Source: Phaeosaccion multiseriatum (taxonomy: Eukaryota; Protista; Ochrophyta, other classes). From it: a stretch of 64,000 nt of DNA. The notes beneath the pieces are model-generated. The model was not told where the DNA came from. It made no database searches and saw only the letters and a program-made list of their open reading frames with translations. The stretch is from the NCBI GenBank assembly GCA_965112735.1, contig OZ218950.1:434001-498000 (forward strand). Direction: 5' to 3'. Both the position numbers and the translations under genes were made by a program. Position 1 is the stretch's first letter. The number at the start of each line of letters is the position of its first letter. Positions 1 through 64,000 of this stretch are shown here, one piece after another.

Positions 1-159
1 CCAAGTCCATTGTGAATGTTGAAACCATTCGTTCCCCCCCCCCCCCCCCGCAATGAAGCACAGTGTGTGGCGAGTGGGGCAATTCACTTCAATTGACTTA
101 CTCTACGGTTCGCCCATTGCACGTGCCAAGCTTCACTGCGGATTAAGGCCATCGGGTCA

Positions 160-1149
160 CTAAATCCCAAGTCCCGAGGTATCAGCAGCAGGGCCCTCCA
201 CACGCACGCACGCTCGCAGCGCTTTCCGTCCGCGCCTCTTCTTCCCACTCGCCGTCACCATGCTCTCCTCCAGCACCGCCCACTCCTCCTTCAGCTTGTC
301 GTCATCATCATCCTCCCCTGCTCCTCCTGAGCGATAGCGGTGGTAGGCAGACACAAAGCCTCGGATCGTGCTCTCCAGGCTCGCCCCCTTCCTCTTTGTG
401 CGCACAGCGAGGTGGGGCAGCAGCAACACTTTACTCCGGCCCACAGCCACCACCACGCCATTCGATAGCTCCCCGTCCCGACGGCCGCACAAGGCCGTGG
501 CAGCATCAGCCCCGCCATCTTCCAGCCCTCTCCACAGGCCACAGGGCAGTTGAATCTCGTCCCCGACATGAAGCCCCAGCCCCGCAAGAAAACCCACCCC
601 ATTCCCATCCTCCAGTGCATCCTTCCTCTCCTCCCCTCCCCCAGGCATTGAAGGGGCGCATTTTGCCCTCTTTCTTCCTCTCCCATTGATGTCCTCCGCA
701 GCTCCTCGCTTGGGCACAGACGTACACGGGCCAGTCTCCTCCTTCTGCTCCGCCCCCTCCCTCTTCATTCGTGCATGCCTATGGCACATCCCACCTTGCT
801 GCCGATGCTTCTCGCACCCCTCAACAGTACACCTCTTCACCACAGCACCGTGCCCAAGGCAAAGTCCTCCTTGGACCCGATGGTTGTTACACCCCTCAAC
901 AGTACACCTCTTCTGTACCACCACAGCCCCGTGGGCCAGGCAAAGTCCTCCTTGGATCCGCTTCTTCTCGCACCCCTCCACAGTACACCTCTTCAGCACA
1001 GCCCCATGCCCAACGCAAAGTCCTCCTTGGATCCGTTGCTTCTCGCACCCCTCAACACTACATCTCTTCAGCACAGCTCCGTGCCCAACGCAAAGCCCTC
1101 CTTGGACCTGCCCCTTCCCGCACCCCTCCACAGTACACCTCTTCCGCAT
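160..1149 (-). CDS. WRKY19-like Cys/His zinc-finger repeat protein, copy 1 (5 repeats)
   Basis: ORF 160..1188 uses a GTG start; first ATG at 1149 (MRKRC). Five RCTVEGCxKxxxQGGLCxxHG units followed by a C-terminal domain shared by all copies. A spliced upstream start is possible. Confidence 0.8.
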   Translation of the reverse strand: MRKRCTVEGCGKGQVQGGLCVGHGAVLKRCSVEGCEKQRIQGGLCVGHGAVLKRCTVEGCEKKRIQGGLCLAHGAVVVQKRCTVEGCNNHRVQGGLCLGHGAVVKRCTVEGCEKHRQQGGMCHRHARMKREGAEQKEETGPCTSVPKRGAAEDINGRGRKRAKCAPSMPGGGEERKDALEDGNGVGFLAGLGLHVGDEIQLPCGLWRGLEDGGADAATALCGRRDGELSNGVVVAVGRSKVLLLPHLAVRTKRKGASLESTIRGFVSAYHRYRSGGAGEDDDDDKLKEEWAVLEESMVTASGKKRRGRKALRACVRVEGPAADTSGLGI

Positions 1150-2989
1150 TTTCACAACTCCGCGCCCTTCAAACAATCCTCCTTGCACCTCCTTTGCGTT
1201 TCTTCAACAGGTCCAAATCCACCTTAGGGCATAAGGGGCTTCGAGTCCATCCACTGCGTCTGCTCTTTCACTGTCTCTCTCGATCCACCTGAGAAATAGG
1301 GTCTTATTAATCCTGACGAGGAGTGAAAATTGAATGCTTCAGTCTGAAGACATAAGGAGGTTCCCAAGCGCCTGGCCCAAGTGGTAACGACACCAGGGTA
1401 CTCGAGAACCAAATGAATGCTTGTTACGCCAACTCGAACGCTTCCAACAAGTCCGCGCCGCCGTCTGAAGTCAGGGAGGGGGAAGATGGGAAGATGGGAA
1501 GAAGGGAGGAGCCCAGGAACATGCGATCTAGTTTCAGTTTCCGTTCATTGGCCCGAGCCTTGTTGCCCCCTTTGCTAATCCCCCTGTGACACCGGGAGTG
1601 GAAGGGACAGTTTGTGCAAAACACGTACGATAGCAGTGAGGCGAGAGTGAATTATCGAAATTAAAGGCTTAACGGCTTATGTGCCACCTGAGAGGTGGGC
1701 GAGGAAAGAGGAGGGAAAGGCCCATCACCATCAAGGAGCATACGAGCAATTCTTAAGCTAAGCTCTACCTCTGATGCTCCCTTCCATCTGCCCAGTCTGA
1801 CGAGCCTGCACCTCATGGAAGGCTTGCCATTGCCAGCACCGGTGCTGATGCCCCTCCCCTCCCCCCTGCCGCACCGCACCAGCTACAACGCGCTGCTGAC
1901 GACAAGCGCCAAAAACAAAGCACTTGCTGCTTTCTAATCCCCCACCAGCTACTGCTGCTGCGTCTGCAGTTGTTGCTCGCTGCTGCTGCGATTGGTCTTA
2001 CCGCTGCTCGTGCTGCTACTCCAGTGGATTCAGTCGCCCCGCTCGCCGCCCCTTGCACCCTCCAGCCGCCCTCATCTTCTATTCCAGCTTCTCCCCTGAA
2101 GACGATTGCCTACACCCAACGGAGGATGCTCACCCCTTGACCCCCTGCGGGAGCCTAATCGGACATCGTTCCAACGCGTCTTCTCAGCTCGCTCCACGCC
2201 CCCCTCTCCCTTCCTTCGCTTTCTCTGACTCGCTCGCCCCTCCTACTACGCTGAGCCCACGGCTGTCCTCTCCTCTCCGCCTCGACCGTTTGCTGCCCAT
2301 CGGTGTGACGGGTGGATGGCGTCGGCCTACATCCATAGATACATCCCTTTGTGTTCTCCTCTCTCGTGGTCCCTTTGCAGAACACCTTCACTGACTTACA
2401 ACCGAGTGATGATGGCGTTCAGCTGCTCCTCGCTCGTCGTACACTTTATAGCCCGCCGCCTGCCAAGGGGATGGCAGTGGATGGGCCGAGGGGAGGGGGA
2501 AGAGGATACACGAGAGAGTGATTACTTAGAGTTCCAATTCCAAAGAAGTGTGGAACACGGAAGAAGGGGAGACAACATACTACGACTTAGCTATGCTCTT
2601 GCTGCTGTATCCACTGCCATCCCCTGTCTCAATCCATCCACCTGCGTGTCCCTCCCCATCCACTGCCACCCCTTGAGGGCGGAGAGCAAAGCAAGACATA
2701 AACACACGGATGCACAGTGGAGAGAGAGGGAGGAGGGAAGGCGTGCATGGCTGGACAGGAACAAGGATGGCAAGAGCACCCGACTGGTGTTGAGAGAGGG
2801 GGGCCAGGGGGGGCAACAGAGATCCCAGAGGTGGTGGAGTGGAGTGGAGGCTTAGAGACTCTATTGGAGTGGCTGGAGACGTGGAGTTGAGTGAGTTGGA
2901 GAGGAGTGGGGTAAAGGGGGGTGGTGAGCAGAGAGGAGACGAGTCCACCACGCCTGACTTTGCGGCCATGCCTGGACTTGACTCCTCTC

Positions 2990-3022
<33 letters not shown>

Positions 3023-3433
3023 GGCAGGGCTGCAGTAGACACGAGAGGGAGTGCAATCAATCAATCAATCCATACACTGATCATTAAGTTAGCTTACGTA
3101 CCCCATCCCCCCAGCGGGCCTAGTCTTCATGTCACTTCCAAGCCCCCTCCTCGGATTCTGTGTGCCATCCATCTACCATCAAGCCTTCCTTCTATACCTG
3201 TAACCGATGTCGTGCCAAGTCATCTCTGCAGCTCCAGCGCCAAGTGACACACACAGCGTGTCCGTAGGCTGCCAAGTCCATTGTGAATGTTGAAACCATT
3301 CGTTCGCCCCCCCCCCCCCCCCCGCAGTGAAGCACAGTGTGCGGCGAGTGGGGCAATTCACTTCAATTGACTTACTCTACGGTTCGCCCATTGCACGTGC
3401 CAAGCTTCACTGCGGATTAAGGCCATCGGGTCA

Positions 3434-4723
3434 CTAAATCCCAAGTCCCGAGGTATCAGCAGCAGGGCCCTCCACACGCACGCACGCTCGCAGCGCCTTC
3501 CGTCCGCGCCTCTTCTTCTCACTCGCCGTCACCATGCTCTCCTCCAGCACCGCCCACTCCTCCTTCAGCTTGTCGTCATCATCATCCTTCCTTACTTCTC
3601 CTGAGCGATAGCGGTGGTAGGCAGACACAAAGCCTCGGATCGTGCTCTCCAGGCTCGCCCCCTTCCTCTTTGTGCGCACAGCGAGGTGGGGCAGCAGCAA
3701 CACTTTACTCGGGCCCACAGCCACCACCACGCCATTCGATAGCTCCCTGCCCCGACGGCCGCAGAAGGCCGTGGCAGCTTCAGCCCCGCCATCTTCCAGC
3801 CCTCTCCACAGGTCGCAGGGCAGTTGAATCTCGTCCCCGACATGAAGCCCCAGCCCCGAAAGCAAACCCACCCCATTTCCATCCTCCAGTGCCTCCTTCC
3901 TCTCCTCCCCTCCCCCAGGCATTGAAGGGGCGCATTTTGCCCTCTTGCTTCCTCTCCCATTGATGTCCTCCGCAGCTCCTCGCTTGGGCACAGGCGTACA
4001 ACGGGCAATCTCCTCCTTCTGCTCCGCTCCCTCCCTCTTCACTCGTGCATGCCTCTTGCACATCCCATCTAGCTTCCGTTGCTTTTCGCACCCCTCAACA
4101 GTACACCTCTTCCGTACCACCACCGCTCCGTGAGCCAGGCAAAGTCCTCCTCGGACCCGTACCTTATCGCACCCCTCAACAGTACACCTCTTCCGCACAG
4201 CTCCATGGGCCTCGCAAAGTCCTCCTTGGATCCGTACCTTATCGCACCCCTCAACAGTACACCTCTGCACCACAGCCCCGTGCCCTTTGCAAAGTCCTCC
4301 CCGTTGCGACTGCTTCTCGCACCCCTCAACTGTACACTTCTTCAGCACAGCCCCGTGCCCAACGCAAAGTCCTCCTCTGACACGATGCTTGTCGCACGCC
4401 TCCACAGTACACCTCTTCACCACAGCCCCATGCCCAACGCAAAGTCCTCCTTGGATCCGCAGCTTGTCGCAACCCTCCACAGTACACCTCTTCAGCACAG
4501 CTCCATGCCCAACGCAAAGTCCTCCCTGTTGCGACTGCTTGTCGCACCCCTCCACAGTACACCTCTTCACCACAGCCCCGTGCCGTTTGCAAAGTCCTCC
4601 TTGGACCCGATACTTGTCGCACCCCTCAACAGTACACCTCTTCACCACAGCTCCGTGCCCAACGCAAAGTCCTCCTTGGACCTGCCACTTCCCGCACCCC
4701 TCAACAGTACACTTCTTCCGCAT
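3434..4723 (-). CDS. WRKY19-like Cys/His zinc-finger repeat protein, copy 2 (9 repeats)
   Basis: ORF 3434..4762, first ATG at 4723; nine repeat units; same C-terminus as copy 1. Confidence 0.8.
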   Translation of the reverse strand: MRKKCTVEGCGKWQVQGGLCVGHGAVVKRCTVEGCDKYRVQGGLCKRHGAVVKRCTVEGCDKQSQQGGLCVGHGAVLKRCTVEGCDKLRIQGGLCVGHGAVVKRCTVEACDKHRVRGGLCVGHGAVLKKCTVEGCEKQSQRGGLCKGHGAVVQRCTVEGCDKVRIQGGLCEAHGAVRKRCTVEGCDKVRVRGGLCLAHGAVVVRKRCTVEGCEKQRKLDGMCKRHARVKREGAEQKEEIARCTPVPKRGAAEDINGRGSKRAKCAPSMPGGGEERKEALEDGNGVGLLSGLGLHVGDEIQLPCDLWRGLEDGGAEAATAFCGRRGRELSNGVVVAVGPSKVLLLPHLAVRTKRKGASLESTIRGFVSAYHRYRSGEVRKDDDDDKLKEEWAVLEESMVTASEKKRRGRKALRACVRVEGPAADTSGLGI

Positions 4724-6404
4724 TTTCACAACTCCGCGCCCTTCAAACAATCCTCCTTGCACCTCCTTTGCGTTTCTTCAACAGGTCCAAATCCACCTCA
4801 GGGCATAAGGGGCTTCGAGTCCATCCACTGCGTCTGCTCTTTCACTGTCTCTCTCGATCCACCTGAGAAACAGGGTCTTATCCTGACGAGGAGTGACAAT
4901 TGAATGCTTCAGTTTGAAGACATAAGGAGGTTCCCAAGCGCCTGGCCCAAGTGGTAACGACACCAGGGTACTCGAGAACCAAATGAATGCTTGTTACGCC
5001 AACTCGAACGCTTCCAACAAGTCCGCGCCGCCGTCTGAAGTCAGGGAGGGGGAAGATGGGAAGATGGGAAGAAGGGAGGAGCCCAGGAACATGCGATCTA
5101 GTTTCAGTTTCCGTTCATTGGCCCGAGCCTTGTTGCTAATCCCCGTCTGTGGCACCGGGGAAGGGACAGTTTGTGCAAAACACGTACGATAGCAGTGAGG
5201 CGAGAGTGAATTATCGAAATTAAAGGCTTAACGACTTATGTGCCACCTGAGAGGGGGGGAGGAAAGAGGAGTGAAAGGCCCATCACCCATCACCATCAAG
5301 GAGCATACGAGCAATTCTTAAGCTAAGCTCTACCTCTGCGATGCTCCCTTCCATCTGCCCAGTCTGACGAGCCTGCACCTCATGGAAGGCTTGCCATTGC
5401 CAGCACCGGTGCTGATGCCCCTCCCCTCCCCCCTGCCGCACCGCACCAGCTACAACGCGCTGCTGACGACAAGCGCCAAAAACAAAGCACTTGCTGCTTT
5501 CTAGTCCCCCACCAGCTACTGCTGCTGCGTCTGCGGTTGTTGCTCGCTGCTGCTGCGATTGGTCTTACCGCTGCTCGTGCTGCTACTCCAGTGGATTCAG
5601 TCGCCCCGCTCGCCGCCCCTTGCACCCTCCAGCCTCCCTCAGCTTCTATTCCAGCTTCTTCCCTGAAGACGATTGCCTACACCCAACGGAGGATGCTCAC
5701 CCCTTGACCCCCTGCGGGAGCCTAATCGGACATCGTTCCAACGCGTCTTCTCAGCTCGCTCCACGCCCCCCTCTCCCTTCCTGCTTTCTCTGACTCGCTC
5801 GCCCCTCCTACTACGCTGAGCCCACGGCTGTCCTCTCCTCTCCGACTCGACCCTTTTGCTGCCCATCGGTGTGACGGGTGGATGGCGTCGGCCTACATCC
5901 ATAGATACATCCCTTTATGTTCTCCTCTCTCGTGGTCCCTGTCACAGAACACCTTCACTGACTTACAACCGAGTGATGATGGCGTTCAGTTGCTCCTCGT
6001 CGTACACTTTATAGCCCGCCGCCTACCGAGGGGATGGCAGTGGATGGGCCGAGGGGAGGGGGAAGAGGATACACGAGAGAGTGATTACTTAGAGTTCCAG
6101 GTTCCAAGAAGTGTGAACATGAGACAATATGCGACTTATGCTCTTGCTGCTGTACCCACTGCCATCCCCTGTCTCAATCCATCCACCTGCGTGTCCCTCC
6201 CCATCCACTGCCACCGCTTGTCTCAGTCCTAATACCCGTGAGGTGGAGCAATCCTAGCTAAGCGCTTAACACCCCTTCCACCCTTCGCCTTTCACGCCGT
6301 CTCAGGGCAGCGAACGCACGCACGCACGCACGCACGCACGCATCGAACGAATGAAAGCACCGCACCACACCACACCACACCACACCACACGCGCACTCAC
6401 TCAC

Positions 6405-6470
6405 CTTGGTGACACTTGCTACCTCGACGTTCTCGTGATTGATCTTCTCCTCCATCACTTGCTTCAGGAC
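6405..6470 (-). pseudogene. Orphan exon of 20S proteasome alpha-5 subunit (C-terminal)
   Basis: 66-nt exon flanked by cag / gtgagt encoding VLKQVMEEKINHENVEVASVTK, matching the alpha-5 LKQVMEEK motif. No other alpha-5 exons recognised nearby. Confidence 0.7.
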
Positions 6471-6501
6471 CTGTGAGTATGATTGTGTGTGTATGTGTGT
6501 G

Positions 6502-6547
<46 letters not shown>

Positions 6548-8201
6548 GGACAGGGATGAGGTTGGGCGAACGGGCCCAAGAACACACGTTTCTTTATTCT
6601 TTCGACATCGCTTTGAACCACTTTAGACCAACTTTGGTCAATTTGAGGTGATTCAAAAGCGGTTCAAACGGCTGTTCATTTGGGCCTCAAGCCTCAAGTC
6701 TCACTCAACCGCGAAAGCACAGTAAACTGCAAACTGAAAACTGAACACACGCAAACGCAGCACAGCACAGCAACCACTACACGGACCACTCCTCCGTCCC
6801 TCCCCGCCCGTGTCCCCTCTTGTCCCTTGTGCTGCCATCTTGCCTGCTATCTTTCCGTCGGTCGCTACCCTGTGCTGCTGCTCCCACAGCCAGCCCTGTT
6901 TCTGTTGCCTCCCTCCTACACTAGTACTGTCTGTCCAGTTGGGAGAGGGAGGGAGACTACCACACAAATGCCTTACAAAGCCCTGTGTGCGGGGGAAGAT
7001 GGACGATTGGACATACCGCATAGCAGAAGGGAAGGAGGTAACAAACAGGACTGTGGCACGCTTCTCAAAGTGTGTCTTGTTCGGCGTGGGGGCAGGTAAG
7101 GGTGTATGGGTAAGAGCTTGCCCGGCTCGTGCTCTGCCGAAGAGACAAAAAGACACATATAAACACACCTGCGCTGTCAAGGAAATTCCTCTCCATGCTC
7201 GTGTATGAATTGGACGAGTTTCCAGCCCAACACGGACATTGGGGCAGAGACATGCACGGAAAAAGGGAGACTGCCATGCTCTGCTCCCTGCATTGAACGT
7301 CTCCACGTTGGCGTACGAGCGCTGGCTCAATGCCCAAGTAGGGTAAAATTTCCATTTCTTACCGTACCGCGTGTGTGTCTCCTTTGGCAGAGCAGCAGCG
7401 GACGTGCTGTGCTGTATCACCAACGGGTGTATCACCAAAGAGCAGCAGCGGGCGTCCTTGGAAGGGAAGACAGACGAACGACGCCTGCACACGTTGGACA
7501 GTGAGTCTTCCACGCTGCCGTCGCATCACCACCGCCAACTGCTGTATCACCAACTGCTGCTGCTTGTACTGCTACGTGGGCTCCGTCCTGATGCTGCTGC
7601 ATCGCCAACTCCTGCATCGCCAACTGCTGCTCTCTCAGGACTGCAAGCCACTGATCGACTGACCGACTGACTGACCGACCCACCCCTCGCCAAGACCGGG
7701 ACGTGCGTGGAGGGCACCAAGATCGACATGGGCTGCTTCCAAAATACCAGTACACCTTGCTCGTTCCAAAGCTTCCAAGGTCGGTGGAGGGCCGCCTCAC
7801 GTTCACCTACACATGCTCCTTCCCCTCGCCCCCTGTCCCCCTGCCTTTCCCTCGCCTCCTGTCCCGGTGGAGGGCATTCCTTGCGCACTGTACATTGGGT
7901 AGGTGTGTGTGTGTGTGTGTGCGTGTGCAAGGCCAATTTCAGCAGCCGTCTCTCTACTTGCTTGCTTGACTTGCCTGCTTCACCCCCCCTGAAGAGCAAG
8001 GGAGCATGGAGCAATCGTTCATGACAAGCGTGCGTGGCCCTACGTAGGATTGGAGAAAGCACGCTTGTCATGTATCACGATCTCCATGCTCGCTACCCTT
8101 GAGGGAGAGCGAGGCAAGCAATACCTCTCTTCCCTCCCCTATTCTCGCCCTTCCAAGCGCCGCCAAAACTCGCCTCTCGGGGTATTGCTGCTGTATCACC
8201 A

Positions 8202-8237
<36 letters not shown>

Positions 8238-8358
8238 AACCGAGCTCTGTGAGAGAGACTCTCTCCAGTAACGTGGAGTACTGTCATGCGTGTCATCACC
8301 GCGCGTGAGTCCCCACATCTCGAGCACCGGTCGACGACGGCGTCCCCCTAATAGCTTC

Positions 8359-8728
8359 CTAGCTTCCTTGCCATTCTTGCATAGGATTCGGCACGTCTTG
8401 CCTGCCTCGTCGCTCACGCTCACGCTTCTCTTGTTTAGCCGCTTTTGCCTTCAAAGCTTCACCTCCACCTCCCTGTGCGGCCGCCGGGGCACATAGGAGA
8501 CACGAGCGAGGCAATGACGGGGCAGCAGGTTAGCAGCAAGTAGGAGTTCCTAGGGGAAGGCGGGCGCAGACGGGCAACGAAGAGGCACCCGTCGGACCAG
8601 ATCCACTCCATCCCTCACTATAGCACCTGTTGAAAACGCTTTGCGCGCGCCTCCGCAGCAGCGGCGAACTCTTGCCTGCGCTCCTCCCGCTCCTCCTCAG
8701 ACAGCTAAGCAGAAGGCCAACAGTCAGT

Positions 8729-8805
<77 letters not shown>

Positions 8806-9046
8806 AGGTGAGAGAAAAGAAAGGGGAGGGAGGGAGGAAAGAAGGAAGGAAGGAAGGAAGGGAGAGAGAGAGAAGAGGAGCGTCGCGTTTGACGCAGAGT
8901 GAGTGAGTGAGTGAGGGGGGGTACAAGGGGAGAGGAGGAGGTAAACGGCAGCAGGCCACTTTCTTCTCTGCAGACAACGATCTCACCTCTACATGAGGCG
9001 GCTTATCTTCCCCACAGCAGCAGAACCAAGAACAGCACGCTCCCAT
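8359..9046 (-). CDS. Small VCP/p97-interacting protein (SVIP)-like, 3 exons
   Basis: Spliced product MGACCSWFCCCGEDKPPHVE / LSEEEREERRQEFAAAAEARAKRFQQ / GGGGEALKAKAAKQEKRERERRGRQDVPNPMQEWQGS*. Myristoylation/palmitoylation-type N-terminus and a VIM-like RxxxAxAAExR motif; GT-AG junctions. Confidence 0.7.
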
Positions 9047-9303
9047 ATCTTCCCTTATTTCTTATTTCCTCTTATTTCCTCTCGCCCTTGCGAAGCGCAC
9101 GGACTGAAACTGCGGATCGCTCCTTCTAGCAAAGCGAATGAGACAAAAGAAGGGCGATAGGGCGATACACGGTGCTTGCCGTTCAGTCAAGAGAGTTAAA
9201 TGCAGCGGAGATCCAGCCGATAGTGAAGCTTGAGGCACCGCACCAGTCGTAGCCTTGGAGAGAGGCCGAGAAGGGCCGGGCTGCCACAGCCGCAGAGAGC
9301 ACG

Positions 9304-10338
9304 ATGGCGAAGGGCAAATCTTCCAAGCAACAGAGGAAGGGGGGAGGAGCAGCGGCAGGAAGAGCCAAGACGGGGGCTAAGAGGGTGAGTCGAGCTGAAG
9401 GGCTTGTGGCGCGGTGGGGAGACTCCGTGGTAGTGCGGACGATGTTAATAAATTTATTTTGTCTCTTGCTTGCCTTGGAAGTAGGCTGGCACACAAGGGT
9501 TGGAGAGCTCGGATTTTCCGTTGCTGAGCTCCATTCAGAGTAGAGTAGAGTAGACCTTGGGTAGCGACGAAGCACTGCGGCCTCTTTGGCTAAGTTCCTG
9601 CGTGCTTTCAAGCCCATCCCAGTGGAATCGACTCCCATCTCCCTTCCCGGACCCGGGCCCTCCCCTACCTATCCTGTTCTTCTCATCTTCGCACTATCAT
9701 CTCCACACTCCTCTCGCCCCCCCCTCCCTTCCTCCCTCGCCTCCTCCTCCTCCTCCTCCTCCTCCTCCTCCTCCTCCTCCTCCTCCTCCTCCCCTCCCTC
9801 CCTTTGCCCTCAGATCGCCTCTGTGCAGAACAACCCCTTCGAGCGACGCGCTATCACCAAGAAGAAGCATGACATCTTCAACAGACGTGTCAAGGTCAGT
9901 GTCAGGGGCAGGGAGAAGAAGAGAGGGTGATGGTGACGGAAGAAGGAAGGAAGGGGGGGAGTGATGGTGAGGGAGGAAGGGGAGGGAGGGAGGGGGGGAG
10001 GGAGGCCATCATCGTGTCGTCGTATCAGCCCCGCCCCCTGCTCACTCACTAGCGCCTCACTACTCTATCCTCACACCACACAGGGGGCCAACAGGAACGT
10101 TGCCCAGGCGCGCAGCATGGCGGAGCAGCGCAGAGCAGAAACCCTCCTGCAGGACTACAAGCAGAACAAGAAGGCCAACTCCTTCGACGACAGGTGGGGG
10201 TCAGGATAGAGCAGTTGATGCAGCAGCAGCAGCAGCAGCAGCAGGAGGAGGAGGACGGCTGAAAAATGCTTCTTCACCTCACACACATACTTCCTCCACC
10301 ACCACCACCACCTCCTCCTCCTCCTCCTCCTCCTCCTC

Positions 10339-10369
<31 letters not shown>

Positions 10370-13300
10370 TCTTCCTCCTCCTCCTCCTCTTCCTCCTCTT
10401 CCTCCTCCTCCTCCTCCTACCGCCTCCCCCCCACTCCACTTCCACAGGCGCTTCGGCGAGACAGACGCTACCCTCGGACTCGAGGACAAGATGTGGGGCA
10501 GAATGCAACAGGAGAGCCTTCGCAGGAGCAGGAGTAGGGCATCGGCATACAACCTGGAAGAGGACGCCGGGGGGGCGGGTGGACACAGTGACTCTGACGA
10601 TGGTGGGGGGGGACTGGGAGCACTCACACATAAGGGCAGACCGCTCGGGGCACGGGCAGCCGACTATGAGGATGGAGCGGGGTCGGATGATGACGATGCT
10701 TTTGGGTTGAGCAGTGAAGTGGTGGACAGACTGCACTTCGGAGGTGGCGGGGGGGGGGTGGGTGGGGGAGGGGGGGGGGCAGCGGCGGGGAGGGATCGGG
10801 GGGTGAGCAGCGGCTGGGAGGAGAAGTCGAGGAAGGAAGTGTTGGATGAGATTATCGCCAAGAGCAAGAAGGTGAGGGGAGGGAAGGAGGGAGGGAGGGA
10901 AGGAAGGAGGGAGGGAAGGAAGGGAGAAGGTGAGGGGTGAGTCTGTTGGTTTGGAGCGAAGGGAAGGCACATAGGGGCTTACAGACAAGGGGCTTGAGTT
11001 ACTGGTTCTCCAGGAGCGCATGAGGCAGGCATACGGGCAATACACAGAGGGTGCGGTGCGGTGTGTTGTGTATGTGTTTTGTGCACGGCAGAGTGAGTGA
11101 GTGAGTAAGCGAGTGTGTGTGTGAGTGAGTGAGCGAGCGTGTGAGTGAGTGTGTGTGTGAGTGAGTGAGTGAGTGAGTGAGTGAGTGAGAGTGTGAGTGA
11201 GTGAGAGTGTGAGTGTGTGTGTGTGTGTGTGAGTGAGTGAGTGAGTGAGGGAGTGTGTCATGTACAGCAGCTCTTTTGCGACAGGGATCGGCGTGGCCAG
11301 AGGGTGTGCGTGGCCGTTGTTAGTTGAGGCCCCGACCCCCCCCTTGGGGAGCGAGGGCGCCTCCTGACTTCGTGCCCCTACCCTCGTCGAGCCGAACTCT
11401 CGCCGCCTCCCTTACTATGAGCTGCGAGAGAGGTCCCCTTCGATCTCTGGAGAGGAGGGGAGGGACTGTTTGAGTTGGCTCTGTGACGGCAGCGTGAGCT
11501 GTGCAAACGGCGAGCGGCGCCACTGGAGGGATGCCTAATTTACCGGCCCTACATTTTTGCTTTTCATGGCTTTACTTCGCTTTGGTTTTCTTGACATCGC
11601 TTGACTTTGCTTCGCTTGACATCGCTTGACTCTGCTTCGCTTGACATCGCTTGACTTTGCTTCGCTTGACATCGCTTGACTTTACCTCCTCTCATCTTGG
11701 GGAGGGAGGGGAAGCACCTTTCTTTGTGCGTTGCTTTTGCTTTGCTTTGGTAGCGCGCTGTAGCCTTCCTGCCTTCACCCCTGCCCCGGTTCTCCCCGTA
11801 AACCTCCACTCTCCTCTCTCGTGCCTTCCCATACGCCCTCTACTCTCTCTCCCTTACTGTCTCTCTCCCTCCCTCTCTCGTTACTCTCTCACCCTCCCTC
11901 TCCCTCTCTTTTCCCCTCTCTCCTTTCTATCTCTCTCTCCTCGTTTTCTGTCTCCTCCCTCTTTCCTCGCCTGCCTCCCCCTCCCTCTCTCTCTCCCTCC
12001 CTCTCTCTATACTCCACTCTCTCTCTTCATCACTAGGGCCGAGCGGAGAAGGCGAAGGGCAAGGAGGAGCAAGACGCCGGGGTGGAGACTCTAGACGGGG
12101 GCTTTCATGAGCTTATGGGCTTGCTGGATATGAGGCAGTTCGACGGGGGAGGGGAGGAGAAAGGGAGGGGGCAGGACGGCAGCAAGAGGGGCAAGAAGAG
12201 GGAGCTTGACGACTACGATAAAATGATGAGGGTGAGTGCGTGCGTGCGTGGGGTGGTGGGTGGGTGAGTAGGTGGGTGGATGGGTGGGAGGATGAGTGGG
12301 TGGGTAGGTGGGTGGGTGAGTAGGTGGGTGGATGGGTGGGAGGATGAGTGGGTGGGTAGGTGGGTGGGTGGGTCGGTGGGGATGGTAGCTGATAGAGATG
12401 GGTGGGGGCTGGGGTGAAGGCGTATGGGGGGATATGGGGTGCTGCGGGTGGGCTCTGCTGCTTCTGGTTAGGAGGTTATTGATGTTCATGACACGACCCT
12501 ACTTGCTCGCTCGTGTACTTGCTCACTCCCTTACCCAGGCCCCTCACATACTTACTCACTCACTCACTCACTCACTCACTCACTCACTCACTCACTCACT
12601 CACTTACCCACCACTCACTCACTCAATCCCTCCCTCCCTCACTTACTCACTCACTCACTCCCCCTCCTCACTCAACGCCCTCCCTCACTGAATCACTCAC
12701 TCACTTACCCACTCACTCACTCACTCACTCACTCACTCCCCCTGCCCTACTCACTCACTTACCCAGCCCCGCACTCATTCACTGTATCACTCACTCTCCC
12801 AGCCACTCACTCACTCACTCCCCCTCCTCACTCAATGCCCTACTTTGTGTGTGCAGGAGTTCGTGTACGAGGCGCGAGGGAAGGCCACGGACAGGACAAA
12901 GACGGCGGAGGAGGAAGCAAAGGCAGCCAGGGACAAGCTAGACAAACTAGAGGTGAGGGGGGGAGGAGGGAGAGGGTGGAGGATGGCAGTCGATGGGTGG
13001 GGGTGGGGGCAGGCGATAGTGTGTGTACTCGTTGGAGTATTGTACGTGGTGACTCTCTCTCCCTCTCTCGCAACAGCTTTGCTTTGCTCTGCAGCAGGCA
13101 GGCAGGCAGGAAGGTCCGTTTGCCTGTGTCTGGTCCTCTTCCAACTCTTTAACCGTTGTCTGACCCCTCCCCCCTCTCCTATCCACTGCCATCCTCCACC
13201 TTCCCCCCCACTTCTTCCCCTCCCCCCTGTGTCATGTCAGGACAAGCGTAGGCGGCGTATGAATGGAGAAGAGTCGGACGATAGTGAGGAGGAGGAGGGG

Positions 13301-16300
13301 CAGGGAGGAGGGGGGGGGCGTCGAAAGGGAGCAGGCAGCGGCGAGGGGGGTGGTAAGAAGGAGAAGAGGAGAGAGGGGCCGAGGAACGACGATGAACTTG
13401 ATGACAAGTATTCCCCCGCGGAGGTGGCGGGGGGGGGGAGGTTAGACGCACAGGGTATTCTGTGGGCAGGCGAGGAGGACGAGGAGAAGGAGAGTGGGGG
13501 GGATGAGGACGACGAGGACGAGGACGAGGAGGAAGAGGAAGAGGAAGAGGAGGAAGATGAGGAGGAGGAAGACGACAGCGGTGAGTCTGACGAGGAAGAG
13601 GAGGATGAGCAGAAGCAGCGGCAGCAGCAGAAGAAGAAGACAACGAAGAAGAACGGGGTGGAGACGGCGATTCCCTACGTGCTGGAGTGTCCGCAGAGCA
13701 TGGATGAGCTCCAGGATCTCCTTGACGAGTTTGCGCACACGGCGGAGGACATCAACACCGTCGTGGACAGGATCGTCAAGTGCCATAGCGTCAAGCTAGA
13801 CACCAAGAACAAGGCAAGTGTGGTGCTGGGGAGGGGAGGGGAGGGCGTTGTACAAGAGATGGAAGGCGGAAGGGAAGGCTCCTTCCTACCTTCGTCTGTG
13901 GCCATTCTTGCTCCCACCCTCTCCCTCCAATCGTGCAGCTGCTGTCTCACCGACTGCTGCTGCTCTGCTGACTAACCCCTGTCCTTTTGGCCCCTTCTTG
14001 TGGACCCCTCGCCTGCACCCCCCCCCTTCTCTCTTGTTCTCACCCTCGTCCAACAAACTCTCCCAACTCACTACTCACACTCACACTCACACTTGTCGCA
14101 CCACCAAACCGTGTACCACCAACAGGAGAAGATGCACAACTTCTACGACGTGCTGCTGAAGCGCCTTGTGCGTGTCGGAGATCAAGCCCTCCTCCTCCCC
14201 AAGGGGGGCCCTCTTGATGGTGTGAGTCAGCTCGACTGCCTGGCGAGTGTCTTGTACAGGGTTACACAGGAGATGCCGGAGGCGGCGTCTTCGCTGTGGC
14301 ATAGGACGATGGGGGGGATGCAGAGGAGGCTGGCCAAGGTGGGTGGGTGGGGCGTGGGGGGTGAGAGAGGGAGAGAGGAAGAGACGGAGGGAGGGAGGGA
14401 GGGAGGGAGGGAGGGAGGAGAGAGCGGGAGAGAGAGTGAGGGAGGGAGGGAGAGGGGACAGGGGGAGAGAGAGAGAAGGAGAGAGAGAAGGAGAGGAAGG
14501 GCAAGAGAGAGAAAGAGAGAGATGGAGGGGGAGAGAGACAGAGAGAGAGGGAGAGACAAGGAGAGGGGGAGAGAGAGAGAAAGAGGGAGGGACTTGGTTC
14601 GAGGTTGCAAGTGTGTGGGCGCTGTTCTCCACACTTCTGTTGAAGGCAGAGAGGCGTCTCTCCCACTGAGCATCTCATCCCCCTTTTACCCCCCTCCCCT
14701 CTCCTCCGCTCCCTCGTGCCCAACCATCCACTGCCATCCTCTTCCTGTCTCCTCTCCTCCCCTCTCCTCCCCTCCCTCGTGCCCATCCATCCACTGCCAT
14801 CCTCCCTCCCTCGCTCCCTCCCACCCCCCCACCCCAGTCACTGCGTGATCACTTTGAGGGCATTGCGCCTTCCTCCGCTCGAAGCCGCTCCACCTGGCCC
14901 TCGCCTGGCCACCTCCTTCTCCTCCGTCAGATGGGCCACCTATTCCCCACCACCGACTACCGACACAGCGTGGTCACCCCAGCCCTTCTCTACTTGGGTC
15001 AGTGTCTTTCTCAGTGCCCCGTTCAGAGCTGTGCCGACCTCAGCACGGGTGTGTTTTGCTGCGGCTTGTTGCTGCAGTTCACGCTCCCTGCCGGCAGACT
15101 GTGCCCCGAGGTGTTTGCGTTTCTCACCTCGGCGTTAGCACTCTTCCTGCCCCCTCCCGCTCCCAAGGCTGTGGATGGCAACAGAGGGAAGAAGGGAAAG
15201 GCCAAGGCCAAGGCCAAGGCGAACGGGAAGGGGAAGGCGAAGGCAGCAGATGGCAAGGGCGAGAAGGGCGAGGAAGAGGAGGAAGGAAGGCAGCGTATGG
15301 CCATGGCGAGGGAGGAGAGGGAGGCGTGCATGATTACTCCGGCGCTCCGCTCGGCCCCCCTGGACTTCTTGAGAGGGAGCGCGAGTCAGTGGGATGGGAA
15401 TGGTGAGGAGGGAGGAGACTCTGCTGGTGCTGACTCGGGCTCGGGCTCGGGCGCTTCTTCGGTGGGGGCACTTGACCTGCGTCAAGCACTTGCTGCTGAC
15501 GCCGAGGGGGAAGCGGGGGAGGGGGGGGCGAGGTGAGTGAAGTGCGAGAGGGGTGGGTGGGTGGGGGGTAAGAGGGAGGGGGTGAGAGCGGGAGAGAGGA
15601 AGGGCGGGAGAGAGAGGGGGAGAAGGGGAGAGCCAGGGGGAGGGGTGAATGTTTTTCGTTTAGCCCTGTTCACGGCCATCCACAGCCTCATTCCACCAAA
15701 CCAACGCTGCTTCCTCCCCCTCCCTCCCTTATCCCACCAACAACAACTTCAGGGCCTCCTTCGCCTGCTGCACCCTGGCCGCCATCTACCGCCTTCTCTA
15801 CGCGTCCCTCGCTGGCCTGAAGCGGCGCTGCGTGGCCGTGCCCGAGGTGTTTGCCCTCCCCCTGGCGGTGCTCGAGAAGGTGCTGCCCCAGCAGGAGCCG
15901 CCGCTACCCCAGGCCCTCCAGGTGAGGGAGCCGTGTGACAGTCGGTGGGAGGGGATGGGGAGGGATGGTAGTCGATCGGGCGGATGGGGGCTGATGACCT
16001 GCTTTTTCGCTGACTTACATGTACGTCCAACCACACCATACCACACCGCCGCTGTACGGGGCTTCTTCTTCCTCCTCCTCCTCCTCCTCCTCCTCCTCCT
16101 CCTCCTCCTGTCTGTCTCTTGCTCGTGTGGCTGGATGGCAATGGATGGCAGGTAATGCACGTGAAGCTGGCAGAGGCCCTGACCTCAACAATGTCCACCA
16201 TGCTGGGGCTTGGCAGCGGTGAAGAAACAACTACCCCACCTGTAACCGCCACCGCGGCTGCTGACGAGGCCGCCGGTGCTACACAAGTTGGTGATACGCT

Positions 16301-17052
16301 GCGACTCCCTCTGGCGTGGCAGGCGAAGGGCGTGTCCTCGATCAAGGGACTGGCACCCAAATTCCAGGAGAAGTACACAATGAGGAAGGACGGGGACTTG
16401 GACAGGGACGCGGCCAAGATCAAGCAGATGCAGCGCCAGGTGAGGGGGGATGGCAGTGGATGGAGGAGATGGCAGTGGATGAGGAGGGGGGTGGCGGTGG
16501 ATGAGGGGGGGGCTGCGTGGCACGCTTTCCTTGCATGACTTGCTCGCTTGACTTTGCTTGACTTGACCTCGATGTTTGCTGCCAAAATATTTGCCCCTGT
16601 ATGCCCAACAGGTGAAGCGAGAGAAGAAGGGCGCCGCCCGTGAGCTCAAGAAGGACTCCACTTTCCTCGAGCAGCAGCGCTGGAAGGACAAGAGGGAGGA
16701 GGAGGAGACACGCAAGCAGAAGTGGAGGGAGAACCTCACCTGGCTAGAGGGCGAACAGAGCACTTGGAACCAGCAGGTGGGTGGGTGGGTGCGGCCAATT
16801 AAGCGCCTTGGATAGAAAGTGCCTCTCTCTCTGTCTCTCTCTCTCTCTCTCTGCGTGTCTGTGTGCTCTGACTCTCCCTCTCTGTGTGTCTCTGTCCCTC
16901 TCGCTCTCTTCGCCCTCTCCCCTCTCCCCCGTTGCCCGTCCACTACCATCCATCCCTCCCCTCCCCAGGTGGGCAACAAGAAGGCACGTCACCTCATCAA
17001 GGGGGGTGGAAGTGCGCAAGTCAAGAAGCCGACTGTGGGCAGGGGCCACTGA
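9304..17052 (+). CDS. NOP14: Nucleolar protein 14 (U3 snoRNP/SSU processome), multi-exon
   Basis: Exons encode NNPFE..KKKHDI, LLQDYKQNKKANSFDDRRFGE, KSRKEVLDEIIAKSK, DDYDKMMREF..ATDRTKTAEE, LFPTTDYRHSVVTPA, PKFQE and KREKKGAARELKKDSTFL; stop at 17052. Confidence 0.92.
11586..11682. repeat. Intronic minisatellite, ~25-bp unit (TCGCTTGACTTTGCTTCGCTTGACA) x ~4
   Basis: Directly visible tandem units in a NOP14 intron. Confidence 0.8.
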
Positions 17053-17439
17053 GCCACTCCTGGCCACTGATCTACTGAGGCACATGCACGGCGGGGAAGG
17101 AGCGATGGCAGCAGATGTCTAGACAATAGACAACAGAGAAAGGGGCTGGCACATAGGCATTCATTCAGTAGACCTTAACCAATATCGATCCCATGATCCA
17201 GTGTCGATCCGCAATATCGGCCCTGAGACTGAAATGAAATGCATGTTCCTGGGCCCACCTGTCTTCCGTCGTTTATTCTCAAGTAAGGGAGCCCCAAAAG
17301 ACAAAAGACCCGTTTTTAGTTAGAGACACCCCAACAACGCCCCTCTCTCTTCACGAGACTGTCGTCCCCCAGGTTGGGATTCAGAGGGGAAACTGGTGTG
17401 CAGTGGATGGGCAAAAAGAAAAAAGGGAGAAAAGTAAGC

Positions 17440-18680
17440 GAGCCCCAGTCGAGGGTTTCCGCTGCCTCATGCTGCGTCATCGTGGCTCGAAGGAGGGTGC
17501 ATACGTGCATACCTGATCTCCCGCTGGGAGAGGGCGCGTTGAAGGGCGAGGGACAGTTGCTGGCGCAGGAGGCCCTTGATGGGGCCCTTGGCTGCCGCCG
17601 CTGCTGGGCCGAGCCCCCGTGATGCCTTATGAGTGGCCATCGCCTCGATGAGCTCGTCCGCTTGGTGGCCCAGCGTGCCGTGGTCTCGAGTGCGATGCAT
17701 TTCAGGGTTGAAGTCCCGGGCAGGAAACTGCCCAGGTAATGAATGCGTTTGCGCTCTTCAGCGGCGACTGCTGCGTGGCCTGGAGTCGTGGATGCCAGGG
17801 CCACGTGTGTGGGTGCGGTGGGGTTGGTGACGGTGATGTCGAAGAGGAGGTTGCTCCGTAGGGGCGCGTCTGCTCCCGGGAAGCTGCCTGCTGGGTATGT
17901 GAGGTCCATCCGGAGGTCTCGTCCCGCCCTGGTGCCCGTGGGGCCGTCGGAGCAGGTCTGGTCCTCGACGCGTGCTGCTGTGCATCATCCGCCCGAAGGC
18001 CTTGACGACCAGGTGGTGGGTATGATTGTGGAGCCCGGTGCACGCGCAGATGATGGCGTGACTGGTGCTTGCCGTACAGGTGCATCCTGTGCCAAGGCAG
18101 GGTGGGGGGGGGTCTGCGTATGGGGTGGTGATGCCGAGGTTGCGACGCACGGCCATGGTCCATTCTGCTGGGGCCATGGTGTTGTGGCCGTGAGGGAGTG
18201 ATCCGAGGAAGGCCATGGCGCCCCGTCAGCGCTGGGAGTAAAGGCGGGCTGCTGCCATGTCCTGTGTCTCCTCTCCCCTCTGTGCCTCGGCCGGTGTGAC
18301 GTCGATGGTGCCAATGCTCTGCGTCAGTTCCTCGTGGCGGTGTTTGCCGATGTGGTTGATGATGGCCTTCTGGACGCCGTGGGTCGGTTGGCGGCCTGCC
18401 TGATGGCTTCTGCGTACGTTGCGTCTCGCTGTGTCTTGGGCTTGGTGGTCAGGCGGGTCGAGTGCGCGTGAGCGGCCCTCGTCGTACTGATCCTGCCCCA
18501 CTGCTTGGATGAGGGGGGCCTCAGGGATCCCCTCCTCGCGCTGGAGGTTGACGCTGTCGGCGACGCTCTTGAGGACTCCGTTGGTGAACAGCTGGTCCGG
18601 TACTCAAGAGCGTAGCCGACAGCATCAAACTCCTGCGCGAGGAGGGGATCCCTGAGGCCCCCCTCATCCAAGGAGTAGGG
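17440..18680 (-). mobile_element. CRE-like non-LTR retrotransposon copy A (truncated at both ends, degenerate, 5' fold-back)
   Basis: Diverged homologue of 21260..22430 (RLE region: MDLTYP, DITVTNPT, AEERKR.HY) with frameshifts. Inverted arm at 18603..18681. Confidence 0.9.
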
Positions 18681-18688
18681 GTGCGAGA

Positions 18689-19556
18689 TTTATATTAGAG
18701 CTTATGGGCTCAGTATTGGTGCTCTTGAGGTGAGTGGTAACCATGAATAGACGTGTGTGTGTGGTGTGGTGATGGAGAGTGATGTGCAGGAGGAGGAGAT
18801 GGCAATGGTGGTAGAGGGGGGAGGCAAGGATAATAGGGGAGTGGGAAGGAATCTTGTGTAAGCTATCCTAGTGTGGATGGTGTGGTGGACAGGTCGGTGA
18901 CTAACTGTTGGTGCTATGCTGTGCACTGATGGTCTCTATGTCTGCTGTCGTGCTTACTCCTACTCCACAGGCGTCCCCTCCGTCGATGGCTCCCATGAGC
19001 CCCCAGTCGAGGGTTTCCGCTCCTCATGCTGCGTCATCGTGGCTCGAAGGAGGGTGCCATACCTGATCTCCCGCTGTGAGAGGGCGCGTTGAAGGGCGAG
19101 GGACAGTTGTTGGCGCAGGAGGCCCTTGATGGGGCCCGTGGCTGCCGCCGCTGCTGGGCCGAGCCTCCTTGAGGCCTTGTGGATGGCCATCGCCTCGATG
19201 AGCTCGTCCGTTTGGTGGCCCAGTCTGCCGTACGTCTCGAGTGCGATGCACTTCAGGGTTGAAGTCCCGGGCAGGCAACTGCCCAGGTAATGAATGCGTT
19301 TGCGTTCTTCGGCGGCGGCTGCTACCAGGCCACGCAGCAGCCGCCGCCGAAGAGCGCCAACGCATTCATTACCTGCGTAGTTTTATGCCCGGGACTTCAA
19401 CCCTGAAGTGCATTGCCATCGAGATGTACTACGGCAGACTGAAAGTTAGAGAGGAGGACGAGTCTTTGCGCACCCGGCACCGCCCCCCTGACGGTTCCGC
19501 GCACACTCCAACCCCCCTGTTCTCATCTCCCCGCGGTAGATACCAACGGGTACCCG
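18689..19556 (-). mobile_element. CRE-like non-LTR retrotransposon copy B (5'-truncated, inverted arm, TSD)
   Basis: 3' UTR begins right after GTGCGAGA (18681-18688); (GGG)GTGCGAGA recurs at 19557-19567, followed by target repeat sequence. Confidence 0.9.
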
Positions 19557-19642
19557 GGGGTGCGAGAAGCAGTCGCAACAGGGAGGACTTTGCCAGGGCC
19601 ATGGAGCTGTGACCAAGAGGTGTTCTGTTGAGGAGTGCGAGA

Positions 19643-20742
19643 ATTATATTAGAGCTTATGGGCTGAGTATTGGCGCGCTTGAGGTGAGTGGTAACCATGT
19701 GTAGACGTGTGTGTGTGGTGTGGTGATGGAGAGTGATGTGCAGGAGGAGAGGAGGGCGATGGTGGTAGAGGGGGGAGGTTAGGATACAAGGGAGTGGGAA
19801 GGGAGTGAAGTGGATCGTGGGGTGTGTGATGTGTAAGCTATCCTAGTGTGGATGGTGTGGTGGACAGGTCGGTGACTAACTGTTGGTGCTATGCTGTGCA
19901 CTGATGGTCTCTATGTCTGCTGTCGTGCTTACTCCTACTCCACAGGCGTCCGCTCCGTCGATGGCTCCCATGAGCCCCCAGTCGAGGGTTTCCGCTGTCT
20001 CATGCTGCGTCATCGTGGCTCGAAGGAGGGTGCCATACCTGAGTGCGGAGTCCTCAAGAGCGTCGCCAACAGCATCTCGACCCGCATGCCTCGTCGTACT
20101 GATCCTGCCCCACTGCTTGGATGAGGGGGGCCTCAGGGACCCCCTCCTCGTGCAGGAGGTTGACGCTGTCAGCTACGCTCTTGAGGACTCCGTTGTTGAA
20201 CAGCTGGTCCGGAAGGGCGGTCTCTTGGGGCCCTCCTCTGCGTGCGATGCGACTGAGCAGGGGGGGAAGGGTGAGCATCTTGCTGCCAAGGTATGCCGCT
20301 GGGGCGATGGCGTCGAGGCTGGTGAGACCGAGGCCTCCATGGCGCCGTGCCGTGTGGATTTGCAGTCGCTGTGTCTCCGTCCATGGCTCCTCGGGTGCAT
20401 CAGCTGCCTGCTCCAGAGGGGGGGCATCGGGGAGTCGCATGATGTGGGCAAGGGTCGCCCCGTTGATGCGGTCTGCCCTGCTGCCGAGGGCGCGCCTGAA
20501 GATGTTGGGGGCGATGGCCCCTCAGTGCGGAGCGAAGTATACCTCCAGAGAAAATACGTAGTGCACGCATACGTAGTGCATGTAGCTGATGTATTCCGCC
20601 CCCCGCGTCTTCCGCGCAAATACCTTATCCTTGGAAGTAAATTTCGCTCCGCACTGAGGGAGCGCGCATCGTGCCTTCTTCGGAACCTTAGCGCATGGCC
20701 GGGTCTGGGTGAGTACCATCCGGCAGTGGTCCTCGACCGCGT
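19643..20742 (-). mobile_element. CRE-like non-LTR retrotransposon copy C (5'-truncated, internally deleted)
   Basis: 3' UTR begins right after GTGCGAGA (19635-19642). Internal deletion/inversion near 20041-20080. Non-element sequence at 20519-20742 before the host repeat resumes; no clean TSD. Confidence 0.87.
20519..20660. mobile_element. MITE-like 142-bp element with 18-bp perfect inverted termini
   Basis: CCCTCAGTGCGGAGCGAA (20519-20536) and TTCGCTCCGCACTGAGGG (20643-20660); no TSD seen. Confidence 0.55.
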
Positions 20743-20908
20743 GGATGTGACAAGAAGCGGATCCAAGGAGGACTTTGCCTGGCCCATGGAGCTGTGGTGA
20801 AGAGGTGTACTGTTGAGGGCTGCGACAAGCAGCGGATCCAAGGAGGACTTTGCGTGGCCCACGGAGCTGTGGTGGTACGGAAGAGGTGTACTGTTGAGGG
20901 GTGCGAGA

Positions 20909-23900
20909 TGTATATTAGAGCTTATGGGCTCAGTATTGGAGCGCTCGAGGTAAGTTGTAACCATGTGTAGATGCGTGTATGTGTGGTATTGATGGAGCGT
21001 GAGGTGGAGGGGAAGAGGATGGTAAGGGTGGTAGAGTAGAGGATAATGGGGAATGGGAAGGGAGTGAAGGGGGGAGGAGGAGATGAAGGGGTGTGGGAAG
21101 GAGTGAGGTGGTGGAGGTGATATGTGAACTAGCCTACTGTGGGTGGTGCGGGTGACAAGGCGTGACTAACTGTGGTTGCTATGCTGTGTGCTGATGGTCT
21201 CGCTGTCTGCTGGCTGGTGTACTCCTGCTCCTCAGGCGGCCGCTCCGTCGATGGCTCCCATGAGCCCCCAGTCGAGGGTTTCTGCTGCTTCGTGCTGCGT
21301 CATGGTGGCTCGAAGGAGGGTGCCATACCTGATCTCCCGCTGTGAGAGGGCGCGTTGAAGGGCGAGGGACAGTTGTTGGCGCAGGAGGCCCTTGATGGGG
21401 CCCGTGGCTGCCGCCGCTGCGGGGCCGAGCCCTCTTGATGCCTTGTGGATGGCCATCGCCTCGATGAGCTCGTCCGTTTGGTGGCCCAGTCTGCCGTACG
21501 TCTCGATTGCAATGCACTTCAGGGTTGAAGTCCCGGGCAGAAAACTGCCCAGGTAGTGGGTGCGCTTGCGTTCTTCGGCGGCGGCTGCTGCGTGGCCTGG
21601 CGTGGTGGAGGCCCGTCCCACGTGAGTGGGGGCGGTGGGGTTGGTGACGGTGATGTCGCAGAGGAGGTTTCTCCGCAGGGGTGCGTCCGCTCCCGGGAAG
21701 CTACCTGCGGGATAGGTCAGGTCCATGCGTAGGTCTCGGCCTGCTCGGGTGCCCGTGGGGCCGTCGAAGCAGGTCTGGTCCTCTACACGTGCTCCTCCAA
21801 TGCCCACGCTGTGCATCATCCTCCCGAAGGCCTTGACGAGGAGGTGGTGTGTGTGGTTGTGGAGGCCGGTGCGGGGGCAGATGGTGGCGTGGGTAGTGCT
21901 TGCCGTGCGGGCGCAGCCTGTGCCAAGGCAGGGTGGGGGCGGGTCCGCGTATGGCGTGTTGACACCGAGGTTGCGACGAAGGGCCATGGTCCATTCTGCG
22001 GGGGCCATGGTGTTGTGGCCGTGGGGGAGCGCTCCGAGGAAGGCCATGGCGCCCCTTCCTCGCTGTGAGTGGAGTCGGGCTGTTGCCATTTCCTGTGTCT
22101 CCTCTCCCCTCTGTGCCTCTGCCGGTGTGACGTCGATGGTGGCGATGCTCTGCGTCAGCTCCTCATGGCGGCGTTTGTGGATGAAGGTGGTGAGGGCCTT
22201 CTGGACGCCGTGGGTCGGTTGACGGCCTGCCTGATGGCTCCTGCGCACGTTGCGTCGCGCTGTGTCCTGGGCTTGGTGGTCAGGCGGCTCGAGTACGCGT
22301 GAGCGGGCCTCGTCGAACTGTGCCTGACCCACTGCTTGGATGAGGGGGGCCTCAGGGACCCCCTCCTCGTGCAGGAGGTTGACGCTGTCGGCGACGCTCT
22401 TGAGGGCTCCGTTGGTGAACAGCTGGTCCGGTAGGGCGCTCTCTTGGGAGCCTTCCCGGCGTGCGGTGCGGCTGAGCAGGGGGGAGGGTGAGCATCTTGT
22501 TGCCAAGGTATGCTGCTGGGGCGATGTCGTGGAGGCTGGTGAGGCCGAGGCCGCCGAAGCGCCGTGCCGTATGCATTTGTAGGCGCTGTGTCTCCGTCCA
22601 TGGCTCCTCTTGTGCATCTGCGGCCTGCTCCAGAGGGGGGCATCGGGGAGTCGCATGATGTGGGCCATTGTCGCTCTGTTGGTGCGGTCTGCCCTGCTGC
22701 CGAGGGCGCGTCGGAAGATGGAGGGGTCAATGGCTCTCGCCAGGTGTGTGAGCCTGGCTGGGAGGCATTGGAGGAGGACGAGGGTGGCCGCCTGGGTGTT
22801 GTCCCACTCGCTGCAGTGTTTGGCGAGTTGGAGGTAGCCCCTGGGGTCTTCTTGGCCGAGGATGTTGCGGAGGTACTCTTCGATGTACTCCTCCGTGCCG
22901 ACGGGGATGCCGGCTACCACGGTACCCTCGGTGGCAAGTGTGGCGCCCTGCCGTTGGGCGTGGTCCCTGTCAGCCTGTGTTGGCTGCTTGCCTTTGCCCA
23001 TGAGGTAAACCGTTTTCCTCTCGTTGAACTCGAGGCCCAAGCCTCGGAATTGGGCTTGGAGATGGGCATGGCGTGGGGCGTAGGTCTGTAGGGGTGCGTC
23101 GGGTTCCAGCTGGTCCATGAGGTCGTCTGCGTAGGCGGAGATGGTGGGGCGGTTCGCTGCGGTGTCGGCTGTGTTCTGAACTTTCAGCACTGGGTGGATG
23201 GCGGCTGCGAACATGAGAGGCCCTTCTGGTGCTCCTTGGTTGACTCCGGAGCTCTGGTGGATGGTCTGGGTGCCGTCTGGTGTGAGGGCGTTGTGGGCGG
23301 AGGCGTGGGAGAGGCTGGCGATGGCGTAGTTGATGCCTGCTGGGTCGATGGTAGGGAGTGCTCCTGAGGCTAGGACGCCTCTGGCACGCGACACGCGGGT
23401 GTAGGCCTTGGTGATGTCATGCAGCACGACGGTTTTGCCGGCATCGTGCGCTAGCTGGGCTGCTGCGGCGTGTGTTTCCCCTCCGCCTCTGACCGCTACC
23501 GCTAGCTGTCCTGCGCTTCTGAGCTCTGGGCCCACCCTGTCCGCGATGAGCTTCATGTGACAGCTCTCCACGAGGCTGCGGTAGAGGTTGGGGGATGTCA
23601 CAGGACGCGCTTTCTCGCCGAGGGCTGCGGCGCTGGTGCTGAACCACCGTTTGGCGAGCTGTGGAGGCAGTGGAGTGTCCCCCGTTCGGAGCAGCTCGTA
23701 GGTGTCAGTCAGAGCCTCCACGATTGCGTACTCCTGGGGGCTGTCCGGGGGTACTTGACGTGGCTCGCCCTGCGCCCGTCTGCTCCTTGGCCCTTCCAGA
23801 AGTTGACCCTCCGGTAGGTCAGCAGCATGGCTGTGCTGATCTCCTCTCTGGTGACGTCGTTGCCATTCTCGGGGTGCTCCTGCACCTGGGTTCTGGCGTA

Positions 23901-26900
23901 CTCCCTGGCTGCTGCTGCTGCTGTGTTGATCTCTTCGAGGCTCTCGTCGACGTGCGCTTGCTGGAGGCGTCTAAAGGTCTCGTGTGTGGGAGGGAGGTGG
24001 CCGTCTCTGCTCTTTGTGCTGAGCCTCGCCGCGGCCTTGTGCAGGCCTCCGGGTTTGGTGAGCAGGTGGGCGCAGGTTTCTCTCCGTCGCTCCTCTGTCT
24101 GTGCCTGTGCTGGGGGTGGTGGGCGGCGTGCGTGTGCTGTGGCTATCGCTGCTTGTGCGAGTGGGGCGATGTCGAGGTCGAGGACCATCTGTATCCGCTG
24201 CTGGCGGCTGTTGGCTCCGTCTTTAGAGAAGAGCATGGCAGGGAGGAGGTGGTGGAAGACATCCCATGCCAGAAGGGTGTGGAGGGTGGCGTCGGTGGGG
24301 CCGTTCTTGTGGGCCCTCAGCGCCCTGTTCCAGTTGTTGAGCGCTCTTTGCTGTAAGCTGATAATCGAGCTGACGTGGCGGGGGTTGCACTGCGCTACTG
24401 TCTCAAACACGAGTGTTGAGAGGATGGTACCCTGCGGGTCCAGGGCCCCTAGGCGGAGGACGTTTGGGTGCTGCATGGGCCATCCTTCCTCGGGTGTATC
24501 GTCGTTGGCTGGCCCTTCTCCGTCCCCTCCGTCCCCGCCGCTACCTCCTTGGCCTCTGCTCCGTCCTCCTCCCCCTCGTCTCGCTGCTGCTGCTGTGGTT
24601 CCTTGCGTGCGTGTGCTATCTCCCCCCTGCCCTTTCTCTCTGAGGTCCCCTCTCTGCTGCTGCTCCTTGTCCGTTTCCTTCCCCCTCCCTCGTCCTCCTC
24701 TTCCTCCTTCTACTCCACTTGGCGCTGCTGCGATTGCTCCTCCTCCTCCTCCTCCTCCTCCTCCTTCCGCGTGCCCTCGCCCTCCTCCTCTGCCCGTGGG
24801 GGTGGTGGGTTGGTACGGGTTGAGCCTGGCCGTTGCTGTCGTGTGCTGGGGCGTTGCCGTACGCGACGGGTCCTCGTTTGGGTCTGGGCCTAGATAGGCG
24901 TTCTCGAGGTCGTTGAGGGGGCCTTGGTAGGCCGATGCTGCGTTGCCTTGGGTGAGGATGGTCCTGAGGGCGGGGATGGCTCGTTGAGCTTGGTAGCCAG
25001 CCATGCAGCCTTGCGCGGGGCAGGGGAGGTTGCCTGGTGGTATGACGGGCTGCTGGTTGGCTCTCCTCAGTGTGGCTTGGTCGTTCAGGTGGTGAAGGAG
25101 GCACGCGGGGTGAACGGTGTGTTGGCAGCGTCGGGTGCGTACTGGCCACTCCGTGGTTGGTGCGATGAAAGGGGGGTCCGCGTCTGACATGCATATGCAG
25201 CATATCGGGGCTGGGGGGGCGGTAGGTTGGGGTGGGGGTGTGTGTCGGGTGGTGGGGGGTGGCTGGGACTGGCGGCGTCGCCCTTGGCTGGCCTGCGCGT
25301 GCTGCTGATGCGACTCTCTGCGCTCCCTCGCTAGGCGATCCCTTGCGCGGCCCATAGCTCTCCCTCCTTGTGCTGTGATGGCCTGCTCGATCGTGTGCCG
25401 GTAGCAGGGGTTGCGGCAGTAGGGGCAGAGGTGGTCGTTGCGGTTGGGGTACCTGCTCATGACTCCCAATGCGCAGTGGTTGTGCACGTGATGTTCGCCT
25501 TCGTGCATGGCGACTTGTGCTTGGCCAGTGAGCGGTTCCATACACACCGGGCAGTTGGGTAGCTCCTCGTTGTTGGTGGGGTCGCCTCCTCCTTCTCCTT
25601 CGTCACCTCCTCCCGCTGCTTGCCCTTCCCCTCCTTCTGCCGCTGCTTCCCGTGCCAGTGCTGGGCGCTCTCCTCCGCCTCTGCTGTTTTCGCCCTCTTC
25701 CCCCCCTGCTACTACTCTTCCTTCGCGGTCTCCTCGTCCCCCTCCCCTGTGTCCCGCTCGCTCTCCTCTCCCTCCTCCCTCCTGGTCGTGCTCTCGTGTA
25801 GTGTCTGTCCCACCTGCTCTTGTCGGTGGGGGCATGCTTCGAGCTCGTTGGATGGTTGGCGGTGCTGGTAGGCTTGCGGCTTCGTGTGCTCGTATGCAGG
25901 CGTTGCATAGGGGTTGTCGTAGGCCTGATTGCGGGAAGCGGGTAAGGAAGGATCTGCCGGAGTTTCGGTGGGCCAGGTTGCCGCATCCACTTGTGCAGTC
26001 CCGGAGCTGGTACGTATTATTCTGTGGTCCGCTCTGTGGGCCGTTGGCGCGGTACCACAGGATTGACGCGGCCTGGGGGTGGTGTTCGCGCATCCATCGG
26101 TCCCACTCTCTGCCGCGGTTCGGGTGGTGGCTCGACTGGTGCCTGATGAGGCGGTCTCTTGTGTTGCCTACCGTGACGAAGGTGTCGTGGCATTCGCCAA
26201 AGTTGCAGAGGATGCCCCCTTGAATGTTTCCATTGTCGGGGTGTCTTCGGTACACTCGGGCGTTGTTGGGGTTGTCCTCCGGTGTTGGTGGGCTGGGTGT
26301 GGTTGCGTCGCTTTGGGCGGGGGGTGGTGGCGGTCCTGGTGCGGTTCCCCGGGGGGCCTGTCTCGTGCGTAGGGCGAGGGCTTGCCCCGGCGCCCACCAC
26401 GGTGTGGCCATGGTGTTGGCGAAGGGGGAGGTGGTGGTGTTGTTGGTGTGGTCGCGTAGGGCGTGGCCGTAGCGCTCAACGATGGCTTGGACGTCGGGTA
26501 ATACCGCGATGAGTTCCTCCTGTCGTGAGGCGGTGATGTAGTCGTTGACCAACTCGTTGGAGGTGATCTCTTGGCCTGCGAGCGTGTGGGCATAGGCCTC
26601 CACGATCTGTTGCCATCCAAGGGGGTAATCTCCTCCCCCCATGTGGTCTTCCGGGGGTGGTGGGGGGGCCTCCGCTCCTTAGAGCTTGTCTGAGGAGGGG
26701 CATATAGAAGTGCGAGTTGGTAGGCGGGAGCGCCGCGTCGCGCTGGTGGCGTATGGTGTTGCTCCATGTCGTTGGTGCGTGTCCATGCGTGTCTGTTTCG
26801 AGTGATGCTGTCTCTTCCTCGTGCGTCGTGGGGGGTGGTCGTACGAGGTCGGCGATGGCCTCGGCCGTGTTGTGGTGGGTCAGTTCCGTCGCGGTGAGGT

Positions 26901-27299
26901 TTAGGCTTGCGAACTCAGCGCTGATGCGTCGGCTGGCGGATGCTGGCGCTTGTTCGTTGAAGAAGAGGTTCGGGTGTTGCCGTATGGGGGTCGTGGCTGT
27001 GAGGTGGGTGTCTTCGTATTCGTCTTGGAGGATGGAGACGATTTGCTCTGTGATCCCGTGTGCGTTTCTGTGAGTTGACGCGTTGGTGGTTTGGGCTGGA
27101 TCTGAGGCTCGGAAAGTGGCGGTTGGCCTTTCCGGGCTGCGTGCTCGGGGGGTCCTGCTTCGTCCCCTTGGCCTCGTGGTTGGCTGCATGGGTGCTGGGC
27201 TGGTCGCTGTGGGGGGTGGTGCTGTTGTAGGGCCTGTTGTCTCGCTGGCGGGCGTGGTAGATCTCCTGGCGGCTGGTGCTGTTTGTTGCCGTGTCGAGC
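20909..27299 (-). mobile_element. Near full-length CRE-clade (RLE-type) non-LTR retrotransposon, copy D, 6391 bp, 8-bp TSD
   Basis: Flanked by GTGCGAGA at 20901-20908 and 27300-27307; removing the element and one octamer restores the host repeat (..RCTVEGCEKQSQQGG..). One long frameshifted ORF; no poly(A) tail. Confidence 0.95.
21232..27299 (-). CDS. Retrotransposon polyprotein: C2H2 finger, two RING-like fingers, reverse transcriptase, Cys/His knuckle, restriction-like endonuclease (frameshifted)
   Basis: RT motifs KARPV, QLAV..GGE, HDITKAY, GVNQGAPEGPLMF, SAYADDL, GLEFNERKT, VAGIPVG; RFGGLGL in an alternate frame; C-x4-C..H-x3-C; RMDL..CDITV..AEERKRTHY..IETYGRLG. RING-like CPVC..HVHNHC..CPYC and CCIC..CQHTVHPAC..CPAQGC. 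Frameshifts near 26650, 23730 and 22480-22640. The frame stays open to the 5' junction. Confidence 0.88.
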
Positions 27300-29566
27300 G
27301 TGCGAGAAGCAGTCGCAACAGGGAGGACTTTGCCTGGCCCACGGGGCTGTGACCAAGAGGTGTACTGTTGAGGGGTGCGATAAGGAGCGGAAGCAAGGTG
27401 GGATGTGCCTGAGGCATGCACGAGTGAAGAGGGAGGGAGCGGAGCAGAAGGAGGAGATTGCCCGTTGTACGCCTGTGCCCAAGCGAGGCGCTGCGACGGA
27501 CATCAATGGGATAGGAAGCAAGAGGGCGAAATGCGCCCCTTCAATGCCTGGGGGAGAGGAGGAGAGGAAGGAGGCACTGGAGGATGGGAATGGGGTGGGT
27601 TTGCTGGCGGGGCTGGGGCTTCATGTCGGGGACGAGATTCAGCTGCCCTGTGGCCTGTGGAGAGGGCTGGAAGATGGCGGGGCTGATGCTGCCACGGCCT
27701 TCTGTGGCCGTCGGGACAGGGGGCTATCGAATGGCGTGGTGGTGGCTGTTGTGGGCCGGAGTAAAGTGTTGCTGCTGCCCCACTGCGCTTTGCGCACAAA
27801 GAGGAAGGGGGCGAGCCTGGAGAGCACGATCCGAGGCTTTGTGTCTGCCTACCACCGCTATCGCTCAGGAGAAGTAGGGAAGGATGATGATGGCGACAAG
27901 CTGAAGGAGGAGTGGGCGGTGCTGGAGGAGAGCATGGTGACGGCGAATGAGAAGAAGAGGCGCGGACGGAAGGCGCTGCGAGCGTGCGTGCGTGTGGAGG
28001 GCCCTGCTGCTGATACCTCGGGACTTGAGATTTAGTGACCCGATGGCCTTCCGTCCGCCGTATCGCCTTCGCCGTGGTGAAGCTTGAGGCTTGTTTCGTA
28101 CAGTGGATGTGAAGAGTAGAGTAAGTCAATACACGTGATGGACCTTGATGAAAACAGTCGCCACCCACATCGCTTCACTGCTGTGGAAGGGGCCGAGTAA
28201 CTGTGACTTGGGGGCTTATGAACGTGCTGTGTGTGAATTTTGATGTATTTCTACGTGCAGTGGTGAGTTTCGTTACGAACAAGAGTGTAAATGAGGTGTG
28301 AGGGAGGGGCTCACTCCGAGTCAGCACCGCCCAGCACGGGCCCGGCACCAGCATCCTCCTGAGAGTGCGAGGAGCTGCTACTAATCCCTGAGTCATCCAT
28401 AGACACGCTGTTGCTCATTCGAATCCCTCGCCCGTGTGGGCGTTGCTGAGGGGGGACAGACCATGGACACAGGGGCGGGGGAGGAGGGGGAGGAGGAGGG
28501 GGAGGGAGATGGCAGCGGATGGCCCGCGGGAAGTACGTGCGGGGCCGCGCTACGCTCCTTCCTGCGAGAGGTATGTAGTCTTTCTTTAAGCCTGGGTAGA
28601 CTCATGTTAGCGCATGTTATGTATCACCAACTGCTAAGCATATACGATGTATCACCGCCTGCTTAGCGCTAAGCCGTCGGCACTTGTATGATGGAGGGAT
28701 AGCTCTATCTCTCTCTCCCTCCATGTCCTCTCTTCCACCTCGAAGTGTAAGCACTCACTCTCTCTCTCCTTCGCCCCTCCCCCCCCGCCCCCCTTTGTTT
28801 CCCCTTTGCCCCCCCCCCCCCTCCCGTCATCCCCATCCACTGCCATCCCGTCCTGCCCCAGCTGGTGGCCGGTCTGAGCAACACGTGGCCGCATGGGGAG
28901 GTAATTTGCCTGATGAAGGGACACGTGGACGACGGGAAGGCCGTTATGCACCTCCATGATCACAAGGCCGCCCTCGCCAGTGGTGGTGATACAGCAGTTG
29001 GTGATACAGCGGCAGTAGCAGCAGATGGGCAGCCGGAAGAGTACAGTAGTTGTGAGGAAGCTCTTGTTCTTGACACAAGGCAAGCGTTGTATCGTCCTCA
29101 GTCTTTGGGCCTCGTAAAGCCCCAAGAACCCGCCGGGAGTGTTTGCTCTGTGGGACTCCGAGCTGGGCTCCTCGTCCAGATCCAATAAGCTGAAACTGAA
29201 TCTAAATCGCATGATCGTGGACCCCTTCCTTCTCCCTTCCTTCTTTCTCTCCCTGCCCTCCCTAAGAAGTGTCTTCCCCTCACATCCCTCTTTTGATTAT
29301 TCTCTTTAACAACCTTCTGTCCTCTTCTTGTCCAAGACCACTTGGGCTGGACGCAAGGGGATCTATCCTCCTTTGTCTTCAGTCGATGCGCGGGCTTGGA
29401 GGCCTTCAAGTTGGCACATAAGCATTCGACTTCTCTCTCTCCTCTTGACCACGACAGACAGTGAAGGAAGGGCTGTAAGAGCCTTCTTGTCCACGGGGGA
29501 GGGCTTATATGCTTTTGAAGAAACGCGAAGGAGGTGCAAGGAGGATTGTTTGAAGGGTGCGGAGTT

Positions 29567-30937
29567 ATGAGAATGCGGAAGACGTGTACTGTTGAGGGGT
29601 GCGACAAGCAGCGGGTCCAAGGAGGACTTTGCCAGGGTCATGGAGCTGTGACCAAGAGGTGTACTGTTGAGGGGTGCGAGAAGCAGTCGAAACAGGGAGG
29701 ACTTTGCCTGGCCCACGGGGCTGTGGTGAAGGGGTGTTCTGTGGAGGGGTGCGACAAGCATCGGGTCCAAGGAGGACTTTGCCAGGGCCATGGAGCTGTG
29801 ACCAAGAGGTGTAGTGTGGAGGGGTGCGACAAGCAACCGCAGCAGGGAGGCCTTTGCCATGGCCATGGAGCTGTGGTGAAGAGGTGTACTGTTGAGGGGT
29901 GCGACAAGCAGCGAGTCCAAGGAGGACTTTGCCAGGGCCATGGAGCTGTGGTGAAGAGGTGTACTGTTGAGGGGTGCGATAAGGTACGGGTCCAAGGAGG
30001 ACTTTGCCAGGGCCATGGAGCTGTGGTGAAGAGGTGTACTGTTGAGGGGTGCGAGAAGCAGTCGCAACAGGGAGGACTTTGCAAAGGGCACGGGGCTGTG
30101 GTGAAGGGGTGTACTGTTGAGGGGTGCGATATGGTACGGGTCCAAGGAGGACTTTGCCAGGCCCATGGAGCTGTGCGGAAGAGGTGTACTGTTGAGGGGT
30201 GCGATAAGGTACGGGTCCGAGGAGGACTTTGCGTGGCTCACGGAGCGGTGGTGGTACGGAAGAGGTGTACTGTTGAGGGGTGCGAAAAACAACGGAAGCA
30301 AGGTGGGATGTGCCTGAGGCATGCACGAGTGAAGAGGGAGGGAGCGGAGCAGAAGGAGGAGATTGCCCGTTGTACGCCTGTGCCCAAGCGAGGAGCTGCG
30401 GAGGACATCAACGGGAGAGGAAGCAAGAGGGCGAAATGCGCCCCTTCAATGCCTGGGGGAGGGGAGGAGAGGAAGGAGGCACTGGAGGATGGGAATGGGG
30501 TGGGTTTGCTTGCGGGGCTGGGGCTTCATGTCGGGGACGAGATTCAACTGCCCTGTGGCCTGTGGAGAGGGCTGGAAGATGGCGGGGCTGATGCTGACAC
30601 GGCCTTCTGCGGCCGTCGGGACAGGGAGCTATCGAATGGCGTGGTGGTGGCTGTGGGCAGGAGTAAAGTGTTGGTGCTGCCCCACCTCGCTGTGCGCACA
30701 AAGAGGAAGGGGGCAAGCCTGGAGAGCACGATCCGAGGCTTTGTGTCTGCTTACCACCGCTATCGCTCAGGAGGAGCAGGGGGGGATGATGATGACGACA
30801 CGCTGAAGGAGGAATGGGCGTTGCTGGAGGAGAGCATGGTGACGGCGAATGAGAAGAAGAGGCGCGGACGGAAGGCGCTGCGAGCGTGCGTGCGTGTGGA
30901 GGGCCCTGCTGCTGATACCTCGGGACTTGAGATTTAG
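29567..30937 (+). CDS. WRKY19-like Cys/His zinc-finger repeat protein, copy 4 (10 repeats)
   Basis: ORF 29534..30937, ATGs at 29567 and 29573; ten repeat units. Confidence 0.82.
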   Translation: MRMRKTCTVEGCDKQRVQGGLCQGHGAVTKRCTVEGCEKQSKQGGLCLAHGAVVKGCSVEGCDKHRVQGGLCQGHGAVTKRCSVEGCDKQPQQGGLCHGHGAVVKRCTVEGCDKQRVQGGLCQGHGAVVKRCTVEGCDKVRVQGGLCQGHGAVVKRCTVEGCEKQSQQGGLCKGHGAVVKGCTVEGCDMVRVQGGLCQAHGAVRKRCTVEGCDKVRVRGGLCVAHGAVVVRKRCTVEGCEKQRKQGGMCLRHARVKREGAEQKEEIARCTPVPKRGAAEDINGRGSKRAKCAPSMPGGGEERKEALEDGNGVGLLAGLGLHVGDEIQLPCGLWRGLEDGGADADTAFCGRRDRELSNGVVVAVGRSKVLVLPHLAVRTKRKGASLESTIRGFVSAYHRYRSGGAGGDDDDDTLKEEWALLEESMVTANEKKRRGRKALRACVRVEGPAADTSGLEI

Positions 30938-32465
30938 TGACCCGATGGCCTTCCGTCCGCCGTATCGCCTTCGCCGTGTTGTTTCGAGTAGTGGGTGTGA
31001 AGAGTAGAGTAAGTCAATACACGTGATGGACCTTGATGAAAACAGTCGCCACCCACATCGCTTCACTGCTGTGGAAGGGGCCGAGTAACTGTGACTTGGG
31101 GGCTTATGAACGTGCTGTGTGTGAATTTTGATGTATTTCCACGTGCAGTGGTGAGTTTCTTTACAAACAAGAGTGTAAATGAGGGCTCAAGATTTCGTTC
31201 GCGCGAGGTAGGGGCTCACTCCGAGTCAGCACCGCCCAGCACGGGCCCGGCACCAGCATCCTCCTGAGAGTGCGAGGAGCTGCTACTAATCCCTGAATCA
31301 TCCATAGACCCGCTGTTGCTCATTCGAATCCCTCGCCCGTGTGGGCGTTGCTGAGGGGGGATAGACCATGGACACAGGGGCGGGGGAGGAGGGGGAGGAG
31401 GAGGGGGGGGGGGGATGGCAGCGGATGGCCCGCGGGAAGTACGTGCGGGGCCGCGCTGCGCTCCTTCCTGCGAGAGGTATGTAGTCTTTCTTTAAGCCTG
31501 GGTAGACTCATGTTAGCGCATGTTATGTATCACCAACTGCTAAGCATATACGATGTATCACCGCCTGCTTAGCGCTAAGCCGTCGGCACTTGTATGATGG
31601 AGGGATAACTCTCTCTCTCTCCCTCCATGTCCTCTCTTCCACCTCGAAGTTAAAGCACTCATCCTCTCTCTCCTTCGCCCCTCCCCCCCCGCCCCCCTTT
31701 GATTCCCCCCCCCCTCCCCCCCCCTCCATCCCCATCCACTGCCATCCCGTCCTGCCCCAGCTGGTGGCCGGTCTGAGCAACACGTGGCCGCATGGGGAGG
31801 TAATTTGCCTGATGAAGGGACACGTGGACGACGGGAAGGCCGTTATACACCTCCATGATCACAAGGCCGCCCTCGCCAGTGGTGGTGATACAGCAGTTGG
31901 TGATACAGCGGCAGTAGCAGCAGATGGGCAGCCGGAAGAGTAGTTGTGAGGAAGCTCTTGTTCTTGACACAAGGCAAGCGTTGTATCGTCCTCAGTCTTT
32001 GGGCCTCGTAAAGCCCCAAGAACCCGCCGGGAGTGTTTGCTCTGTGGGACTCCGAGCTGGGCTCCTGTCTAGATCCAATAAGCTGAAACTGAATCTAAAT
32101 CGCATGATCGTGGACCCCTTCCTTCTCCCTTCCTTCTTTCTCTCCCTGCCCTCCCTAAGAAGTGTCTTCCCCTCACATCCCTCTTTTGATTATTCTCTTT
32201 AACAACCTTCTGTCCTCTTCTTGTCCAAGACCACTTGGGCTGGACGCAAGGGGATCTATCCTCCTTTGTCTTCAGTCGATGCGCGGGCTTGGAGGCCTTC
32301 AAGTTGGCACATAAGCATTCGACTTCTCTCTCTCCTCTTGACCACGACAGACAGTGAAGGAAGGGCTGTAAGAGCCTTCTTGTCCACGGGGGAGGGCTTA
32401 TATGCTTTTGAAGAAACGCGGAGGAGGTGCAAGGAGGATTGTTTGAAGGGCGCGGAGTTGTGAGA

Positions 32466-33680
32466 ATGCGGAAGAGGTGTACTGTTGAGGGGTGCGAGAA
32501 GCAGTCGCTACAGGGAGGACTTTGCCAGGGTCATGGAGCTGTGACCAAGAGGTGTAGTGTGGAGGGGTGCGACAAGCAGCGGGTCCAAGGAGGACTTTGC
32601 CAGGGTCATGGAGCTGTCGTGAAGAGGTGCAGTGTGGAGGGGTGCGACAAGCAGCGGGTCCAAGGAGGACTTTGCCAGGGCCATGGAGCTGTGGTGAAGA
32701 GGTGTACTGTTGAGGGGTGCGACAAGCAGTCGAAACAGGGAGGACTTTGCAAAGGGCATGGGGCTGTGACCAAGAGGTGTACTGTTGAGGGGTGCGATAA
32801 GGTACGGGTCCAAGGAGGACTTTGCCAGGCCCACGGAGCGGTGGTGGTACGGAAGAGGTGTACTGTTGAGGGGTGCGAGAAGCATCGGCAGCAAGGAGGA
32901 CTTTGCCTGGCCCACGGGGCTGTGGTGAAGAGGTGTACTGTTGAGGGGTGCGAGAAGCAGTCGCAACAGGGAGGACTTTGCAAGGGCCATGGAGCTGTGG
33001 TGAAGAGGTGTACTGTTGAGGGGTGCGAGAAGCTTCGGAAGCAAGATGGGATGTGCAAGAGGCATGCACGAGTGAAGAGGGAGGGAGCTGAGCAGAAGGA
33101 GGAGATTGCCCGTTGTACGCCTGTGCCCAAGCGAGGAGCTGCGGAGGACGTCAATGGGAGAGGAAGCAAGAGGGCGAAATGCGCCCCTTCAATGCCTGGG
33201 GGAGGGGAGGAGAGGAAGGAGGCACTGGAGGATGGGAATGGGGTGGGTTTGCTTGCGGGGCTGGGGCTTCATGTCGGGGACGAGATTCAGCTGCCCTGTG
33301 ACCTGTGGAGAGGGCTGGAAGATGGCGGGGCTGATGCTGCCACGGCCTTCTGTGGCCGTCGGGACAGGGAGCTATCGAATGGCGTGGTGGTGGCTGTGGA
33401 GCGGAGTAAAGTGTTGCTGCTGCCCCACCTCGCTGTGCGCACAAAGAGGAAGGGGGCGAGCCTGGAGAGCACGATCCGAGGCTTTGTGTCTGCTTACCAC
33501 CGCTATCGCTCAGGAGGAGCAGGGGGGGATGATGATGACGACAAGCTGAAGGAGGAGTGGGCGGTGCTGGAGGAGAGCATGGTGACGGCGAGTGAGAATA
33601 AGATACGCGGACGGAAGGCGCTGCGAGCGTGCGTGCGTGTGGAGGGCCCTGCTGCTGATACCTCGGGACTTGGGATTTAG
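32466..33680 (+). CDS. WRKY19-like Cys/His zinc-finger repeat protein, copy 5 (8 repeats)
   Basis: ORF 32427..33680, first ATG at 32466; eight repeat units. Confidence 0.82.
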   Translation: MRKRCTVEGCEKQSLQGGLCQGHGAVTKRCSVEGCDKQRVQGGLCQGHGAVVKRCSVEGCDKQRVQGGLCQGHGAVVKRCTVEGCDKQSKQGGLCKGHGAVTKRCTVEGCDKVRVQGGLCQAHGAVVVRKRCTVEGCEKHRQQGGLCLAHGAVVKRCTVEGCEKQSQQGGLCKGHGAVVKRCTVEGCEKLRKQDGMCKRHARVKREGAEQKEEIARCTPVPKRGAAEDVNGRGSKRAKCAPSMPGGGEERKEALEDGNGVGLLAGLGLHVGDEIQLPCDLWRGLEDGGADAATAFCGRRDRELSNGVVVAVERSKVLLLPHLAVRTKRKGASLESTIRGFVSAYHRYRSGGAGGDDDDDKLKEEWAVLEESMVTASENKIRGRKALRACVRVEGPAADTSGLGI

Positions 33681-34793
33681 TGACCCGATGGCCTTCCGTC
33701 CGCCGTATCGCCTTGGCCGTGGTGAAGCTTGAGGCTTCGTGTGTGCAATGGGTGTGAAATTAAAAGTCGAATAAGTATGTAAGAGTGATGGAAGTACTTC
33801 CACTGGCCAGTGGGCCAGGTGCTTATTAATTCCACACTCGCCACTGCTCCATTGCTCCGGAGAGGGCCGAATACATGTGACGTGGCGGCTTATGCACGTG
33901 TTGACCACAAACAGAACAGAACGATCTTCAGAACACGCTTCACTCTTGAGGTAGCGTAGCTCGCTCATGCCTCAGTTGCCACACGTGCAATGAATAGTCG
34001 ACATGGTCCGCTTCTTAAGGCTCTAGCTTAGCCATCGGTCACTCCAGCGCTGCGTGAGGCCATAGAGAGCTGCCCGTGTGGCGTGCACATTGCCGCCGTA
34101 CCGAGAGGCAGTCCTGCTTAGTCCTGCTTAGTCCTGCTTAGGCTGCCTCTCAGTAGTGAGAGGCAATCCTGTCTATAGTGAGCAGCCCTGTCCTCCTCCC
34201 CCTCTGCTTGTCTCGAGTCCTGTCCATAGTGAGCAAATCCTGTCCTCCCTCCCCGCGGGTGTCCGAGACCAGCAGGGAGGCTGCCGAAGGTCGAATAAGA
34301 TGCCGTGCCCCGTCACGAGGAGAAGAGACGTCCAGTTCTGTCCAGCTCTATCCAGCTCCCTCTCCCTCTCCCTCTTAGTCGGGTCAGGAGGACCTTCACC
34401 CACGCCTCTTGTTGCATGGAGGGGTCAGGCCGATTGAAGCCGTCGAGTCCGAGGGGCGCGTGCGGACGGCTTAATTCGATTAGCCTGGACTGGAACATAT
34501 CGTACATGAGGATGCCCGTCCCATCCCATCCCCTCTCTGGCCCTGAACACAGATGGCGACAGGGCATCCGACACAGGGCATGTAAGCTGTATCACCAACC
34601 GCTTTATGGTGTATGGTGTATGCTGCTTCGTCTTGGTCCTGCGGCTCCACAAGCTCGCCCACTGGACAAACAGCGCCTGACGAACAACAGTGATGTGAAA
34701 CTACGATACACAACTCACTCTCGCATCTCCCCGAGTTACCGAGGGAGTCAGGTAGTCAGGTATGTAGGCACACAACCCAGTACTATACTAGCA

Positions 34794-37773
34794 CTATGGT
34801 ACTGCCCCACCCCCTCCCGGCTCCTCGCTCGCCCTTTGTATCCGTCCCTCCAGTTGAGCAAGTGCTCTGAGGCTTGACTCCAAGCCTAGCCTCAGGGCCA
34901 AGCACTCCTGCGCTAGTCCTGCGTCCGGCTGCTGTATCACCAACTGCTGCACCTGCCCGCCAGCTCCAGGCGGCGCGTATGCTGCTGGTGCTGCTGCTGT
35001 ATCACCAACTGCTGCTGTTCCTGCTCTTTGACTGCCCGTATGCCCATTCTGCCCGCCTGTGCCACCACCAGCACTCCCTGCAGCAGCAGTAGCAGCAGCA
35101 GCAGTAGCCGCGGCTGCAGCACACGCTGCACATTTCACGTTGCTCACCTCCCCCCCTCCACCACCTCTTTCGCGCACCGCTTGCTGCATCCCCAGTGGCT
35201 CTACCTCACGGCCACCGCCACCGCTGCTGCTGCTTCTCTTCCCTCTCGTGTCCCTACTGTTGCCATCGCCCCCCCCCTCCTCCGCCCTCTCCACTGCCTT
35301 ATCCACTCCACTGCTCACATCCAGAGTTCGTCTCGCACTTTCTCGCAAGACGGACATGGGCTCTGGATGAGAGAGCTTCAAAGCTCCCAGATCGGCAGTG
35401 GAAATGGTGTACAGTTCAACTCTCGCCATAGAAGGACCTACTGCACGAGCCGTGAGGACTCGTGGACACCTGAGTAGAGCAGGGAGAGGAGGGAGGTGTG
35501 GGGGAGAAGAGGAAGGTCAGTCAGTACCTGGTCAGTTAGGATCTCTTGCCCTGTTGTCCTCTCCCCTCCTCTCCCCTCCTAGTCCTCCACCACCCACTGC
35601 CACCCCCCTCCTCGTCCCTCTCCTCCTCCTCCTCCTCCTCCTCCTCCTCCTCCTCCTCCTCCTCCTCCTCCCTCGTCTTTCTCCACTCTTCACCTGAGAA
35701 AACATCCGACCTCTCCAAAGTAGGCTCCTTCAGGCGTCGAGACCGTGACTGAAGCGAGCACCTTCCTGTGCCGACTGAGCTGCACAGTCCCTGCAGTTAC
35801 AAAGTACATCTCCGTTGCGATACTCCCCTCCAACATAATCACCTCCCCACCTCCGGATCCGAAACTCTCAATCGTTTTGCCACCACCAACACCACCACCA
35901 CCGCCGCCGCCGCCGCAATAGTCTTGCTCTCCTCCGCCTGGGCCAGGCTCAGCCACTCGAGGCCCCCTTAGTTTGGAGGCAAACAAAGCCACAAACTCCA
36001 ACTCTCCAAGCTGAGCAGCCGATCTTAGGAAGGGTATGCTTTCAATGAGTTGGCAGTGAACGTGAAGTAGTACGTCTACTTTGAGCCCGGCGGGGAGGAG
36101 GCTGAGGGTCTCTTCTGCTTGGCGTTCGCTGAAGCCCGCCACTTGGCCGGAGAGATGGACTCGACGCCTCACGCTGTCAGTCAGGGCTGTGAGTTGAGAA
36201 GGGGGAGGGGGGAGGGAGAGAGACGAGAGACGGAGACAGAAAAGGGGGTAGGGGCAAAGCGGTCTCGGTCAGCCGAGCGGTAAGAGACACGCCAAAGGGG
36301 AGGGGAGTGGATGGCAGTGGATGGCTTTCTTTGCTATGTTCAATGAGTGAGCGACCCTGCCTTGCTTCGAAAGAGAGGTGTGGAGCAAGCAACGCGCCAG
36401 GAAATACCTGCACCCCAAACCTGAGCCGGAGACCCCAACTTGTCGGACAGCCCGTGCACCGTACAAACAAGCAAACAAGGGACACACACACACACACACA
36501 CACACTCACGCTTCGGCAAAGGGTGCATCCGCAGAAACGTCTCCGCACTGATGCGAACGTTCTCCGCCGTCTCCTTCTTGGAGATGACGGATGCCACGAC
36601 GTGACTGGCAGACCCAATGGCCAGTGCATACACCGTGGCTCCAGTGAGCATCACCACCGTACAGTAGAAGCGCTCGAGCGAGGTGCCTCCCGTAATGTCG
36701 CCATACCCAACCGTGGAGATGGTGGTGACTGCCCAATACAGCGAAGCCACATACAGTGCCTTACCCTGCGCCCCCTCCAGCCCGTCCTTGCTGATCCACC
36801 CTTTACTATCGGCCTCTACGTCGGCGAGGAAGTGCCAGCCGCACGCCACCCAATGCAAGGCGAGCACAATGTAAATGGACACTTTAAGGATGCTGTACAG
36901 GCCTATCACCACGTGCTGGTGTGGGCGGCCTTCCAGCTTCTCTCCGCAGCGCTTGACCAGGCGCACGAGCTTGAGGGTCTGGGGTAGGTGCACAAGCCGA
37001 GCCAGCTTGTTCATGATAGTGTACACATTCGTGCCCACAATCAACGTGACGGGCACGGCGGCAATGGCGTCGGGCAGCAAGTACGTCCGCGAGAATCTCT
37101 TGGCGATGAGGCGCAGATCGGTCACCAGCACACCCTGCTGCGGGTCCTCATAGGCAGACACGAACTGCAGAGCAAAGTCCAACATGAACAAGACGTCCAC
37201 CAGGGCATTACCGAGGTAGTAGTCCACTGGCGTCATTTTCTCGATGTGCTGGAAGGAGAGGAAGAGGGGGATAAACACGGCCACGTATGTCGTCAGCGCG
37301 TCGCCAACGTAGTCCCACACGATTCGGGCGGAGGAGTGGGGGGAAATGATGTGCCAGGGAAGCCTGCTTTGTCTGAGCATCTGCTCCCCCGCGCCCACAG
37401 GTCTGTAGGACCTGCCGGGGGGAGCCCTCCGACCGCGAGGCATGAGGTCCTGGTGTGTCGCTCTGTGTCTGCCCCGGGTGGCCACAATGTCCAGTAGGTG
37501 CCGTCCCGTCGGCGAGGACTCCTGCCCTGCACGAGGTGACTCCTCCTCGCTCGATACGCGCGCCCCCCGGCCCCCGCCTGCCGGAGGGCCTGCCTGCATC
37601 GTCGCGTCGTTGCTGCGAGCAGAGCCCCTCCCGTGCTCGTCCTCGTTTCGGTGCCAAGTCGGCGAATCAGAGTCCCACTGGGTCAGCTCCACAAGTCTCC
37701 GGCGGCCATCGAGCTTTGCCTTCGGCATTCTCAATGAGACTTGGCCACCTACCACACCTTGCTCTCTCAGTCC
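34794..37773 (-). CDS. Voltage-gated K+ channel with cyclic-nucleotide-binding domain (EAG/CNG-like); 5' exons unresolved
   Basis: IISPHS..WD, VDVLFMLDF, HWVACGW, pore YVASLYWAVTTISTVGYGD; cNBD EMYFVTAGTV..GAYFGEV spliced to CPRVLTARAV..ELYTIS. Confidence 0.88.
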
Positions 37774-39095
37774 CTGCAGTCAATCTCTTTCGTCGCCGTT
37801 GGTCGACACATCTTTCCCCTGGCCTTCGAAGTATACGTGACTTGGTGCCGCAACCACACCTTACTCTCCCCTTCCCTGTGGTCCATCTCCTCTGCCGATT
37901 GCGTGTGCCGTTCCTCGCCCCTATCGTAGGCCGCCCCTGAAGGTGAGTAGTTGAGTTTGGGGCCTGAAAAAGTGCTTCCGCCGCCGCTGCCGCATTCAAG
38001 GGCCTTTCCACCTCGCACCAAGACTCGCAGTCACATTATCTCTTTCTTCCCATGTACCGACGGCCAGTTGAGCAGCTTGTTGTTGGGGGGGGGGGGGGGG
38101 GGGCTAACGAATTTACATTCTACCACAAGCCCCCCGGGGGACCTTGGCAAGAGAGAGCAGCAGCAGAGAGGAAAGAGGACATCGTATTTATGGTAAGGGG
38201 AAGGATCCTGAGCTGCTGCTGTTCGGGTTGGCCTTGTCGCCGGGTGGGGTGGAGAACCCGTGTCAACGCCTCCTCCGTCCTGTGCTCTTCCTTGCTGGGT
38301 CCCCTATCGATGCGGTCTCCCTTCGTCTCACCCCCAAGCCTCTCTGCCGTATACTCACGCCCGCAGTGCTGTCTGATGAGCGTGTCTGGCCATCCTCTGT
38401 GAACGCTGACCACCTAACTCTTGCTCTACGTGACCCCCCCTTGTCCCTGAGCAGCACCACTTTCCAGCACTTTGAGATCCTTGGGCAGTAGACCGCGAAC
38501 AGCAGCGGGTGGCAGCGACAGACAACGCAGAGGTTGGCCCTGAGGGTCGATGAATGATGTACCGGGCGGAGGAGGCTACGGTGGTGGCTTCGGAGGAGGA
38601 TTCGGGCAACAATCGGTCAGCAGAGGTGGACAACTGGTACGTGAAAGGGACAAGGGGGGTTAGACAGGGACAGTTGTGAAGGGGTGTGGGGGACGATTGG
38701 TGACGGGCCGCTGAGTGTTTCAGTAGGATATGTTGTAGGAGGTCTCAAGTACAGGACTGTCGAGGGTGTTTGATGTGGGTCCATGACTTGACGTGCTCTG
38801 GGGTGAACCTCACACACGTGAGGTGAGGTGCACGAGAGACAGCGTGTTGCTTGGTGGATGAACGGAGCCCCGCAATTGCTTCACGTCACGTCACTGTGCG
38901 TCACCTACCCTTAACTGCACGAACCCACGAACAGCAACGTACGCACTCCCCCCTGCCTTTCTCGCTCTGCCGACCTCATTCTCCCTCTGTGCATCCCCTC
39001 TGCGATGTACCTGCCCCCTCCCCTCCCCTCGCTGTCTCTCTCTCTGTCCGTGCGTTTTCATGTCATAGCCAACGGCTTTTAGTCAATTGGGAGGC

Positions 39096-39134
39096 ATGGG
39101 CGGGGGAGGGGGCTCGGCTGACATGGGAGGCATG

Positions 39135-39190
<56 letters not shown>

Positions 39191-39876
39191 CGGGGTGGGT
39201 AACAGCAGCAGCAGCACCGGCCCGGATATTCTCACGCAGTCCTCAGATCTCATAGGACCGCAGGGGGTGATCCGCTCTGGGTCCGCCCTCTCCGCTCAGC
39301 AGCCGTCCGCATATGCAAATGACCTGATCATGTCAGGAGTTAAAGGTGAGCGAGAAAGAGGGGAGGCAGTGCGGCAATGCGCTACAACTCCCGGTCGTGC
39401 TCGCTTTGAGTCATTTACACGCTTCGGTAGTTCCTTGGCTTGTCTTTGTAGAGAGCTTCTGCTGAAAGCGTTTAGACTTCGATCAGTTACCACATCAATA
39501 TCTCTAGGCCCCCTTGAGAGTGCGTATCACATCAGCCATAGCCTGCCGGGTATGTTAAACAGCCACACGCTTTCCCTTTGACGCTAATCGGTGGCGAAAG
39601 CCTCCTCCCCTCTCCCTAACCCTCCCTCTCACTCACTTGTCCATCCGAAGCGATACTCTGTAGGTACTAGCACTGGTATCGTTGTTTTGTGGCACGCACT
39701 TACCCGCCCCTACGTGCTGTTGTTTCCGGTCCTGTGCCTGTGGCCTCTTGACCTTCCTCCTCTGTTTTCGTACCCACAGGTGGGCAACCAGACTTCGCTG
39801 CCTCAGGAGGAGTGCGGGGAGGGGGAGGGGGTGGCGCCATGCTGGGGGGAGGACACAGGCAACTCGATGGTGGCCT

Positions 39877-39923
<47 letters not shown>

Positions 39924-40371
39924 CACAGCAGGCTGCGGGGCACTCCAACTTCGACATCACTGACTTCCCAGCCTTGGGGGGGCTGGGGGTGGATGAGAAC
40001 GGGCCCTCCTTCAACTCATACTCTGGCTACCGCCCACAAGAGCAGGCATTCTCTATGCAGAGTGAAGACTTCCCTGCCTTACCGGGGGCGTCAGGTCCCG
40101 GGGGTTTTGGCGGAGTAGGAGGAGGGGCGGCAGGAGGAGTAGGAGGAGGAGGGGGGGTAGCAAGAGGATTAGGGAATGTATCAGCAGGCCAGCTTCACCA
40201 AGGGTTAGGCGGTGGTGCCGCGGGCCATGGTGCGCCTTTCGCATCGAATGGAATCGACGGTGGGAGTAGTGCTCTCGGCGGCGGAGCAGGGAGTGCGTAC
40301 CGGGATAACAGAGCGCCCGGGCCAGGGCAGTCTGCCATTCTGAAGCATCAGCATCAGCAGTTGCAACAGCA

Positions 40372-40403
<32 letters not shown>

Positions 40404-41855
40404 AGCAGCAACAACAACAGAAACAGCAGCACCATCAACAACAGCAATTACAGCAGCAGCAGCAACAGCAGCAGCAGCAACAGGGGAAGAATGGTGGTAT
40501 GGGATCGTCACCTGTATCACCAAATCTCTTATCTGTGAATAGTGGTGGGGGAGGAGGAGGAGGAGGAGGAGGAGGAGGAGGGGGAGCAGCAGGAGGAAAG
40601 GGAGACTGGAGAGGAGCACCAGGATCAGTAGGAGGCGGCGGAGGGGGGTCAGGGGCCGGGCAATCAGCAGGAGGAGGAACAGGTCCACCGCCCTCAAACG
40701 CGGAGGATGACAGTCATAAAGCGAAGAAGTACGGTCTGCTGGGCTTGCTGGGAGTAATACGGATGACGGAACCGGACTTGAATGTGCTTGCGTTAGGCTC
40801 AGATCTCACGACATTGGGGCTCAACCTCGATAGTCAGGTGAGTAGAGGGTGAAAGGGGTGAAGAAGAGGAAGAGGAGGGTGAGGAAGAGGAGGAGGAGGA
40901 GGAGGAGGAGGAGTACTTCTGTCCCACGAACCCTGTCACTGTCACTGTAACTGTCGCTGTAACTGTCACATGCAATAGCTCGCCTCTCCTGTTGTCGACC
41001 CATCCCCTGTGCGACTTGCACCTCCATTCTATCAGCTGAGGCGTGGGAAGGAAGGAAGGAAATGAATGGGGTATGGACGGGGAATGCCCCTTCGGGGAAC
41101 GTCCCTCACTCACTTAAACTTGCTTGCACCCTCCCCCCTCCCCTCCCTCTGTCCCTTCCTCCCCGTCCTCTCTTCTTCTCTGCCCCTTGCCATCCCCTGC
41201 CATCCTCTCACTTCACAACACAACAGGATGCTCTGTACTCCACCTTTGCATCTCCTTGGACAGAGACGCCCAGTAGCCGAGAGCCGCAGTTCCAATTGCC
41301 CGCGTGCTATGCTATGGTGCCGCCCGCACTCAAAACGGCTCATTTCTCCAAGTTTCAGCTGGAGACGCTCTTTTACATCTTTCACGCCATGCCACAAGAC
41401 GCCCTGCAGGCATACTCGGCACACGAGGTGAGGGAGGGATGGTAGTGGATGGGGAGGAGGGAGGGAGGGAGAGGGAGAGGGAGAGGGCACGGAGCGAGAG
41501 GGCCGAGAGAGGGAGAGAGAGAGAGGATGAGAGCCTTGGTCCTTCTTCGGCGTGCGTAGGTTTCGGCTTTCCCCTTCAATACCACAGCGTCCAACACTCC
41601 TGCTGCTGTTATCACCATCTGCTCTTGCCGTACCACCAACCCACTCAGCTGTACAAACGCGAGTGGCGATTCCACGCGGACCTAAAGCTCTGGCTCAAGC
41701 GGGCGGGCCCGGGGGATAACGTCGGCCCGGGCACCCAGTACTTGTACTTTGATACCACCACGTGGGAACAGAGAGTGTTTGGAGGTGGCGGGAATAGTAA
41801 CATGGCTGCTGGACTGCTCAGTGAGGAGGACGTAAGGGTCAAGTTCAGCAGCTGA
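39096..41855 (+). CDS. NOT2: CCR4-NOT complex subunit NOT2
   Basis: FSMQSEDFPALPG, KYGLLGLLGVIR..LALGSDLTTLGLNL, LYSTFASPW, FQLETLFYIF..MPQDALQ, LYKREWRFH (NOT box). Start approximate. Confidence 0.92.
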
Positions 41856-42748
41856 TGCGATGATGATGATGATGATGATGAGGGCCGTCTGAGTGGGTAG
41901 CTGCTTGTGCTGCTCCTTGTGGTGGTGCTGCTGCGTGTGCTGGTGGTGGTGGTGTTGCTGCTGCTGCTCTTCTCTTTGCGGGTCTCTTCCTCTTCCTCTT
42001 TGGTGTCTTGTGATTGTTGAAAAGCTTTGCCGTTCCCCTTCCTCTAAGCAGCTGTTCTGGTAGAATGGTTTTTTCTACAGCAGCAGAGGCTGTGGGGGAG
42101 AGGGCAAAGGTAGAACGTGAACAAACGGGAGAGGGAGGAAGATGACGCACAGAGAGAAAGGGAGTGAGAGAAGTGGCGGGCTGGAGCGGTGACTGCTCGT
42201 GTGGTTGATTGCAAGAGCGAGGAGGCACGGGGGGAGGAGTGGCAGCGGTAGACAGACAGACAATCAGATAGACAGACAGACAGACAGACAGACATCCGGA
42301 GAGACACTTGGCTCTCGACCCGTTTAAACGAAGGAGGAAGAAGAATAATAACATCTTTGCTTAAAGCGTGGAGGGCGCCCAAGGCCCTCCCTCCCTCCCT
42401 CTCCGCCTACGCCACCCCTCGCCACGATGGGCAACAGCAGCCCGATTGCCCAAGTCGGTTGTCACTGAGCATTTTGGTATGACTTGTGGGTAGCTGACCC
42501 GCTGGTGGCTCGAACGGCCCCCGATCGAAGCCGAGGTGTAGGTGTAGACAGAAGACACCGATGCCCTCTCGTCGTCACGCCCCTCCCCTCCCCGACACTC
42601 GCTCGCTCCGTATGTTTCTTGTGGTCATTTGAGCTGACCCATCCGTACAATGTTTGAACACATAAATTAATTACCATCTCCGGAAAATTGTTGTAAAACT
42701 GTCTAGTTTTATCGGGTCCCTCCCTCCCTCCCTCTTCCTAAAGCGCGT

Positions 42749-44951
<2,203 letters not shown>

Positions 44952-45169
44952 GGCAACCAAGAGTGAGGAAGGGGGAGAGGAGTGATGAACGCGGGTCATG
45001 AACCATATGCCTCCGGATGACCCCTCGGGAAAGCCGTTGGTTCTCTCTTCCGTCGCCCTTCTCCCCACTTGCTCTTTTTTTCTTTCTCTCCTCGTCTCTG
45101 TATAGAGAGGTCGTCTACGGGTCCTTGGTTAAAAAAGGGCCCTGCCTCTGTCAAGGTATAGAGCGAAGG

Positions 45170-47104
45170 ATGGTGGTGGAGCGCTTCGGCGAGAACGTGG
45201 GCAACACGTTGATGAAAGACCGACTAAGGCGCCATATGCAGAGCAGAGGCGTGGAGAGCGCATCGAGCGGCTACAGCGGGGGAGGGGGCAGCGTCGGAGC
45301 TGATAGATTCGCGGGAAGGAGTCCACGCCAAGGTGCAGCAGCGGGGCGGCCGTCGGCAGCGTTAGGAGGGGCCAGGAGGGGCAGGAGAGTGAGTGGATTC
45401 GGATACGATGAAGATACCGACGAGGAGGAGGAGGAGCACTTTACGGGCTATCGACGGCCCTACTCGACCTCCTCGGTCGGTACAGATAGTATCCTCAAGC
45501 AGCAGCACCTGGGCCGGTACGAGGCACCGAGTAGCGCGAGCAGCAGCACTAGCAGCTCGAGAAGAAGCCACAGTCATCGCCCCCCCACGGTGGCGGCCCC
45601 CAGTCCCCAGGAGCGACTCATCGAGCTGGAGCGACTCTTCCTTGTGAAGGTGGCAGAGAAGGGGGGTGGCTCCATGGAGAGGGCCCTCAAGAAGGTCATG
45701 AGGCAGTACGATGCCGACGGAAACGGAGTTTTGAGTATGAAAGAGTTCGACAAGGTGAGGAGGGAAGAGAGAACGCGAGGAGACTGACTGATTGACTAAC
45801 CGACTGACTGACTTTGCTTATGATTGTTTGAGGGAGTAAGAAGCTATGGATGGTGCTCTCTTCGTAAGCGTTAAGCCGCACACAAATTTCACTCTCTCCC
45901 GCCCCCCTCTTTCCCTCACATCCACCCACCCATCAGACCCTGTCAGTCTTTCTGCCGGGCATTGGCAGTCACGAGATACGAGCTCTGGCATCTCTGTTTG
46001 ACCTCAATGGAGATGGAGCCATCTGTATCGACGAGCTCGCCGCACGCATGCGTCTTCTGGAGGGCAAGGCAGGGGGGGGCAAGACTTCGGGTACAGGGTT
46101 GTTGGGTGGAGGGGCAACAACAACAACGGCAGCAGCAGCCAGAGCACCCAGCCATGGCGAGGGGGGGGTTGGCCGCAGTGGAAGAGACGGCCTGCTCAGC
46201 TCTCTGGCAGCAGTATCGAAGCTGCGGGCAGGGGCGGCGCGAGGAGCCCGAGAAAGAGGAGGACGACGGTCAGAGGGGAGTGTATGGAGCAGCTGTGCTG
46301 CGTCCACGCGTGGCGGGAGGGGGGATGGCAGTGGAGGGTCTTCCGCCTCCGTCTTCTCGGTGGCAGGTAGTACACCCCGGACAGGTCAGTTTCAGTTTCA
46401 GCTTCATTGTATAGGTGTTAGACCTTATCCAACACCGTACACGGTACAATACGATACCAATCAAGAAATTGATCGATACCGAATATCGAATATCGGATGC
46501 CAATAACAGGTACAGCAGCGGCACCTCCCGCCTCCGAGGTGGGGCGGCCCTCCTCAGCGGCCCGGAGCCTGACCTTCGAAGAGCGGTTGCTGCAGTGGCA
46601 AGTCAGTCTGAGGAGCAGCCTGGAGGAGGAGGCCAGGAGGAGTTACAGAAAGATCAGCAAGAACGAGAGGTGAGTACGTGCGTTCGACCATCCTTCTGCC
46701 GGGCGTGGAATGCAGAGGTGGCGGCGGGCGGAGAGAGAGCATTCGAGAGCGAGGAGCAGGGAGAAGAGGGAAGGACTGGTCGCGGCTGTCTCATGTACTT
46801 GCCTATGTTCTACACGCTCCGCTTGCGGTGGTGCCTCAGGAGGTCTAGTACCTGATCTGTCCTTCCTCCTTACACACACTCTCTGCCTGTCCCATATGCC
46901 TCTACTCAATATACAATGGTAACCGCTCTCTCGCCGCACACAACAGACTGTCCAGGCACACCTCTGACCTCATCGAGAAGCTCAGCAGAGAGAGCCTCAG
47001 CCGCACATTCCAAAGATTCGCTCCATCATCATCGTCATCATCATCATCATCATCATCACCCTCTTCCACCCCAAGGCGGCAGCAGCAACCCCGGGATGGA
47101 CGGT

Positions 47105-47136
<32 letters not shown>

Positions 47137-50100
47137 CAAGGGGAGATTGGTGGGCAGAGTCAGCAGCGCTACCACCTCCCTAGGGCAGATTTCCGCGCCG
47201 CCATACTCTCCCTCCGGCAGGCGGGACAGCCCTTCCTCCTCTCTGGAGACATGTCCGCCCTGTGGGAGCTCTGCGATGGGGGAGACTACCGAGTACTCGT
47301 GGAAAGTCTCTTCGTCAAGAAGGAGAGGACGGAGAGCAACAGGTTCGGCTTTCAGCGGGTCGTGGGTAGGCCCACAGAGCTTCCCAACCCCGAGGTGGGG
47401 AACGGACCCTTTGATCAGGGCAAGGGCAAGGAGGTGAGTGAGTAAGGGGGTGGGTGGGTGGGTGGGTGGGTTGGTGGGATGGTTGAGTGGGTGAGTGGTT
47501 GGCATGGTCCCCACACACCTCTGTTCATGCACTTCTTACGCCTGTTCTTATGCCCACCTTCCTCTCCTGTCCAAGGGACGTACGTGTGTGCCCATATGCC
47601 TCTATTCACGCCGACAGTTGTTGTACTTTTGTCTCCTATACGCCTCTTTTCATACTCGTGTGCCTTTCTTCTATTAGGGCCAGCGCGAAGTGTCTGCCCT
47701 GCTGCCCGCCGACGTGCCGCAGCGACTGCGCTACCGTTACTGCAAGATGCCCGTGCAGCCTCCCTCCAATTGGGACACGAGGGAAATGGAGCGATCAGGC
47801 CGGCTGCCCAATGCAAGTCTCAGCATGAGGCATGTCTTGGGCTACAGAGCAGACGCTAAGGTAGGGGGGGTTGGAGAGGGGGGAGAGAAGGAGGGAGGGG
47901 GGGAGGGGGGCAGGCAGCAGGACAAGGAAGAGAGAATCGAGAGCTCATGCGGCGTACTTCCATGAATGGGTGTGCCACTGAGAACATACCCCCCATACCT
48001 CCCATGTCTGTGTCCTTCCCTGTCAATCGACCCGTATCTTCGCCCCACTCTCATGCTCCCCCTGCCCAACCCCTCCATCCCTCCAACCACGGCGTGCCCA
48101 CCCAACTTCAACTAAGCAGGGCCCCAACCTGTTCGTGTCAAGCAGTGTGTCAAGCAGTGACCATAGTCCTGACGGTGGAGGTGGGTATGGTCATCATCCA
48201 CGTGGTCGCCAAGTGTTGTACTCCGTGGCCGCCGTCGGAGTGGTGTGGGACGAGTCCTCGGGCAAACAGAGGCACTTTGTCGGGCACACGGATGACATTT
48301 GCGCTCTTGCCGTGTCGAGGGACGGGAAGAGGGCCGTGACTGGACAGGTGGGTGGGTGGGTGGGTGGATAAGGGTGGGTGGGTGGATGGGTGTGAGTGTA
48401 GGTGGGCTCGCTTGGGCATCTTGGTATCTTGCTGTGATTGGGAGTGAAGTTCATACATGAATACACTCCCACCACGGCCACCTCCTACCTACCTGCCAAC
48501 CAACCACCCTCCCACCCATCTGCCCACCCTCCCGATCCATCGATCAATCAATCACTCACGCCGAATGCACACGGTCGATCCAGGTGGGGAAGCGGGCCTT
48601 TCTCTTGGTGTGGAGCGTGCTGTCATGCGAGCAAGTGGGGCCTCGCTTAGGGGAGGGCTTTCTGGAGAGGGGCGTGGCGGCGGTCTGTTTCAGCGAGGAC
48701 GGCAAGCTGGTCGTCGCCATTGGTTGCGACGATCACCACATGCTGGGGGTGTGGGACGTCAAGAGTGGCACCTTGGTCGCAGAGATGCCCGCCCAGAACG
48801 GCCCTCCGCCGCAGGTGAGGTAGTGAGGTAGTGAGGTAGTGAGGTAGTGAGGTAGTGAGGTAGTGAGGTAGTGAGGTAGTGATGTAGTGAGGTAGTTGCC
48901 GAAGGAGGCTATCTGTGTCCATCTCTCTTCCCCTCTCCCTCTTTCTCTCACACCCGTCTCTCCCTCTATCTCTCTACCTCTTCCTGTCCCTCCCCCCCCC
49001 TCTCCCCCTCCCTCTGTCGTCCCATCTTACCCTCTAACCTCCCCCCCCCCACACACACATTCCCAACCCCCCCCCCCACCCCTCCGTCCAGGTGTTTAGT
49101 GTATGTTGGAACCCTCACTTGGTACCGCGGCAGCAGCAGCGGCGAGGTCGGGGGGGCTCGTTTGAAGAGGAGGACGACGAGGAGGAGGAGGAGGGTCTGG
49201 GATTGGAGGCCTTCGTAACGGTCGGGGCAGCGAGGCATATCAAGTTTTGGACTTTAGATAGAAGGTTGGGTCGACAGGGGGCACGAGGAGGGGGCGACAA
49301 GGGGGGCGGTGCAGCAGTTGGTGATACAGCGGCTGCACTGACCGTCAAGGGAGGCGTGTTTGGTACCAAGATTACCATGCCTCGCCAAATGTTGGGGGTA
49401 TGCTTCCACCCCACGGACCCAATCACGCTCACGGCGGGCGACGACGGGCAGGTAGGGAGGGAGAGAGGGAAGGAGGGAGGCAGGCAGGCAGGGAGGGAGG
49501 GAGAGAGGGAGAGAGGGAGGGAGGACTTCCGATCCCACAGCCCCGCATCAAGTCCAACTATCCCTCCTTCTCTCGTGCTTGCTTCTCCTCCATCGCCGCA
49601 CTTTGGATGTTTCTCGAGCTGTTTCGCGGTCACACGGGGTCTGACTGTCATTTCATCAAACATCTGTATCCTCTTAAAATAAGCATCTCTCTCCTGTCTC
49701 CTTCTGCCCCCCTTCTGTTGCCTCCCATCCATTGCCATCCCCCTCCCTCCCCCTCCCCCCCCCTCTCCCTATTCGCCACTAAGGTATTCCTCTGGAGAGG
49801 CAACAGGTGCGCGGCAAGCTTCAGAGCCCACCAGGGTCCCGTTCACTGCCTGGCCTTTGACCAAGGAGGACACTTCAACTTCAACCACCACAGCCACAGC
49901 TCCAACCACAACAACAACAACAACAACGTCAATGACGACGTTCATGGGAGGGGGAGGAGGAGGGAGGAGCAGTTGGTGATACAGCAGGGCAGCGCCTTCT
50001 CCCTCTTCACGGCAGGGGCCGATGGAGTGGTGCAGCGCTGGGGAGATGTGCGCATGGGGGGTCGCTTCCATCGCCTTGGCTCCTACACGCTGCCCGCCGC

Positions 50101-52491
50101 CCCCCGTGCGGTGCTGGATGAAGCCGGAGCGGGCAAGCGCCTCTTTAGCAAAGCACCCCAAGGGGGGGAGGAGGCGAGAGACCCTATTCTAGGACGGGAA
50201 GGAGGACGAGGAGGACGACGAGGAGGAGGAGGAGGAGGAGGAGGAGGAGGAGGAGGAGGGGCGCGAGAGGGGTGGAAAGATGCGCCCTTGCTGCGAGGAG
50301 GGGCTGCCGGTGTTGGTGTTGGTGTTGGTGGTGTTGGGGGTGGGAACGGTCCTGCTATGCCTACCTCTGCCAAGGCTCCCAAGGGCAGAGCGGCTGCTGT
50401 GGACCTGGCATGGGCCCCGGGGGGAGGACCCGGGGGGGGAGGCAAGCTTTACGTTGGTTCTTCGCGGGGGGAGATTTGGCGATTCGACGTCGCCAGCGGT
50501 GACAGCGATGGGCGTAGGAAGGGGGGTCATGGGGCTTGGGGATTGGAGGCGGCAGCGGGACGCCCGTCGGGTGCTGCGGGGGGCAAGGACGACAACAAGA
50601 GCGGCCCTGCCTCAGGCAATGCAGCGTATGGCAATGGCCCTGTCTCAGGCGGTACAAGCAAGCAGCGTCCTATCCCCGTGGTGCTTGGTCACTTCGGCGC
50701 GGTGCACGGCCTGGCAACGAGCCCCATTGACGACGGACTCGTGGCTACGGTGGGGGAGGACAGGCTGCTCTGTCTCTGGGACGTTTCATCTTCATCTTCC
50801 TCGTCCAGGGGGATGGCAGCAAATGGCAGTGGGTGTGTAGGGCGAGCGGTGCTGCCCTTCCCGGCGCGTAGTGTGGGCTTCAGTCCGGACGGGGGCCTGC
50901 TGGCTGTGGGCATGAAGAGAGGCGTGGTGGGGGTGTACGACATTCACAGGCTCTGCCATCTGTGGCGGCGGCGGAAGCGGGGCACTCATACGGAGGGATA
51001 TGATGACAGTGGGGAGGGGGGGGAGGTGCGGACAGTACGGCTGTTGCACCCCAGTGAGGAGGACGTTGATGATGTCTCATTCAGTCCAGACGGGAGGCGT
51101 CTTGCCGTGGCCTCGCATGACAATTTCATCTACCTCTATGTCGTGGACTCAAGTCAGGACAGTCAAGGTGGTGGCAAAGACAAAGGTAAAGGAGGGCAGC
51201 ACGCGAGTGGCGCTACGAGCGGGAAGAAGAAGAGGGAAGGAGGGGTCTCAAAGTTTGGCGGCGACCATGACGACTGTCACGGCCGTACCACCAACGGGCA
51301 CACCACCCTCCGCCTGGTGGGCCGATGCTCGGGCCACACCTCCTATGTAACGCACATGGACTGGAGTGCTGATTCCTCCCTCCTTCAGTCCACCTGTGGA
51401 GCCTATGAGTTGCTTTTCTGGGATGCCAGCACGGGTCGGCAGAGCAGCAGGGGCAGCTTCAGGGATGTGGAATGGGCTACGTACTCGTGTGTGCTGGGCT
51501 TCCCCGTGGTGAGTGAGTCGGGGAGAGGGAGGGAGGGAGGGAGGGAGGGAGGGAGTGGGTGAGTGAGTGAGTGAGTGGGTGAGTGAATGGGTGAGTGAGT
51601 GGGTGAGTGAGCGAGTGATTCTCTCTCTGCCTCTCTATCTCTCTGTCTGTCTCTCTCTCTTCTCTCCTTGCCTCTCTCCTCCTCCTCTCTGCCACAATCA
51701 TAACCCACCCTCTCACTGCCCCTCTCCCTTCCCTTACCACACTACAAACCTAAACTCAACCTCACAACAATCACAGATGGGCATTTGGCCACCCACCTCG
51801 GACGGCACAGACGTCAACGCCCTGCAACGTTCTCGAGACGGCAGATTCATTGCAACTGGCGACGACTTTGGCGGAGTCAAACTCTTCAATGCCCCCTGTG
51901 TGGTGTCTCACGCCCCCTTCCGGAGGTACCGGGGCCACTCCGCCCACGTGATGAACGTGCGCTTCTCGAGGGGAGACAAGCACCTTGTGAGCGTGGGGGG
52001 GGGGGACAAGAGTGTCGTGGTGTGGCGCTTTCACGACAGGGCTCCGCCTCTGGACAAGGTGTGTAAGTGTGAGGAGAGGAGGGGTGGGGGGTGAGGGGTG
52101 AGGGGTGAGGGGTGAGGAGGAGGGCGCCTTTCTTGCAAAGTGTCAGGAAAGACGAGTGCCCTCTTTTAACACTCCTTCACCAGGAGGGAGCGCCCGCAGT
52201 TGGGAAGCCACTCATTCCTGCCCTGACGGTCCTCGTGCTTTAGCCCAAGTCACTCTCTCCCTCTCTCTCTCTCTCACACACACATCCACGCACACACTCT
52301 CTCGCTATCTCTCTCCCCGCCCCCCCCCCTCTCTCTCTCACACACACACACACACACTCTCTCTCTTCCCTCCCCTCCCCTCCCCCCTCTCTCTTTGCCA
52401 CATTGACGTACGTGTCTCTTTTCAGCCCCGGCCCCCAGAGGAGGAAGTGGAGCGGCTCAAGGGCCCGGCTAAAGGGGCGTGGCTGCCATAA
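45170..52491 (+). CDS. EF-hand + echinoderm microtubule-associated protein-like (EML) WD40 protein
   Basis: EF-hands YDADGNGVLSMKEF and FDLNGDGAICIDEL; HELP-like RHVLGYR; QRHFVGHTDDI, LAVASHDNFIYLY, GHTSYVTHMDWS, GIWP..DGTDVN, YRGHSAHVMNVRF. Confidence 0.88.
48816..48896. repeat. (GTGAGGTA)n microsatellite starting at a 5' splice site
   Basis: About ten 8-bp units directly after exon end ..ccgcag. Confidence 0.9.
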
Positions 52492-53353
52492 CACAGCAGT
52501 TGATGGTACAGCGGCATTTGTGCTTGTTTGCTAGACTGATACCTATCCGAAGGCTCTATCTCAAGACTGGGAAGTACGAGCCGGGCAAAAGTACGACTTT
52601 ACAACACAGTCCATGACCAAGTGCATGCTGTACCGCACAACTGCGCCGATGCAGTGCCCAAAGATACTGTCATAGAATGCCATGGACACGCAAACTGCCA
52701 GACTGCCCTCGTAGACTGCCGTAGATTGCCATCCATGTACAGCGGCGCTTACCAGCGACAGGGCTGCTTTCCGGCTGAAGAAATGTGGTGTAATGCACTG
52801 GTCGGGATGGTATGATGTACGGTCGGGATGGTGTGCTACGTACCAAAGAGGGTGGCAAAGCCCTCACTGGCTCAGTGAGACAAAAGTTAAATGCGGTATC
52901 GAGCTCCTGTTAAATCGGGTTTAATTGACTATGCTCTCTCCCATGTCTCTGTGTGTGTGCTGGATATTCAAACCTTAACCTTACTTGCTACGCAAATGTG
53001 GTCAACCAAAGACTACTTTACAAGATTTAACCATACGCCAAAGGTGGCCAGGCCCGACCCTACCTTGATTCAATCTACACTATGACTAAGACTACTGCTG
53101 ATGGTGTCCAGACTTTGGACGGCAGACAGAGAGAAAGACCCACCTCAGCCATTGGTGATACAACAGCTAGTTCACGGGAACCTCTCTCGCTCACCCCATC
53201 CCCAGGCAGTTTGGAGCTGCTCGGTTCGACCGCAGCTGAGCTGAAACTGAACCTGTGCTCTCTTGTTTGCTCGCCCTCTCTCCTCTCTCCCTGCTCTCTC
53301 TCTGTGATCTCCCTTCTCTATGTGTGTTTGTGTGCGCACGCCACCTCATGCCC

Positions 53354-54657
53354 TCATGCCCTGTAAAAGGCGGTCAGCGCGTCCACGTGCATCTTCAAAG
53401 CCTGCTGCTGCTCCAACCCCCCCTCCCCCCCCATTCCACCCATCACTACAAGCTCCTGCCGAGTGGTGGCTGAGATGATGGTCAGCGCCAGTGAGATGAC
53501 GATGATGACAAAGAGCCAGAACTTTGGCGCGTTCTGCAGCTCTTCCCGTTTGGGCCACCTGATGCGAGGGATGCGCAGTCGCGGCACCCCCTCCACCGGA
53601 GGCATCTTGGCCCTTCGCCCTCTCTTCTCCCCGTCCTTTCCCCTCATGTTAAACTTCTTGGGCAGACTCGGAAGATTCGGTAAGCTAGGGAGGTCAGCAG
53701 CTGCGTCTTGGAAGGCCTTGGCGGTTTCAGCCTTTGCCTTTTCGAGCCCCTTTTCGCTGCGCTTGAGCCTGAACTTGGCCTCTCCTTTGGCATCCTTGAG
53801 CGCTTGATTCACCTGTTGGTGATATGGATGGAGATACCGATGGATAGAGTGTCACATTAGAATAACATGCGTGAGTATGTTGGAACACCGATCGATAGAG
53901 TGAGCATCGTGTCGTGTGAGATGTATGTAAGGTTGTGCGTGTGTGTGTGCATGTGTGTGTGTGTACGGGGGGGGGCAGGGGAACAGTAGATAATGTTGTC
54001 GGCACTGACCGGGGCGGGGGTGGGTGCTGTCACGACATAAATACTCTAAATAAAGATTGCTTCTCGCTCTTCCCCTCTCCCCGCACTGTCTACCATCCAT
54101 GCCCACCCACGCCTTCCCTCCATCTCGTGCTCACACACTCACCACGTCGAGCGGGGTTTCTTCCCTGCGGTAATTCCGACTCTTTCGCGGGTTGGCCTGG
54201 GAAGGATGTCCACAGAGGCAGTAGAGAGATAGACAGGAGAGATGGACAGAGACAGAGTGTGAGTGAGAGTGGGGGGTGGGGGGAGGCTGCGAGGGGGGTT
54301 GACACGAGAAGAGAGCCCCACCTTCGCTTCCTCTTGCAGTTCCGCCAGCCTCGCTTCCAACGCACGTAGGGTGTCATCCCCTTCCCCCCCTCCCCCCTCC
54401 CAACCTTCTCCCCCTCCTCCACGGGGTTGATTCTCGTCATCGTAGGCAGACAGAGGAGACAGCAGCCCCCTCTTCCTCATTCTCCTACTGCTGCTGCCGC
54501 TACCGCAGCTGTGGTGCGCAGTTGTGGCCATGTCGTGAGCAAGGGAAGAGGCCTGCGATCTGACGATGCAGGAACCGGGGAGCCCCCCTCCCATGAAGGC
54601 TTGCACATGGACACTGCTGTTCACAAGCAGTAGCGACAGGAACAGAAAAAATGGCAT
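53354..54657 (-). CDS. Hypothetical, probably plastid-targeted membrane protein
   Basis: Signal peptide ending VQA-F followed by a Ser-rich transit-like stretch; coiled coil (LRALEARLAELQEE); one TM helix (FWLFVIIVISLALTIIS); GT-AG exons. Confidence 0.6.
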
Positions 54658-55788
54658 CCTCGCCCAACGAAAGAGAGGCCAAAGAGAGCCCTCTGAGGAC
54701 CTTTAGGGCTTTGGACAGACAGAGATGCTTTCTATAACAGAGAGAGAAGGAGATGCGGGGCAAAACACCCATTTGTGAGTCTGTGGGCTGCCAACATGTT
54801 AAGGGGAGGGCCGCAGTTTAACAACTCCTCAGGCTCATGTATGTTATGTATGCTCATCGCCTGGAGAAGCTCAGGTCGTGTCAAGAGGAAGGAGGCTTGC
54901 GAGGCAGAGAAGGAAGCGAAAAACAACGCCTGTTGCAGGCAAAGCAAAACAAAAAAGGGAAAATGGGAAAAAGTTGGGGGGGGGGGGGCTTTAGTCATAG
55001 TCTCCTGACCCAGTGAAGGTTGCTGAGACCTTTGGCATCAATCCCACTCCTGGTACACTCTGCCATGACAGGCGCAGGCTGCTCGACCCTTTCCGTGACC
55101 CCACTGGGTTTGCTTCTCGCTGGACCGTGCCCGAAGAAGGGGCCTGCAGCTCCGACTGGGGGTCAGCGAGCGGCAACGTCCAGCTCTAATTATTGCCCTC
55201 GCTCTGTGCCCGGACGTCCTCTTGCTAGACGAACCCACCTCCCCTCTGGGCCCGGTCTCTACGCTCAGGTAAGACCCAGTGGACGAGTGGGCGGGGGGAG
55301 GTTGCGCACGGGAGGAAAGTCCCGCAAGGCCCCCGTCTCTTGCTTGTCCTTTCGTGTCCGTCCTCCAAAGATTCCTTCCTCCCCTCCCTCCCCTCCCTCC
55401 CCCCACGCTCCCCAGTGTGGAGGAGAGCTTAGTCCGCAGCGGCATTACCAGCGTTATTGTCACGCACAGGCAGCGTGGAGCAGGTGGGTGCGCTCCTCGA
55501 TGAGAGCAGTGAAAGCATTTTCCCCCTTTTGATCTCGACCCTTGCCTCCACAGCATGAAATAGTCCCACTACCTTGCTTTTCACTCGCCCCCCCGTTCTT
55601 GCGGCACACAAGTTTGGCGAAGAACCGCTTTACCCTGACATTACCCCAAGTGGAAGTTGGACAAGGTTTACACACTCTTCCATGCACGCCTCTTCCCCCC
55701 TCGTTGTACCACCCCAGATCATGATGGCCTCGTCGGTACCCTGCAGGACGACACTCTTGTGTTCGGCCCTGGACAAGGTTATCTGATA

Positions 55789-55916
55789 ACTGATTACGGC
55801 CGGCGCAGCCGGCCTGATTACTGATTATGGCGCCAGCCGGGCCTGATTACTGATTATGACCGGCGCCAGCCGGCCTGATTACTGATTATTGGCGCCAGCC
55901 GGCCTGATTACTGATG
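55789..55916. repeat. Minisatellite, ~30-bp unit CTGATTACTGATTATGGCGCCAGCCGGC x ~4
   Basis: Directly visible tandem units. Confidence 0.85.
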
Positions 55917-56114
55917 AGCCCGTAACCTTGCCCAGGGTCTATTGTGTGGCTAAAGGTCACATCCTTTCCTCAAGCGAGTGCTGGCTGGCCGAAATCCCTC
56001 CTTCGTGACATCTCCTCTCCAGCAACGTTGGCAGCCAGCACCTTCGTGGGCCTGGGCCTGCCTGTAGGCTAGATCAAGTAGCTAGGACAGCCTTCAAGAA
56101 ACACTCACGCAGTT

Positions 56115-56879
56115 TCGGCCCCATGCACGCCTAGCGGCCTAGGCCTATTTTGGAAAATTGCCCGGCCTAGCGAGGGCCGTAGGCCCTCGGCCTATTTATA
56201 GGCCGCCGCCTAGGGCAGACGCCAACTAGGCGCAGGTCCAGGGCGGGAATATGCTCATACGCCCCTGGGCTGGCCCGGAACCCGCCCAAGTGTCGTAGCT
56301 AGAGGAGAGAGTGAAGATAAAGGAGAGTGGGAAAAAAAAGATGCTTTTTGTCCCCTCACTCTTCTGCCTCTCCCTCGCCCTACCTAGCTCGCTTCGCCCT
56401 CCCTTCCTCCACCCCGGGGCCCACCACTTCTGCTCTGAGCGCCACATCATCATTGTCTGCTACAACGAGGGCACCTGTGGAAATGAGTACCACCTTCGTT
56501 GCCTCGGCCTTCGCTCCAGGCCGAGAGCGAGGACGGTGGGAGTGCCCAGAGTGCAAAGAGTTGTCAGTTTTAAGCAAATGTTTTTAAGGGGATGGAAGGG
56601 AGGAGAGACTTGGTTCTTGTTGTCTCTTTCCGCCTCGCTGGCCCTACGAGGAGTGTAGGCCTACAGGTGTGCTGCTACCCACTGGCCGGGCGGCACCAGC
56701 CACGCACGCGCCCACGGTCACCGGGAGGCTGCCTAGAGGCGGGCTATGTAGGCCGCCTAGGACTGAAAAGTGAGCGGCCTAGAGCGGCCGGAGGCCGCCG
56801 GCCTAGGCCTAGATCGGCCGAAGGCCGAGCGGCCTAGCTGCCTAGAGCAAAACCGCTAGGCATGCATGGGGCCGAGCGA
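56115..56879. mobile_element. Non-autonomous TIR DNA transposon carrying a frameshifted PHD-finger fragment
   Basis: 23-bp TIR TCGGCCCCATGCA(C/T)GCCTAGCGG at 56115-56137 and 56853-56875; many subterminal GGCCTAG/CTAGGCC repeats; possible GCAGTT TSD; internal C..CGNEYHLRCLGL / GRWECPECK. Confidence 0.7.
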
Positions 56880-56886
56880 GCAGTTA

Positions 56887-57000
56887 GGTGTCCAAAAAAT
56901 AAAAAAAATTTGGGCCCCTAAATCTTGAAGTAGCTAGTCTAGTGGTGTCCAAAAAATAAAAAAAATTTGGGCCCCTAAATCTTGAAGTAGCTAGTCTAGT
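56887..57000. repeat. Perfect 57-bp tandem duplication ending in CTAGT
   Basis: ggtgtccaaaaaataaaaaaaatttgggcccctaaatcttgaagtagctagtctagt occurs twice. Confidence 0.9.
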
Positions 57001-57417
57001 ACGCAAAATTGTTAAGAGATGGCATCAATGACACACCCACAGCTCGCTTCCGACACACAGAGCCTTTTGCACAGAAGAGGAACGATTCTAATCGCTGCCG
57101 CTGTGCTGCTGCTGTTGCTCCCTTCTGCGACTCCTTCTCCTCTAAAGTCGTCCCCTCCTACGATTCTCGGCCCGAATTTCTCCTCCCCTTCCACCAGCTC
57201 TTTTCTCCCTCTTTTTTTGTTCCGATTACTGGATGCGGTAGGGTTAAAGAGCAAGAATTTATTTCTGCCGCCGACGAGATCCCGAGGAGCCAACTCCTCG
57301 TTTTCATGAGCTTCAATAGCCCTCAAGGGGGAGGTGGCAAGACCCCTGAGTCGGAAGAGGTAGGCCGGTCCCCACTTCACTTTTCCCTTTATCCAGTCTC
57401 TTTTTCTCTACCTCAAC

Positions 57418-58083
57418 ATGTTTTCGTTCATCTCCACACGAGCAGCGAGGAATGGAGTTGCCTTCTTCTCGCGACAGCGGTTGCACACCATGCGCACCCA
57501 GGAGGCGCTTCGCTTGGTGGAGACAAAAGATGTTGGGGTGCGGGCGGTGGCACGAACTGACTTGGCCAGGGGTACAGAAATCTGCGCGTGGGGGCCATTC
57601 AAGGACACAGGCAGCGCACGACCTTCTCCGACAATGCACACGGTGATGCTGGACAGTACCGTTCATGTTGCGCCGACGGAGGGGGCAGAATTCATTAACC
57701 ATGCTTGTGCAAACACCAATACCAGAATCATCATCCATGAGGACAGTCGCGGGGCTTCCTTTGTGGTTACGGAGGATGTGAGGGAGGGTGATGCCCTGTC
57801 CTTCAATTACAACACCACGGAGTGGGACATGAACTCTCCCTTTACGTGTCAATGCCCGGCTTGTGTGGAGAAATCATTTCCCACAGTGGTGCGAGGATTC
57901 AAGCATCTGTCTCTGAAAGACCAGGGAAAGATCTCACACGAAGCCAGCCCTTTGATCCTCCAACGAGCCGCCGAGGAGGCGTATGCCTTTTTGAAGCACG
58001 TGAATGGTTTGCAACAGGATGCAGCCAGTTACTACGCGCCCATTAATGAGGAGGAGGAAGAAGAGAGGGTCGGCGCGCTTTGA
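57418..58083 (+). CDS. Small SET-domain protein with post-SET Cys motif, intronless
   Basis: GVRAVARTDL..GTEI, FINHAC..N, VREGDALSFNY..EWDM..PFTCQC..C. Confidence 0.85.
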   Translation: MFSFISTRAARNGVAFFSRQRLHTMRTQEALRLVETKDVGVRAVARTDLARGTEICAWGPFKDTGSARPSPTMHTVMLDSTVHVAPTEGAEFINHACANTNTRIIIHEDSRGASFVVTEDVREGDALSFNYNTTEWDMNSPFTCQCPACVEKSFPTVVRGFKHLSLKDQGKISHEASPLILQRAAEEAYAFLKHVNGLQQDAASYYAPINEEEEEERVGAL

Positions 58084-59109
58084 TCACCATGCCTTTTTTG
58101 TAAGATACTTTGTCGGTCATCACCGGATTTGGCGCGCTTTGATCACCACGGGACTCACCCCAAGGCGGACATTATTGTTGGTATTACATATATATAAGAT
58201 AGTCTGGTTAGCACCTCATTTATGAAGAAGGGAGAAAGCAGTTTGACGACAGTCGAAGGGCCGCACGTCAGTTTTCCGTCTTGACAAGCAAGGCCCGGAT
58301 TGAATTACGATAAGCAAATAGCACAAGCAACAACACACAAAACGAGAGCACACCCATTCTTTGTTGAGCCACGTCTCCATAACTAGAGAGGGGCGTCACG
58401 TGGGGTGTGATGGAGGACGCCGACGACGTAATATGATCACAACAGGTGACGAGCCCTTCTTGCCCCGTCCCGCCCAGCCACTCCAACGAGCCACTCTTAG
58501 TCATGTCAACCACACCACACCGCCGTCAAAGACTGCACCGAAAACGGATTCAACGGAGTCGCTCAGCCAGCTATCGCTTCAGACCACTTGCCCCCCACCT
58601 CAAAGCCCACAGGTGAGAGGAAGCTTCTTTCAGAGCACCAACGCCGCGAGAAAGTCAAGGGGTCATCTCCACCCCGGGAGTACATGCTTTGCCCTGGAGG
58701 AAAGGTGCCTCTCCGTATTCCTTACCTCAACCGTTCAGAACCCCTATACCCTTTACGCACTCCAGGCACCGAACTACCAACAGCCAAGTCACAACACCGC
58801 AGAATACCGAAACCCTCCTTTGTGGAAGAGGTGCGTTGAATAGAAGGAAGGCAGCAGGGCTGCGAAATACAAGCAAAAGACAAAGACGCTGTGTTTTTGT
58901 TGGTGTGAGGCCGTTCATTTCTATACAAAAGCGGCCTCAGGGTCGCTGCTGCTTCTGCCTCTGATTCCTCAGCTGGTGCTGCTGCTGCTCTGCTGCTGTT
59001 GCTCTATCTTGCCAAACTAAACCTTCCGCGTCGTGCTGCTGTCGACGCACCAAGGCAATAATCTAGCGCCATAGGCTGCCATCCCATACCATCTAGTAGC
59101 CTGTGGCGG

Positions 59110-61788
59110 CTACCCCGGGCGTGTCCTCCAGGGGCTTCTCCTCCTTGGGGTCGTGGATGGTGATGACGTCGGACAGAGGCACCTTGGGGCCCTCCTTGCC
59201 CTAATGTTCAGCATGATTTGGTTGTGGGTTGTGGGTTGACGAGTTGGCGTGGTGGTGGGGGGGGTGCGTTCCAGTTCATGTTCGAGTGAGTCGAGTCGAA
59301 GCAACAGAACAGAAGGGAGAAGAACGGGAGGGTCGCCGTCAGTGTACAAGGAACGAGGGAGATAAATAGAGAAGAGAGGAGGGCTGCGCACACGCACACG
59401 CACGGCACAGCACAGCAAGTGCTTTGCTAATCTAGAGTTATGATTGTTCTATCAGTCAGAGTAATCAAGGAGAAGGAGGAGAAAACATCGTAGCACTTTG
59501 TTTTAATGCGCATGCAAGAATCAAATCAAACAGAGCAAACCCAACCAAACCAAGCCCCTCAGGCACAAAGCAAGCACACATCCACTCCAAGCAAGCAAGA
59601 GCACCCTCCCGCATACCCACAGCACAGCACAGCACACGTGCTCAGTAATTTTAAAGTTACGATTGTTTTATCAGTCAGAGGATTCAGACAGGGATAATTG
59701 TTTAACATCATTGCGAAGCGTGCTGTGTTTTGTAGACCAAATCAAATCAAATCAAGTCAAGACCCCAGCCCCACAAATCCCCCAACAAACAAACAAACAA
59801 ACACCCTTCCAGTCAAGATGAAAATAAACCGCAAAATACACAAGCAACTCCTCCCCGTCAACCCCCACCACTCACAAAACTCTCCTCACACGTACCGTTG
59901 GGTCGTGCGCAAGCATGATGGCGACCGTTACACCGAGCACTCCCTGTCGCATCATGACGTGGCGCACGGCGTAGTCTACGTACTCCTCCCTCGCGCGGCC
60001 GGACTTGATCATGTAACCGTCACGGAACTTCATGGCCTTGGCTCGCTGGGCACGCAGCTTTCCGCTGACGATCACCTCAGCTCCCTTGGCGCCGGACTCC
60101 ATAATGAAACGGAGGACACCGTAGCACGCACGTCGCACGGCCAGGCCGCCGATGAGTTTGTACTTGAGAGACTCGGCCTGATGGATAACCGTAAAGAAGT
60201 GGCGGCAGGAGAAATGAGGAGGAGGAGGGGAGGGGACGAGAGAAGCAATGGGGTGAGATGGGTGGGTGGGATCATGGGGACAGGCGGTGTGGCTGTGGAA
60301 AGGGCCCACGCTTTACAGCACAGCACTGTGCTCAGTTAAATTTAAAGTTACGATTAGTTTCTCAGTCAGAGGACTCAGACAGGGATAATTGTTTAACATC
60401 ATTGCGAAGCGTGCTGTGCCGGTGTGTGTGTGTGTGTGAAAAGAGTGTGGGTGGGTGTCAACGGGAGCAATGCCCACTCTTTCTCCATACCCCATGTCCG
60501 CATCCATGTATGTGCGTCAAGTGGAACCAAACAAATCCGCCAAACACCTTCTATCTCAAGACAGGCAGACAGACAGACCGAGACTGGAAAGAAGAGAGGA
60601 GGGCGCTCAAATTGAACCAAAATCAAAATCAGCAGCTCCTCTTGAGCACACGTAGCACGTACGTACAGCTCACTCACTCGCTCACTCACTCTCACCTGCG
60701 TCTGGGCGCACAGCCCTCGCTTGGCGATCCTCTCTGCGTAAAGCTCAACGCCATTCTCCTGGAACTTGAAGCGCTTCTGCACAACGGAGGTGAGCTCACG
60801 GATGCGCTGCCCCTTCTCTCCGAGCACGTTTTGTGGGCGGGTGGCACGGATGATAATCTCAGTGCGCAGGGGGGTGTTTCGCACCTCCACACCTGCGTAC
60901 CCGTCCTCCGCGAGCTCCTTGTTCAGGAGCTGTGTGTGCGCGTGTGTGTGATGTGTAGCAAGTCGGACATGTGAGGGGAGAGGGGGGAATGAAAGAAGGG
61001 GTACGAGGAGGCGGAGGTAAGGGGAGGAGACGGAAAAGGAAGAGGCTTCGGTTAGGGAATGGAGATAGGCGCCTTGAAGGCACAGTCTTGAGTACAAGAT
61101 TGCGTAGCTGGTGCTGGCTGTGGTGCCATGTGCTATACGAAGGTATACCCTCCTCCTCCTCCCTCCTCGGCTGCTGCTCAAATTTGCCAAGCCCTTAAAG
61201 CAGACCGAGGTAAACAATCCGCGCGTCCACAGCAGAAGCCGGGACCTCCATGGGTACGAAGGAAGTCTCCTGAAGTGTTTCACGTTGCAGTGTCCTTTCT
61301 CCTCTTTTCACTCAGAATTGGGTCATACCCTTGGGTCCTCCTTCCTCCATCATCTCTCGTCTCTTCCCGCCCATCCATCATCTCCTCCCCGAATTGCTGC
61401 ATAGACCACGTCTTGTGCTGCAGGATAATCCTTCAGCACACGTTTTGCTATCAAAGCTTGTCCCTTTCGAAGGCCCTCTTTCTCTCTCTCCTCTCCTGTT
61501 TGGCCTCCTCTTCGCTGATTCCCACCCCCTCGATCGCTGAAGGACTCCTGAGCTCGTAACCCAGCCGCCGGTATAGGCCCCCACTAGAGAAACCACGAGC
61601 TGCCCTGCATAGCTCCTCCTGCACCTCAAGGCGTAACCAGCTCTCCCTCTGGCACCGAGGAGGAGGTGACCATGACCTCCTCCCTTCCCTCGCCGTGGAG
61701 CATCACAAATACCTACCTCGTTGAGCTCGGCGTAGAACACACCGTCCGCCACAAACTTGCGCTTCTTGTTCATGTCAGCCTGCGCCAT
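59110..61788 (-). CDS. RPS3: 40S ribosomal protein S3 (uS3), 4 exons
   Basis: [78 protein letters not shown]. Confidence 0.97.
59638..59716 (-). ncRNA. Box C/D snoRNA, snR38/SNORD1-like (LSU Gm guide), intronic copy 1
   Basis: Sense strand ATGATG..AAACAATTATCCCTGT-CTGA(D')..CTGA(D). Guide complements the conserved LSU sequence ACAGGGAUAA; flanking CACAGCAC/GTGCTGTG stem. Confidence 0.85.
60328..60407 (-). ncRNA. Box C/D snoRNA, snR38/SNORD1-like, intronic copy 2
   Basis: Near-identical to copy 1, with the same boxes and guide, in the preceding RPS3 intron. Confidence 0.85.
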
Positions 61789-62269
61789 GGTTGCCTGAGG
61801 GAAGCAGCAGCAGCAGCTATTAATGCTCCCGATCCCACATCGCCACCCAGCGATTCCCCCGGGGGCCCAGGTCCCCACCACTAAAACTCACATCACACAC
61901 ACACATTCCTTGCTCGCTCTCTTCACCTTTCAACAAGAGGCATAGTAAGCAGAGAGGAGCGCTGCAATAAGATCCAGGGGACGTTCGTTGTGCACAGGAT
62001 TCACGACGGTGTAGTGGGCGCTCGGGATCGGCGTGGTATAGAGCAGGTAAGGAGGTTGTTGGGAGACAAGAGAGCCAAGGGTTAGAAATGACCTATCCTC
62101 TTCATGCTGCTGCAAGCGCAGCCGCACCGCAGCTTTCTTGATGCAGAGATTGACCCAACATTTTTGTCCTTTTTTGCACCGCCATACCCTCGCCTCTGTC
62201 TATCCTTGTCCGCCAGCAGACGAATCACAGCAGAGAGGAGCGAGCAAAGGCGCAAGATTGCGGGCCACG

Positions 62270-63666
<1,397 letters not shown>

Positions 63667-64000
63667 GTAATGTACTTGATGTGTGTGTGTGTGCATCTAT
63701 TTGTGTTGTGTGGCGTTGCGTGCATCTCTCTCTCTGTGTGTGCGTGCATCTATGTCTATGTGTGTATGGCCGTTCATCTCTCTCTGTGTGTGAGAGTGCA
63801 TCCATGTGTTGTGTGTGCGTACATCTATGTGTTGTGTGCGTGCATCTATGTGGCATCTCTGTGTGTGTGTGCGTGCATCTACGTGTTTCTGCGCGTGCAT
63901 CTATGTTGTGTATATAGTGTGTACGCGTACATCTATGTGTGTTGTGTGTGCGTGGAGTGTCTCAGTGTGCATGCGTGCATCTATGTGTGTGTACGTGCAT

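Follow-up and report, generated by a model that had tools for sequence, protein, structure and literature searches.

A family of R2-like retrotransposons with a probable target preference for a protein-coding zinc-finger repeat in Phaeosaccion multiseriatum

In Phaeosaccion multiseriatum, we identified a family of site-specific, R2-like non-LTR retrotransposons of the RLE (restriction-like endonuclease) type, whose preferred target very probably lies in the repeat units of Zf_WRKY19 genes. An earlier note on a window of 64,000 nucleotides (contig OZ218950.1, positions 434,001 to 498,000) had claimed a multicopy protein-coding repeat as the redundant target of this element, and a genome-wide tabulation of insertion sites strongly supports this claim. 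The preferred target comprises 11-15 nt, GAGGGGTG(T/C)GA(G/C)A^AG, and encodes E-G-C-(E/D)-K. The 3' junction is precise and located on the host coding strand, one base into the Lys codon; because it is fixed on this strand, the element is always antisense to the host gene. The 5' side is variable and shows truncation, inversion or target duplications of 0-16 bp. Since insertion recreates the site, copies pile up head to tail as well as in neighbouring units of a single gene.

Four insertions in one gene of the window

The sequence TATATTAGAGCTTATGGG occurs exactly three times on the + strand of the window (18691, 19645 and 20911), with zero occurrences expected by chance, and is in each case preceded by GTGCGAGA plus two nucleotides (TT, AT and TG, respectively). 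This agrees with the earlier placement of the 3' ends of copies B, C and D, 2 nt past GTGCGAGA at 18688, 19642 and 20908. The 8-bp target duplication claimed for copy D was found as GTGCGAGA at 20901-20908 and 27300-27307, and its length is exactly 8 bp because the bases beside the two copies differ (g/c). For copy B, a duplication of 8-11 bp had been proposed; GGGGTGCGAGA at 18678-18688 and 19557-19567 represents an 11-bp duplication. Copy A, consisting of 17443-18602 and an inverted piece, stops at GGGGTGCGAGA, which places its 5' end at the same site, as claimed. This copy is present without its 3' end, and the 3' end of a Nop14-like gene is located directly to its left.

In copy B, the 3' terminus (TT + TATATTAGAG...) is followed by a body extending to 19331, an inverted 5' piece (19325-19441) and unaligned filler. 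The adjoining host unit terminates in GAGTGCGAGA, the junction of copy C; as only this unit separates them, B and C occupy adjacent repeat units. Copy C consists of a 3' end (19643-20042) and an internal part (20088-20518), with an internal deletion between the two. Of the two host units preceding copy D, the first (GAGGGCTGCGACAAG) is unoccupied and the second ends in the left duplication of D. Copy D has the 3' end ...CCCATAAGCTCTAATATACA, poly(A) being absent, and is not full length: it is about 340 bp short on the 5' side, and the sequence at its 5' terminus is found nowhere else in the genome. The 3' divergence of D from B and C was confirmed, the aligned 3' parts (3' UTR and adjoining coding sequence) of B and C being 82% and 77% identical to D. 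Copies A to D are four insertion events that break up one gene of the Zf_WRKY19 family.

Assignment of the host to a WRKY19-like repeat proved correct (Pfam Zf_WRKY19, PF24906, E = 8e-52). The repeat consists of tandem 24-residue Cys/His units of 75/81 bp, matched with E = 8e-52 for ten and 3e-46 for eight units, and a host gene offers up to about ten target sites. Homologues with the same Pfam domain occur in oomycetes, diatoms and plants.

Table 1. Element copies, element domains and host gene parts in the window
Feature	Position	Strand	Basis or remark
Copy A, internal element fragment (~reference positions 5215-6382)	17443..18679	-	BLAST vs D and full-length copy, 87.7% identity
Copy A 5' end, inverted duplicate abutting target core	18603-18679		90.9% identity for inverted piece
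Target core GGGGTGCGAGA: 5' junction of A, 3' junction of B, left copy of B's 11-bp duplication	18678..18688	+	sequence reading
Copy B, old, 5'-truncated	18689..19556	-	82% identical to D
Single host repeat unit between B and C, starting with B's right duplication (19557-19567)	19557..19642	+	sequence reading
Copy C, old, two pieces	19643..20518	-	identity 76.6-76.9% and 88.6-89.6%
Two host Zf_WRKY19 units	20745..20908	+	sequence reading
Copy D, 6391 bp	20909..27299	-	sequence reading; 97.8% identity to full-length copy elsewhere in the genome
D C-terminal CCHC and restriction-like (PD-(D/E)xK) endonuclease domain	21232..22041	-	conservation, AlphaFold2, Foldseek
D reverse-transcriptase core, with YADD	22999..23520	-	Pfam RVT_1, E = 2e-7, exceeds curated cutoff
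D upstream coding region, Cys/His motifs, RING-like fingers	23709..26642	-	best match 25413-25556
D's right duplication (27300-27307), then last repeat units and C-terminal tail of disrupted host gene	27300..28035	+	tail >90% identical to intact paralogues
Intact host paralogue, ten Pfam-matched Zf_WRKY19 units and tail, unoccupied target sites present	29534..30937	+	Pfam
Second intact host paralogue	32427..33680	+	
Further host paralogue	160-1188	-	
Further host paralogue	3434-4762	-	

Genome-wide distribution of insertion sites

A search of the whole genome for the 3' terminus, proposed in the earlier note together with a tabulation of flanks, yielded 108 exact copies and 138 when up to 2 mismatches were allowed; a control pattern in the same genome search gave 0 matches. 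Junctions were read for the 108 exact termini. Most copies were found at one and the same site: ~77 occupy a Zf_WRKY19 (PF24906) unit in antisense orientation, directly past G-C-(E/D) + A, and about 18 are preceded by another element copy and the same canonical duplicated core, so that ~88-90% of the 108 share a single insertion nucleotide in the repeat or its duplicated core. All on-target copies among them are antisense. The strict flank GTG(C/T)G(A/G)(G/C)A + NN was seen in 80 copies; in the first 101 junctions to be tabulated, G occupies position -6 in 100 cases and A occupies position -3 without exception. The remaining ~11-13 junctions are off-target, some with clean duplications (TGTCAGCGAGA, GAGTGAA and ATATCGACA). 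These sites keep little beyond G-N-N-A (GAGA-like) at the nick. Such G..A conservation fits both short-core protein recognition and read-through RNA pairing.

Site occupancy differs between codon variants (TGT-GAG 50%, TGC-GAG 32%, GAC 15%, GAT 8%). The eight GTGYGAGA octamers outside the repeats in the window are all unoccupied (0/8), and the target site must therefore be longer than 8 nt. In the genome, thousands of such octamers are expected outside repeats, of which almost none are used.

The 53 truncated copies, 33 to 6276 bp in length, have the 3' terminus in common, and their ~45 distinct truncation points mostly occur at 98-100% identity. The length of the target duplications varies between 0 and 16 bp overall, with direct repeats of 7-16 bp in 34 of 58 copies and either no duplication or small deletions in the others. 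One 5' variant is common to four different sites. The 5' and 3' ends of the element are unrelated in sequence (no terminal repeats), and head-to-tail arrays are common.

A recurrent junction might also be inherited, if tandem or segmental duplication, together with unequal crossing-over of the repeat arrays, had multiplied one or a few ancestral insertions. Unequal exchange is likely in repeat arrays, and at C1:680277-693542 units of flank plus element are repeated identically every ~4.1 kb; as some copies arose by segmental duplication in this region, the number of events is smaller than that of copies. As the main cause, however, local duplication of one ancestral insertion, the condition under which the earlier note would have abandoned its reading, is contradicted, and we consider this explanation extremely improbable. 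The 80 flanks (100 bp) fall into 69 separate clusters at an identity of at least 95%, whereas the element ends are 97-100% identical, and copy pairs whose element ends are at least 99% identical have a median flank identity of 0.68. Inheritance is further at odds with the ~45 different 5' truncation points and with off-target copies bearing duplications of their own. Moreover, the three host subfamilies (C1, C8 and C13) are dS ~0.3 apart, yet all of them are occupied, and two subfamilies at this distance carry near-identical elements. Flanks and element ends are without a common history, and the pattern is due to separate insertions, as had been claimed, and not to copying of one ancestral insertion. 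The host family itself could be part of another selfish repeat, which would make the element a transposon targeting a transposon or satellite, a known habit. The family is large and clustered, its paralogues within the window show dN/dS values of 0.5-1.4, and the repeat has a weak Pfam co-match to the CxC6 cluster of KDZ transposases. We nevertheless regard a selfish host as very unlikely, since the host ORFs, 342-467 aa long, are intact and share a conserved tail of 200 aa, dN/dS is ~0.5 at dS ~0.3 when C1 is compared with C8, homologues of the repeat exist in oomycetes, diatoms and plants, the neighbouring genes are ordinary ones (encoding Nop14, an ion channel and a protein of the EML/WD40 type), and neither transposase nor terminal repeats were seen.

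Element proteins and relation to known elements

Full-length copies of the element measure ~6.7 kb. All copies whose coding region was read are either broken or contain two long overlapping frames; in copy D, a frameshift near 23715 splits the upstream coding region from the reverse transcriptase (RT) frame. The zf-RING_2 match in this upstream region (E = 1.1e-5) falls slightly short of the curated cutoff. The family profile matched the RT of L1 ORF2p and R2 (2e-14 to 1e-9) better than group II and retron RTs. The nuclease region contains the conserved motifs C..C..H..C, H, E, (M)D, D(I/V)T and K..(H)Y, and the residues C, H, C, H, E, D, D, K and Y of the CCHC/nuclease domain are (nearly) invariant across relatives. 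For the AlphaFold2 model of the C-terminal domain of D (pLDDT 86.9), the top seven Foldseek matches in the PDB were all R2 retrotransposon proteins, followed by cap-snatching PD-(D/E)xK nucleases and Prp8. In the ORFs of D and two full-length copies, we found no match to an APE endonuclease (Exo_endo_phos or other) and no Myb domain, only RING-like or other Cys/His motifs. An HDV-like ribozyme was not found in the element.

According to its RT type, constant 3' end, variable 5' truncation and variable target duplications, the element is a LINE-type non-LTR retrotransposon. The C-terminal CCHC and PD-(D/E)xK domain, the lack of an APE and the site-specific integration in a single orientation define it as an RLE-bearing, R2-like type. 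The closest relatives are metagenomic proteins lacking names (~29-32% identity); on the contigs of three of them, neither a zinc-finger target nor an Rfam target was found. At the sequence level, the lineage is very divergent.

R2, which inserts into 28S rDNA (structures 8GH6, 8IBW-8IBZ, 9DOU, 9NL2-4), likewise has an RT followed by CCHC and PD-(D/E)xK nuclease, and its proteins are the best structural match for the modelled C-terminal domain. In both elements, the 3' junction is precise, the 5' junction and the duplication vary, and poly(A) is absent; both are inserted into a multicopy target in a single fixed orientation and form tandem or truncated copies. In contrast to R2, with its N-terminal zinc finger(s) and Myb, the element lacks a detectable Myb domain; it has a far longer coding region (~6.4 kb) with RING-like fingers, an RT similar at the profile level only, and flanks that are zinc-finger gene repeats instead of rDNA. 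As the element is antisense to the host transcript, R2-style co-transcription with the host cannot supply its RNA.

The early-branching RLE elements CRE1/CRE2, SLACS and CZAR (CRE clade) and NeSL/Utopia reside in spliced-leader or U2 snRNA genes. They share with our element a strict specificity for one site, in their case in a small multicopy gene (PMC4640811), but theirs is an RNA gene and not a protein-coding repeat. The assignment to the CRE clade (CRE1/2, SLACS, CZAR, MoTeR) made in the earlier note is not supported as it stands. The targets that define the CRE clade, i.e. the spliced-leader RNA gene and the telomeric repeat, are not used by the element, which targets the Zf_WRKY19 coding repeat. 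R4/Dong and some HERO families use tandem short DNA units as a redundant target (PMC4640811); these are non-coding simple repeats with units of 2-5 bp, as opposed to a codon-constrained 75/81-bp domain repeat with one defined insertion phase. The trypanosome RHS multigene family is a coding-region insertion hot spot for ingi/RIME/L1Tc, which have turned over half of its members into pseudogenes (PMC7563717). Repeated insertion at one coding place of a large protein-coding multigene family is thus a partial precedent, and the statement that such a target is not described was too strong. The ingi/RIME/L1Tc elements, however, are of the APE type, with 'relative' site specificity, many copies elsewhere and one site per gene, whereas our element is of the RLE type, has ~90% of its copies on target and uses an intragenic tandem repeat.

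Target recognition and significance

By analogy with R2, the element nuclease would nick the host coding strand at GAGA^AG, GAGGGGTGTGAGAAGCAG being the predicted substrate of the natural nuclease or N-terminal region. The freed 3' OH would then prime reverse transcription from the RNA end ...AAUAUACA, and a second, imprecise nick of the opposite strand, 0-16 nt upstream, would give rise to the target duplication. For full-length RNA, we propose a start ~8 nt into the target copy upstream (CACACCCC), because this TGT-type piece is carried into TGC-type sites; the piece may aid joining of the 5' end by homology. The transcript start is likewise inferred, as are the strand and the expression of the host genes.

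We think it rather unlikely that the target is chosen mainly by RNA-DNA pairing, with the protein nicking only a short GAGA-like core and homology directing priming and joining; read-through transcripts of resident copies would end in the target, and full-length RNA would begin with 8 nt of it. The joining of CACACCCC at microhomologies in TGC-type sites would suit such pairing, as would the poor conservation of off-target sites past G-N-N-A and the frequent head-to-tail arrays. On the other hand, the 3' junction is just as precise at off-target sites that have no homology upstream of the core, and 5'-truncated copies, without the 5' leader, are on target equally often. The near absence of insertions at GTGYGAGA octamers calls for either long pairing or long protein recognition. 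Similarly doubtful is the idea that the RNA of the element itself, rather than the protein alone, guides the two junctions, with target homology at both RNA ends. The transcript would begin ~8 nt within the target copy upstream, in head-to-tail arrays perhaps under the control of the 3' UTR of the copy before it, and would run on until it ended in the target copy downstream; homology at both ends would direct priming and 5' joining. If this were true, the element would be a natural homology-addressed R2-like integrase acting antisense within coding DNA, and the host TGT/TGC and GAG/GAC/GAT/GAA site variation would be the outward sign of an arms race under protein-coding constraint.

Site-specific RLE retrotransposons are thought to persist in redundant non-protein-coding targets, including rDNA, spliced-leader, snRNA and tRNA genes, microsatellites, telomeres and other transposons (PMC4640811). 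The R2-like element with a preference for Zf_WRKY19 units shows that a codon-constrained domain repeat within the genes of a large family can also act as a multicopy target. A lineage as divergent as this one, with at most 30% identity to anything found, and with an apparent recognition site of at least 11 nt, is of practical interest in view of current work to adapt R2-type proteins to targeted DNA insertion. For the host, several hits per gene are possible, as in the window gene with its four insertions, and alteration of the target site is limited by the genetic code; the element may drive turnover of the host family.

Insertions in the disrupted zinc-finger gene

Copies A to D, four insertions of one RLE-type non-LTR retrotransposon family, lie in the window within a gene whose tandem 75/81-bp units match Pfam Zf_WRKY19 (PF24906; host repeats, E = 8e-52). 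The 18-mer TATATTAGAGCTTATGGG occurs three times on the + strand of the window (18691, 19645 and 20911; chance expectation 0), and read directly from the sequence each of these element ends starts 2 nt past GTGCGAGA, at the G-C-(E/D)-K codons of a repeat unit (target GAGGGGTGTGAGAAGCAG). The earlier note had placed three element 3' ends at one site in a coding repeat, with an exact target duplication around D, another around B, and copy A abutting the same site; the junctions bear this out. B and C occupy neighbouring 75-bp units of one host gene, D sits two units beyond, and the C-terminal tail of the disrupted gene follows right after D, so that four insertions, all oriented alike, lie in a single member of the family.

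The 5' sides of A and B close in an inverted duplicate of neighbouring element sequence, which looks like twin priming or snap-back. An insert of ~130 bp with ~18-bp terminal inverted repeats (CCCTCAGTGCGGAGCGAA ... TTCGCTCCGCACTGAGGG) adjoins the internal fragment of copy C and looks like a MITE. To the left, a Nop14-like gene with GT..AG introns stops immediately before copy A; the left portion of the disrupted zinc-finger gene and the 3' end of copy A appear to have been deleted.

Features of the insertion region, in window positions
Feature	Position	Strand	Remarks
Nop14-like gene	12845-17050	+	
Copy A	17443-18679		terminates at GGGGTGCGAGA core shared with the left flank of B
Inverted duplicate, copy A	18603-18679		
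Copy B	18689-19556		GGGGTGCGAGA on both sides, 18678-18688 and 19557-19567
5' splice site, copy B	18727-18735	host-sense	GAG/GTGAGT
Inverted duplicate, copy B	19325-19441		
5' splice site, copy C	19681-19689	host-sense	GAG/GTGAGT
MITE-like insert	20519-20650		
Copy D	20909-27299	-	flanked by GTGCGAGA, 20901-20908 and 27300-27307
5' splice site, copy D	20947-20955	host-sense	GAG/GTAAGT
zf-RING_2 match	25413-25556	-	
C-terminal tail of host gene	27300-28035		

Target specificity and rival explanations

The genome contains 108 exact instances of the 20-mer 3' terminus, or 138 if up to two mismatches are allowed, the reversed control giving 0. Flanks were read for all 108 exact termini, and this tabulation, suggested by the earlier note, places most of the copies at the target repeat or its core: ~77 lie inside a recognisable Zf_WRKY19 unit, antisense every time, ~18 stand behind the 5' end of another copy and a duplicated core (tandem or nested), and ~11-13 are at unrelated sequence. 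The strict core GTG(C/T)G(A/G)(G/C)A followed by NN flanks 80 junctions; the 101 first-tabulated junctions have G at position -6 in 100 cases and A at position -3 without exception, followed directly by TG in 86. Three host subfamilies are occupied, of the TGC type (contig 1), the TGT type (contig 8) and the GAA type (contig 13), the last (…CSVEGCE; GAA or GGA codon) at the same position (C13:3014545, 3159553 and 3164412; loci L094-L096). None of the eight GTGYGAGA octamers outside repeats in the window is occupied, so the recognised site must be longer than 8 nt. In our view the site specificity of this RLE retrotransposon for a protein-coding target, an unusual one, is real and well supported, and we hold this reading with high confidence.

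A single insertion could have been multiplied by duplication, each copy inheriting the junction, and local duplication is indeed present, e.g. as a ~4.1-kb periodic array at C1:680-693 kb. It cannot, however, account for the overall picture. Clustered at 95% identity, the 100-bp flanks taken from 80 junctions give 69 groups, whereas half of the pairs of element ends are at least 97% identical, and the median flank identity is 0.68 for pairs whose element ends agree to at least 99%. The 53 truncated copies, most of them 98-100% identical to the reference copy, have ~45 distinct truncation points (33 to 6276 bp), near-identical elements reside in host subfamilies separated by a dS of ~0.3, and off-target copies have duplications of their own (TGTCAGCGAGA on contig 11, GAGTGAA on contig 4, ATATCGACA on contig 12). 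An extra GGTGCTA marks the 5' junction of four full-length copies (C1:613160, 673573 and 770383, C12:3038285; loci L074, L075, L078 and L084) that each occupy a different site, one of these lying outside any repeat and showing the 9-bp duplication ATATCGACA; they look like four events from a single source lineage. The separate insertion events proposed earlier are thus upheld by flank clusters, truncation points and off-target duplications. Since the same site was used by old copies (B, 82%; C, 77%) and young ones (D, 97.8%), the specificity must be long-standing.

We also considered whether the element mimics an intron. On the host-sense strand its 3' UTR offers a consensus 5' splice site 40 nt past the junction, the host frame being open that far, and an acceptor-like CTTAAGCAG at the far side coincides with the full-length 5' end. 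This candidate was rejected: the frame after splicing would be 0, 1 or 2 in 6, 11 and 5 of 22 full-length copies, i.e. preserved no more often than by chance, so splicing provides no in-frame rescue.

The element, its relatives and its proposed mode of insertion

Full-length copies measure ~6.73 kb, and 30 have in common the 5' end ...CACACCCC(T/A)TC-T7-8-CTGCTTAAGACAGGGCCACCATGG, with CACACCCC just upstream of TTCTTTTTTTT. The 5' end of D was discarded as the family terminus because it is unique in the genome; D, which is frameshifted and 97.8% identical to a full-length copy, is ~340 bp short on this side. In the three full-length copies inspected, the coding region is spread over two long frames that overlap or is split into several shorter frames. 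D encodes a Pfam RVT_1 domain, and the family profile matches the reverse transcriptases (RT) of human L1 ORF2p and of R2 proteins at ~1e-14. C-terminal to the RT, a CCHC motif followed by H, E, (M)D, D(I/V)T and K..HY is kept among relatives. For the last 269 residues, the fold predicted by AlphaFold2 (pLDDT 86.9) has R2 retrotransposon proteins as all of its top seven PDB matches, and the further matches to this model are other PD-(D/E)xK nucleases. A domain search found no APE, Myb or RNase H domain in the element, and Rfam (E <= 1) no R2-like 5' ribozyme in a full-length copy. Upstream of the RT are RING-like fingers (zf-RING_2, E = 1e-5, slightly below the curated cutoff) and more Cys/His clusters nearby, a region that is unusual for such elements. 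In Logan contigs, element depth is ~50-100x that of unique sequence, and a further sample of this organism contains the element as well.

Neither the RT ORF nor a 12-sequence profile gave a usable match in word-based protein searches. An exhaustive HMMER protein search returned 727 matches, none of them named, the best ten clusters being single metagenomic or assembly contigs; the nearest proteins, all without names, are 29-32% identical, and the ESM Atlas labels the element solely as "RVT_1, eukaryotes". The CRE-clade membership put forward in the earlier note is one candidate placement, beside NeSL and others. The ends of three relatives' contigs (L087-L089) contain neither a Zf_WRKY19 motif nor an Rfam family. 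One of them (L087, from the AT-rich genome GCA_040384045.1; 32% identity) has an identical 40-bp sequence at both contig ends, pointing to tandem copies or to a repeat that serves this relative as its target.

According to reviews, site-specific non-LTR elements insert into rRNA, spliced-leader, tRNA and snRNA genes, transposons, microsatellites and telomeres (PMC4640811; PMC13580325). The earlier note gave the present kind of target as not known to be described; among RLE elements, a literature search outside the inventory of Fell et al. found none directed to a protein-coding repeat. A partial precedent is the trypanosome RHS genes, a coding-region hot spot for ingi/RIME/L1Tc with more than half of the family disrupted (PMC7563717); those elements, however, are APE-type with relative specificity only.

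Insertion is precise where the element's 3' end meets the host and variable on the opposite side, with a duplication of 0-16 bp (7-16 bp in 34 of 58 copies) or with truncations and inversions (A, B); beyond the element the host unit continues with AAGCAG or AAGCAT. By analogy with R2, the element nuclease would nick the host coding strand at GAGA^AG, the nicked end would prime cDNA synthesis on ...AAUAUACA, and a second, imprecise nick would come later. Beside the 5' end of full-length copies in TGC-type sites, the TGT-type GGGGTGTG is retained, sometimes joined to the site at microhomology; judging from this sequence, the RNA seems to begin in a TGT-type donor, ~8 nt within its upstream target copy. 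Protein recognition and RNA pairing may each account for part of the specificity. Being antisense to the host gene, the element cannot use the host transcript, unlike R2 with rRNA, and a putative promoter may be provided by the copy that precedes it in a tandem array.

The host family

Homologues at 40-50% identity are found in oomycetes, diatoms and plants, and the five paralogues that lie in the window have a 200-aa tail in common. A GIY-YIG nuclease domain (PF01541) is also present on some metagenome Zf_WRKY19 proteins (database proteins P0159 and P0172). Within the window, paralogues give dN/dS values of 0.5-1.4 at very low divergence, which are uninformative on selection, and we therefore relied on the comparison of the contig 1 with the contig 8 subfamilies (dN/dS ~0.5). 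At least 277 units that fit a strict pattern are unoccupied. Among the loci sampled, which are biased towards insertion-bearing ones, occupancy was 50% for TGT-GAG, 32% for TGC-GAG, 15% for GAC and 8% for GAT units (Fisher p = 0.04 for GAG vs other codons, p = 0.001 for TGT-type vs TGC-type units). Subject to that bias, the pattern is consistent with TGT-GAG as the cognate target and with a partly protective effect of a codon change.
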